Of a stretch of 64,000 nt of DNA, positions 1-64,000 are shown piece by piece. Every line of letters begins with the position of its first letter. Position 1 is the first letter of the stretch. The translations under genes were made by a program, and so were the position numbers. The DNA is from Microthyrium microscopicum (lineage: Eukaryota): positions 251,256 through 315,255 of the forward strand of contig MU004245.1 in assembly GCA_010405405.1 (NCBI GenBank), read 5' to 3'. The notes under the pieces are model-generated. The model was given only the letters and a program-made list of their open reading frames with translations. It searched no databases and was not told the DNA's origin.

Positions 1-2499
1 ACTCGCGGTTCGATATCGTATGGCCAGACCAGGGAATGCAAAGTGAATCGAGAGCCGGGGTTGATGCTTTGACCTATGGCCTTGCGACACTTGTCAAAGC
101 ACAAGAAATCTTTGGAGAAGCCGCCTTTCAACATGGTCGGCGAGGCAAAAAGAAGAACAACAACTCGGCCCTTCTTCCTTCCAATCCATATCCTCTTCGG
201 CGTAGGCGACTCGGCAACTATTATGCATCATACACCAAAAAGTTCTCGCTCGGAAATGGACCCGCTGACTGCGTGCGAGAATATCTCATCACTAAAGAGG
301 GCGGTAAGATGCTTGGAACGCTGGTCGCCCTAGCAGTCGCCCGTATGCAGAACTTGGAAGCTTTTGTTTGGGATATGCCCACTGGCGTGTTGCGGGATGT
401 TTGGTTGGCACTCTCATCGTTAGGGGATACTGAAGACGAAGACGAGTGCCGTCTAGAGAAAGTTTGGGTTCGATGGCACAACAATTGGCAAACTGACATA
501 TCTGACGGCCCTCCACCACCGCCTCCGCCGAATGTGCCGCCGCCAAACCTGGGTGCGAATGCGAATCACAACAGCAATAATGCGACGATCGCACCGATCT
601 CTGCGGATCTGGCAGCACTGCCACTGATAGACCGAGTCGAGTACCCCTCTTTCTCCGTTCTTCCGGCTTTGAAAAGCTTGACTGTGTTGGAGATAGACGA
701 GTTGGCATACCTTGATGAGATGAGTATACTCATTGCTAGATCGCAACATCGCCTCAAGGAACTTCGAATCGGAATTGCTCGACATGCTAGAAACATGGAC
801 TGGACCGGTAATTGGCAAGGGGATGCTTATTATCAAGTCGATCATCGAACCACTTGGACCATAGCAAGCAATGTTGGCGACAAAAGACTCGAGGGTGTTT
901 TGGGTGTGCTCGTTGGCCGGATACATAATTTGCGAAACAATGCCGAAAGCTCTAGAACGGAATTCGGTAGAGAGTTCATCGCAAAAGTGCTCGAACAACA
1001 GCATGTGTCGGAGGAAGTGAGAATGTCTCAGGATCAATCCGACGAGGCCACAACTAGTCCTGAAACAACTGCTGGAGCTCCTCACGAAGAAGATGCACAC
1101 CGAATTGGAGAATCATACGTACCGGAATTCAACGCTACCTCACGAGGAAGCGTAATGAGCTCATCTCCACCGGACAACGAGTCACGCGAAAATCTTGCAC
1201 TTTCCAGTCCCGTAGCGACTTCTCCTGGACAATCTTCTCACTCACTTCCGACTCCCACTTTACATACTACAAACAAGGTAATACCCCTTCGACCTGCTCG
1301 GCCGCTCAGATCGGAAGCCAAAAAGACAGATAAAGACGGTCCGTTCCTGAATGGATGTTTGAAGCTGGAAACTCTCGAACTTGAGCGTGTTCCGCTATCT
1401 CTACCTGTCTTTCGCCAAGCGTTCGATTTCACCACCATCACAAATCTGACTCTCATTAATTGTGTTGGTCATGAGAGGTTATGGAAACAACTTCGTAGCC
1501 GATATGGTCCAATTGGCCGCCGAGGCTCCATGTCATATCGCATGTCTGCTCATGGCTATTTGAACTTGAAGAAGATTCATACAGACACGGTTTCGTCTCA
1601 GTTTCTTCACTTTGTGAAGGAGACCTTGAGACCAAATACTCTTGAAACACTGTTTTTACAAGATCGCTGGGGCTCCCCAGTGAGCGTAGGATCAATCTTC
1701 AAATACGCCGTTCGAAGACACCGAGCTTCTCTGAAGCGACTATTGATTGACAGCAGTCACCTTGAAGACCTTTTCACCGAGGGTAATTCTCGATGGCGCA
1801 AATGGCGATTGTCAAGAAAGATGGTTGCATATCTCACCAGTGGCAGAATGAGTAGTCTTCGAGAGTTGGCTGTGAGCATTGAATACGCCGATTGGGTAAG
1901 TATCTTTTGAACAGAACACAGAAGTATTATCTAACCTTCAGTAGCACATTTTTCTGCAACGCCTTCCTCGCGTCCACCAACTTCGTTCTTTGTTTATCCC
2001 ACACATCGCCGATCATCCACAAGTTGGCCTCGACACCCACGATCTCGCCATGCAAATAGTCGACATTGTCACCCTCCGTCCAGAGATAGAACTCTGCTAC
2101 ATGGGCTTAGGTACTAAATGCTTCGAAATTCTTGAGAATCGCCCACTACCATCTCCAAGCCCCACCGGAACTGATTACAGCCTTGCTTCATCGGGCGTGG
2201 CTTCATCCGGTCGCACACATCATGACTCAGATGGATCCGATGATGAAGACCGCGGAACGTTGAGCGATGACGATGCCACCGATGATGATGCAACATTTGA
2301 TGACGCCTCGGAGGCAAGTGATGAACTCGACGAGGACGCCGCACTGGACGATGACGATGGTGCCAGTCTTTCAGACTCTGACGATGAATGGGAATCTACA
2401 CGACGTGGCAAGCGCAAGGCCTCGCCAAAACTACGACTCCAGGAGATTCTGTTTTACGACAAGATTGCCATTTTCAAAGCTCGCTACGGCCGGCTTTGA
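1..2499 (+). CDS. LRR/RNI-like fungal protein, probably F-box family; 5' end outside window; intron 1896-1944
   Basis: Long ORF 36-1910 joins the 1990-2499 frame via GTAAGT(1896)...CTAAC...TAG(1944), giving ...EYADW|HIFLQRLP.... LRR-like LxxL segments (LKSLTVLEI, LETLELERV, LETLFL, LKRLLI) and an acidic C-terminal insert. The F-box itself is not visible. Confidence 0.6.
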
Positions 2500-2880
2500 A
2501 ATCCGTTGTGAATAGTTCCAATTTACCCCTTTCTTGTTCCTGGTTATTTGAATCCTATATTTTGTATTGAGCGAACTGTCTGTCATCCTTTCTTGTTGTA
2601 TTCTGCAGGGTGCATAGGCTGCTTGGGCAATAACGACTATAACGGCTGAACGGTATACTCTTTTGATGGGATTGTCATAGCGATGGACGCTTTCGGGCGA
2701 TATAATTACTGCGTAGATGATTGATTTTAGAATGTCAGTCGAATGAATTGAATGAACAAGAACTCGCCAACGCATTTGAAGCGAAATAAAGTACTCTGTA
2801 GGAAATCCTAGTAGATGGTAGACATCGCACTCTTTGGTAGAAGTTGTCCTTTTCTTGAAGCTGTTGCGCCTCAAGTGGTT

Positions 2881-3075
2881 GACAAAATAAAGGGCGCGCT
2901 CCCAGCGAGTGCGATGGCTCCCATAAAAGACGATCTGGTATCGAGTGCTTTATTTACCATCGAGCGCGTTCAGACTTGGGCATTTTATTGAATGCGATGG
3001 GAAACATAGCACCTTTTAATCAACAGCGTTGGTGGGAGCCATCGACGCTGATGGGAGAACGCCAGCTATTTTGTC
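2881..3075. mobile_element. MITE-like hairpin element, copy A (inverted relative to copy B)
   Basis: Terminal inverted repeats GACAAAATA/TATTTTGTC and inner CGATGGCTCCCA/TGGGAGCCATCG. Reverse complement aligns along its length with 11069-11281, including AAATAAAGCACTCGATA. Confidence 0.7.
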
Positions 3076-3210
3076 CATCGATTGAGCCTCCTCATATGCA
3101 AGATTTCAGACCGATCTAACCACCAAAACTTCTCCCCCCACCTTTTTTTCTTCCACAAAACCACCCAAAATCCATCCACACTTCCAAATCCCACAAATTG
3201 AATCGCCATA

Positions 3211-3825
3211 ATGCCAAAATCACTATCCAAAGTCCAAAAACACATCACCAAAAAGAAGGGCAAAATCACCCACCTACACGCAAACTCCCGCGATGCCCAA
3301 TCCCTCCTCCGCGCCGGCGCCCGCGACGCCTCCGTCAGCAAATCAGAAATTCTACGCCGTCGCGTAAACAAACCTCTCGTCGAGCGTGTACAATTCTTTC
3401 AGACTGCGCTATTTCCTCCTCCGCCAGAACAAATTACTACCAACGATGCCATGGACACACAAACCGAGAATGACGCAAATGTGCAGGCGAAGGGAAATAG
3501 CGGACCCTTGGATGTGGAAGCTACACAAGCACTGATCGTCAAGTTTTTGGCACGTCATGATGAGGAGCGCGCTGAGTTGGCGGCCACACGGAGAACTGGA
3601 CGACCTGCTGGTGCACGGGAAGATGCGTTGGCGAGCAATGGCAAGGCGGAGAGGGCGGAGTATGATGCGGGGTTTTGGGTGCCGGATTTGGGCGATGAGA
3701 AGAATCTTGTTGCGCTGGAGGAGTGGAATGGACGGTGGATTGGGTTGAATATTGTCAAGTTTGTGCGGGTGTCGAGAGGGGGTGTGGTTAGTGCCAGTAA
3801 ATGGCCACCGAATGCGCAATCGTGA
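3211..3825 (+). CDS. TMA16: Translation machinery-associated protein 16 (pre-60S factor)
   Basis: 204-aa intronless ORF with MPKSLSKVQKHITKKKG, LHANSRDA, RRTGRP and GFWVPDL motifs typical of Tma16. Confidence 0.85.
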   Translation: MPKSLSKVQKHITKKKGKITHLHANSRDAQSLLRAGARDASVSKSEILRRRVNKPLVERVQFFQTALFPPPPEQITTNDAMDTQTENDANVQAKGNSGPLDVEATQALIVKFLARHDEERAELAATRRTGRPAGAREDALASNGKAERAEYDAGFWVPDLGDEKNLVALEEWNGRWIGLNIVKFVRVSRGGVVSASKWPPNAQS

Positions 3826-4035
3826 TGAGCGTTTGGGGTTCCAAAAGACACGAGATATCACGAAACGGACAGGTTATAATTGATGCGGTAATTGATTTCG
3901 TGGGTATATACATAGGTCTCGGGAGGTAAGTGTCTCATATTATCATGATGAAAAGCAAACAACTAATCGTCTAAGCCAGGTCAAGCCAATTTGGCATCAA
4001 TGCGTACCTTTCACGACAATATTTGCAAGCGCTTC

Positions 4036-6664
4036 TTATGGATAGCTTCCACGTGGATATTCTCCTGGAACATGCAGATTGCTGACCGACTGATCTGTGT
4101 TGTTGCGGACCATTCCTCGTGAAGGCAGTTGTTCAACTACAGGTGCTTGGGTGTGCGATACACTGTCCGTTTGGCCAGGAACACCTGTACTCTGGTCATC
4201 GTGGATTGCTGATCCTGCAGAAGGCGCAGCTATTACACTCGCTGGTAGTGCTCTGCTTCGTAGCGGGTCGCTGGCATGGTCATGGGTAGCAGTAACCGCG
4301 GCAAAGTATGCCTTATCAGGAGCTGAAGTAGTGTTTGAATCAAATGCACCACTGGGATGCTCCGTTAGCCCAGGACTTGTTGTCAAGTATTCTGCCTGGT
4401 GAGCCTGTAGTAGAGGATTTTCGACTGGTGGCGGTGTCTCGTGAGATGGCCCTTTGTGCGAAGCATGCCATGAAGCACCAGCAGCAGGGCGCTGAGAAAC
4501 ATAGCTCTGATCCACCGAGCGGAGCTGGGCAACGCCAGCCGCGCTATCCCCATAGCCACTATCGCCATCAATATGACGCAGATCTGAATTTCTCAAGGGG
4601 ACGTCTCTTTCTGTACCCAGGAATTTCATTTCTTCGGGTTCCGATCCGTCACTAGAAGGTGTAAGACGCTGGTGTAAGCGATCTTGGCTCAATTGAACGT
4701 CGCTAGGAAATCGCCCACCTTGTGGACGGTCCGAGTTTGAGATCTGACCAGCTTTGGGAAGTGCATCGCCGTTTGCGCCGCTCATTAGCAAAGTGTTGGC
4801 ACTGAAGGGAATTTGATCTGCTTCATCGTCATCGAAGCTACTGACGCTCTTTGTGCTTTGGTTGCTGAAGCTTCTAGTATGGCGTCGCACAAAGTCATTA
4901 CGCTCTTCGCCCGTTTTTTCAGTGAGGGATTTGATGTCGTCGTACCATGCCAGCATCGTGTCGTATGATTCAGCTCGGAAAACCCAGCTATGTCCTCTAT
5001 GCATTCCGCCGGTCTGCCGACCCTTCAATATGAACTTATGAGAGCTTGAATCTGGTTGACTATGTGCTCCGAGTTTCTGGTCCAACAAGTACAATGACAT
5101 TATTGGTTGCTGTGTATAGACAGAGTCCGCTGATTTGAACTCATGAAGATGTGTCGGAGACAACACAAACCTATTTCTTGTCAGATCTGCTGGTATAAGG
5201 ACAGGAAAAACCTACCAGCCTGGTGTATAACTTTTCAGATATTTGCTCTTTCGCTCTAGCATCCCGGCCCGAACTTCTGCAGATGCTGGATGATATTTCC
5301 CTGGGTATTCCAGATCTTGAGCGCGTCGAAGAGGAGTATCGGGATTGATGAAATGTGGGTCTTTTAAAATGAAGTCTACCCACTCTGCATCCTTAGGTAG
5401 GCTGAGCGGACCGTTTTGCAATCGATCAACTGTTTCATAAGCTTCGTCTGCCTCCTTCTTGAGAATAGTAGCAAATGCTCGATGGGCTTTCTGAATCTCG
5501 CCGACAACGATAGCTTCAAGTTCACGACCTGAGCCTTCAATATTTAGATATGCCTAATCGAGTCAGAAAGTCCATAGGCATGTAAGTAAAGGTTAACTCA
5601 CCCGGTGGAGATAGTTCTCTTCGTCAACCAATCGTTCAACTTGTCTATCCACTGATAATCGAATGATATAGGGATCGTCTTTGCCAGCCATGACCTTGGC
5701 TTCTGTGTCAACGGCGGCCAAGGATTCTTGCAAAGTGCTGACCACTTTTTTGGTGTGCTCCTTCTCTTTCTCAATGGAATTCTTGAAGTCACCAGAAAGA
5801 GACTTGATTTCTTTAATCTTTGATTGTAAATCAGCTCGGAGGCTGTTGAGCTGAGATATAACATCACGATCAATCTCCTTGGCCTTGAGGTTTTCAGCAA
5901 CAGCTTGTTTGTGAAATTGTTGCCATATCTCATGGGCATCGCCTATTCCACCAGCAGGAAGAAATCCAACCGGCATTGCTAGGCTGTTGACCGTGTGCGA
6001 TATTTTGGTAGCAGTTTTGGCTCGTGCTTCGTATGTCGATTGAACCTCGCGGAAGTACATGATGAGATCTTTCAGTACTTTTCTCCACCCTGGACAATTA
6101 TTAGCGAATATGTGGGAGATGAGAGGTATCCCAAGTACCTTGAAATCTGGCAGCCAGGATATCCGTCGGTGAGCCTGTGGTGGGCACCGGCGTAAAGAAG
6201 ACACTCCTATTGTCGTCTCCACTTGTATCGTCATACGTGACTCCTCCGATGCTACCTGCTCGTACACTTCTCTTGCTACTACTCCTCTTCAGGCTTGACT
6301 TCCTGCTCAAGCTCTTCTTTTTCTTCAGCGTATTGTTCCTGCTAACACCACTGACACCAGAAACATTCGACGCAACTGATGCGCGCGATGTCGATCGCAT
6401 AATCGATGGATCTTCGGATTCTTCTTTATGCGACATTCTTGAGATTCTCTCAGCAAGAGTAACTTCGTCTTGTATGGGTCCTCTGGAGTCGCCTCGTTGC
6501 ATGTCAAAACTTTGCGCGAGGGGACTTGTCGGGGCAGGCTTGCTCGATAGATTGGAGTAGTCTGCGTTTAGCGCGTCCTCGTTTAGAGCTAAGCTATTGC
6601 TTCGGCCTATGTTGGAGGAAGCAAGGCGAGTCGAGGGGTCGTAACTGCTGTGAGAATGCATCAT
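4036..6664 (-). CDS. SLM1: Slm1-like BAR-PH phosphoinositide-binding protein (multi-exon)
   Basis: Spliced ORFs: TPVPTTGSPTDILAARFQ|GWRKVLKDL (intron 6090-6138), a coiled-coil BAR region, then a PH domain (VRAGMLERKSKYLKSYTPGW...LSPTHLHEFKS...WVFRAESYDTMLAWY). Confidence 0.85.
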
Positions 6665-7435
6665 TCCAGCCTTTCCGGCGAGGGTGAATGTATGATGGGG
6701 ATCGTCTCAGGGTAACATGTGAGGATGCTCAGCTCAGATCTGTAAGCTGTTGCAGCAACGGACGTAGTCAGCTAGAGCTTTCGCACTCTTGTAACTTGCT
6801 GGGTTGGTGTGGATTTCGATGTAGAAATTGTATAAATGGTGAAAGGGATAATCACAAGCCTTTCCAGCAGGATTTGTAGATTGTGAGGATTCCCCTCAGT
6901 TTTGACAGTTGACGCTCGTGTAAACGCGTTCACGCCTGGTGACGTAGCCAGCCTTCCCAGTCGCTTCCGAGCCGAGCCAACACCATTGATCAAATCTCCA
7001 GCTGCGGATGGTCGATGCCGAATCATCCACTCCAACAGGGAGCCGTTTTGCCATGTCTTGTACACCTACACTAGCGACTGTCACCGCTGTTACCTGCCAC
7101 TACTACCGCTGGGCAATGTATGATGCTAACCCGCCACTTGTGTTCTCATCATTGCCGTCTGCACCGCCCACTCGCCCGACGATGTTTGGTTGGAAGATAA
7201 ACATTTGAAGTAGGGTAATTTGGCCACCCGCTGCAATTCCCAGTATTTCGGATAGCGTACGGTATACGGTAGCATTCTATAACCACTCATCCTAGAGAAT
7301 ATCTTCTCGGTTGTGCGTCCGAGTTACCGATCTACAGTGAACGACTTTAAGCACTTGAACCCTGCCGTGTTTCCGAAAGCACGCATCATTCAGCAGACCA
7401 TGTTGTCGAATGTCGATATCATATATCAGGAGGTA

Positions 7436-8311
7436 TTATTTGTTTACTACAAGGTTCTCAAACAACGAATCTAATTTGCGCTGCAACTGCGAGGCTTCCT
7501 GTTCCACGTTCTTGACTTTCTGCACAGCTTGGTCTGTATCTTGTGGCAAGCCTTGATACGCTTGAACCTTCGAAGCTAGCAATGCAATTTGGTCCTCCAA
7601 TTGAACAATTTCCTCCTCCTTGGCGACAAGATCGTGAACATTAGTCGCATCCGACTCTTTCTGGTTCGATTGTGCGCTAGCCAAGCGGTCCGAGTATTCG
7701 CCTAGTTTGGCGCGTAGCTGCTTGGTGTTGCGGCTCCACTCAAGTGTCTGTCGTTGCAACGACAAAGGTGGTTGAAAAGCCGGCGATCGTAGCTCTTGAA
7801 GCTTGGCTCGCAGCGAAGTGAGCTCAGCCTCGAGAGTCTTTTGTAGTTGTGTGAGATGGATCAACTGTTGGCTAAGAATTTGTGATGTTTGGGTGCGATC
7901 GCACAGCGTTTCCGCGATGGAGTAGGTGTCTGTCTTGGGCGCGTCCAACTTCGTTGCGACGTCTGCCAGCACTTCCAACGCTTCTTTTCCATCAATGTCC
8001 AAAGCACTTTCAACTGCACTCATCATGGTTGCGTCTTGTTCTTTGCTGGCTTTGGCTTCGTTGAGGGCTTCTCGCTGGACATTCCATAACAAATCGCGTT
8101 CTTCATCCGCCTTTTCGTTTGCGGAAGAAAGGGCTAAAAGAGCCTTTAGAGTGTCTTCGTTGCGCTCAAATTGAGGTACGCTGCGGCCTTGATATTTGGC
8201 GGAGAGCCAGGAGTCGACCTGGTGCCATTCTTGCGCCTGTGCCCTCACCTGAGCAGCTTTGGAGGGAGAGAACAACGCCGTTGGCAACAGATCTAGAGAA
8301 CCAGATTCCAT
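7436..8311 (-). CDS. Coiled-coil protein resembling HAUS/augmin subunit 1
   Basis: 291-aa intronless ORF. N-terminal WLSAKYQGRSVPQFERNEDTLKALLAL and C-terminal YQGLPQD resemble the HAUS1 family; heptad coiled coil. Confidence 0.6.
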   Translation of the reverse strand: MESGSLDLLPTALFSPSKAAQVRAQAQEWHQVDSWLSAKYQGRSVPQFERNEDTLKALLALSSANEKADEERDLLWNVQREALNEAKASKEQDATMMSAVESALDIDGKEALEVLADVATKLDAPKTDTYSIAETLCDRTQTSQILSQQLIHLTQLQKTLEAELTSLRAKLQELRSPAFQPPLSLQRQTLEWSRNTKQLRAKLGEYSDRLASAQSNQKESDATNVHDLVAKEEEIVQLEDQIALLASKVQAYQGLPQDTDQAVQKVKNVEQEASQLQRKLDSLFENLVVNK

Positions 8312-8785
8312 GGTTTAGGTGTTTTCTTCATGCGAACTGCGGTTGTAAAGCAATGGCATGCTAGATGAAAAGACGATGGGATGAGTTGATCAATGTGGGG
8401 GATCTGCAAGTTTTGATGCAGGGGCACATCGATTTTATGTCGCACATGAACACCAACGGGTCTACCTGTCGTGCCTGTTAATAATGGCTCACTCCCATCA
8501 GGTGCGATGGCTACCATCTGCTACGTTCTACTACCAGGTACTTTATTTCCCTTTGCTTGCGCTGGGAACTGAAGCAAATTTTTCTCATAAAGCTCAACGT
8601 GGAATCGCCTTCAGCAATGGTGTTCTTACCGATGGGTATGGGTAATGAGTGTAAACGTATGTCCTCCTGCTTTCGTTTCCAGTAAGTATTGATTCTCTTT
8701 CTACTTTCCTTGTAAGATGTGGTCGACATGTATCCTCCCATTCTCGTGTCTAATGATTCTTAGTTTCATTAAGAACCCTTCTGAA

Positions 8786-11557
8786 CTACCCGTAGTATCT
8801 CCTCCCAGCCATTAGTTCTCTTATTTTCTCCCTTTTAGCCGTATCAAAGCTGTTGCTAATCGACCTACGTGCTTTCTCCTCTAGCAACGTCCATGGCGCT
8901 ATTATGTCTCCCTCCGGACCCATAAAAATCAACTTCTCCCGCCAGGGAATCTTGCTTTTCTGAGGGACGAAGTAGCAACACGGTGCTCGAAGATTTGGAT
9001 TGGCACCATGCTGCAGTAAAAGAGCGACAGCAACAACGTTCTCAGACAAGACTGCAAGTTGTAGTGGCGTTCCATACCGCGTTGGATGATCAACACCAAA
9101 TTTCATTACCCCTGATCTCTGTTGGTTTGGGTCAGCGGCTCCTTTTTCCAGTAGCAAAACTGCCACATCGCGGTTCCAATTAATGGGAAATATAGTGTTG
9201 AGCAATGAAAAGTCTTTAGAAGCAGTGACTCCATGACTGGTGATGAGAGACTCTAGTCGTTTGAGGCGGGTGGCCGGCAGGAACTCAGTGTATGATATGA
9301 ACACCTCTAATATGCTTGGAACGCGACTCTCATGTTCACGATCAAGGCATCTGTACTTTGCCTCAAAGCTTGCTCCTAATATCCATTAGCATAAGTAAAG
9401 ACTACATGCGTTACGAAGGAGGATGTCAAGCTAAGAGACTTGCTAAAGATAACACAATCTTTGGTTTGTGACGACATTCGCACTTTATGGCAGCCATCAT
9501 GTTTCTTGGTAGTATCTGAAGGTGCTCAGACACGAACAGTTCTTACCTTTAGAGACGAGGAATTGCATTTGCTCTTCCCATTCGTTGTGATTGAGATCAG
9601 AAAATATCGTCTCTAAAAGAGCGGATGTCTTGCCATCAAGAAGCCGGTTTGTGGTCGACGTGATATTGATATTGGCGCCTTTGGCTACTAACCATTTCAA
9701 CCAATTCAAGTCTCCGGAGTTCGCAGCCACGACAATGGCAAAGGTCATTGATGTTTTTGTACTCGGGAGTCCTCTTGTGGCACGTGTGAGGGCAGGTTGT
9801 ATCTTGACGTTAATGTCGCCGCCGTAGAGAGTGTATTGTTTGAGCCAATCCTCTAAATTGCGTCGCTCATAATAGATCTCCGCACGCAGAACTAAAACAG
9901 GAGGTCGCTTAGCAGAATCGAGGTAACACTGGGTCATGTTCGGAGCGCCCATAGGCTTCAAACCATATTCGGCAATCATGGCAAGATCCGACTCCGATAG
10001 TTCAGTGAACAATTTACTCGCGTTACTCCCGGTTACAGGTTCAAGCTTCTGGTCACTGCCCCCCGGATGTATGGGAAGTATCGAGGTTCTAAGCGCAATC
10101 GGTGCTTGCTTATGTACTCGTTCAGCGTTACTTTTCGGTAGTAACACGGCGCTTCTGGTGATGCGCTTGGCTTCCTTACCCAGTGTGACCTTTGTCTCGA
10201 TAGCGTGCACTGAGGGTTTTGACTGCAAGGACAGCGACTCGGCTTGGTTATGCTCGCTAGGTTCCGGTATCAAATCCTGATTCGCTACCTGCCTAGGAAC
10301 ATCACTCTCTTTGATTTTCGGTGGCGGTGTAGGCGCTCTCTGATTATGAATGCTCTCGTCAGAACTACGTCTACGTGCTATCGAATTGGCGTTTTCCAGA
10401 TGTCCTGGCAAATATCGCCTCGATGTTGAAGGGGTTTCTTCATGTGATGAGGAGCTATCCTGTTCAGGCACGTCTCGATCGGAATATGTTTGAGATAACC
10501 TGTCCTCTTCATACTGCAGTACTGTTTCTCGCTCAACAACCGTCTCAGTGTATGTAGTAAGATTCTCGAGGAATCTATTAAGCACGTAATTGCGATTTTC
10601 ATTTTCAGCAGACTGCTCCTTTGTAAGCATGGCCTGCAACTTGAAGACGACTTCCAGGATTTGTTCGGTGTCAAGTTTCACGTTGTCAACGTTCCCGATT
10701 AGCTGTGTAGTTTTGTCCAATATATGGCCAGTGTCCTGTTTGATTTGCTTGGTGACTGCCCAGGACATGACATCGACTGAGAGCTGAAGGGCTCGTTTGT
10801 GGGTTTCCAGCTGATCTCTGGCCTTGTTTATTTCAGGCTTTCCAAATTCTGCCCATTTGATTTGCTTTCCTAGAGAACGTTTCGTCATAGAGTCGTACTT
10901 TTCTAGGGTCTTCTCTATCTGTTGAATGGCTTCTGAGCAGCACTCTAGAATACCAATAACCTGAGACTCATCAGTACAGGTTTTACAATTGTGGGAAATA
11001 AAGCTCTATAGCTAAGTAGTATGAGAGCCATCGAATTCGAGGCCGTCCACAGGTTTCGAAGTGCTTGACAACGGCACGGCAAAATAAATGGCGTACTCCC
11101 ATCAGCTCTAATGGCTACCACCAGCGCTGCTAACCATAAGGTGCTTTAATCCCCATCGTATCTGGTAAATATTCCCAATGCGAACGCCCTTTATGGCAAA
11201 TAAAGCACTCGATAACAGACCGTAGCGTCTGGGCGCCATCAGAGTTGATGGGAGTATGCCATTTATTTTGCCATGCCGTTGCTTAACTGCATGGGATATC
11301 GGGAAGAAGCAAAACATAGGAAATCTCACCTGCTCTCCTACTTGGGCAGGAAGAGAAAGACTGCCATCAGCATCTTCCTTGATATCATCACGAAGAAGCT
11401 CTAGAGTCCGCTTGATTTGTGAAAGTTCAAGCTCAACCGCGTCGAGATCTGCTCGTGAATCCCGAACAGAGCGTATGAACTTGTAGATTGTTTGAGACGT
11501 GGATGCAATAAGCTGTATGGCAGTGATAGAGCCTTTGGTAATCGTTATCGGGTCCAT
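8786..11557 (-). CDS. Fungal STAND N-terminal (HeLo-like) domain + disordered linker + ankyrin-repeat protein (multi-exon)
   Basis: MDPITITKGSITAIQLIAS...FIRSVRDSRADLDAVELEL N-terminus; 369-nt intron 10961-11329; ankyrin motifs (LKWLVAKGANIN, LLLEKGAADPN, YGTPLQLAV...LLLQHGANPN). Internal exon boundaries near 9300-9550 not fully resolved. Confidence 0.7.
11069..11281. mobile_element. MITE-like hairpin element, copy B (213 bp, intronic)
   Basis: 47-bp terminal inverted repeats (11069-11115 / 11235-11281) with 4 transition mismatches; non-coding; lies inside the 369-nt intron; homologous to 2881-3075. Confidence 0.8.
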
Positions 11558-12157
11558 TTGTCACCTCGTGCTGCCCGCGTTGTGTTGCATGTCGGAGGTT
11601 TGTTTTGCGCATTCGGCTGAGGAAGACGAGGAGCTGGTCTGGTCGAAGTTGAGATGTGGAGGCGCAGCGGAGGCACGAGTTCTGTCCAATAGCATGAAGA
11701 CGTTGTCTTTTCCATATAATTCGCTGTCAATTATCGCGGGTTTATAAGATGCAAGTTTCTACGAAAGAATTATTGAAAAGAAAGCCTTGAGAACGGTGTT
11801 CCTTTGAAATGTAATTTCCTGGGTAACTGAGGATGAGCCTTGAAATATGATCACGTCCTTACTTCAACTCAGCAGCTGTCTGCAAGGCTTAGGAACTCTG
11901 ATGAATGCTTCGACAAGACAGTAATAATATGCCTCAATGGTGGTAACAACAAGGAGCAGAACAAGTGGCGTGCTTGCATAGAAATTCGACAACGATTTCA
12001 ATATATAAGTTGTGATATACATCGAAGGCCAATCTAAGAAGGAAGCAAATATATAATGCAGAGAATTCACAACAGCTTGCCTATCGGTAATATCAACCTG
12101 CCGGTAGTAATTTCTAGCTGTAAGATTAATGCAATAACTTAGGACAAACTCATCATG

Positions 12158-13739
12158 TCATGAGAAATGAAAGATATGAAGCCTAATCAAAAGAAAAGCA
12201 GTCAGCAGTCAGTTCCATGCGGCAGGAAGAGAATACTCACCAGTCTTCAATCGAAACGCCCTCCTCAAGCATTGTTGCTGCCTCTAGTGCTTGCGGTACG
12301 TTATGAATTTCAGTGAGCACCTTAAGGCGATCGATGACGAACCTCTTAGCAGATACTGGACACAGCTCTGAAGTACCCACACTGGCAAGGGGCCAGATCA
12401 GAAGACGAGCGGACGTACTCGACGATTTCTCGAGGAGCTCGAGTGTGTAGGGAACGCTGGCCAAGATCTCATCAATCATCTCCTCGCCTTGAAGCGCTGC
12501 CTTCGTAGGTAAATAGTCCCATTCCTTATGTAAAGGATCGGCAGTCGAAGGCCGGTTAAGTATAACACCTCGTAAGTCCTGCTGATAGGCACAGTATATC
12601 CACTCGTTGAAGAAGAGACGGAGCATGCGAAAGATGTTGTAAGCTCTTGCGGAGTTTTGAGAAACGTACTCATGTAATATGCCTTTGTAGGTACGAGCCT
12701 TGGCAAAAGTATCTTCAGAGATCATGACTTTGTACGGCTGGATCAACTTTTTGCCCTCTAGCAATGTTTTTGACTCTTTATCCAGTTCCGAGGCCTCACG
12801 AACAACTTCTGTTGCTAACATGCCCTTCATGTTTGCGCGTAGTGCCACAAATCTTTCTACAAGCATTTCCAATCTATAGCTCCCAGATCTAGTCTCCAGA
12901 ACGGTTGAGGCATCTTTTTGCAAGTTTAGAATCTGCCGTGGAGGGGGAATACGCTGCAGAGCACAAATGGCCAGTACGTTCATGCTAGCTTGGTGGAAGA
13001 GCCTTTGGCCAAGATCACTCTGAAATTGTCTCTTGCCTCTCATAGTCAATAGACCAGTTGTACCTTGAACATGAACGGCCCAGCTTTTTGGCGACGCCCG
13101 GCCATTGAATACCACTGCTTCAAACGCGGTGAGAAGCAAGATGGTGAGTAGTGTGCTGTCGAGAAGTGCACGCTGGGGAGAACCCAACGCTTCGTGGGTT
13201 CGAGCCAGTGCTTTCGAGTAGTAGCTACGAGCCAATACCATGAGCTCAGGTTGACTAGAACCTATTGCTAAAGATGCAAGGGTGTATCCATTTACAGCGA
13301 GGTTCACATCTCGATCCAGCTCCACGCCGGACCACAAGCCAGGCAAATAGTGGAATGGGCTAGTCGGGGCAAACGATAGCATGAAGTAAGCCAGAGCTAC
13401 ATCTTCCGGGCTTGTTGACAGACTAGTTATATAAGGCTGTCTTCTTTCCCGACCTTGGGATCGTGCCGTTGACTTTAGCCTTGGTGCCCTCTTTTCTTGC
13501 GCTCTTTGAGAGACCAAAGCAGTCTCATTTCGGAAGTAACTGGAAACTGGATCTGGATAGCCTGGGCACGGGACATTCGCTCTTGCGCACTGTGTACAGC
13601 AAGGCCGTTTCCGATCACACTATCAAAATTTAGTAACGTCGTTCTTGAAATGACGTGTCGGCCGGTGCCCTTGACTAACCTTCCTTCTTTTTGTGCGGCA
13701 TGGCTGGCATGCATCTGAAGGTTTGCCGCAATATACCAT
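12158..13739 (-). CDS. Zn(II)2Cys6 fungal transcription factor
   Basis: Spliced N-terminus MVYCGKPSDACQPCRTKRRK|CDRKRPCCTQCARANVPCPGY gives the six-cysteine cluster and runs into ORF 12237-13517 (fungal TF middle region). Terminal micro-exon gives ...EDW|LHIFHFS*. Confidence 0.9.
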
Positions 13740-14379
13740 ATCGGGAGAATATGCTTGTCGGAATTTGCGACTGATTCAGTGCCTCAATCGTAGGTTTCAC
13801 GAGAGATCATCAACACATCTCGCAGGAAGAGAAGCACGGGTGATCGAATTGATTGAAATTGAGACTCAATAGAGGCATGAGTTCGACGAGGCCAAGGTAT
13901 TTTACTGATCGACGCAGATTCCATCGTCAGTTCTGGGTTGCACGGAGTTGCCGTGCTGACGATGGTTGACTTTCGTCAGCGTCGAGCTGCATCCCCCTTT
14001 GGGCTTAGTGTTGCGATCATTGTCATCCGTTCCCCTCGATGTTCAAACTTAGAACTTTCTCATCCAACGCTGTCATGACAAATACATCAGGCGAAATCGC
14101 GTCTTGATTTCAAATGTTACAGCTGAATGCTTTATGGCCTTTCAATGATATTGAATCATCAATCGCAAGATTGCACTGGCAGAGGAATTACGTCAAGCGG
14201 AGATTTCTTGATCCACGCGACGCGTTAGAAACCCGTTCAAAATGACAGGAAACAAAGTAGATCGATTTTATCTCGGCTACAAGGCTTTACAAAAAATGGT
14301 CTAACTAATGAGAAGTGAAGTAAAATATTAAAAGCGACTGCAAATACAGCAAGACAAACCACCCACGACTCAACAACAA

Positions 14380-15824
14380 TCAGTGCCTCGCCGTATTGTT
14401 ACCGGTCTTCCCTTCGAACACATCTGCTAACCAATCCAAAGCTACCATGGCAAGTACGGATTCTGCACCAGCTTGAGTGTGTTCTCCGGCGCCAATGTCT
14501 GTGTCGAAGAGGTAGTAAAAGGCCTTCTTACCCAACATGTTAGCCAACATCTCCGGCTGCCCACCTCCTCCGATCGCATCGTCCTGTCCTGAGCCAACAA
14601 AAACCGGACAGCTGATTTGCTGTGCCATGGTCTCATTCAGATATATCGTACCCATCTTCTGCAACCAGCCGTACGCATCTGGCGTATTGAAAGCCCAGAT
14701 TCCCTCGTCCAAGAGCCAGCGAAAAGAGTTACTAGCACCCGGCTGGTTGTAGACCTCTTTAAGATAGGCATTGAATCCAGTCCGATTACCCTCCTCAAAC
14801 AGTTGAATAGCCTCAGGGATACTCGCATTGTATGCTTCGACAATCAGCTTCTGCGGGTCCACTAGGCCGTCTATGGCCAGCACAGCTGCCAGACGATGCT
14901 CGCGCGTTGCGGCTATCGGAGCCAGCACTCCGCCGTATGAGATGCCTCCGAGGGCGACCTTGTCCATGTCGACGTCGTTTCGTGTGGCCAGGTAGTCCAC
15001 AACTGGAGTGATCACTTCCCACCATTCCGGTATGAATCCAACACCTTGCTTCTGCCGCACAGTGTACTGTCCAGGACCTTCGTAGGTGATGAAGTTCCAC
15101 CCACGCGCGTGTACATCGTGTCCGAGTTCATGGTAGAGATCCTGCTGCGTGCCGTCATAGCCTGTACCGAGAATCACAGTTGGTAGTCGCTCTGGATGCC
15201 CATTTCCGTGTTGCGGGGCGGGATAGAAGTATGCTGGCACGGTGAAATTATAGCTCGTTTTGAGTTCAATGGGCTGGCCAGGCTGTGGAAGCAATTTGAC
15301 TGCATTGTCAAAGTCGGCGAGTTGCAAGTCTAGAAACTGTCCTAGGCGCGGGTCTGAGGCGTTGCCATGCAAGAAGAAGGTAGCCGTGCGATAGTGAGTC
15401 GAGGCATGGAAGTATTGCTCGCGTGCCGATACAGGGAAACGCTTGGAATCAACCGACACTGCCAAAGCGTGAAGCTTATCGCCCAGCAGTTTGAACTCGT
15501 TGTACCAACTTTCAAAGTCCCCGGGCTTGATCACCGCAGCTGCTCGAAGCAGTTCGCCTGTCGCAAGAGCACCGCCACTGGCCTTGGAGAGAAGGATTTC
15601 GAGTTGGAAAGAAAACTCGGAATCGGAGCTAAGTTGATACATAGAAGACGTTGCATTTGTGGCATTTGGAATGGGCACTGTGCCATTTACCCAGTAGCCC
15701 GACTGCCGTCAATACTCGCGTTAGAATCAAATCAGTTTGGGGACTGTGGTTAGAGTAAACTTACACAGCTGGTAATCAAAGCGCCGAGCGTGCCAACGAT
15801 AGGTGATAATCTAGTAATTCGCAT
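14380..15824 (-). CDS. Secreted alpha/beta hydrolase (FrsA / 2,6-dihydropseudooxynicotine hydrolase-like family)
   Basis: Signal-peptide exon MRITRLSPIVGTLGALITSC, one intron, then GYDG, YEGPGQ, nucleophile GISYG, Asp region GQDD and GAGEH His motif; several N-x-S/T sites. Confidence 0.85.
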
Positions 15825-18192
15825 AGTGAATTTTGGAACTTGTGAAGATGATCGTGAGGGTTGTTTGAGTTGAAGTATGTGATATGGTTGACGAAATCTA
15901 CGGGCTTTTATAGCCTTTAGTCTTTAAATTAGCTACATCTCTTTTACCTAAGTTGAGAAGCTTTGTCAAGGCCAGAGAAATGTAAGATCCATATATAACC
16001 GTTGAGAAGCAGTCATAATCGGACAGTCTGTAGTTCGGGTCGAGCTACATGCTCCTTTTGGAAATATACTGCGGTGGTGGCTGCTGACAACTAGGTAGGT
16101 ACCTAAGTACATAACTACATCAACAACGGAATGGTTGATTTCCAGTAGCAGGGGATTGAAAGCCTGTCAACAGGGAGAGAACAAGGAGAATTATGTTTGG
16201 AATTGCTTGAGCTAACAAAATGTGTAAATAATATGTCTGCGGCATAGCTTAAGGAGCAGAATATTGCGAAGATCTTAGAGGATATAAGGTCGCTAACAAT
16301 ATGAGCCGTCAGTACTAGCAAGGACCAGGAAGTAAAGACTTGCTGTCGTCCTTCTCGCAATATAATGCTTAAATTAGACGAGATGTCAGTAAAGCTGTGA
16401 TACGCAGTTCAAGATCATAAGAGTCACTCTTCAATACACGCAGTGGAGTCACGATATCATGCTCAACTAATATTAGTGGTAACCCGGGCTAGTGACATGG
16501 AGTTTTAGAAATCATTGTGTAGTGTCTTCAGTCTTCGTTTGAAAGTTCTCCTATATTGGCAGCCAATGCAGGACAAGGACTGTATCATTGATGAGAAAGT
16601 TGCAGCTCAATCAACAGTAAACAGGAAATATCTCTATCCGGGATCCCTAGCAGTGCCGAATATGTCTGTCCAGTTTGGTGTAGTAATTTGTAGTCTTGCA
16701 ATGAAAAGGCAGAAGTCCGAAAGAGTAGGAGAATGAAGATGTGTTAGGATGGAGCGTTCAAGATGACAAAACTAGCATTAGAGGTGAGGGAAGATTGTGT
16801 AGAAACTTAGAAAGTAGTCGAAGTTCAATGGTGATATGTCGCCAGTCCCATGCTCAATACCTCCGTTATAGAGTAGCTTCTCACTCGGTCTTCTCTGGGT
16901 TTTCTTTTAGTCTCATGAAATTAGAGTTGGCCCTTGCTTCTAAGATTTCATTTGTCGAACAATCATCAAATCATACATGCTACTAAGAGTACATTTCTGC
17001 AAGATACCTCTTACTACCCAGACTGGGAAGGTTGTGCCACCAGCGTTTCTCCTTTCTGCATTAAACTGCAGCTCAGCCTCGTTGACGGTTGGACAACAAG
17101 CAAACCTCGCACTGTCAAGGACTGACGATGGAATTGGAAACAACAAAGCTGGTGGCTAGTACTACCTTGTACACCGGAGCATCATTTAGCTAAACCGCGA
17201 CCACGGAGTAATATCCGACAGTATCGTTTGTGGAATTGTGGTTGACCCCACGTACCAGGTCCGGATCCCTACTTCGTATGGTCGCAATTTTCTTCATCGG
17301 AGAGGCTGGGAGACACCTCAGTCGAAAGATTATCAACCAGCCAGGCACACAATTCGACAAAAAATTGAAAATGAAACCCGAACCAATTGTCATGACTGTC
17401 CCTTTGGTGGCTGTGATGATTCTGGGATCAGCTCTTTAAATCGCTCTGCAATTCGACCCTTGGAGAAGGTGATGAACCATTTTTGGCAAATCATTTCACC
17501 ACCCCTGAGAGGTTGGACCTTGCAATATGTTTCAATCTAGATCGACAGAGCCTCAAAGAAACACGATCATCGATGAACCTTCAGGAGAAACATTGTTTGC
17601 AATCACCCTGAGTTATCTACGATTCTACCGTATGCTGCAAACTTCCAAATTCAAACGATTGACCGGAAGAGCTTTCAGAACGCGACCGAGCCCAGGGTTT
17701 GATCAATGATTCGTGACTGGGGACCGCGAGGGCGTTTATTTTTATCGATTGTCAAAGTCCAGGCCAAGCACGCAGCAGTTCCACTTTGTCGTGTTGATGG
17801 GTAATTGCAGCCTCGTTTGGCTAGATTCAGGTCTGATGGGCCACTGGGCCAGCATGTATCCGAAAGTGTGGGTTCTTTTTGCTGCTCCGCTAATCTTCTT
17901 CTGGCTCAAGCGCCTCGTCATTCTCCAATGAGTTGCATTGACAATGCACCTCTCTGCACAGCGAAGCCACCAAACCATCGAGACTTGTCTTTGTTTTTTT
18001 TCTTGACTGGTCAAACTGTCCGGCTGAGGCGCCTCTAGAGTCGTACTAAGGATTCCATCATGGCTGTTAAGGTTGCTCCGCTCCGCTTCTTCTCCAGGTC
18101 CTCCTGGTACTCTGGTAGTTGGAAAGTACAACTCCAACAACATCGCGACATCCGCTTCCTTTCGTTTAGTACCTCGCCCACTCGAACCTACC

Positions 18193-19538
18193 ATGCGATC
18201 CCTTCTGTTGGCTGCAGCTAGCTTGGTAGCTGAGCTCGCCTTTGCTGTTCCGAACGCTGCACCTGCTCCTACCGGTGCGACCAATATTGATCTAGGCGTC
18301 TGGGGTGCTTCACCACGTCCTACTGATGGACCCAATTTTGAATTGATGAGAAAGAGAGGTGTTGAGCGCGCTCTTTCTAGTGGCCAGTTGGTGGGATACT
18401 TCGCTCCTGACGCGACCTGTGGTTATAATAGTGGAAAGCTTGGTGAGTGCATCTACAGTCAACCTACTGCGAATGCTTGCTAATGCTGTGACCGATAGGA
18501 GCCCCCATTACTTGTCAACCTGGCCACACTTGCGCGGCTGTCGCTGCAATCGGAAACGTACCTGGCGCTATTGGTTGTTGTAGCTCTGGTTGCAATTTCG
18601 TAACGCTCTGCTACAATCTTGCAGATGTTCAAGCCTCCAAGTGCGACCATGCTTGTCAGCAAGACGCAGACGTCTTACAATGGTAAGTTCAGCCTTGTTC
18701 CGGCCAGAATTATGCTTACAAAGGGGAAAGTACAGCAAGTGCGGCACCTTACTGCTATGGATATACCTGGCCAGACATCACAGCTACCAACTGGATCTGT
18801 GGGACCGCTACAGGAAGCACTAAAGATGTTATCTCGTTCACCTACCTTGGCGAGTCGGACAACCGAAGCTGGAGTGCCTATTATTACAGTGGAAGTAGCG
18901 CTAGCTCGACAGGTCTTCTCTCCTCAGCAGTATCAGCAGCTCCTGTCGCAGCTTCATCGTCATCCTCGAGCAGCTCCAGCACGCCCACTCCACCTCCAGC
19001 ACCTGTCGCGAAGTCCAATGCTGGAGCTATTGCCGGAGGTGTCGTAGGAGGAGTAGCTGTTCTCGCGGCTCTCGCTTTCGGCGTCTTCTTCCTTCTACAT
19101 CGCAACAAGAAAAACAAGAACGCTGCCCCCATTCAGGCCGACCACGCTGCACCGAATAGCGGATATCCTCAGCAGCAAGGGTACCCACAAGGACAATCAC
19201 CAGGTCAGCATATGGCTGCTGCTCCAGTCGCAGGTGCTGCCGCTGGTTTCTATGGACAAGAACACAAACCAGGCATGTCAGAAATGGCGTCGCCCACCCA
19301 GTCTCCCAACGCAGGCTATGGATACCCAGCAAAGGTTGGAGATAACGCCTATTCACCACAAACAGACAACCGTGTCTCTACATTTTCCGAGACTGGTGCC
19401 CCAGCACCAGCATATCAGCCTCCACAGCACATGGCGGCTCCTATGGAGTTGGATGCTACAAGCGCTGTACCACACTCGAATCCTCAAGGACAACCAATTT
19501 ATGAAGTCCCTGGTCACGTTCCCGGACATCCCCAATAG
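18193..19538 (+). CDS. Single-pass cell-surface protein (Mid2/Wsc-like layout): signal peptide, Cys-rich and Ser-rich ectodomain, TM, Pro/Tyr-rich tail; two introns
   Basis: MRSLLLAAASLVAELAFA signal; GTGAGT donor ~18443 and GTAAGT donor ~18683; TM GAIAGGVVGGVAVLAALAFGVFFLL followed by HRNKKNK; tail in ORF 19212-19538. Confidence 0.75.
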
Positions 19539-20031
19539 GTGCCTCCCGATCTGTAATAGTAGATGGATATAATTGGAATACGCAGCACTTGATCTGTCGG
19601 CCAGGAATTTGGAGAAATAGATATGCCAACTCGTCCTGTGAAGCTGGTCAGCTGTTTGATCAAACTGGGTCGTATGGTACATGCACATCATATTGAATTA
19701 GGCTTTTGTTGAGAAGCACTCACTCACTTGGCTGAATATTGCCGATATTATGAATAGGTATCCTCTTACGAGATTACATCAATGGAATAATGTTTTATAT
19801 CCAAATGCTGCCTGCATCTGAATGAGGACGAGATCCAATTAGAAGTGTTTATAGGCTATGCTTTAAATCCTAGGTACATGTTATGGCAGCCTTAACCATT
19901 GACTTGACAGCAAATTATCCGTTGACACCCACGCTGGACGCGAAAATGCAAAATTGCGTATGAATGGAATGCTGGAGGGTCTCCAAGTGCGCCTCAAGCA
20001 GAGCACAAAACCCAACTACGCAACCTTCCCT

Positions 20032-21498
20032 TCAACTGCTAGTACTATTCGTCCGTTGTCTCGAGACCAGCAGCTCAGGATCTGGTTCATCATCGCCCGA
20101 TTCATCATCATCATCCAACTGGCTAAGTATCTTGCTGGCTCGCGGTGTATTCCACACCGTCTGCGGTCCATCCTCCTCCTCCTCGTCTTCCAAATCGCCT
20201 GGCAAGCTTTCCTCATGCTCAATCAAATCTGCACCAGTGTCTATATCCTGCTCTTTCGCAATTCCCCAAGCTTGCTCCAGCATCTCTCGTCCTTGTCGAA
20301 ATGCTTCCAGCTCAGCTCCGATACACGCTACAAGGAGTCGCCAATTCTTAGATGTGGCTAGCTCCATGTCTGCTTCGATTTCACTAATTACGTCACTCAT
20401 TTTGCGTAGAAGCTCTACCATGCTGGATGTCGAGTTGTCGGGGCTAAGAGTGCGCATTTCGCGCGCGAGGTGCCGCTCAAAGGCCTCGATTCGTGAGTAA
20501 CATGCCTTCCAGAGCGCAGATCCACTGTCCAAAGCGCGTTTCTCGCGGCGGGCTTCTTTAGCTTCGGTACTAAGTGACGAGCTTTGCGACATCCAGTAAT
20601 CCTGTGCCATTTCCAGTGTTCGTCGACTAGCCGGTAGAGCAAGAAAGTTGTCTGGTTCACCTGCATGTGGATGTGGGCGGCCTTCAGCTGGGTTTTCGAG
20701 GTACTTTGCAATATCTTGTTCAAGCATGTTTAGTGAGGTCACATATGATGTGAGTTTGGACTGCACTTGGTTGTCAATCTGAGCAATCTCGTCGATGAGT
20801 GCATGATGGCGCCGGCGCATCCTATTAAGCTTTTGCTGCGTTTCTGTAATTTCATCTTGCAGTTTGTCTGCCTCGCCTCGCAATGCGGTTTTTCGAACTT
20901 CAATATCCTCGCGGTTGATTGTAGTGATTTCGTTACGAAGTCCAGTTCGCTTCTTCTCCCATGTGTCTAGTCGTTTCTTGACACCTTGACATTTATGGAG
21001 TTCGTCCTTCATGGCAACTTCTTCATGTTCTTTCACGCTGGCTAGCTTTCGCACGGCTTTGTATATGCCTCGGCGAGCGGCAGCGGGAGTCAGAGGTTTG
21101 TTTCGCGTAATGGCCCGATCTGGGGAGCGGACGGGACTTTGCAGACGGGGCGTGCCAGAGTTGATGGACATTACGTCGTCTTCGGAGGGTGGAGCGTGGG
21201 TGCTAACACCGGCCATGAGGGCATCGCTTTGAGCGTCGAGTAGCTCTTGGAGCATGCCTTCTAGTTGCTTCTCGCGGCGTGATAAGGCGATCATGTCTTC
21301 GGATCGTGGGATGGGAAGCTTTAGTCTGGCTGTTATGGATGACGCGGGCTGAGCTGGAGAAGAGGAATATATGCTCGCTGCTACAGGAGGAGGAGGAAAA
21401 GCACTTGGAGAGAGTGGAGGCGAGTTGTAAACTGGTAGTTCATGCTGAGATGCGGCTAGGCGCACGCGAGCAGGTAGGATGGCATTGAAGAGCGACAT
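20032..21498 (-). CDS. Coiled-coil protein, Atg28-like
   Basis: 488-aa intronless ORF with LQELLDAQSDALMAG, a long coiled coil, WRLLVACIGAELEAF and acidic DDEPDPELL tail; recalled similarity to fungal Atg28. Confidence 0.55.
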   Translation of the reverse strand: MSLFNAILPARVRLAASQHELPVYNSPPLSPSAFPPPPVAASIYSSSPAQPASSITARLKLPIPRSEDMIALSRREKQLEGMLQELLDAQSDALMAGVSTHAPPSEDDVMSINSGTPRLQSPVRSPDRAITRNKPLTPAAARRGIYKAVRKLASVKEHEEVAMKDELHKCQGVKKRLDTWEKKRTGLRNEITTINREDIEVRKTALRGEADKLQDEITETQQKLNRMRRRHHALIDEIAQIDNQVQSKLTSYVTSLNMLEQDIAKYLENPAEGRPHPHAGEPDNFLALPASRRTLEMAQDYWMSQSSSLSTEAKEARREKRALDSGSALWKACYSRIEAFERHLAREMRTLSPDNSTSSMVELLRKMSDVISEIEADMELATSKNWRLLVACIGAELEAFRQGREMLEQAWGIAKEQDIDTGADLIEHEESLPGDLEDEEEEDGPQTVWNTPRASKILSQLDDDDESGDDEPDPELLVSRQRTNSTSS

Positions 21499-22136
21499 GG
21501 TGTGGGGTGAACCTTGGAAGAAGCGATGGCTAGTACCAGATATAAAGATTCATGTTACGATAGAGATATATAGGAGGGGGCGTTCATGATAAGAACAAGC
21601 AGATTGAAGAGTGTCTTGGAAAGTCTTAGGCGTGACTGCTTCATGCAACTGATGCATCCATGCGCAAGATGTGGATGTGAATCATGACGATTGTTTTAGG
21701 AAATATCTTGAGGCTGAAGAATTGCACCGCCATATCCATGGATCTTACCTCCCGCGCGTCAAAGCAAGACTTTAGACAACTTCAATGGCTATTGTGACCC
21801 TGAATTTGCAGGAAGAACCCCAGATTTCATGACATTCAACAACTTGGATAGTTTTCAAGGTATTCAATGCGAATCAAAGCTCTCTTCTTTTAGAAAGTGT
21901 CGTGGGAGACATCGCAGTCGATGGGAGGACGGGTCTGTTCGAAGTTTCAAGTGGCAGTCGCTTATTTTAACGCCGAAAAGTCGGACTAACCCAACATTGA
22001 CTAGCGCTCATCGACATTCCGCGACTTGAGCTTCACTCACTTACCATCAATCGCTCCTTCAACATTCATCTTCGACATCACCTCCCATTCTCCCATTCTC
22101 TCTCCTCGCCCTCCAATCATTACTTACCCATCCACA

Positions 22137-25100
22137 ATGTCGACTTTTGCAAATACCAATTTCGAGGATTCGGATTCCGAGGGAGAAGACTTCAACCCGG
22201 ATGCTCATGTATCCTCAGATGAAGACGCCAAGCCAGCCCGCGACGCGCGCAAGCCAGCCAAATCGGTCAAATCCGCTGCCATAATCGAGGATAGTGACGA
22301 TGATGACGATATCAAGGCACCTGTTTCCCATGCTGTAGATGACGCCAATGGTGATGATGCCAAAGACGACGAGGAGGTTGATGAAGACGAAGGTGACAAA
22401 GAGCTTGATGACGAAGATGACGAAGAAGAAGATGAGGAAGACGAAGAAGTCAGTTGGTCTGTACTGGTTTATTAGACTGTGCTGACACTCTTATTTCAGG
22501 ACCGACCGAGAAAACGTCGTCGAAAGCCAAACCATATGCAATTCATCGATGAAGAAGCTGAAGTGGACGACGAGGATGAAGACGAAGAGGCGGAGGATGA
22601 CGAAATTGATGAAACTCATCCGGACGATATTGCCGAGCTTCCAGTTGGCGGGGAAAACGACGACTATCGCCATCGCGAACTCGATCGACAGCGCGAACGA
22701 CTTCAGGACCAGGATGCACTCACATATGCTGAACAACTGAAGGAAAAATATGGACGCCAAAAGAATCTTTCGATGCGCGAGACATCTGGTATTCCTCAAC
22801 AACTTCTGCAACCATCCGCTGAAGATCCACAAATCTGGAGTGTAAAGTGCAAAATTGGAAAAGAGTATGAAGTCGTCAACAGCATGATGAAACGATTTGC
22901 AGAGCGACTGGATACGCCCCAAGCTATCGACATCTGCTCCGTCTTTGCGCGCCCAAATGCCATGTCGGGCTACATTTACATTGAAGCCAAGAAACAAGAA
23001 GCGGCAAAGAAGATCTCTGAATATGTGACCTTTTGTTACGCACAAAATATGAATCTCATTCAAAAGAATGAGATGCCGGATCTTCTCAAGGTTCGCAAGC
23101 AAAAAGAGATCAAACTCGGTGCCTTTGTCCGATTAAAGCGACCTGCCAAATATGCTGGTGATCTTGCTCAAGTTGAATTAGTCGAAGAAACTGCGTCTGA
23201 AGTCACTCTTCGAATAGTCCCTCGAGTTGACATGAGCCAAGATGATGGTTCAGCTAAACGCAAACGACCAGGCGCTGCTGTAAGCCGGCCTCCTCAAAAG
23301 CTGTTCAACGAAGGTGAAGCACGAAAATTAGGTGGTCGATATATCCAAGGCCGTGGAAAAAATCAGTTCACTTTCCAAGGCGAGGATTATATTGGAGGCT
23401 ACTGTATCAAGACTGTTAAATTTGCCGCCGTCGAAACCGACAATGTCAATCCCACTCTGGAAGAGGCTAGCAAATTCGCAATCACCACCGAGGGTGAAGA
23501 CGGCCAGCAGAACCAAGAGATTGATCTTAATGCTATCGCTGCTAGCTTGAGAGAGACGGGCACTGGTGGCGACTTTCTACCGGTAAGATTATCCCTTATC
23601 AAATCATATTCCCAGACGATATTCGAAATTTCCCTGAACTTGTGGTCGCTATCATCACGCTTGATGGCTCCCATAGAATGCTTTCCCAACGGTGCGCCAT
23701 GGGTTCCATCCGCTGCGATGGCTTCCATGACGTGTTTCATGATTTCAACCTGAAAGACCACTTCTTATACTAACCAAATTTAGGGCGATGTTGTGGAAAT
23801 ATTTAGCGGAGAGCAACAAGGTGTTAGAGGTACAGCCGCTGCAGTTCACGGTGATGTCGTGACAATTCAGGTTGCAGCAGGTCCTCTCAAAGGCCAGAAG
23901 ATCAAAGCTCCAAGCAAATCCATCCGCAAGAAGTTCGAAATCGGTAACAGCGTCAAGGTTCTGATGAACAGCAAATATCGCAACGAGGTCGGAACAGTTC
24001 TCAAGGTAGCAGAAGACCGAGTCACCCTTCTCACCGATAATGGTCAACAAGAAATTACCGTCCTTAGCCGAGATTTACGAGTCTCGTTAGACTTCAGTAC
24101 TTCCCAACTCAACTCGCAATATCAACTTCGGGATTTGGTCAACCTTGATGCTTCCACGGTTGGATGCGTAGTTCGAGAAAACCCAGAGACAGTTGATGTT
24201 CTGGACCAGAATGGGAATGTGAAGCAAATGCTTCCCTCCAGCATCGCCGGGAAAATCGAGTTGCGCCGGCCCACTGTTGCAGCAGATCGAGTCGGATCTG
24301 AGATTCGAACAGAAGATCTTGTCCAGGAGAGCGCTGGTAACCAGCGAAAGGGTATAGTCATACACATTCATCGCAACTTTCTCTTCTTGGAAGATAAACT
24401 CCAAACCGAAAACAATGGCGTTTTTGTGGTCAAAAGCAGCAGTGTTACAGTAATATCCGCCAAGGGTGGCCGTGGTGAAGGAGCAAACCTGACTGAAATG
24501 AATCCCGCCCTCGCAGGCAAGCAAACAGGATCCTTTGGTACAATGGGCCCACCAGGAAAACCAGGCGCCGGTAAACTCCCCATTCGCAATAGAATTGACG
24601 GAGCAGAGTGCATGATTGCCAAAGGTGCGCAAAAGGGTGTCAAAGGCCGCATCAAGGATTCCACCAACACACATGCTCGTATCGAGTTCATGAATCGACC
24701 TGGTGTACATTCATATCCGTTGGAGATGCTCAAATACAAGACCAGAAATGGAGAATGGCAACGACTAGATGGCACTCCGACAGCTGGTCGTGTCCCTGGA
24801 TCTCGTGTTCCGTACGGCTCGCGTGTTCCAGCAGGCGTCTCAGGAGGCAATCGGTCAGCCTGGGGTGATCACGGTGGATCTGGAAGCAGTTCGAATGGCG
24901 CTGGTGCTCAAACTCCATACTGGAAAGGCAACGCTGATGGTGCTCGGACTCCCGCATATGGTGGGCGTACTTCCGGCTGGGATGGTTCCCGCACTGTCAA
25001 TCCATACAATGACGGTAGTAGGACGGCATACGGCGTAAGCAATGATCCTTGGCTTCTCTATACACATGCTAACTGATGATAGAACTGGGACTCAGGTAAC

Positions 25101-25421
25101 CGCACACCAGCTCCATACGCTTCTGCGCCTACCCCAGGTGCATATGGTGCAAACGCAGCTACTCCTGCTGGACTTGATGCTCCTACTCCTGGCCCTTATC
25201 TTGGTGCTCCTACTCCCGGACCAGTGGATGCTCCCACTCCTCGAGTATACGCCTATCCTACACCTGGAGCCTCTGCACCTACTCCCGGAGCATTTGCAGA
25301 TACGCCAGGCGCCTATGCTGCGGAAACTCCAGGTGCATTCACTGCGGAAACGCCTGGGGCCTTTGCAGCAGAAACCCCCGCTGCCTTTGGTGACGATGAT
25401 GATGAGCCGAGATACGCATAG
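22137..25421 (+). CDS. SPT5: Transcription elongation factor Spt5; introns ~22450-22499, 23583-23783, ~25035-25083
   Basis: Acidic N-terminus, [14 protein letters not shown] domain ([14 protein letters not shown]...GYIYIEA), KOW repeats and C-terminal TPGA/ETPGAF repeats. Confidence 0.97.
23653..23721. repeat. Short hairpin in SPT5 intron 2, probable internally deleted member of the MITE-like family
   Basis: GATGGCTCCCATA (23663-23675) is identical to 2913-2925 and is followed by a complementary ATGGGTTCCATC...GATG arm. The intron is 201 nt versus ~50 nt for its neighbours. Confidence 0.45.
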
Positions 25422-25895
25422 TAGGAGCATTTGGCGGTTGCTAAGACAATGGCATAAGTGTCACAGTGATTTTGTTCATAGATCTATGGCTTGGATTAGT
25501 TGGGCGTTCTATGAGAGCTAGCATTTGCATTATTCAAGCATAGTCAAGCCGAATCCAGATCCATAATCTGCTAAGTTGATATCACAATGTGCAAACAAAA
25601 TAAATGATTCTTCTCCCATCAGCGGTGATCTAGAATATTTTGTCCATTCAGTCTTAATTAAATGCTCTTCCAACATAATTCTCTCCAGAACCAAAAGAGG
25701 ACATTTTGGTTTGTAGACTCGGGGCATAATTTTTGAGGCTCAAGCTCTAAAACTAGTCGACCAAAAATTACTGCCAAGATATTCCTTCAACGTCCTCGTT
25801 CGCGCTGGTTTCCGTACAACCATTTCCAACCCTCCTGCTAAATGTCGTCGAAAGTAAACAATTTCTCTTCCAAGCTCTTGCATGGTTGAACTCCA

Positions 25896-27213
25896 ATGTC
25901 CCTTCGCCAAGCCACCCAGAAGGCAATACGTACCTTCCCCAGAGCTCGCAATAGCTATTCTCCCACCCCCATCATAACAACCATCATGCAAGACTCCATC
26001 GTTCAAGGCGTACTTGGTAACACCGCTCCTAAAGCCTATTATCGTCACTGTCAACTAATATGCGAATCTAGCCATCCATAAACCTCCGCGCATTACCTCC
26101 ACCGATGTCATCCGCACCCTCCAACACCACTTCAACCCCTCAACCACCTTCGCACCTCTCCTCGCAGCCGCGCAAGACGCCGAGAAGCACAAACCTTACG
26201 AGCAACAACGTCGCGGTCGAAAGTCACGCCAATTGCTAAATAAGGTCAAAATCGGTCATGGTGGTACCCTCGATCCGCTGGCCACTGGCGTGCTGATCAC
26301 TGGCATTGGCACTGGCACCAAGGAGCTCTCATCATTTCTAGGCTGTACCAAGACATATGAGACAGTGGTACTGTTTGGCGTACAAACGGACACGTACGAT
26401 GTGCTCGGCAAGGTCGTCAAAACAGCGGACTGGGCGGAAGTCAACGAGGAGAGCATACGCGACGCGCTAAAAAAGAACTTTACAGGCAAAATTGGTCAAC
26501 GGCCGCCGATATTCAGCGCCAAGTGGGTGAATGGTGAGCGCATGTATGATCTCGCGCGACGTGGGGAAGAAGTGCCGGAGGCGTTATTAGAGGCGAAAGA
26601 GATGAATGTGGACGAGATGGAGCTGTTGGAATTTTGGGAGGAGGGCGCACATGAGTGGGTTATGCGGACGGGTGAGGAGCTGGGAGGCTCGACAGGCCGG
26701 AGGGATGATCGTGGTGGAAGAGGAAAGAAACGAAAGCGCGAGAAAGGAAGGGAGCAGGAGGTGGACGAGTCGCCGAAGAAGCGACCGGAGAGTGCTGGCA
26801 AGATTATGGATGCAAAGGATATCTCAGTGAAGAAGCCGTTCATGTCCGGCGCATTGCCAGCGGAGGACGAGATTGATCAACCAGCTGCTGAGGAGGCAGT
26901 ACTGGACAAGAAGGAAGCTGAAGGCGCTGAGATGGCACCAACGGAAAGTACACCGCCTGTCCGTCTTGGTCCTGCGGCTCGTATAAGGATGACGGTCTCT
27001 TCTGGATTCTATGTGCGGTCACTTTGTCACGATTTAGGAAAGGCACTGGGCTCTGCTGGTACCATGGCAGAGCTTATACGTACGAGACAAGGTGACTTTG
27101 AAGTTGGCAAGAATTGCCTCGACTTTGATGACCTGCAAAAAGGGGAGAGCGTTTGGGGACCAAAAGTAAAAAAGTTTCTGGACCAGTGGCAGGATAACAT
27201 GTCAAAGAAGTAA
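25896..27213 (+). CDS. PUS4: tRNA pseudouridine(55) synthase, TruB family; intron ~26017-26071
   Basis: GVL|AIHKP, KIGHGGTLDPLATGVL (catalytic Asp), PPIFSA, SSGFYVRSLCHDLG and LIRTRQG motifs. Two in-frame ATGs (25896, 25986). Confidence 0.95.
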
Positions 27214-30200
27214 AAAGAGTGACTTCTCATCACCAAAGATACCCAGCTACGTACACTATTACAGTCAAGACTTGATTTCTGTCACAATGTCACTAGATTG
27301 ACTTGCTCACCCATATGTTCAAGCACTCAGCGCACAAGCGGATGTCATTGTCGTGGGAGCTTCTAGCAGCCTATATCGTACGACGTTTTGCCTCAGTCGT
27401 ACTCACACCTCTTACTTCAAAGAGCACAGGTACTTGTGGAAGTAAGGTTCGACGCTGTCGACACCTGGAGTCCTAGACTTATGAATGAGTTGATACCTAC
27501 TCGACTTTCATATATCTTTATGAAGTTGCTTCTTTTGGCGTTCTACTGCCAACCAGGCTTCGAGAACCAAGCACATACAGGCTCCAATAGATGGCCCATT
27601 CATTTACCTCAAACTGACGGGCCGCTTCCGATCGAAACCTTACCGTACTTATGGTTATTGAATGTTGTTTTTTCGTATTGTTGACTGCATTTATGAGCCC
27701 ATTACCCGGTTACCACTATAATGACTTCGCGAATATACATCAAGAACGGTCAGTACCCGGACTCACTGCATGAAAAAGATACGTCCGCATAGCCTCACTC
27801 ACTCAATATTCCATCCCTCCTAAAGCCTTCGCCAGCTCGCACATCTCTCTGCACATGCTGGACATTTCTTGTCCTCGGTTCCAACCAGCACCCCCCGGCC
27901 ACCCAGCACAACCATCACAGGGACTGCTTCGCATCAAGTCTGAGCTGTGAATGATCCCCGCAAGGCCCCGCTTACCGCGCCGCGGGATATCCCCATACAG
28001 CTGGGCAGTTGTACCTGTAGCCATGTGTGTCATGGCACAACTACACCGTCTTCCCAGACAATCGCATGGCAGGCCAGGGTTCGATGATTCCACGGAAGCT
28101 CGTTTCGGGAGGGGCAGAGGGAGTTACTCCGCTAATTGTTAGATCCTTCTCGGGCTCGCCGTGTCGAGAATCGAGGAAGTTGAGTCGCAAAGGTCGAAAG
28201 GCAATTAGCTTTAGCTTCGCCGTTTCATAAGGCTTCAAGCGTGACAAGCGTGAAAATTGGAAAAGGCCCTTTGATATGCGCAAATCGCCCATTAGGGACT
28301 GTTAGTTACAGCTCTTTTCTGGTATTCTCCTGGTTTGAGTCGTATAATGAGTGGAAAAAATGAAGGTTGATGCCAGAGCGTACCTAGGATATGAACAGTT
28401 CAACTGACAACATGTCTTGACAAATGCAAGTTACTACACTCGTTGTCGCATAAAGAGAAGCTTTTCAATAAGTTTATTATTCTCTTCGACCTTTATTTGC
28501 GTTGTTGGGAATTATATCACTGCCTGATCAATAGATAAGCCTACCCAACAGCCCATCTGATAGATCCCTAAATACCAGGTATTGACGTGCCACTCCTATA
28601 TCGACATTTCTCATTTATAGAACACAATTGCTTTCTCAAAGTCAACGCAACAAGTGGTGTTCACTTGGGCGGTAGAGAATGTTATAGCCTCCACGGTTTG
28701 ACCAGCCTTACCATGCTGAAACAACAGAGCCTTCCCTTCAACATATCGATAGAGCTAACTGTGATCGTAATGACAGGATTGGCTGATCACAAACTTGAAT
28801 AAGTATAGATTTAGTCTTTAGCCGTTGAAACATAGCCACGGTTTCCGCTATCTCTACCGGTTTGCCGGCTTGAGGCGATCAGATTTACGTCCCATTTGCG
28901 TAGTCACTGAGACTTTGTTCCACAACAAAAATGACCATCAAGTCAAATTCTGTTGCCTGTGTAGCACTTATGGAATGCCAACATTTATCGCATTTTTGTA
29001 AGCTTGACAAGCATGCTGGCCTAGATAGATCGATTGACGAAAGCGGTATATTCGATGCTTGAAATGAGACAATGAGGATTACCATCTGTGGAAGTACTTT
29101 GTATGAGCGACTGGATGGATCTCACACTTGGAAAGATTAGAAGAAGTGAGCGAATACAACAAGAACCCCGGCGGAACAAAGAGGCAATTGAGCGCACCAA
29201 ATTATACAGCTTAGGTAAGGTACCTTGGTAGATATCATATGTAATGATGTAATTTGATGCACTTGATCTCCTACTTCATTCTCATTTCTAGCTGGCACAT
29301 TCGTTTAGCTGGTAATTACGCCCAAGATCAGCATTGGAAAGATACGATGATACGAGTCATAATGCTATCCCGGGTTTAGTGTGAAGACATTCTTAGGAGG
29401 ATGATCCCAACCTCCTCGACATGGATCCGAGAGGAGAAGACTCGTAAGGCAGATCAAACACATAGCAAACTTGTCGCCATAGTGATCTAGAGGCTTTCAT
29501 ATTACCATTTCTGATTAATGCATTGCGCTTCATAAAGTTGTGAACTGTAAGCATTCTTCTGAACCGACTAATTCTTAGGCGCCTTTGGCGACAATCGACC
29601 AAACTGAAGGAAAGCTGCGAAGTCCATAGATGTTTTGCGACTCTCGGCGGGAACGAGGTCAACTTCAAGGGTGGTCCGTCAAGGATTATAACAAGACCTG
29701 GCAAGTGCCCTGATGGACATTGCGTGAGCAGCAACTAGGCGAACTATATGGACAGCGTTTCCTGGCATTGCAGTCCGGCAACCGGCAGAACCGCTGAGCG
29801 AAGGATTACTTGTAACGTGTGAACCAAAAAAGTTTCTGAGAATGTGTTATCGCGAACTATCTGGATCGTGTCTAGGTATGGGTTGGAAACAGCAAGGTTT
29901 ACTTGCGTGTTTGAAGCCATTGCATAGCAATGCCACGCATCCGAGAAATCATGTTTACCTCTTGGAGTAATGAAAGCTGGTCTTGAAGGTATAGAAGTAT
30001 GCGCATATGTCTAAAATTGAGGTTTAGTGTTAGTCAATTCTCAGTATCGCAATAGCTTTTCTTCATCGGAAGGTCAGACAAGTAGATTGGCTACCTTATG
30101 CCCTTCTGGCTATCTTGATGAATGGACAATGATCAAATGGTCACTGGCAGGCTCTAAGAGAATCACCATCTTGATATGGAGATGAGTGAGTGGCCAGATG

Positions 30201-31643
30201 CAATATCGTTTGGTTCTGTTGACGAGATGACAGATTAATATTCCAGACCCAAAGTCGTTTCAAGGTCCACAGCTCATTTAAGCCTATGAGAAACTACTTT
30301 AGTGGCACATCAAGCATACCTAGTACCTGTCAGGCTGTACAGTAGCCTGTATCTGCATATGCCCTGCATGGCTTATGTGCGGCCTTTCCTGGTTGACTCT
30401 TGCGCTTGATATTGTGCCGATGATAACATATGACCTGTACTAGGCGGCGCAAGTAAGTCCATGCTACTCAGCCTGCCGTGAAGCCAAATTAGGCATTTCA
30501 TGGAAAGTTTGGAAAGGTATGTATCTTGAGATAGTCCTTCCATGAATCGATTCAATCTTATTGTGTGGGCCGGTGAAGACTGATACAACAGTTGTCAGTG
30601 GTGGCCCAGCGTCCTTCCCTCCTTATCCTTCCTAAATTCGCCCTCGTCGTCATCTGAACCAAGAGTTTGGGTACCTTCGTGAGAGTCGAGACAAGAAAGG
30701 ACTGGGATAGCGGTGTTTGCGGTGTCATCAAGCTGGCTGTCAAGCTCGTGGCACCCTGTAAGCTGTTCCATCTCCACAACTGCACATGGGTCATTTCCTC
30801 ATTTGGCAAGGCTGCTGCATTCTCTGCCACTTCTGACACTTCGATCCTCACCTCGCCTCTGCACTCTTTGCAATGTGCAGTACCATCCTGGCAATATACA
30901 TGTATTCTTTGAGGGAAGATGCAAGCCTACAGGCAGTCCAAACGCTCTTGCTGCACCCGTTACTGCTGGGTCGCTGGATATTGCCGTGCAGCGCCGCGCG
31001 CGGACTGCCTGCTCGCATCATGCATAACAATTCATCCAGTCTAACCAGCGATTTTATGGTGTGGACCTTCTATTTGGCCGAAGAAGCTCGTCTTTGGATA
31101 CTCTGAGTCGTAAACTGCCAATCATGCGACTATCTCCACTTAGCAAATTATGCTGTGCTGGGGGAAGACATGCCTACTTCAACATGCCATGTCCATTATC
31201 TATCGCATTGTGTTCCACGCTGCATGCTTAAACTTGGAGAAGTTTCGATGCGTTATTTGCAGGACCATCTATAGAATCTATTGGAAGATATTGTTGACAT
31301 TGTTTCTGGAAACCTCGCGGAAACTCTTCGATCAGGCTGTGCCGGACAGCTCTCCCCTCCCAAACTGGTTTTTCAACTTATATCAGTGATATGTTCAGTC
31401 CTTGAAACACTTGCACAAAGGGTCAGCGAATGTTATCTCAGGTCAGTAAATCCTTTCGTTTGCATCTATCTCGATTCAATCTGTATTCATTACGCATATT
31501 TGAAAACTCGAGAAAGAGAAGCCTCTTTTACGTTATATCACTGGACCAAAATATCGAAAGCGATAACTTGGTTCGCAGTCAAATCGGTTGTTATTCTTGA
31601 GAATGAGAACTAACGAGAGAAAGCATTCCGGAATACAATCATC

Positions 31644-34337
31644 ATGTCAACATTACCCCTTAGTGGGCCGAATCCGAAAATAATTGATAATGGAATACTC
31701 AACATACCTCCGTTATCAGATCCTGCATTCAGTAAAGGACGGAGAGAGTGGCTGCCTTATTATGCTGTTGCATTTGAGGTCGCTACCACAGTATTACTCG
31801 GCGTGAGGGTCCTTTCACGGGTGAATAGAACAGGTGGCCGCCCTGGCCTGGATGATGTGCTTATTTTTGTCGCATGGCTGCTTAGTATCGGCATGATGAC
31901 ATGTGTGATTTACGGTGAGAGTCGCGCAAAATTGTCAAAATGAAGATAACTGATGCGAATATAGGTGCCATCCATCTGGGAATGGACAGACATATGATGG
32001 CTGTCGATTCTACCGTTTGGGCAAAATCAGCTCTCGTAAGCATCGAGATCTGTATAGGCTTTCAATTACTAATTTTCTTAGGTCACTCTTATAGCTGAAG
32101 AGTTTTTCATGTGGTCGCTGCTATGTGTCAAGCTTTCAGTACTAATGTTTTATCGTCGACTAGTAAAAGGCACATATTCTCGAAAGTTCAAGTGGGCGCT
32201 TTGGTTTGGTATGGGTCTCGCATTGATAACGACAATAATACCGACTATCCTGTCTTTGGTGAGCTGCCACCCCGTGGACGCCATCTGGATGCAATGGGAT
32301 CTCACCTACGTTTACACCAACTACAAAAATTTCTGGTGCCAACATGTCGCAATTGTTGTTCTAGTTGCTGAACTAGCCGGATCATTCAGTGTGATAACAG
32401 ACTTTTACACAGTTATGCTTCCGGCTATACTTTTGCTACGAATTCGTATTAGTCGAAGACAGCGATTAGGTCTATTAGTTATCTTCGGCGCAGGCTTCAT
32501 GTAGGAACACATCGCGCCATCTGATGAGACTCATACTAACATGTCCGCCAGGGTTGTGATAGCAGGTGCTGTCCGTACATATTACCTGTCGCGTGCTGAG
32601 AGACCAATCGCCGATAAAAGCTGGGTGCTATTTGAAGTCTGGGCTGCCAGTATCGCAGAGTGTAACATGGCTATAATGTGTGCTTGCGCGCCCTCATTAA
32701 AGTCTGTCACTGGAAAGTACTTTCGCGAAGGATTTGGGAGCAAAAACAGCAGTAAAGACAGTAGCAAAGACAGCACAGTCAAGTTTGGTTCCCTCGGAGG
32801 CGAGTCTTCAGCATCGAAACCTTTGACTCAGATGTCATACATGAGCCATCAATCTAAGGTCACCGCCAAAAGGGTGTCATCGATACATGCTCTAATGCGC
32901 AAATTCTCAATTCGTGGACACCGAAGACATGATCCAGATGATCCCAACGAGGAGAGCGATACCGTGTATCTAAAGGCCTCCGGGCTTAGAATGGGTGCCT
33001 ACGGTAGCACTGCTGAAGGATACGATGATAAACCATTACCCCCAATTGATCCTTCATGGTCCCCAGCGATACTATCTCCAGTCAGCCCAGGACGAATTGG
33101 CTTCACAACGTCGATGTTCGATCGGGGCCCGATGACACCTCCGCCAATATACTCGGAAACTCCAAACAAAAACAATCACACTGGCTCCTCTATTATCGCT
33201 CTACCTATACTACCCCAGGTGGATGATACCGATGATGACTCGTCGGTTCAAACTCCAGCTCCGGAATCGATCCGCTTAGAGCAAAATGTTCGAATCACAA
33301 ACGCGGACCATAGAGAACGCCGCTCAGTAACTCCAAGTGTTGTTTTCATTGATCAAAATGGCAGTGAGGAACAAGTCAACCGAGTCAAGTATCACAGCTT
33401 TGTGGAAACACCTGTTATAAGCAAGGAAGATCTATTACTTCCTCAAAGTACTTCCGCACAGGGCAAATCGCAATCGATAAAAGCTACTGCCGAATCGCTC
33501 CGACAGCAAATGCGCGAGGCAGAGGCCCAGATGAACCAAACCCTTTCTCAGAGATCTTCTCACCAAGCTCCGACAGTACCATCAGCAGTACTATATCCAT
33601 CACGGCCATCAACGGCTGGAGCAGTCTCTTCTCAACCACCACCTTCAGGCTTCGAGCGTGGTTCAGTACGTGATGCACTTCGTCATATGCGCTCACAGCC
33701 TCTCAACTCTGATCGACTTACCCCAAATTTTGCATCTTCGAGAGTCTCTTCTCCATTCTCATCACCCATTCGCCGCGTCGACGGACATCGTAACAGCATA
33801 AGCCATATATCAGATCCCTCCGAGTCTGGTGGTTCTGATGACGCTGAAAGCAATCTCCCTCAGAGTCCTTCGCGGTTCGAGAACCGTCCAAGTATCGCCA
33901 ATTACAGCCATGCAACTGCGAGCGCCACAAATCGTCCTAAACTCGCGCTAATAACTTCTACATTTCCGTCATCGGCTGGCCGATCAGATTCACACGACAC
34001 ACTTCCCAGTACCACGTACGTTAGTGGCAGTACTTCAGTCAAGCAACTTTCAAACATCTCTCAAGACCAGAGTTCTCGTCCTATGGGATTGCAAAGCTCG
34101 GGCAATGGGTCTAAAATTGATCAGCCCAATGCTGTAGCCGCCACGACTGCTCCAGCAGTTACTCCCGTCCGAAACGGCGATGGAGCCATGGCCATCGGGG
34201 TCGCAGTGCCATGTGCGGCAGACTATGGAGACGCTTTGAGCAAATTTGCAGGTGACGGGCCAGGCGGCATTGGCAGACCGAAAGTGCGAAGAGTGTTGAG
34301 TAGGGAGAAGTGGAAATGGCATGAAGAAAACAGCTGA
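31644..34337 (+). CDS. Pth11-like integral membrane protein (fungal rhodopsin domain) with long disordered cytoplasmic tail; three introns
   Basis: GLDDVLIFVAW, GMDRH, VKLSVLMFYRRL, SCHPVDAIW, TDFYTVMLP, ECNMAIMCACAP motifs; introns near 31915, 32035 and 32501; no CFEM domain seen. Confidence 0.85.
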
Positions 34338-35252
34338 ATATCACTAGGTCCTTTGTAGTATAATCATGACGAATTATCGAAACACTGGTCGATTTCCCTT
34401 TTTGACCTCAATTGACGGTGGTAATGGGCTTTTGAAAAGCATGTATCATCATTCTAGCAGCATCTTCATATTTCTCTGTAGTTTTTCAATCTGCTTTTGA
34501 TGGCCAAACGCAACTTCATTATGAAAAGTCATTTCTACCTCTTAAAGCCCCCAAGTCTCCTTCATTCGACAAGCAAATCCTGTATCTCGATGCGCGCTAT
34601 CGACTAAGAACAATTTTACATCCACGTATGAGGGTATAATATGGCCGCCGGTCGTCGGCAAATATCTGCCCAGTCACTGCTAATTTCTGACACAAACACA
34701 CCACTAAAACAGAAGAAGACTGTTTAGCTCGCTACTGAAACTGAATTCAAGTAGCCTAGAGCAATTTTTACATCTCTATAAGGAAGAGCTAACTCCAAAT
34801 TGTTTTCTTCGCGCCAACGCGCCACCACGCCGAGTACTTCAGTCAACGTAGATTGTTAGACTAGAATGTGCCGCCCAATATCAGTTGTTAAGCTAGGACA
34901 TAATTTCAAAAATAGACAGTTGAGAGAGGCCGGAAGGTCTGAAAGCCCCAATTACTTTAACAGATAGTCCGTCTTTCCACTGCAACAGCTTTCATTTAGA
35001 TTGCAATATAGAGCGACATATGCGCCCCGCCCCCGTAATCCTACCTGCAGCCGGGTAAATATATATTCTGTCACCGGACTCATGGTAAATCCTGGAAGCT
35101 TGGATGAAATTTCGCCGGGAACAAAATGTCCGAAAATGCAACTTCCTGGAAGTCGACTATAGTCAAGCTGCAATGATGATGGCTACTAATACTAGTAGTT
35201 ACATCACCTATCACTCCCGTGCCATAGCATACCAGGGGAACACACGCTCATT

Positions 35253-37598
35253 ATGGCCCTCCTCAATGCTTGGATTCTGGGGTTGATCCTCTCGACAAGC
35301 GCTGGCGCATATCCAGGCAACGGCGCTTTGGAAAAGCGACAAGGTCACCAGAATAACAACGGGCAGGGTAAAGGCTATGGGAACGGATACCAGTATGGCG
35401 GCAACCAGGGGAAGGGCAATGGAAATGGCAATGGGAAATCTCCAGGAAATTATCAAGCCGGTAACCGTCCGGGTGGGAACAACCAAGGAAAAGGCAATGG
35501 TTATGCGCCAAAATCTTCAGGAAATGACCATGGAGGAAGTATTCAAGGTGGGAACTTTCCAGGCGGGACTTTTCCCTTTCCAGGCGGGTCTTTTCCATTT
35601 CCAGGCGTGAATTTTCCGGGCGGTAACTTTCCTGGAGGAAGTATTCTAGGTCCGAATCAACAGGGAGGAAATAATCAAGGGAAAGGCAATGGCGACGCAA
35701 GTGCTCCTGGGAGTCCTACGAGCATATCATCTGGCGCAACGTCAGAGGCAACATTAGTCACAATAACGACTGTGATTACACACTCACACGTAACGACAAG
35801 CACAATAATAAGGACAACAAGAAGGACAACTTCGAGCGAAATACCAAGTACAACATCAAGCGCAATATCGAGCACGACATCAAGCGCGAAATCAAGCGCG
35901 ACACCATGGGCAACACCATGGGCAATGGGAATCCCAGGCAAACCAGCAGGCACCGAGCATAAACCACCGACTAGCAGTGAGGGTCGGCCGACATCTTCTG
36001 AAGAAGGCCGAGGGAAAGATAATGGTAACGTAAGTCCCCCGTGGAGTCCTATGGGCGAGAAAGACAATGGCAACGTCAGTCCACCGTGGGGTCATACAAC
36101 TGGGAAAGACAATGGCAACGTGAGTCCTCCCTGGAGTCCTACAGGTGGGAAAGACACTGGCAGTGTAACTCCTGCATGGAGTCCCATGAGCGTACCACCA
36201 AGCGTGCCAACAGGCCCAACAAAAGGCAAAGGGCATAAATCGCCGACCAACAATGGAAGCCCACCGCCTCCTAGCAGCGGAGGCACAAGGTCTCCACCGT
36301 CACCAGCAGGCAATGGACATGTAGCACCCAACGGTGGCCATGCAGTAGATGGCAGTGGGACTCATTGGGTAGCAACTTGGACATCAATGCAGCAGCAGGT
36401 GGAGCCCGGCAATATGCCCCCATCACCCTTTGTAAGTTCTGCATCCTAAGCATGAAGAGTGTAGCAGTCTCTAACAACTGCGCTGAACAGTCAGGCTCCT
36501 CCGTATTCAGAGATGCCACCATCCGCCAGACAGTCCACGTCTCCATCGGCGCGTCCCGCATCCGTGTCCAGATATCCAACGTCTTCGGCAGCTCGCCACT
36601 GCCTATTAGCGCCGCGACCGTTGCACTCACAGCCGGCAATCGCGCTGGTGTGAATGGTATCGAGACTAATACACTTCAAGCACTTACCTTTGGCGGCTCA
36701 GCATCCACGACTGTCGCTGCTGGCTCGACCGTATACTCAGATCCCGTAGGCATTTCTGTCAAGCCCGCCAGCATGCTGAGCATCAGTTTGTTCTCACAAG
36801 CGGGACAGAGCGGCAGCCATATCACTGGACATCCAGGTAGCCGGACCACAAGTTGGATGCAGAGCGGGAACCACGTCAACGCCAGTACGGTCAGCGGTGC
36901 GAAGACGGAGCATTGGTACTGGTTAAGTGCGGTCGAGGCATGGGCGCCTGCGTCTGATGGAGCCTTGATGATCTTGGGTGACAGCATAACTGATGGACGT
37001 GGTAGCACTGACAATGCAAACAACCGGTAAGTGTCTTTCACTTGGCTTGAAAATTAGCCGAAGCTGACATCTTTATAGCTGGCCGGACCTGCTGGTCGCG
37101 CGCCTCCAGAAGAACGGTCATGGTAACATCGGCGTGAACAATCAAGCAGCTGGCGGGAACGCCGTACTACGCGGAGGCTTAGGACCACCGCTACTCCAGC
37201 GATACAAGCGGGATGCTCTCCAGCAACAGGGCGTGAAGTGGGTGTTAGTATTCGAAGGAGTTAATGATATTGGTGCGAGCGGCAGTGCTGAACAGCTGAT
37301 ATCCGCTTTTACGACTATTGTGAAAGACTGTAAAGCTGCTGGGCTCAAGGTCTTCGGGGCAACCATACCACCATTCAAGGGAAATAGTTATAGCAGCTCG
37401 GCGCACGAGGCAACGCGGGAGAAGGTAAACCACTGGATATTGACCAGTAAGACTTATGATGCTGTAGTGGACTTTAGCAAGATGATTTCACAAGGAGACG
37501 CCTTGGGAAGCAGATATAATAGTGGCGATGGACTGCATCCAAGTGTTGCTGGATACCAGGCCATGGCTGATGGATTCCCGCTGGACATTTTTAAGTAA
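35253..37598 (+). CDS. Secreted SGNH/GDSL hydrolase with ~370-aa low-complexity repeat N-terminal extension; introns 36432-36490 and 37027-37078
   Basis: Signal peptide; HWVATWTSMQQ...PF|SGSSVFRDATIRQT; GDSITDG (Ser), AAGGN, FEGVNDI and GDGLHP (Asp-His) blocks. Confidence 0.9.
36015..36189 (+). repeat. Coding tandem repeat, 4 x 45 bp (KDNGNVSPPWSPxGx)
   Basis: Units start at 36015, 36060, 36105 and 36150 and show synonymous divergence. Confidence 0.9.
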
Positions 37599-37802
37599 AT
37601 GAGTTTAGTCTGACACTGTAATCAGCTGGTTTTCACTAATACCTTGTTACAATATTCCATGAAAAGGATCCAGGATCCGAGCAGTAGCAGTAGTTGGGTT
37701 GCCATAAATTGGTAACCCCTGAATTGTATGGTAATTTTACACTACTTCATGAATTACCCACGTTTTCGAACTGCTGCTCTATCAGCCCGGCATGATCATA
37801 TT

Positions 37803-40800
37803 CTACTTTCCAAGGTCCTTGAATTCTTCCTCGGTGCTTTTGAGAAGCACACTGTGCTCTGATCGAACAGAGGACCACCAATCCGCCCATGCAGTACTGC
37901 CAACGCCTTCAGGATAGCGCTTCTGAACATCTAGACCGAAGCGAATTACTCCTCGTAGACCCTCTTCAATGCGCTCAATTTCCTGTTTGACGGCCTGCTC
38001 GCGGGGTTTGGTCTTCATGACCACCTTGAAAGGATCGATAAAAGATGGCACAAGAGGGGCCATGGTAGTAGGGAAGTTCTCGATAGCCTTATGGAGGGAC
38101 AAGAGTGAGAGAAGGCGGATCTCATTATCATCCGCAACTCCTCGAATGAGTGGTTCGATCAGTTGATTGAGTTTAGAGGTAGGGAGTACAGGGCTCGAGA
38201 AGAGAGTGTACAGACACTCGTAAGAGGCCTAACAAAAGTTAGCAATCAATTATCCTTAGGTCCATGCGGTAGCAGAAATTTTACCTTTCGAGTTTCGAGA
38301 CCGTCGTCAACCTTATGGGTGAAGGGTCCCATTTTCACCTCTCTAATCAGCTCTGGTCGAATCTTCGCCTCAGCGACAACGGCTGGTACAATCTCATTAA
38401 GCATTGGTACCAAGACGTCATCGATACGAGTATGAGCAGCAGCATTCACAATAGTAAGACTAACGCGGCGGTTTTCCAGCTCAGTTTCCCGGTGGAGGAC
38501 TTGCAAAACGCCGTGGAGCAAAGGAACCAACGCACTAGATACCGCTTTGGTATGGGCAGCTGATGAATCTGATGTGACAGTCACTCGTAAAGCAGACAGG
38601 ACGAGGTTGCGTAGCGATGCAGTAGAGTTCGGTGCAACGAGGAGCTGCTGTAGTTGTGGGAAAAATTCCTGAGGGCTAAGGATGGCAAGACGACCAATGG
38701 ACTCAGATCCGACAGCTTTGCCTTCCTCGGTCTGAGACACTGACATGACCTGGTTCCACAGCTCTTGGACATACGGTGCAAGGTCGCTTTGGCTATCTGC
38801 ATTAACGATTTCGCGGATGGACAGAAGCAGCAACTGCTTGGTTTTGGTGTCCGCATTACCGATGCTGGCAAGAATTACGGGAACGTAAACAGGTATGTTG
38901 CCGGCGCCCGCTCGTCCCAATGCTGTAGCGGCTGCTTGTGCAACAGGTTCTCGAGTAGTTTGGAAGTGTTGAACAAAGAATTGAGGGTCGAGTTGCGATC
39001 GCTCTCCTAGAAGACATGCAGTCTCGCCAAGCACACTAAGAGCCAGACATTGCTTCGTTGCGTCTTGCTGGGTTCTCAACTCGCTGACAAAGCTATCAAT
39101 AGTGACTCCGGTTGAATCACCGCCAGCAACCAGAAGATTGCCGATAGCCTTGCCAACAACTTCGGGGCTGGCTTTGAGGCTTACGTCACGGAGCAGTGCA
39201 GTCATAAGTGGCTTTCCAATGCCTTGCGAGCCGAAGCTACGAACCACAATGATGAGAGCTTTCAGAGTAGTCGAAGGTAATTTGTTGACGAATAGTTGTG
39301 CTATAAGAGGTATGAAGTTGGAAATCCCGGAATTGTGCGGGTCTTTTTCAATGAGTCCCGCAAGGATCATTAAGGCTGGACCCATCAGATGGAAATCAGT
39401 GCTTTTTATCAGTGGTTCCAACTCGGGTAGATATTTCGATATTGACGAGGAGGAGAATTGAGAGCTGCTCCCAGGATTGCTCGTGAGAGTTTTCATAGCT
39501 GAAATACTAGCTCCACGTAGTGACCGACTGGACTTTCGGAACTGTTCTACTAAAGCTTGTGCAACCGTAGGTGCCCAATTATTGGGATAATCCGAGGGGT
39601 TTTTGGCGAGCGAAGCAACAGAATCAATTGCTCGTGCAGCGGCAAGGCGGGTGGTTTCGTTTAACAGCCTATTGAGCAAAAGGGCCATTCCGTGGGTGCG
39701 ATCTTGGGAGGAGAGTAGACCAGGTGAAAGGGATGACTGTCCCAATAGCATGCCAATAGCATGAATTGCGAGACGTCGAACTTCCAAGTCGGCATCGTTA
39801 GAAGAGGCAATATCAGCGAGAGCAGAGTTCAACGTGCTCAGATGTTGCTGACCACTCACGTTTGATGATCGTGGAGGTGTGAGGGCATCTATGAAGTGTT
39901 CTACGCAGACAAGTGCAGCAGCTGATACTTTGGTGATCTTCTCTTTCATAGCAGACATAATGACTGGCAAGGCCTTGGCTATGTACGGCTGGAGCTCCTC
40001 AGAGGCTTGAACTTCTGCAGCCGAACCTAGGAAGATCAAAGCTTCCACTCGATATGCGTTAGTTGCAGCGACCGAGGCTGTCGAGGAGCTAGTTTGCTTG
40101 ATAGCCGACAACACGGTTGGTATGGCATTCTGAAGGTAGTTTGAGAGTTTTCCATGCAGTGCGATCACAAGATCTTTCAGAACAGATGTAGACGACTCTT
40201 TGGTAGCCATTGGACCTGTCTGCATCAGAGCAGATAAGCCTTGAACAATTTGCGGGCTTAGTTTCTCCAAACTGCGAAAGGCACCAGAGGACGGAGGGGA
40301 TATGCTACCATCAGCAAAGCCGGAGGATAGCGAAGTGTTGGTGACACTATCAATCATGCTTGCATCGCTGCCAACTCTACGACGTTTGCGGCTAGGAGGA
40401 GGCGCCATGGATCCCGACGACGCGGACATGCCAGCAATATCTCGTGGGTATGCCACACCACCGGTGATTCGAATGAGTTTTGAGAGTGCTTGGAGTACTT
40501 CCAATCGCACCGTCTCCTCTCGTTCCTTGAAACGACTTATGAGAGCCGGAGCCACAACAGAATAGAGCGTGCCATCCTCAAGCAGATCGCCATCGCTTCG
40601 TGTCGCAACCAGAACATGAGCTACTTTAGCGGCGCATCGACGAACTTTCCAGCTCGTATCATCCTCGTCATCGCCGCCAATGTCTTCTTCAAAGTCGTCA
40701 CCCTCGAGCATATCGTCATCTTCCATCTCGTCTGTATCATCCTCGGCGAAATTTGGATCGTACTTGAGAAATCTCGCAATGATTTCTAAGCATTGTGCTG

Positions 40801-41848
40801 TGACTGGTTTCATTGCATCGGGACAAGCGCCTAGCCAGCTTTCGAGAGCGAGTAAGGCTGCTTCGCGGACTTCATCGGCTTCCGGGTCCCGCTCTTCTGT
40901 CTCTTCCATCAATGCAATATCGTTGTCAATCTCGTCTTGACTCAAGGCACTAAGCGCAAATGGTGCCACTCGGCTTAAGAAGGGAGCAAACTTTTCTGGG
41001 ATAGCACGACACACCGAGCCAATGAGTGAAAAATAAAGCTTTCGATGACTTTTGGTTAAGGATGGTTTTGACAGCGCAGAGATGACTTGTTGCATGAACA
41101 CGCCAAGAAGATTATCTGAGAGGTAAATCGCAAAATGAGACATGGCAGTGACTGCTTTCTTCTTCAAAACCTGGCTCGTCCGACCGCTCTTGATGACTTT
41201 TAGTGATATTTCAGTCAAAGCCGTGACTTCGGCTTCGCGTAGCATGATACCAAAACAATTGGCGACTTCGATCAAAACATCCATGGCATTGCTATCAGTG
41301 CCTTGTTCCATGTCAATAGTGAGCATTGATGGAGGCGGAGGTGGTAAGGCCTGTTGAGCATTTCCGGGGTGAACAACAATGTAGCCTGTAAGTCGAGGAA
41401 TCATTGCCTTACTAATGGCATTGTACGCTTCGATAACAGGCTTGGATCTAGTAACACCCGGACTAGGGCGTGGTAGAGAGACCACAATTTGGCGAAGAGC
41501 CAAAGCTGGTATTGAGCTATCCACGATAGTATCAGTGGACATTGTTGAGATCTTCTCAATCAGCACACAAGTGACTTGCTCGGGTACTTTGTTGACAAAC
41601 GGTCCAACGCATTGTACAGCCATATTTTGTACTTCGCCATTGGTGTCTTGAAGGCACTGGATGAGAGCATCCACTGTTTTGGCTGCTATGCTGTAATCGC
41701 TGCTGAATATGTTTGGAGATGCGGCATTGAGTAATCCGGACAAATCGCTGAGTCCCATATATCGCAGATCTGGGTCTTCTTCTTCCAATTTGGGAAGTAC
41801 GTGGCCCACGCTATAAGCAGTGGGCGGCGCAGGGGCCGAAGCTGCCAT
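37803..41848 (-). CDS. CAND1: Cullin-associated NEDD8-dissociated protein 1 (HEAT repeats); one intron near 38230-38284
   Basis: DPDLRYMGLSDL, DTNGEVQNMAVQC, YDPNF...DDEDDTSWKVRRCAAK, RFKEREETVR and ELIREVKMGPFTHKVDDGLETRK motifs. Confidence 0.97.
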
Positions 41849-42317
41849 TGTTCTGGTGTGCGTATACGATGCGCAGTGTCTCAGGCGGTCTAAATTGCGG
41901 TATTCGAGAGGTGTTTTGAAGGGAGACGACGAAGATGTAATATGGCGAACGCAGGGGAGGAAAGGGACGTAGATTGCAAGATGGTGGTGGTGAAGTTGTA
42001 GTGAGTTAAATAAAGGTATCAAATGCAAGTTCACTTGCTCAGTTAGAACTTAGGCCCCCGCTGCTGCCCGCTAGGCAGTGCAGGGATCACCTCTATCGAA
42101 CCAGCAAGCTCTTCACGGCCCGAGATTGGCTAATCGATCGGATCAATTTAGAGCTTTGAAAATACATCATTGATCATTGCACACATGAGGTTGAGGTCCA
42201 TCTCCCCCAGCCACTCTTTCATATAGTCTTTCTCTATCTTCCACGTTCAATTCGTTTGCTCTGGGTGCTCAATTGCGTTGGTCTACGTCTAATTGATTCT
42301 CCCGAAGCTTTAAAATC

Positions 42318-43002
42318 ATGTTTTCCGTAAGACTTGGAGCTCGTCGCCTGGCTTCTGCTCGTACCGGTCTCAAATCCGTCGTTCCGAGGCTCTCTCAGCA
42401 AAACCTGCGGAGGACGTATGCTAGCTCTTCGGAAGGTGGCAGTTCTGGAGGAAGCGACATACCATGGTACAACCCTATCTCAATGGACCTTTGTTTGGCA
42501 ATTTTATCCTTACTTACTGTTGCATAGGGCCCTTGGTGCAATTGCAATAACCGTTCCCGGCGTTTGGTGGGGACTAAGTTCGAGCAACGAGGTTGAACAT
42601 CACGGTGACGATCACGGCCACGATTCACACGAAGAGAAAGAAGAAGAAGCTCCTGTTGAAGAAAAGCTGAAAGATGATGAAGCCAAGGATGACGAGAAGC
42701 CAGCTAAAGAGAATTCCAAAGATTCCAAAGATGCCAAAGATGCCAAAGACTCCAAGGACTCGGGGGATGACAAGTCGGCCGAGGCTGACAAGGAGGGGGA
42801 AGACAAACCAGAGGAATCATCAAAGGATGATGATGACAAGTCAGACGATGGCGAGGCGAAGAAACCAAGTCCTTCTGAACAGAACCCTACAGGAGCCAAG
42901 CAAAAAACAAAGCCTCTACAGAAGGATTCTACACCAACCAAGACAGCATCCGACTCGGAAAAGGCCAAGATGGCTCCCGAATCCAAAAAGTCATCAGGCT
43001 GA
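42318..43002 (+). CDS. Small putative mitochondrial single-TM protein with His/acidic/Lys-rich tail; intron ~42466-42527
   Basis: Arg/Ser-rich presequence MFSVRLGARRLAS...RRTYAS, then SDIPW|ALGAIAITVPGVWWGL TM and a charged low-complexity tail. Confidence 0.7.
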
Positions 43003-43231
43003 GCTCACCAATCATCTATTGACGCCACTGGAGTGGTCGTAGAGCTGGCGGGGAGAAATAGAGACAAAGAAAAGAGCTGATAATTCAATGTACAATTTCA
43101 AGACGTTCCAACCACCTGCATCTTTTTTCTGAAGGCGTCCTCATTTGAGGTACTATTTTAACCTATAATTGCGTGTACATGGAATTAGAAGCCAACGGGC
43201 TGGCGAAGTAAGCGGCATCTTGATACTCTAG

Positions 43232-43410
43232 TTCCATCAGCCTTGCGGGCCCCGACCAACACTACTAAAGACAATATACCATATTTCGAATCGTAATCGA
43301 TAGGTAGAACATTGACATTTTACTACCGTCTTGGGGCATTAAAGCACTCGATAACAGTACAGAGTATACAAGAGAGCGACATTGATGGAAGCACCCCAGC
43401 TATTTCATCC
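43232..43410. mobile_element. Degenerate MITE-like element, copy C
   Basis: TAAAGCACTCGATAACAG (43340-43357) is identical to 11201-11218; flanking TTCCATCA...TGATGGAA inverted arms; CCAGCTATTT end like copy A. Confidence 0.55.
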
Positions 43411-44268
43411 ATCGGTGGGAAGTTTATGAAGCAACCAGCCATTGCTCTGCTCTTATATATTTTCACAACTTCGGTTGATTGCTCTTTACAGGTAGGTGGC
43501 GTTGCAGTGTTCGAGATTCGCGCTCTTTCCCACTTCACTTCCTACCTCGTGTGGTTCAGCTGTGTTGCCTCATCCTGCGAACCGGGTGTTTAACTGTTCT
43601 ACCACTCTTCCGCTCTAACACTTCAACCACAATACCCAAACATCGCTTTGCTCAATCATTCACTTCCCTCTACCTACTATTATTGCAGGATCTCCGCAAA
43701 GAACAAACTATCGCTACATCCAGCCATTTGAACGCAGCTCTTATATTAGCAATACCATCAACATGGCCCAGGACAAGAAGAGAAAGTTAGAGAGCGACAG
43801 CTCCAGGCATCGGTCAAAAGCCCAGAAAATGTCGCATCAGCGCTTCGACTCCAGCGGTAAGTGAAGACTCTGGCCTTCTTGCAATGAAGTCGTCACAGTT
43901 CTTGCGCATCCAGGTGTAGGGGCCTTCTTGCAGATGCTCCAAAATGAGTAAGACGAACCCAAGAGATCAACTTTGCGGCCAGTTCACTGCTCCACCTCTA
44001 GGCAGTCCAGTTTCTCGAGCATGGGCGATGCATAATTCCGCAATATAATCGTGCACGGGCCTTCAAGGTGGCAGCTTAGAGGGGCGGCCTCATTTCCTCG
44101 ACCTTGGTCCTGGACTCTTGGGTTCCATCCTCAGTGCTTCACTTTCCTTGATATTCCACTCAACTTCATGTACTGATATACCGCCCGGGCCTATCGCTGG
44201 CTGCTTCGTCTTTTCCTCTCACACTTGCTTGCACTATCTCACAGGCATCCTGCGCACCGCTAATCATC

Positions 44269-45616
44269 ATGCCTCCAGCCTACACGACCTCTCAGAAAAA
44301 CACTATCGCGCAGTTCACTTCTGTAACTGGAGCAGAACGTGCACAAGCTGCAAAAGTAGGTTACCTCTTATGCCGTTCTTCTCCATGGTAGTGAGATATG
44401 GCCCCATAACTAATGCTTCATAGCTTCTCAAAGCCGCCAACTGGAATCTCCAAGTAGCAACCAATAAGTAAGTTCTTGTTCAGGCCTCTATTTTCACATG
44501 GTTGGAAGTACGACCTGGTGAAACTTGACGAATCTTTCACTGCCAACGAATTCACGCCCAGGCAGAGAATATCTACGGCCTTTCACTACTCCAGATCCAT
44601 ATTTCGCTATTCATATTCGATATCTGAATCTGCAGATCTCGCTAATACCCACGGATCACTTTGGAACTACCAACCGTTAGCCTCCACCGAGCAGACTACA
44701 AGCTCGAAACTGGACTGTTATTATGTTGGAATACTTCATACTCCTTGGCACCAGGATGTTTCCGACGTAGATCATGGACCTCACCATTTCTATTCAAAAG
44801 ATGAGTACTAACCATGTGCTATTCAACAGTTACTATGGTGCAGCACAAACCGCCCCGGCCCAGGCAGCTCTGGAAGCTCTCTTCGAAAAGTATCGAGGTA
44901 AGATTATCATCGGCGCATATCTCTGTAATACAACCCGACTAAATAATCTGAAGCATACGGAAGCGACCGCACCAACATGGACGTGACTGCGACACAGCGT
45001 TACTTCACCGACATTGGTGTCAATTTTGAAGATGCATCCTCGTTCGTCGCATCCCAAATAGTTCAAAGCCCTTCTCTAGGTGAAGTAACCAAAGAGGGAT
45101 TTGTCAAAGGCTGGAGCGCCCTTAGGTACGGAAATAGATGGCAGCTTAGTGCCTGGCTGACTGGAATCTAGCTGCGACACCATCACCAAGCAAAAGAACG
45201 CAATAGCAAGCTACAAAGCAAACTTGGGGGCTGATACTAACAAGAAGGTGTTGGAAAACGTGTACAAGCACGCTTTCACGTTGCTAATGCAAAGCCCGCA
45301 GCAACGCTCCGCGGACAAAGAAGCGTGTATCGAAATATGGAAGATTCTTTTGTCTGCGCCATCGCTTGATTGGCGTGCACCCAATGCCCCGTGGCTCAAA
45401 CTCTGGATTGACTTTATCCAAAAGCGACAATCCGTGAAGGTCATAACCCGTGATCAGTGGAATCATGTTCTCAAATTCGCTACAGAATCCATGGCAGATC
45501 CAACATTGGGATTTCATAGCGAAGAGCAGAGTTGGCCTTCTATCATCGACGAGTTTGCAGCGGAGATGAAAGAGTATTTGAGCAAATCTCAAGCCAGCGA
45601 AGAGATGGAATTTTAG
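44269..45616 (+). CDS. DCN1: DCN1-like cullin neddylation E3 (UBA-like + PONY domain); four introns
   Basis: MPPAYTTSQKNTIAQFTSVTG...LLKAANWNLQVA UBA-like region; LEALFEKYR; GEVTKEGFVKGW; VYKHAF; ITRDQWNHVLKF; SWPSIIDEF. Confidence 0.93.
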
Positions 45617-46515
45617 GAATGTTCATATCCTACACCCTGTGATACGAATCATTGACGAAAGATTTATTGCATTTGCCGGAGTTAGGGTCAGATGAGGATG
45701 TTCCGATCGAGCAAATAGTCTGTAGTGTACGGGCTTTGGCTAAATTCATGTCGTATCTTGTTCATTCGTGGTTTCTTGTTGTCACGCTCGAGTCAAGAAT
45801 GAGGATTTTTGGCCTCGAAGAGCGGAGAGATTCCGTCGCTCAGGTCTAGAACACTTTAGAATCCTGGTGAGTATTAACTATCCATTGTATTCAACAACTA
45901 ACAGCAGGCAGTGCAATGAGCAGTCCAATATCTTTCGATGTCTTCTGCGTAATACCCGTCGTAACCTCCGCTTCTTTGTGAAATTCGTGACTCTCATCCC
46001 ACAATATTCCTGAACAGATATCGAGGTCATGATTTTGGGTTCTCTCCTCAACCGCGAAGTTGAGATCTGCGACCACAAAGGTCAATTTATTGCCGTGCGG
46101 GCCGCACTGGGCAACTGGAGACCCAGTCTACTGAACTTCCAAATGAGGAGCGTGGTGTCAATTTTGATAGGTGCGTTACTTGTCAGGGCAATATACTACA
46201 AACTCGAATTCACTATGTTAGCACCAGGGTCCGGATCCTACAGCTTGTACCGGACCGCTAGCTGGATATACTTTTGATACAGCGAGCAAAGTATCGTGGA
46301 GGGGAAAATCCTTCCACGCGAATCTATCTTGGCTCCCATGTTTTGGTCTTGATTACTGCTGCACCAGATGAGCTCGTAGCTCTTTGACACTCGTTTCATG
46401 CCATATACGCTCACTACTTTTTGACACAGACTATTTGATTTCTTGTTCAATACGGTTTCTTACACTAGCTGGTGGCTATTCAGTCCCGCTGACGAACGCC
46501 CTGAATGAGTTGGCC

Positions 46516-49301
46516 ATGGGGTGGCTAGATAGGCCAAAACGGGTCTGGAAACGCGGCCTCTTGAAACCACAGGCTGCTCCAGTAATAGTTCCGTTCGTTG
46601 CTATCTCTCGTTACACAAGAAATCCCGGCTGATGATAACTTTTAGGATATCCCAAGACTGGGATGGGGTAGACGGACCATGGTAGGTATAGGATTGTGGT
46701 GACGCAAGTGCAAAGTATGCTAACGTAACTCGATAGGTCCTCATTTGCCATCCAAGTTGGTGCGAACTCATCGCAAACCGTTCGCCTCCTTCCAGGCACC
46801 TCGCTCGCCGAAACATTCGTCATAGGACCATCAGGATGTCCTGCGGACTGGGGAAACATGACCTTTTCTCGTGGGAAGAAGTGCTCTGATTCACGCGGAA
46901 TGACATTCAAGACAATAGCTCAGCTAGGGACCATCTTCAAGGAACGTCATGGGTTCAGGACGAATGTCAGTGAATTTAGGGTTATGAAAGACTATGGCCT
47001 TGAGCCTATCGAGAGCATCTTGTGGATGGATGATGTTGGATTTGGATACAAGTCTGCGCAGGCATGGAACACACCAGTTGGATTGTTGAATGATGCTATG
47101 TTCACTTGGACTGGACAATTGGCGCTCGATCCTCGACCCACTAATTACACGTTCGTTAATGGCTTCAAAACTATGGAAAACTCAACAGAAAACATATCGG
47201 GAACGTCACAGGAAGCCAGTTTATTGCAGCAGATGAAGCAGACGGGCAGCATTGAAAGTTTGTCTTGGGGATATCATGCAGGATCATACTCCCGTATTTC
47301 TTTCTCCAACACACAGTTTTGGTAAATCGCTAATCGATTATAGACGATCCAGGAGGATCAATAGGATATGGTAGCCTTGTTTTGGGTGGCTACGATGCTA
47401 TGAGATTCAACCCAAGCAATGTAGAGTTTCCATTTCATCCAGATACCGAGCGTAAAATATCGGCAAAAGTACTCGATATCAGGCTATGGACGGGGGCTTC
47501 GATAAGTAAGACAGCATCGATTCTTAACTCTACAGGCAGCGGCCTTAATCAAGGCTCCTATACTACACATATCGACTCCAGTCGACCATATCTCTATTTG
47601 CCACCAGACGTTTGCGATCGGATATCGAGTCTTCTACAGCTAAGATGGGACTCTCAGAATCAGCAATACCTTATTGCGCCAGAGATCGACAAGCTCTTAA
47701 AATCACAGAATTGGACTCTGGCAATTGACCTCGCGCCACTCTCTTCGTCAGTTGAAAGAACGGTCACGGTCTCCCTGCCATATTCCTCTCTCGCCCTCAA
47801 TCTCGGATTTCCATACTTGAACGAATCGAGTATCTATTTCCCCATGAAGCCGGCAAGCAACCTTGATCAATACGTGTTGGGTCGAGCTTTTCTGCAAGAA
47901 GCATATCTCGTTGCAAATTACGAGCGAGACTCATTTTCCATCAATCCAATTTCCTGGGACAAGATGAAAGCTGGTGGACAGATCATCAAGCCAATATCTG
48001 CCAGCGCAAGCGTCTATCCAACGTATCTGATCAGCGACCGCAAGGCTACTCTCAGCACCACACAGGCCGTTGGTATTGGCGTCGGCATTGGCGCAATTCT
48101 CAGCATCTTTATATTGTTCTTCCTCTTCTGGAGACGGATAAAGAAGCGCGACGCTGAAGCTCGCGCAGATCAAGAACGGCAAAAAGACGACTCTGAACTC
48201 ATCGAAACAACAACCGTCGGTACTGAGTTGGGAAGCACCGAAATGAGCAATACTCTCCCCAGCACAACCACCGGAACACTCGACAGTCCAACACCTGTGG
48301 AAGCAGACGGCACACCTATCGAGTTCGCCGAACTTGACGACAAGGCCATCGTGGAGTTGCCTGACACCACCGGCATCCTCGCTGGCTACTACAAACCCAC
48401 CGAACTACCAGCCTCACCAGAATCTCCCGTCTTTGAACTCGACGGCACTCCTGCCAGATACGACACCAAAGCCAGCGTACAAACAACTAACAGTACCCAA
48501 TCCACCATCCTCAGCTTAGGCGCCATGGCTACCTCCAAACTCGCTCCACACTCTCGCGGCCTCGACCTCCCACCAGCCAGCGCAATTCCCAAAACACCGA
48601 TGGAATACTACGGCCGACGGGCCACAGAACCTACTACCTCTTCCGCAGCCAGAGTTCCATCCGCACCAACAGAACAGCGCGCATTTACATTCGCGGCCGC
48701 GGACATTAAGCGCTCACAAACATTCAATCCCGCTGCACTGTCAAGAAATCTTCCACCAGACAGCGCGATACCAAAAACACCCATGGAGTACTACTACGGC
48801 GCAGGTCTGCCCGAGCATATCCCTCCGCCAGCTAGTGCGATACCACAGACTCCAGTCGAATACTATGGCGGCAATCCGCCAGAGCGTCGGCGGCCAGCGA
48901 TGCCTATGACAGCGCAAACGGCACCTGAAGTTCCAACGTTCAACCACCCGAGTCCAGCACACCATCGAGGCACGAGTAGCGATAGTTTACAGGTTCCGGA
49001 AATAGACGAAGGATTTCTAGGCAGCGATATTAGGCCACTGAAGGCATCGCAAGCACCTGCGAGTCCGATACCACAAACACCGCTGGAGTTCTATGGGCGG
49101 GTGACGCGCAGGGGGGGAGCAGCTGAGCAGCGGCCGTGGGTAGGACGAGCGCCAAATGTGCCAGAGATCCAGTTCACCCCCGCGACACCGAAATCACCTG
49201 AGGTGCCGCCGTTACCGCCGAAGAATCCAAGGAGGGCAAGTAGTGAAGGTAGGGCAAGCAGCGAAGGGGGTGATTCGGCGAATAGAGCACATTGGGGATG
49301 A
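46516..49301 (+). CDS. A1 aspartic-peptidase-like type I membrane protein with Pro-rich cytoplasmic repeats (start uncertain; possibly an upstream exon at 46143)
   Basis: Spliced QDWDGVDGPW|SSFAIQVG...VRLLPGT, SLSWGYHAG, GSLVLGGYD, HIDSSRPYLYLP, YVLGRAFLQEAYL, TM VGIGVGIGAILSIFILFFLFW-RRIKKR. Confidence 0.8.
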
Positions 49302-49500
49302 ATGATAATGATAGGAATGGAAGGGGGTTGTACTATATAATGTTAAGCCAAAGATTTTCACTAGCATGGCGAGAGGGAATTGGGATTGGTCAGATCAAAC
49401 ATCATTGATTTCTATCTGGGTGAATGCAGTTTTTGTGTAGCATCAAGGCTGAGTGAACAGCTTGAGCCCATATCAGATGTAGTTCCCCGAGAGAGATAAT

Positions 49501-50087
49501 CTACTCGTCATCCTCCTCGGCCTCGTCGTTCATGACGTTGTAGAAGCGGAGTTCGTAGACACCCTTGGAGGTAGAGACGACGCGGAGCCAGTCACGGAGT
49601 TGCTGCTTCTTGAGATACTTCTTGGTCCTAAAGAAACGTTAGCACACTGACTCCAGCGATTCTCCGCGAATTCAAACATACAAGTACTTGAGGTAGCGAC
49701 CAGAGAACTCCTGGTGAGCAATGACCTCGATGTTTCCGGAACCTTGCTGGCTGATGGCAATGGTATCGCCAAGGTTGCCAGTGCGGCCCTCTACCTTGAT
49801 GCGCTCGTGAAGGAATTTCTCGAAGGCGGAGAGATCGAAGATCTTGTCGTTGACGGGTTGAGAAGCATTGATGATGAACTGAGACATTATATTAGCATCC
49901 TCAATCTCCCAAAAATTGGTGTAAGAAGCTCTTACCTTCTTGGTGATTTTGGCGCCCTTTGGACCTTTCTTGGATGATTTCTGTTACCATGTACTTTAGC
50001 CTACTGTTCTCAAAGGTCAAGCGCTCAGCGCATGAAGCGCACGCTTGACGGACAGCAAAGCGGTGTACATACTGCGACGGGAGCCAT
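49501..50087 (-). CDS. RPL22: 60S ribosomal protein eL22; three introns
   Basis: [57 protein letters not shown]...[40 protein letters not shown]. Confidence 0.97.
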
Positions 50088-51219
50088 TTTGATGATTGAT
50101 GCGGACGCAAAGAAGTGGATATCCTGCGTTTCTGGAGATGGGGTGAATTACTGAAATCGATTGGGATGGAGTCAGTTAACAGTTTGGTGGGTTGAATTTT
50201 GGAGTTGCTCGCGAAATCTTGGCACCGGAGAAAAGTAAAGCCGAAGGCCTAGAGAGATGGCGCTTGTTTCGCTTGTCGCGCTTATCTTTCTATTCCATTC
50301 AACTTCATAACATTGCCTCCTTTTCAAGACATTGCCTCCTTTCAAGATCATGAAAGTTTGAAACTATTTGCGACTACGGCCACCACTTGCAAAAGCCTAG
50401 CTCCGACATGCTATGCTCACAGGGCCTCTGCAGAAAGCCACGGCTTGTACACCTCTTGTTCACTAACCAAACCTTCTCCACGCCTGAGGAAGGAACCCGT
50501 ACCTCGGAGGCAGTTGCGACCATGGAACAACTGTGTAACCAGCGTATAGACGCCGTGTTGGGTATTTTGGGCGATCAAAAACGGCGATAATTGATGTTGA
50601 GGTTGTGGAATATGTGAGTGCTTTGATTCAGTAGATTGTCTCTTTGACATCCAATGGACACTATGTGCTGTCTCCCGCTGGGTCGCTTGCAGAGCAAGTT
50701 TCTGTTCTTGAGGACTTGCATCCAAAAGAGCAGCCCAAGGTAACAGCTTGGTGAGGCAAGCTTTGCTCTCGATCACGGAATTGCTCTAGCTGAACACCAG
50801 TACCATATGCTGAGGTGCCAATGTCAGGTGCATATGGCACTACGCTGCCCAAGAAAAGCGATGAGGCGTAGCGAGAAGGACGGGACCATGAACAGGCACA
50901 GTTAGAAAAGCACTGTTTACATTGGTTGTTGTGAGCAGTTCAAGCGGCTTCAGTGTCAACGCCTGACGATCAGACACCGAACACTTTTCTCAGTGGAGGC
51001 CGCTAGGCTCCGGGATGGAGCTGCGACTTCATTCCATCCCGAGCTGGTTGGATAACTGTTGTCAAACAACCATCTGGACCACTCCATGGTCAAGCAGAGG
51101 GAGATCAACCTAGGTCAAAATGACGAACAATAACAATATATACTCTCGCCTGTTTACTCGCAGCGTTCATCAAGGCAATCATTCAGCAGCAAGCCAATAG
51201 CTATGGCGCCTGAAGTCAT

Positions 51220-52860
51220 CAAGATCTTCTTCTTCAATGTCTCGGTCAAGCCAAGGTCATCAACGAAAAAATTGTTTGCCTCAGCCAGAAGTAGTGCAAT
51301 ACTAGCCAGAGTGTAGGGCTCAAAAATTGCTGTACTAATACATTATACCCCCGAGGCAGGGAACCAGCGGGTGTATAGGAAAAAGAAGAAAAAGAGGAAG
51401 AGATGGAGAAATCAGGGCAGTTGCTCAGGCTTTATACCCCATCGCTAAGGGAGATAATCTTAGTCATCATGCATGAGAAAAGGCAAGAGCTCCGGAACTA
51501 GTCGTACCATAGTAAGTACCTTGAGATAATGAATGGTCTGACACCAGACAACCTGAGAAGCTGGCGAGAAGATCTTCTTCAATGTCTCGGTCAAGCCAAG
51601 GCCATCAATGAAAAAAGTGTTCGCCTCAGCCAGAGGCAGTGCAATACTGGCCAGACAGCGAGTCTCAAAAATTGGTCTTTATACATTAATACGAACTGGG
51701 CATTGGGCCAGCAGGGTATGGAAGAAAGAAGAAGAAGAGTTAAAGAATCTTGGGGAGATGCTCAGGCTTTATACCCTTGCCGAGGCGACTGTCTGACCTG
51801 TATGGCGAGGTAGTAACTCCCGAGCTTGCAGTACAATGGCAAGTGCATTGAGATAGCGAATGGTCTGACCTCAGACAACTTTGGAAGTTGGCGAGAAGTT
51901 CTCCTTCTTCAATGTCTTGGACAAGCCAAGCCATCAACGAAAAAGTGTTCGCCTTAGCCAGAGGTAGTGCAAGACTGGCGAGACAATGGGTTATAGGCAT
52001 AAAGTAGCAAGCTACCACTATGCGTTTTCCCCGTGTCCTAAAAAATTTGGAAAAGTCTTCCGCAACGCAAAAGGCTGTATGGGTGCTGAAGAAAAGAAGA
52101 AGAGTTGAGAAACTTGGGGGAATGCTCAGGCTTTATACCCTCCACCAAGCAAGCAATCTTAGTCATCTTACATGATGAGAGAGACAGTAGCTCCTAAGCT
52201 TGAAACCCATATGGCAAGTACATTAAGAGGACGATTGGTCTGACAGCATGCGATTTCAGAAAATGTTCTTCTTCTTCAATGTCTTGGTCAAGCCAAAGCC
52301 ATCAATGAAAAAAAGAGCGTTCGCCTTAGCTAGAGGTAGTGCAAGACTGGCCAGACAGTGGGTTCAAGACATGAGATGCGTTTTTCCCGAGTCCCAAAAA
52401 ATCCGTAGGATTAGATCCCACAGTTGTATGAAGAAGAAGAGGAAGAGTTAGAGGAACTGGGGATATGCTTAGGCTTTATACCTCTGCCAAACAGACAATA
52501 TTAGTGAGAGGCAGTTGCTCATGAGCTTGGAGTACTAATGGCAAGTACATTGGAGGATAGGTGGTTCGAGATCAGACAAGTTCATAAGAAGGTCCTTCTT
52601 CTTCAATGTCTCAGTCAAGCCAAGGTCATTAATGAAAAAGAGTATGTTCGCCTGAGCCAGAGGTAGTGCAATACTGGCTAGACACTGGGTCCAAGGCATA
52701 AAATGCGTTTTCCCCGAGTCCCAAAAAATCGGATAGTATTCAGCTGTACGTAGCAGCGCGGCGGTCAGAAGAAGAGGAAGAGTTTAGAAGCTCGGGGTAG
52801 ATCAGACTTTATAGCTCATTCAAGGAGAGAAGCTTACTCATCGAGTATGTTAAGAAGCAG
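51220..52860. repeat. Degenerate tandem array of five ~330-370-bp units
   Basis: Core CTTCTTCAATGTCT(C/T)(G/A)G(T/A)CAAGCCAA...GCC(T)nAGC(C/T)AGAnGnAGTGCAAnACT recurs with CAATGT at 51235, 51580, 51910, 52277 and 52604. Each is followed by a GAAGA-rich tract and CTTTATA. Confidence 0.92.
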
Positions 52861-54324
52861 TAACTCGCGGTATCTGAGGTGCAGATGGGAGGCGCATTGA
52901 TCGCGACGAACGAACAGACCATATCAGACGATTATACGTAATCAACAGCAAGAAAAAGGCGAGAGGTGGAAAGTGAGCATTCAGACAGCCATCGATCGCC
53001 GATGAACTCACGATATGGCGGAAACGTGAGCAGGAAGAGCATTCGGTAAGGGAGGAGCCTCTTTACATGGAGTTTCATATCGCCGGCCAGCAGACAACAT
53101 ACGATGAACAGAGGCAAATGGAAACTGCGAGTATTGGTGTTTCGGCAATCTTCTACGTGATATCGTAGAAGACCAAGCAAGATGCAACGGATGCTTTGAG
53201 GATGATTGGCTTTTCAAGATTTTTGGGCGGAAGGTGCAAACTCCTCTCTGACCATCAAGCCAGGCTTGCGGCAATTGCGTATTGTCGGGATTCGGGCTCT
53301 CTGCCATGTCGATGGAGAGGAACATTCCGATGTTCAGCATTTGTTCGTTCTGCACCTGCCCTAATGTTTTTGCCAACGTCAGAGTTCCTTATAATAGGAC
53401 ATTGCCAGTCATCGAAGCGGAAGCAGCATCTATGCTTTGATAAGAGTAGTGGCCAGTACATTCAAAAAGTACGACAGCATCAATCCAAGCTCTTGAGAAA
53501 ATAAATCTGAGTTGCAAGTACACTGGAGGTGACAATTCAAAATGTGGTTATAGCAGTCTGGAGCGATGCAGCTTTGTAGAGGCGGGATGCAATAGACAAT
53601 GTCTCTTCCTCAATCCATCGCGCAAGGCAATAGAATCAATGAAAAGAACAGAATGGAGAAAAGGTACTTTTCAAAGAAGTAGACAAAAATTCTCAGATGA
53701 TCACGAAGACCATTTGAAGTGTTGGTAAAACTGTGTAGTTTTCAATTAGCAAAAACAAGGGCTCAGACGAATCTTCACAGCCTATGTACTGCCCTTGCAC
53801 TGAGATGTGGGGAAGAGAGAGAAGGAGGAAGGGAAGCTGGGGAGCAGAGACTAAATACCCCCCAGATGGAAAGAGTGGTACGCTAAGGAGAATGTTGATG
53901 TTGCTTGCAGTGATGAAGATGCCTACTTGAACAGGAATAGCGCCGGTTAGGCTCGACGGTACCATCAGAACTTCAAATGCGGAGTATTGGTGAAATAAAA
54001 AGTAAGGTTGGTGTTCAATACTGGAACCGAAGAGTTACTCTAGAGTACTGAACCAAACTTGACATCTGAAGCCAAGACTGATGATAGAGTCTTAATGTGA
54101 ATTGCTTGTGTGCTCTGCTAATTGTCTCTGAGACGATGTTCGTAATATTCTCAATGTCCTAGATGGTACTCACATCATGGTTGGATATGACAGTTTAGTG
54201 TATGGAGAAACAGTTCCTGGATATGGAAAGGATGGTGTTATCAAGTCGGATTTGGGAGTCACCAAGAATTAGCATTATTGAATCTCAGCTCGAATTCCAC
54301 CTCTGAATCAACAGTGATGACATT

Positions 54325-56427
54325 TCAACTAAAATCGAGAAACAGTTCTTCTCCACCAAAACCTGTTTGAGGGGGTAGGAAATCTTCGAAATATCTCCAG
54401 GAAACATCATCTGTCTCAAATCCGTGAGGCTCTGGGTTAGCGCTCGGAGACATCAATTGCGGCTCGAATGGTCTTGTGTTTCGTGAATCTTCTTGATTTG
54501 CTTCGGATTCTCTGGCTCTCTTTCTTGTGTAGGAGTCTCCGGCGGCCGCCTTTCGATCTAATTCTTTCATGAGAAATGACAACAACTTTATTCCACGCGA
54601 AGCAATCATGCTCATAGGAAACCCAGAGAGATGATCTGAAGCTTCTATCGCAAGAGCTTTGTGATCATTATATTCTGGTTCCACTGTTTGACGATGGAAA
54701 GCGTCAAGACACAAGATTATAGCAGCAGCTACGACAAACGCTTGTTCGATCCACAAGACAGGTCCATGGGTATCTGATGCGGCTTGAGCTTCATTGATAA
54801 TCGTCTTCGAAGCCGCAATGCATGTCCTCCGCGTAAATGAAAACGTTGAATTGGTAAAAGAGGGGCCGAGGAATTTTCTATGAATCATAATGATCTTGTG
54901 GGCAGCACATAGGGCCAACATCCTCCGTGCCCAGGGAACAAAGATAGGCCAGCTCTCCGGTAATGGCGAGTGATTGGATAGAAAAGTAGGAAGCGAAGCC
55001 TTAACAAGTGCTCTCATCTTCTCATCATAGAGCAAAACCTGCTCGTACTTTGTGTACAGTGTATTTGAAGACGCCATTGCCTCTTGCAATTGAGGCATTA
55101 GCGCAGCAATATCATAGAGATAGTTACAATAGCTCGTCATCGTCGGTATTTGTAACGGTAGCTCCTGGGTGCTTGAATCATTACAATTTAAAGGCTTTGC
55201 TGTATCGAAGTGTTTGGGATTCAGAGTAAAACTCTCAGAAAATGGAATCGAAAACCAACTTTGAGTACAGAGTTGACACCAGATTCGGCGTCCAGTCTCT
55301 CTTTTTATTCTTCTTGCAGCTTCAACTTCCCCGTCGGCTGTTGGTTGTATGCTACCTTCAGCAGGACCGACCGAGCTTGCTTGCTCCTCGCCTAGTCTAT
55401 TCAGGCCCAGAGACTCAGCGATCCGATTCGCGGCTGAAAGTAAGACAGATTGCGTATTGGATTTTCCGATAGTGTGTGCAGATATCGTTAAGCTCGAAAG
55501 GGCCTGTACTGAGTATATCGTATGCTGTTCCATGTAATCGGATAGGTTTAAACAGGTGATGGTGGCATTGTACCACTGATTTGACAGCTTCAGTCTTTCT
55601 TCCAGTTGAAAGCCCCAGTGGTTTGCAGAATTGTCTGTTGCACAAGTGATTGCACCTGTGAGGAGAGAGAACAGGAGGGCCACCCACTGAAGATTGACGT
55701 CAAAATGCTTGACATTGCCTTGATATTTGGTATAAAAGTCATCCAACTCATTTTGGAAAACAACTGTATTGTAGGATCCATGATACCATACAAGGCAAAC
55801 ACTATGAAAGTCCACCAATTGGTAGACATGCTTCTTTGAGGGTAATAGGGTTTGAAGCATATCTAATTGCGGATCTTTGATGGACTTTGTGAGGAGCGGG
55901 AGCTGCAAACTTGATGTATTACTGACTATCGGGATATGCCTTCTAGGACCACTCTCATTTTCAGGAGAGTGATGGAACTCTTGATCTTTTTGGCGGCCCC
56001 AGGCGAGAAACTCCAAAATCGTGGCGGCATCGTCACCATGTGCTTGCTCTTGGATTACATGGTGAGCAGAAGCTGGTAGATCGATATCAGGTACTGGCTG
56101 TATTGACCCTGTTCTCCTCGAATGAGTGTTTCTCGAAGATTGGAGGCTTGAAATCAGGGAAGCTTCGGTGGGAGAAGGGGAATATTGCTCAGTCGGTTCG
56201 GTCGATTGGCCTGGATTTCTTGCTGCTGTGGGCGATAGGAATCTGATTGATTGTGCCTGTAGTTGGGCTTCCAATTCGGCATTCCGACTCAAAAGCTTCT
56301 GAACTTCATCAGGGAGCTTTCGGGAGCATGAGGACTGCTCTCCGCGCTTGGTACAGGGTCCGCAGGGCAGGTTGAGATCGCATTTGACTTTCCTCTGATG
56401 GCAACTGGAGCACGAAAGTCGTACCAT
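54325..56427 (-). CDS. Zn(II)2Cys6 transcription factor with fungal-specific TF domain (probable cluster regulator)
   Basis: MVRLSCSSCHQRKVKCDLNLPCGPCTKRGEQSSC; middle homology region AESLGLNRL...RETGRRIWCQL; intronless from ATG 56427. Confidence 0.92.
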   Translation of the reverse strand: MVRLSCSSCHQRKVKCDLNLPCGPCTKRGEQSSCSRKLPDEVQKLLSRNAELEAQLQAQSIRFLSPTAARNPGQSTEPTEQYSPSPTEASLISSLQSSRNTHSRRTGSIQPVPDIDLPASAHHVIQEQAHGDDAATILEFLAWGRQKDQEFHHSPENESGPRRHIPIVSNTSSLQLPLLTKSIKDPQLDMLQTLLPSKKHVYQLVDFHSVCLVWYHGSYNTVVFQNELDDFYTKYQGNVKHFDVNLQWVALLFSLLTGAITCATDNSANHWGFQLEERLKLSNQWYNATITCLNLSDYMEQHTIYSVQALSSLTISAHTIGKSNTQSVLLSAANRIAESLGLNRLGEEQASSVGPAEGSIQPTADGEVEAARRIKRETGRRIWCQLCTQSWFSIPFSESFTLNPKHFDTAKPLNCNDSSTQELPLQIPTMTSYCNYLYDIAALMPQLQEAMASSNTLYTKYEQVLLYDEKMRALVKASLPTFLSNHSPLPESWPIFVPWARRMLALCAAHKIIMIHRKFLGPSFTNSTFSFTRRTCIAASKTIINEAQAASDTHGPVLWIEQAFVVAAAIILCLDAFHRQTVEPEYNDHKALAIEASDHLSGFPMSMIASRGIKLLSFLMKELDRKAAAGDSYTRKRARESEANQEDSRNTRPFEPQLMSPSANPEPHGFETDDVSWRYFEDFLPPQTGFGGEELFLDFS

Positions 56428-57092
56428 TGTTAATGAAAACCAGGTCCGATATGAAAGCCGCAAGAGCAAGGTGTCAAACGCGTGAACCGACGCGTTCCTG
56501 TGAATCGTGAGTCTGTGCTGTGCGCCACTTAAATGGAACACCGAGCTTACGGAGTCTGGTCTTTTGCCGAAGATTAATCTTGAAGCTTTTGTTCTGATTT
56601 CTCAAGCCGATTTCAGGCAGGCAATCTTGCGCTTAGAATGTCTTGAGGGTCGATGCCGCGCTGGAGTAGGAGCGCACTGGCCGAAGCAGCTTCGGCCAGG
56701 TCCGCTGGACTGCTGTCAGCTAGCGACGGCGATGAGAGACCCCACCGTCTACCTAGGTACCTAGTACGCAATATTGTTCATCCCTCCTATCTGTACTAAA
56801 TGCAGAGCTTAGAGCAATGCGCAGTGCTGGCTACCTATTGAAAGATCCAGACTGTGGCTTGACGTCTATCCGGTCTCTACGCGACCGCAAGAATCGCTTC
56901 ACCAAGCTGACATATACGGAGTAGGCGTATCAAGGCACAATCCTTTGATTTGGCCAGTCAACTTTCCTCATGGGATCACCGAGTTCGGAAGTTCTAGGCT
57001 GGACTGAGGTTATTATCAGAAGCATCTGCTCGGGTTGGCGAATTGGGAGATCTGGAAGCTTATCGCACCAGTAAACTTGAATTGGACCTGGT

Positions 57093-57104
57093 TCGGAGTT
57101 CCGA
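57093..57104. promoter_or_regulatory. Putative Zn2Cys6 binding site TCGGAGTTCCGA (CGG-N4-CCG)
   Basis: In the divergent TF/dioxygenase intergenic region; 11/12 identical to 60798-60809. A second CGG-N4-CCG lies at 57125-57134. Confidence 0.55.
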
Positions 57105-57336
57105 GCGACAACCTCGAGGGTGTACGGAACCCCGACAACTGGTTGTCAGGAATTCGCAGGATGATCTATCACTCTACCCAAATATACTAACTAAACTTAC
57201 CACGGTCACACCTACAGTATGTCTGAGTATAAGAAGGATAGGTAAGCTTGCAGAATGAACATTCCTCGCTCAACAAACTCAATCACATACTCATTACTCT
57301 TCCAGCTTATCACCAAACGAACTCTCAAAGCTTGTA

Positions 57337-58389
57337 ATGGCTCCAACCAAATATTCCACTCGACGGATTCCTACCATCTCTTTGAAAGACTTTGACAACA
57401 GAGTTGACGAGATCACTCAAGAACTTGTGGAAGCCTCAGAAAATGTCGGCTTTTTCTGCATTGTTGACCACGGAATCGCCCGCCAAACAGTGGACCAAAT
57501 GTTCGACAACTCCGCCCGTTTCTTTAACCTAGAAGATTCAACCAAATCACATATTCCCTTCTCACCTCAAAGAAATGCGGGTTGGGAGAAGAATGCGCAG
57601 ATCAGGCCATCCACTGGCGCTGTTGATCGAAAAGAATCCTATCAAATGCAATTTGGAGCCGGAATGGAAGGTCTTTGGCTTAACGAAACCGAGCTTCCAG
57701 ATTTCAAAACAGGATCATTGAGCTTCATGCATCAAGTCCAGGCTGTCAGCGAAAAGCTCATGACTTGCTTTGCTCGCGGACTTAGATTTGAGGATGACTA
57801 CTTTATCAAAGCTCACGACATAAGCCGTCCAGATTCTCAAACTGTCACCAGGCTCTTACACTACTTTGAGACTCCAGATACTCCAAACACTACTGGAGAA
57901 GTCTTTCATAGAGCTGGAGCACATACAGATTGGGATTTCCTCACTCTTCTTTTCCAGAAGGCCGGTCAGTCTGGACTGGAGATCTGTCCCGGCCGAGAAG
58001 TTAGCACATCTTTTGGATATGGAGATGTTTGGACCAAAGTCGAGCCCGACATTGAATCAAATGCAATCGTTTGCAACATCGGAGATCTGCTCATGTCCTG
58101 GTCGGACGACAGATTCAAAAGCACTTTCCATCGAGTCAAAGCCCCTTGTGAACCTGGTGACTACTATGGCGAGAGATATTCAATTGCTTTCTTTAATCAG
58201 CCATGCAAAGACGCTAAGATCCAGGGACCCCTCAAGAAGTACCCATTGGTCACAGGAGCAGAATTCACCAAAAATGCTATGGCTCGCAACTTTGCTGCGT
58301 TACAAGCAAAGATTCACAAGGAGGAAGAGACCAAGGTTTCACATGATAACCCCATCAGAGCCAACACAGCTGTCAAAGCCAGTGCTTGA
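57337..58389 (+). CDS. 2-oxoglutarate/Fe(II)-dependent dioxygenase (IPNS/DIOX_N family)
   Basis: IPTISL, ENVGFFCIVDHGI, RLLHY, AHTD (HxD), NIGDLLMSWSDDRFKSTFHRV (distal His) and RYS (RxS 2OG-binding) motifs. Confidence 0.93.
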   Translation: MAPTKYSTRRIPTISLKDFDNRVDEITQELVEASENVGFFCIVDHGIARQTVDQMFDNSARFFNLEDSTKSHIPFSPQRNAGWEKNAQIRPSTGAVDRKESYQMQFGAGMEGLWLNETELPDFKTGSLSFMHQVQAVSEKLMTCFARGLRFEDDYFIKAHDISRPDSQTVTRLLHYFETPDTPNTTGEVFHRAGAHTDWDFLTLLFQKAGQSGLEICPGREVSTSFGYGDVWTKVEPDIESNAIVCNIGDLLMSWSDDRFKSTFHRVKAPCEPGDYYGERYSIAFFNQPCKDAKIQGPLKKYPLVTGAEFTKNAMARNFAALQAKIHKEEETKVSHDNPIRANTAVKASA

Positions 58390-58875
58390 AGGAGTAATAT
58401 GAGATGAGTTTTTGATTGGAATAGTTTGAGACATGAAATCCTGAACTCCATATGCATTTTAAAATATTTCAAAATTCCGATGTTCATTTGCCTTACCAGT
58501 GCGTAGTCGTCGTTAGGGTGCTTCGTGGTTCGTTCTTGACTTCGTCCCCTTATTGAACCTGACCCATTTCTGTCTTGAAGCTGTAGAGTTGGTTGAAGTC
58601 CCAGAAATACATATTTGTTGGCTTCGTCAATCGTGTCCTTCATAGCCAGCCTCGGGAGAATCCGGTGACTGCTCCGAAATAATCAGGTTACTTTTGACAT
58701 ACTCTGCTCAAAGAACGAATAGACCAAACGCCAACTCGAAAGCTTTCAGAAGCGGTAACATCTCCTGCTGACTTTAGGGGTTTAGTAACACTGAGCTTGG
58801 GTTTCTTATTTGACGTAAAGCGTATGTTCCAGGATTTTATGGAAGAATAACGATGTAGATCGGAAATATTTATAT

Positions 58876-60371
58876 TCATATGTAGTTTATGTTCATATGG
58901 TTCCTCGCACCAATACCTGATCTCTTCTTTATGCCTGCGATGGAGTCTCGAGCTTGCTTGATGATGACCTTCTCGTTGGCGTGTAGTAGCTCACCATCAT
59001 CGACCACCATAATTCCATCAATGACGACCTTTTCGACATTTGTTCCTGTGCAGCCATGGACCAGCAAAGTGATTGGATCCATTCCACCGACAGCACCATT
59101 TGGATCCCAAGGTGCGCAATCTGCAGAATCTGGATTGACAACCACAAAGTCGGCCTTTTTACCGATTTCCAGACTCCCAATCTCGGCCGCCAGGCCTAGA
59201 GCTCTAGCACCATTGATAGTGGCCATTTCCAGTACATCATAGGCTGTGATGAGCCCGGCACTTTCTCTCGCTCCAGAGTGAAGGATTGCGGCAAGATGCA
59301 TTTCACGGAACATGTCGTATGTATTGTTGCAGGGAGCTCCATCTGTTCCTAAAGAGACATTCACATTGGCTTTGATCATGTCAGGTATAGGAGATATTCC
59401 GGATCCAAGTTTGCAATTACTTGTTGGATTATGAGACACTGTGGTGCCTGACTCTCGCATGATCTCAAAGTCTGGATTGGGATCAGGGTGTACGACATGG
59501 GCCAGAACAGTCTTTTTGCTTGTCAATTGAGCTTTCTTGCAAAATTCCAGTGGACTGCAATTGTATTCTGAGTGAAAAATTGGACGATCTGCAGGAGCTT
59601 CCGCGCAGTGCATTGTCATTCCTATCCCGTATTCATGAGCTGTTGATCCTATGGCTGCATGAGCTGAAACTGGTGAGCCACGCGGAGTTCCAGCAGCAAA
59701 CCAAATGTGTAGTCGGTCATTGAAATGGCCATGGTAGGTCTTGTAAGCCATCAGAGCTGCTTCGATAGACATAGAAGCTACATCTTTGTCTCGTGCATCG
59801 TTCAGTTTCAGATTCGCGTTGGTTTCGGTTGTTTTGATCAATTTTCCCTGAATGATCATTAGCTCACCAGCTACCTTTTACGACGATGGACGTGACTTAC
59901 AAGGCAGGCTCGTACACCCAATTCTCCAACGGCTCTAACAACATTCTCTATCCCGCTTCCGTGTGTCAACATTGCTTCCAGGAAACAAGTGGTTCCAGAT
60001 TTGAGCATTTCGGCGATCGTCAATCGTGCTGCTACGTAACCATCATTGTCTTGGTAGCTAGCTTCCAAAGGCCAAATGGCATCGCACAGCCAAGAATGCA
60101 GAGGGAGATCCTCAGCCAGTCCCCGTAGTAGTGACTGAGCGAGATGAGCATGAGTATTGATGAGTCCAGGGATTATGATGCGGTTACTGCAGCTGATAAC
60201 AGTTTGAGGCGATCCAAATTCGGAAATGATCTCAGACGTCTTTCCAATGGCTTTGATGACACCGTTCTGAACCAAAATCGCTCCGTCCGAAATAACGTCT
60301 CTAGATTGATTGACAGTTATGAGGGTGGCGTTAAAGTACAACACACCATCTGGACGACCCGTGGATACCAT
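58876..60371 (-). CDS. Metal-dependent amidohydrolase, MTA/SAH-deaminase / Atz-Trz (COG0402-type) family; intron 59848-59900
   Basis: PGLINTHAH (HxH), IWPLE, EMLKSGTT, MHCAE (HxxE), LAHVVH, LGTDGAPCNN (Asp) and GSLEIGKKAD motifs. Confidence 0.92.
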
Positions 60372-60797
60372 CGTAATGGGCGTCTAACTTTGAAAAATAA
60401 TAAAGAGTAACAAGCGTTCAGGGGGATATATGTAAAGTAGTTGTGAACGATTTCTGTCTTGAAAACAAGTTGGTAGCAGGCGATTTCGTCTGCTTTGTTC
60501 TTTTTTCACTAAGAACCTCTGAAGCTTCTCAATGATTTCGTAAGTCGATTCAATTTAACCCTCTGAGTCCATCGTGCGGCACGACAGTCGGTCACAGACC
60601 TATTTGGTGAGGACCTCCATGTAAGATATGGGTTATGCCCGGAGGCTGCCGAAAATCCAGCTTCGTTGGCGGGAAAGAGACTACCTAGGATCTATCATCC
60701 AGTTACCAAGTACTAGAATGGGTCTAGACTACCCTACCATTCCTCCGAAATACTCGATTGAATCTGTTCTGCTGCATAGAAACGTGGGTTGTGGAAC

Positions 60798-60809
60798 TCG
60801 GAGCTCCGA
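60798..60809. promoter_or_regulatory. Putative Zn2Cys6 binding site, perfect palindrome TCGGAGCTCCGA
   Basis: Near the middle of the divergent deaminase/permease intergenic region; matches 57093-57104. Confidence 0.55.
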
Positions 60810-61164
60810 TGCTGCCTGGGTTTGATAAGCCGGACCTACCGAAACATGCCACCCTTGAGCCCCTATCATTCGGATTTCGAGGCTCCAATTACTTGTTTAC
60901 CGCACCAATCTACCCGGTTAGCAGAACGATAAGAGACACTGTTCGCGATGGATTGAAAGCTGTATTCAATCAGTGTATCTTGTCCATCTCGGCTTCTATG
61001 GCGCCATATCACCATGCATCTAACTTCCTTCAGGAGGCCGGTGCTTTCCTATGGGGTGTGTACCGGTGATAGAGAAGCATATATAGAATGAAAAGATAAC
61101 TTGTATCGGTAAATGAAAGATCGTCAACAAGCTTCTCCAAGTTTTTGAATCGTCCAACTTCATC

Positions 61165-63072
61165 ATGTCGATATCAGACTCACCCAATGATATGGAAAAG
61201 AAAGGCATTGAGCCAGTTGCCAATTTCGCACCATCCATTAGCGATGGCGAAGTTCAGGGTAACAGCAGGTGGACTGAACTCAAAAGCGACCTGCGAGCTA
61301 CCTTTTGCACGAAAGAAGGATGGTTTGGGGATTATGTTTGGCTCCTCATCTCGATTTCAAGCACTTCAACCTAACCTTCTTTAGGATTATCTCTACCTTG
61401 TTACACCAAACATTTGGCCATTGAACCGAAAGTACAAGAACTATGTCGCTCCATTTTATGGCCTATCAGACAAACTGCCAGTTGTTCTGACCATCCTACT
61501 CGGTCTTCAACATGCTCTGACAATGATTGGCTCCATTGTATCGCCTCCTCTGGCCATCGCTGCTGGTGCTTTCAACTTCGACCCCCAAATGACAGAATAT
61601 TTGGTCAGCACTTCCTTCATCACAACCGGCATTGCGACAGCTCTTCAAGTCACCCGGTTACAGATTGCTCAATCACCATTCTTCATCGGTACTGGACTTC
61701 TTTCGGTCGTCGGGCCCACTTTCGATATACTACCTATCTGCTTTAACTACGCCGCTATGCGTTACAAGAACGGTACTTGTCCAGTAGCTTCTGACGGTAC
61801 GCAACTACCATGTCCTGATGCTTGGGGCGCGGTATTGGGAACGATGCTTTGCACTGTTTGGGTCCAAATTCTGATGAGTTTCGTCCCACCCAAGACTTTG
61901 AACAAGATTTTCCCTAAGCTCATCACTGGATCTCTCCTTCTTCTAGTTGGTGTTTATCTTGTTGGCAATGGGATGCAAAACTGGGGCGGTTCCATGAATT
62001 GTCACGGTGGGGAAGGATTTTATGCTCTCTGCCCCAACGTGGCTGCTCCTAAACCTTTGTTGTGGTCAGTCATCTTATCATTTCTTGCTCTCCTGTAACT
62101 GACAATGTCTAGGGCCCATCCAAAGCTTATCGGCCTCGGCTTCAGCGTATTTTCGACTATCATCGTCGTAGAATCATTAGGCAGTCCTTTGATGCGCTCT
62201 GCTTCTGTCATCATAGGCCTGGCAGTCGGATGTATCATCTCGGCTTGTACTGGCTATTGGTCGATGACCGAGATCAAGGCTGCTCCAGTCGCAACATTTC
62301 CATGGGTTCACACCTTCAAACTCTCTGTTGATGGAGCGCTAGTTCTTCCGCTCATAATCATGTTCGCATGTCAAGCAGTGAGCTGCATGCCAGATATTCT
62401 AGCCACTGCCGAGATCTCAGGGGTAGAGATTGAGGGTTCCTCTTTCAACAGCAGAGTGCAAGGAGGAATCCTATGTGACGGCCTGGGTTCGTTCCTTTCT
62501 GCTCTTGCAACCGGTCCTCCAATGGTCAGTCAGGCAGGAAACAACGGAACTATCGTTTTGACAAGCTGTGCGGTAAGTGATCAGTTCTGATTATCCGAAG
62601 CAAGTGACTGATATCCTTTCAGAGTCGTCGCGCTGGCTGGGCCGCTTCCGCTATTCTCATTCTCATGGGATTATTTGGAAAATTTGGCGCTGTGTTCGCC
62701 TCTATGCCACCAAGTGTGCTGGGTGGAATGCAGGTCTTCCTATACAGCACCATTGCCGTTGCCGGAGTACGTGTTCTTGGCCTGATTGATTGGACACGAC
62801 GAGACAGATTTATTCTCACCGCTGCTCTGGGAATTGGTTTCATCGACATTGTCCAGCCTACTTGGTTCTCTCAAATCTTGGCATATTCTGGAGACAATGT
62901 TCACCTTGCGGGCCTCGAACAGGGCCTCAATCTCATCGTGGAAACTCCTTTTGTTGTTGCAGCATTTGTCGGTGTATTTCTGAACCTCGTTCTCTCGAAG
63001 GACAAGAGCGCCATGGATTCAAGATACGGAGACGAACACAAACATCCAGTGATAGGATCTGTATCTGAATAG
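61165..63072 (+). CDS. NCS2/NAT nucleobase:H+ symporter (UapA/UapC-like) with atypical signature; three introns
   Basis: WFGDY|DYLYL, LGLQHALTM (TM1 QH), GTGLLSVVG, RVQGGILCDG, signature AGNNGTIVLTSCA|SRRAG, PPSVLGGM and RRDRFILTAALG. Confidence 0.93.
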
Positions 63073-63200
63073 ATCTCCTTTTGTAGCCGTCTCATTTTCA
63101 ATACAAGATTTAGAAGAGAATGCTCAATCTCTTCATGTTGATAATGTCATAAAGTAATGTTTCACGTTCCAATGCATTCAGCCCGTAGCTGCCCTTACTT

Positions 63201-64000
63201 CTAGTTATATCGGACCTCACCTGCTCCTTCTCTGAACCAGTCGTCGTTTTGAAGACTTTCTTCAGTTGTCGCAAAGTTAATTATGGTACTTTTCATCCTC
63301 GTATACGTGTGGTAGGCGTCTGAGTTCGGTTAGCTCTTTGGGATTCGCAGTGATCGAATAATTTACCAATCCCGTTTTCACTGCCAACACCAGAACTGCC
63401 CATCCCGCCCCATGGACTCGAAGGATCATTACGGTGGTGGGTATTGACTGTACGCTTAAATAAGAACATTTCGGTGGCTGCATTTATTACTCACCCCATG
63501 TGATACCAGCATCAATCTGAGCTGCTATTCTGTACGCTTGAGATAGATCGGTTGTCCATAACGCGGCACCGAGTCCAAACTCGCTATCATTTGCGAGATT
63601 TACTGCCTCGTCCTCATCATCAAATCCAACGACAACAATCACGGGTCCAAAGGCTTCTTCTTTCCATATCCGTGTGTCCTTAATCTTTGCTTCTGGGCCA
63701 TCAATTAAGACAGTTGGTGGATAGTAATATCCTCTTTCGAAGTCGATGTCGTCAAGCTTTGATGTTCCGCTCAATCTTTGGCCTCCACAAAGCAGACGAG
63801 CCCCCTGATTTAAAGAACTATCAACTATGTCGATCACATTATTCAGTTGTCGTAACGAAACTATTGGGCCCATTAAGCAGCTATTGTTGGCAGGCGATCC
63901 CATACGATTTCGTATCAAATCGCACTTTGCTTCTAGCTTAGCAAGGATATCGGCTTTGATCGAGTTTTGAACCAGAATTCGTGTGGCTGCTATGCACGTC
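63201..64000 (-). CDS. Aldehyde dehydrogenase, 3' part only (5' end beyond window); two introns in the 3' end
   Basis: Catalytic Cys at the window edge (TCIAATRILV), GYYYPPTV, EEAFGPV, LANDSEFGLGAALWT, DPSSPWGG; ends ...GEVRYN*. Confidence 0.93.

What the first reader, a model, noticed from the sequence alone, without database searches (positions are those of the whole stretch)
62372..62572. NCS2 permease has both canonical substrate-binding residues replaced
Seen: TM8 reads QAVSCMPDILAT and the signature reads SQAGNNGTIVLTSCA. Established (recalled): A. nidulans UapA has CACE356CIGD360VTAT and TF406AQ408NNGVIALT416R417CA, with E356 and Q408 contacting xanthine/uric acid. By eye alignment E356->S, F406->Q, Q408->G and R417->S, while TM1 QH, D360, N409, G411 and T416 equivalents are kept. 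Inference: an intact transporter with a re-shaped, roomier pocket and a novel specificity. This is independent support for an unusual cluster substrate.
Basis: partly seen in the sequence, partly recalled or inferred. Interest (0 to 1): 0.75.

Follow-up and report, generated by a model that had tools for sequence, protein, structure and literature searches.

The report
Orphan fungal purine transporter finds partner
This is a known but unexplained kind of fungal purine transporter with a rebuilt binding pocket, and its near-constant pairing with a guanine-type deaminase gene suggests it imports a chemically modified guanine as a nitrogen source.

Summary
The substitutions are real (E356S, F406Q, Q408G against UapA, gap-free) but not peculiar to this genome. 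They mark a conserved filamentous-ascomycete clade (120 of 120 top homologues) that includes the Aspergillus niger and A. brasiliensis proteins, most likely the published orphan 'UapD-like' NAT subfamily; the motif is already printed in a 2018 supplement. R417S is not a clade trait.

What seems new is the context. The gene is under strong purifying selection. It sits head-to-head with an amidohydrolase in 23 of 24 outside loci with enough flank. That enzyme has intact catalytic residues and guanine-deaminase-class recognition residues, although the genome has a separate ordinary guanine deaminase. A thymine-hydroxylase-like oxygenase is often adjacent. The shared promoter carries a CGG-N6-CCG site in 16 of 20 cases (shuffles: 2.2), as do this genome's uricase, xanthine dehydrogenase, allantoicase and canonical permease promoters.

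Best reading: an uptake and deamination branch of purine catabolism for a modified guanine (0.55), most simply an N-methylguanine (about 0.3). The substrate is inferred, not shown. The neighbouring aldehyde dehydrogenase is not part of the cluster.

The parts
61165..63072 (+). UapD-like NAT/NCS2 permease gene; exons 61165 (or 61192)-61335, 61385-62064, 62113-62572, 62623-63072; 577 aa from the second ATG (P0001)
   Evidence: intron 1 excised in a public contig; introns 2 and 3 rest on splice signals and homology
62372..62395 (+). TM8 motif QAVSCMPD: S at UapA E356, P at G359, Q/E at C353, D360 kept
62528..62572 (+). TM10 signature SQAGNNGTIVLTSCA: Q at F406, G at Q408; N409, G411, T416 kept
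61715..61726 (+). TM3 motif PTFD: P at V153, F155 kept, new invariant Asp at S156
60640..60651 (.). CGG-N6-CCG site (UaY/Ppr1-type, consensus recalled) in the divergent promoter, which also holds six HGATAR sites (60692-61099)
58876..60371 (-). Amidohydrolase-superfamily deaminase, 480 aa (P0327), one intron near 59847-59899; H74, H76, Q79, T211-P212-R213-G214, H237, E240, H274, D326
57340..58389 (+). 2OG-Fe(II) dioxygenase; nearest solved structure is thymine 7-hydroxylase; frequent but not constant cluster member
54325..56427 (-). Zn2Cys6 transcription factor; cluster member in a subset of loci

Best explanation
The gene encodes a working UapD-like NAT transporter that is the entry step of a side branch of fungal purine catabolism. 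Shown: pocket changes, conservation, gene linkage, enzyme motifs, promoter motif. Inferred: (1) the transporter keeps UapA's main-chain contacts, F155 and the gating residues but drops the two side chains that read xanthine's N7-H (E356) and N1-H/C2=O (Q408), so it takes a guanine-like purine substituted at those places; (2) the divergently transcribed deaminase removes the 2-amino (or alkylamino) group, releasing nitrogen and giving a substituted xanthine; (3) where present, the 2OG dioxygenase oxidatively removes the N-methyl group, giving xanthine for xanthine dehydrogenase and uricase; (4) the pair is induced with the purine regulon and repressed by good nitrogen sources. The simplest substrates are N-methylguanines from RNA turnover (7-methyl, 1-methyl, N2-methylated); that narrower claim is about 0.3.
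For: UapA contact map from PMC4837479 passages. R481, T526, F528, D388 kept in nearly all homologues covering them. In 15 of 16 chosen gene pairs (the other is identical), permease pN 0.045-0.22 against pS 0.63-0.87, and the permease is more conserved than the deaminase in all 15. Deaminase adjacent in 23 of 24 loci with at least 900 nt upstream (19 of 20 after removing near-duplicates); the miss, L020, ends before the place where its close relative L035 has the gene. Consecutive locus tags in named genomes agree. The canonical paralogue L011 has none of these neighbours. Deaminase Q79 aligns with the Gln after beta-1 that defines the guanine-deaminase class; present in 39 of 39 homologues covering it, with P-R-G in 119 of 120. 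A canonical guanine deaminase lies elsewhere in the genome. Prokaryotic Gln-bearing relatives sit by adenine deaminase and/or xanthine dehydrogenase in 6 of 17 loci scanned. CGG-N6-CCG in 16 of 20 promoters, shuffle mean 2.2, 0 of 200 shuffles reach it; 1.4 per kb against 0.13-0.17 background; HGATAR 88 against 42.9. The same site lies upstream of this genome's uricase, allantoicase, xanthine dehydrogenase and canonical permease.
Against: No substrate was measured or docked. The published study's title calls the A. brasiliensis protein intrinsically misfolded, and a review says no data support nucleobase transport. The oxygenase orthologue is in 8 distinct loci but missing from 5 with about 5 kb or more upstream (L022, L024, L027, L039, L041). 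Its thymine-hydroxylase-like residues partly recur in unrelated paralogues, and HxnY shows such likeness does not fix a function. The deaminase is below every listed NCBIfam cut-off and scores best with a model named 5'-deoxyadenosine deaminase (353 of 522 bits); prokaryotic relatives are only 31-37% identical, and 11 of 17 scanned show no purine neighbours. Four promoters lack the site; the guanine deaminase stretch has none; two other CGG spacings were also enriched among 42 patterns tried. The UaY consensus is recalled.
Confidence: 0.55

Rival explanations
1. The substrate is another 2-amino-oxo heterocycle such as a pterin, 8-oxoguanine or isocytosine/triazine-like compound, not a methylated guanine.
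For: The Gln after beta-1 selects a core electron system, not a ring size; relatives include 8-oxoguanine deaminase and AtzA/AtzB; loss of F406 would suit a differently shaped ring.
Against: The promoter site shared with uricase and xanthine dehydrogenase points to a product entering the xanthine/urate route; 8-oxoguanine would also fit that, pterins less so.
Confidence: 0.13
2. The substrate is a nucleoside (guanosine, deoxyguanosine or a modified one): the enlarged pocket and new Asp/Gln hold the sugar, and the oxygenase attacks the sugar.
For: New invariant polar residues D162, Q415, Q/E362; F to G in the deaminase's PRF motif; best NCBIfam model is a nucleoside deaminase.
Against: In UapA the F155 backbone N contacts N9 and F155 is kept, so the space opened is at N7 and N1/C2 rather than N9; the characterised NATs listed in the paper read carry free bases or ascorbate.
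Confidence: 0.1
3. The protein works on an internal membrane (for example exporting modified bases from the vacuole after RNA breakdown) or acts as a sensor or partner of the canonical permease rather than as a plasma-membrane importer.
For: Would reconcile strong conservation with the reported failure in heterologous expression (title; ER and vacuole location recalled).
Against: Gating and dimer residues are those of an ordinary transporter; no targeting signal was tested.
Confidence: 0.12
4. It is a second guanine/xanthine permease with lower affinity, paired with a second plain guanine deaminase.
For: Purine-regulon promoter; Gln/PRF relatives lie in ordinary purine operons.
Against: Q408P in UapA cuts binding more than 100-fold and here both side-chain contacts are gone; the genome already has a canonical permease and guanine deaminase.
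Confidence: 0.07
5. The protein is a conserved but inactive, misfolded relic.
For: Title of the 2015 study.
Against: Saturated synonymous change with low non-synonymous change, invariant new pocket residues, intact frames across several classes of fungi, conserved linkage and promoter site.
Confidence: 0.03

Closest known systems
UapD-like NAT subfamily (A. brasiliensis AbUapD; A. niger An02g00560/A2QBM4)
   Same: Same clade (support 100 with P0278 = A2QBM4 and the A. brasiliensis protein P0280) and same SQAGNNG motif as printed in the supplement of PMC5972032.
   Different: Nothing material in the protein. The papers seen give no function, gene neighbours or regulation; those are added here.
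UapA/UapC xanthine-urate:H+ symporters of A. nidulans
   Same: Fold (TM-score 0.91 by target, 43-44% identity), TM1 QH, F155, D360, D388, N409, G411, T416, R481, T526, F528; purine-regulon-type promoter site.
   Different: E356S, F406Q, Q408G, G359P, V153P, S156D, C353Q/E, A469R.
Guanine deaminase class of the amidohydrolase superfamily (GuaD, 8-oxoguanine deaminase, NdmH N2,N2-dimethylguanine hydrolase)
   Same: Partner enzyme has the Gln after beta-1 and the Glu/His/Asp catalytic set.
   Different: 23% identical to the genome's own GuaD; PRG in place of PRF; nearer to the PRK07228 group; the NdmH aromatic and CQNN residues were not mapped.
Thymine 7-hydroxylase (N. crassa, 5C3P) and HxnY
   Same: Partner oxygenase keeps equivalents of N87, E122, R190, H214, D216, H271, R286, F292.
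   Different: Distant (E 7e-22); Y217 is W (allowed in some T7H) and N294 is Q; activity untested.

Membership tests
NAT/NCS2 family | PF00860 domain and 7+7 UapA/UraA fold | tested here: met
   (pLDDT 89.8)
Canonical NAT (UapA/UapC) | TM1 Gln-His | tested here: met
Canonical NAT (UapA/UapC) | TM8 Glu-X-X-Gly-Asp | tested here: not met
   S-C-M-P-D (definition)
Canonical NAT (UapA/UapC) | TM10 Phe/Tyr and Gln/Glu/Pro of the signature | tested here: not met
   Q and G
Canonical NAT (UapA/UapC) | Xanthine/urate:H+ symport | not testable with these tools
   needs uptake assays
Ascorbate transporters SVCT1/2 | Ser-Ser-Ser-Pro-Asn signature with TM8 Glu | tested here: not met
   SQAGN and no TM8 Glu; about 20% identity
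UapD-like subfamily | Divergent fungal NAT clade lacking the canonical motifs | tested here: met
   20 chosen members form one side of a branch, support 100, in a quick tree of 46 rows; description
UapD-like subfamily | Includes the second NAT of Aspergillus section Nigri | tested here: met
   A. niger, A. tubingensis, A. brasiliensis members
UapD-like subfamily | Identity with the sequence named AbUapD in the defining paper | tested here: inconclusive
   paper not held; the text of the 2018 supplement does not print the name beside the clade
Guanine-deaminase class (partner enzyme) | Gln after beta-strand 1 plus Glu/His/Asp and metal ligands | tested here: met
Canonical GuaD (partner enzyme) | PRF motif and orthology to GuaD | tested here: not met
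   PRG; 176.5 bits against a cut-off of 375.4
MTA/SAH deaminase (database label of the partner) | Met after HxH, D-M-Y and HAPY motifs as in the solved MTA/SAH deaminase | tested here: not met
   Q, E-A-M and GTPRG instead
UaY purine regulon | (T)CGG-N6-CCG(A) site in the promoter (consensus recalled) | tested here: met
   core site met, window copy lacks the 5' T
UaY purine regulon | Urate induction dependent on UaY | not testable with these tools
   needs expression data

The most novel reading that the evidence does not exclude
UapD, its deaminase and the oxygenase form an undescribed, widespread fungal pathway that scavenges N-methylated guanines from RNA turnover (7-methylguanine and relatives) and returns them to xanthine, making UapD the first NAT specialised for alkylated purines and the oxygenase a free-base purine N-demethylase.
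Probability: 0.3. Interest if true: 0.8.

Novelty: new variant of a known kind. Interest (0 to 1): 0.55.

Why it matters
UapD has stood since 2015 as a conserved transporter with no function, even described as misfolded. The conserved partner enzyme and promoter site turn that into a short, testable list of substrates and conditions. If right, it shows how a NAT changes specificity by rebuilding both substrate-binding side chains, adds a branch to the well-studied fungal purine pathway, and corrects a widespread MTA/SAH-deaminase label. The residue changes alone are already in print and would score low.

Tried and rejected
Misalignment: rejected, gap-free alignment. Private mutation or decay: rejected. 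Aldehyde dehydrogenase and carbonic anhydrase as cluster members: 0 of 34 loci, 13 of which have 5 kb or more downstream. The cluster's own Zn2Cys6 factor as binder of CGG-N6-CCG: disfavoured, since the four promoters lacking the site all have the factor adjacent, while loci without it nearby have the site (small numbers). First AlphaFold model from a clade-only alignment was poor (pLDDT 63) and not used. The careful tree did not finish; the quick tree is reported. Atlas searches gave only family-level names. No RNA holder on record was listed; the one run laid is a guess at RNA and cannot give levels. A genome-wide count of the strict site showed no enrichment over its control (230 against 489); it served only as background. 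Paper searches for UapD, An02g00560 and neighbouring ids, Moth1224 and methylguanine catabolism returned nothing linking UapD to a deaminase; subscription journals are not covered. Earlier-findings look-ups gave nothing that bears on this. No docking was possible.

Full report
OBSERVATION. The window is fungal DNA; a record 100% identical over exon 3 (P0001, 577 aa) is labelled Microthyrium microscopicum by its source. The permease gene has four exons between 61165 and 63072. Exon 3 aligns without a gap to UapA residues 268-419: E356 is S, F406 is Q, Q408 is G, R417 is S, while QH, D360, N409, G411 and T416 are kept. A model from a 101-sequence alignment has mean pLDDT 89.8, above 90 through TM8 and TM10, and its best match is UapA 5I6C (TM-score 0.91 by target).

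NOT A PRIVATE VARIANT. Of 254 homologues found, the 120 listed are 75-100% identical over the exon and span several classes of filamentous ascomycetes. All 120 have S, Q and G at the three places and P at G359; position 417 is G in 107, S in 12 and C in 1. G is allowed by the published canonical motif. Among 150 wider representatives, 86 cover both motifs: 61 are E/(F,Y)/Q, 6 are S/Q/G, 19 are other. Twenty chosen members form one branch with support 100 against 26 others in a quick tree. The clade also gains near-invariant residues around the pocket: D at S156, P at V153, Q/E at C353, R/K at A469, while F155, D388, R481, T526 and F528 are kept. The pocket is rebuilt, not just emptied. This genome also has a canonical paralogue with E and FAQ on contig C14.

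ALREADY NAMED. The clade contains A. niger An02g00560 (A2QBM4) and an A. brasiliensis protein. The supplement of PMC5972032 prints SQAGNNG for A2QBM4, Bipolaris maydis and Talaromyces marneffei (passages). Its main text (parts 1-3 of 7 read) names a non-canonical fungal group, UapD-like. PMC5307856 (passages) places UapD in section Nigri with no data for nucleobase transport. The defining paper (Krypotou 2015) is not held; I saw only its title, which calls one A. brasiliensis NAT intrinsically misfolded; ER retention after expression in A. nidulans is my recall. Membership of UapD is therefore very likely but not checked against the named sequence.

IT IS UNDER SELECTION. In 16 chosen gene pairs (one identical), the permease shows pN 0.045-0.22 against pS 0.63-0.87, mostly saturated, and is more conserved than the neighbouring deaminase in all 15 informative pairs. 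An inactive relic is unlikely.

THE CONSERVED UNIT. A scan of metagenomes gave 34 loci (found with motif-bearing patterns, so their motifs are not independent evidence). The amidohydrolase lies head-to-head with the permease in 23 of the 24 loci that have 900 nt or more upstream, 19 of 20 after removing near-duplicates. The miss, L020, is 88% identical to L035 and ends before the place of the gene. Consecutive locus tags in Alternaria, Stachybotrys and Didymella agree, and by eye 21 of the 119 other deaminase hits share a contig length with a permease hit. The oxygenase orthologue (68-80%) is in 8 distinct loci and absent from 5 with about 5 kb or more upstream; the transcription factor is in 6 distinct loci; the aldehyde dehydrogenase and carbonic anhydrase are in 0 of 34. 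The canonical paralogue has none of these neighbours within the 9.9 kb fetched.

THE DEAMINASE. Databases call it an MTA/SAH deaminase, but it lacks that group's Met, DMY and HAPY motifs. It has H74, H76, H237, E240, H274, D326 and Q79; Q79 is in 39 of 39 homologues covering it and P-R-G in 119 of 120. Q79 and TPR align with the same motifs of the genome's own canonical guanine deaminase, a separate gene 23% identical. PMC12828455 (parts 1-2 of 5) shows that a Gln after beta-1 defines enzymes acting on guanine-like cores, and PMC13054789 (parts 1-2 of 9) describes such enzymes specialised for N2,N2-dimethylguanine. Of 80 prokaryotic relatives kept (31-37%), 55 have this Gln and 25 have Met. 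I scanned 71 neighbours of 17 Gln-bearing loci: 6 loci have adenine deaminase and/or xanthine dehydrogenase, 11 do not. Against: no listed NCBIfam cut-off is met, and the best model is named 5'-deoxyadenosine deaminase.

THE OXYGENASE. Its nearest solved structure is thymine 7-hydroxylase (E 7e-22). It keeps the metal, 2OG and base-binding equivalents listed in PMC4787775 (passages), with W for Y217 and Q for N294 in all 8 orthologue-bearing loci. Some of these residues recur in unrelated paralogues, and HxnY is a similar protein without an assigned reaction (PMC9304392 passages), so demethylation is a guess.

REGULATION. In 20 divergent promoters (window plus 19 distinct loci), CGG-N6-CCG occurs in 16 against a shuffle mean of 2.2, with 0 of 200 shuffles reaching it; 42 patterns were tried, and CGG-N0-CCG (8 against 2.0) and a direct CGG-N7 repeat (10 against 3.7) were also above all shuffles. 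Density is 1.4 per kb against 0.13-0.17 in flanking DNA. HGATAR sites number 88 against 42.9. TCGG-N6-CCGA is, from memory, the site of UaY, the purine-catabolism activator. As an in-genome control, the core site lies within 1.5 kb upstream of uricase, allantoicase, xanthine dehydrogenase and the canonical permease, but not in the guanine deaminase stretch. The window's copy is at 60640-60651. It is in 4 of 9 oxygenase promoters.

EXPRESSION. One public contig, RNA by guess, lacks permease intron 1 and introns of the deaminase, oxygenase leader and transcription factor, which fits transcription of all four genes. It retains permease intron 3 and shows a minus-strand-type skip near intron 2, so the full mRNA is not shown. 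It may come from the genome's own project.

MECHANISM. In UapA, E356 binds N7-H and Q408 binds N1-H and C2=O of xanthine, F155 and F406 pack on the ring, and main-chain atoms of V153, F155 and A407 bind the rest (PMC4837479 passages). Here the main-chain half and F155 remain and the two side chains that need free N-H groups are gone. With a guanine-class deaminase, a frequent methyl-oxidising-type oxygenase and a purine-regulon promoter, the simplest reading is import of a guanine substituted at N7, N1 or N2, deamination, optional demethylation, and entry into the xanthine-urate route as a nitrogen source. I put 0.55 on a modified guanine and about 0.3 on N-methylguanines in particular. Rivals are other amino-oxo heterocycles (0.13), an internal-membrane or sensing role (0.12), nucleosides (0.10), a plain low-affinity duplicate (0.07) and an inactive relic (0.03).

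VERDICT. The transporter variant is a known orphan subfamily. The conserved partner, its motif-based reassignment and the promoter site were not found in the paper searches, which miss subscription journals, including the defining UapD paper and its supplements. New variant of a known kind; interest 0.55.

Noticed in passing
window 62053-62103 and 63319-63495: The laid contig skips 49 nt with CT..AC ends inside the permease gene, keeps permease intron 3 and splices the aldehyde dehydrogenase introns; this may be an antisense read-through from the convergent gene.
   Followed up: partly
L017:31-567, L027:6856-7869: A second, different 2OG oxygenase (68% identical between the two loci) sits next to the deaminase; L017 has both oxygenases, L027 only this one.
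   Followed up: partly
L047, L080, L120 (genes 2476-10156): PRK07228-like enzymes, whose model is named 5'-deoxyadenosine deaminase, have guanine-deaminase-type Gln and PRF and lie in adenine deaminase-permease-xanthine dehydrogenase operons; the model name looks doubtful.
   Followed up: partly
P0278 (A. niger An02g00560): The 624-aa model has a long N-terminal extension absent from 560-aa near-identical proteins; a wrong start could matter for heterologous tests.
   Followed up: no
window 63319-64000 and L009:246-3153: Aldehyde dehydrogenase divergent from a carbonic anhydrase just past the window; one Penicillium permease homologue (P0049) is labelled carbonic anhydrase by its source.
   Followed up: no
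L009:4034-5545: Transferase with a trichothecene 3-O-acetyltransferase-like N-terminal domain.
   Followed up: no
window 51460-52800: Several short frames share a similar peptide stretch, suggesting degenerate local repeats.
   Followed up: no
P0121: A deep-branching, unnamed member (about 52% identical) with A in place of G at position 408 and the other clade residues kept.
   Followed up: partly
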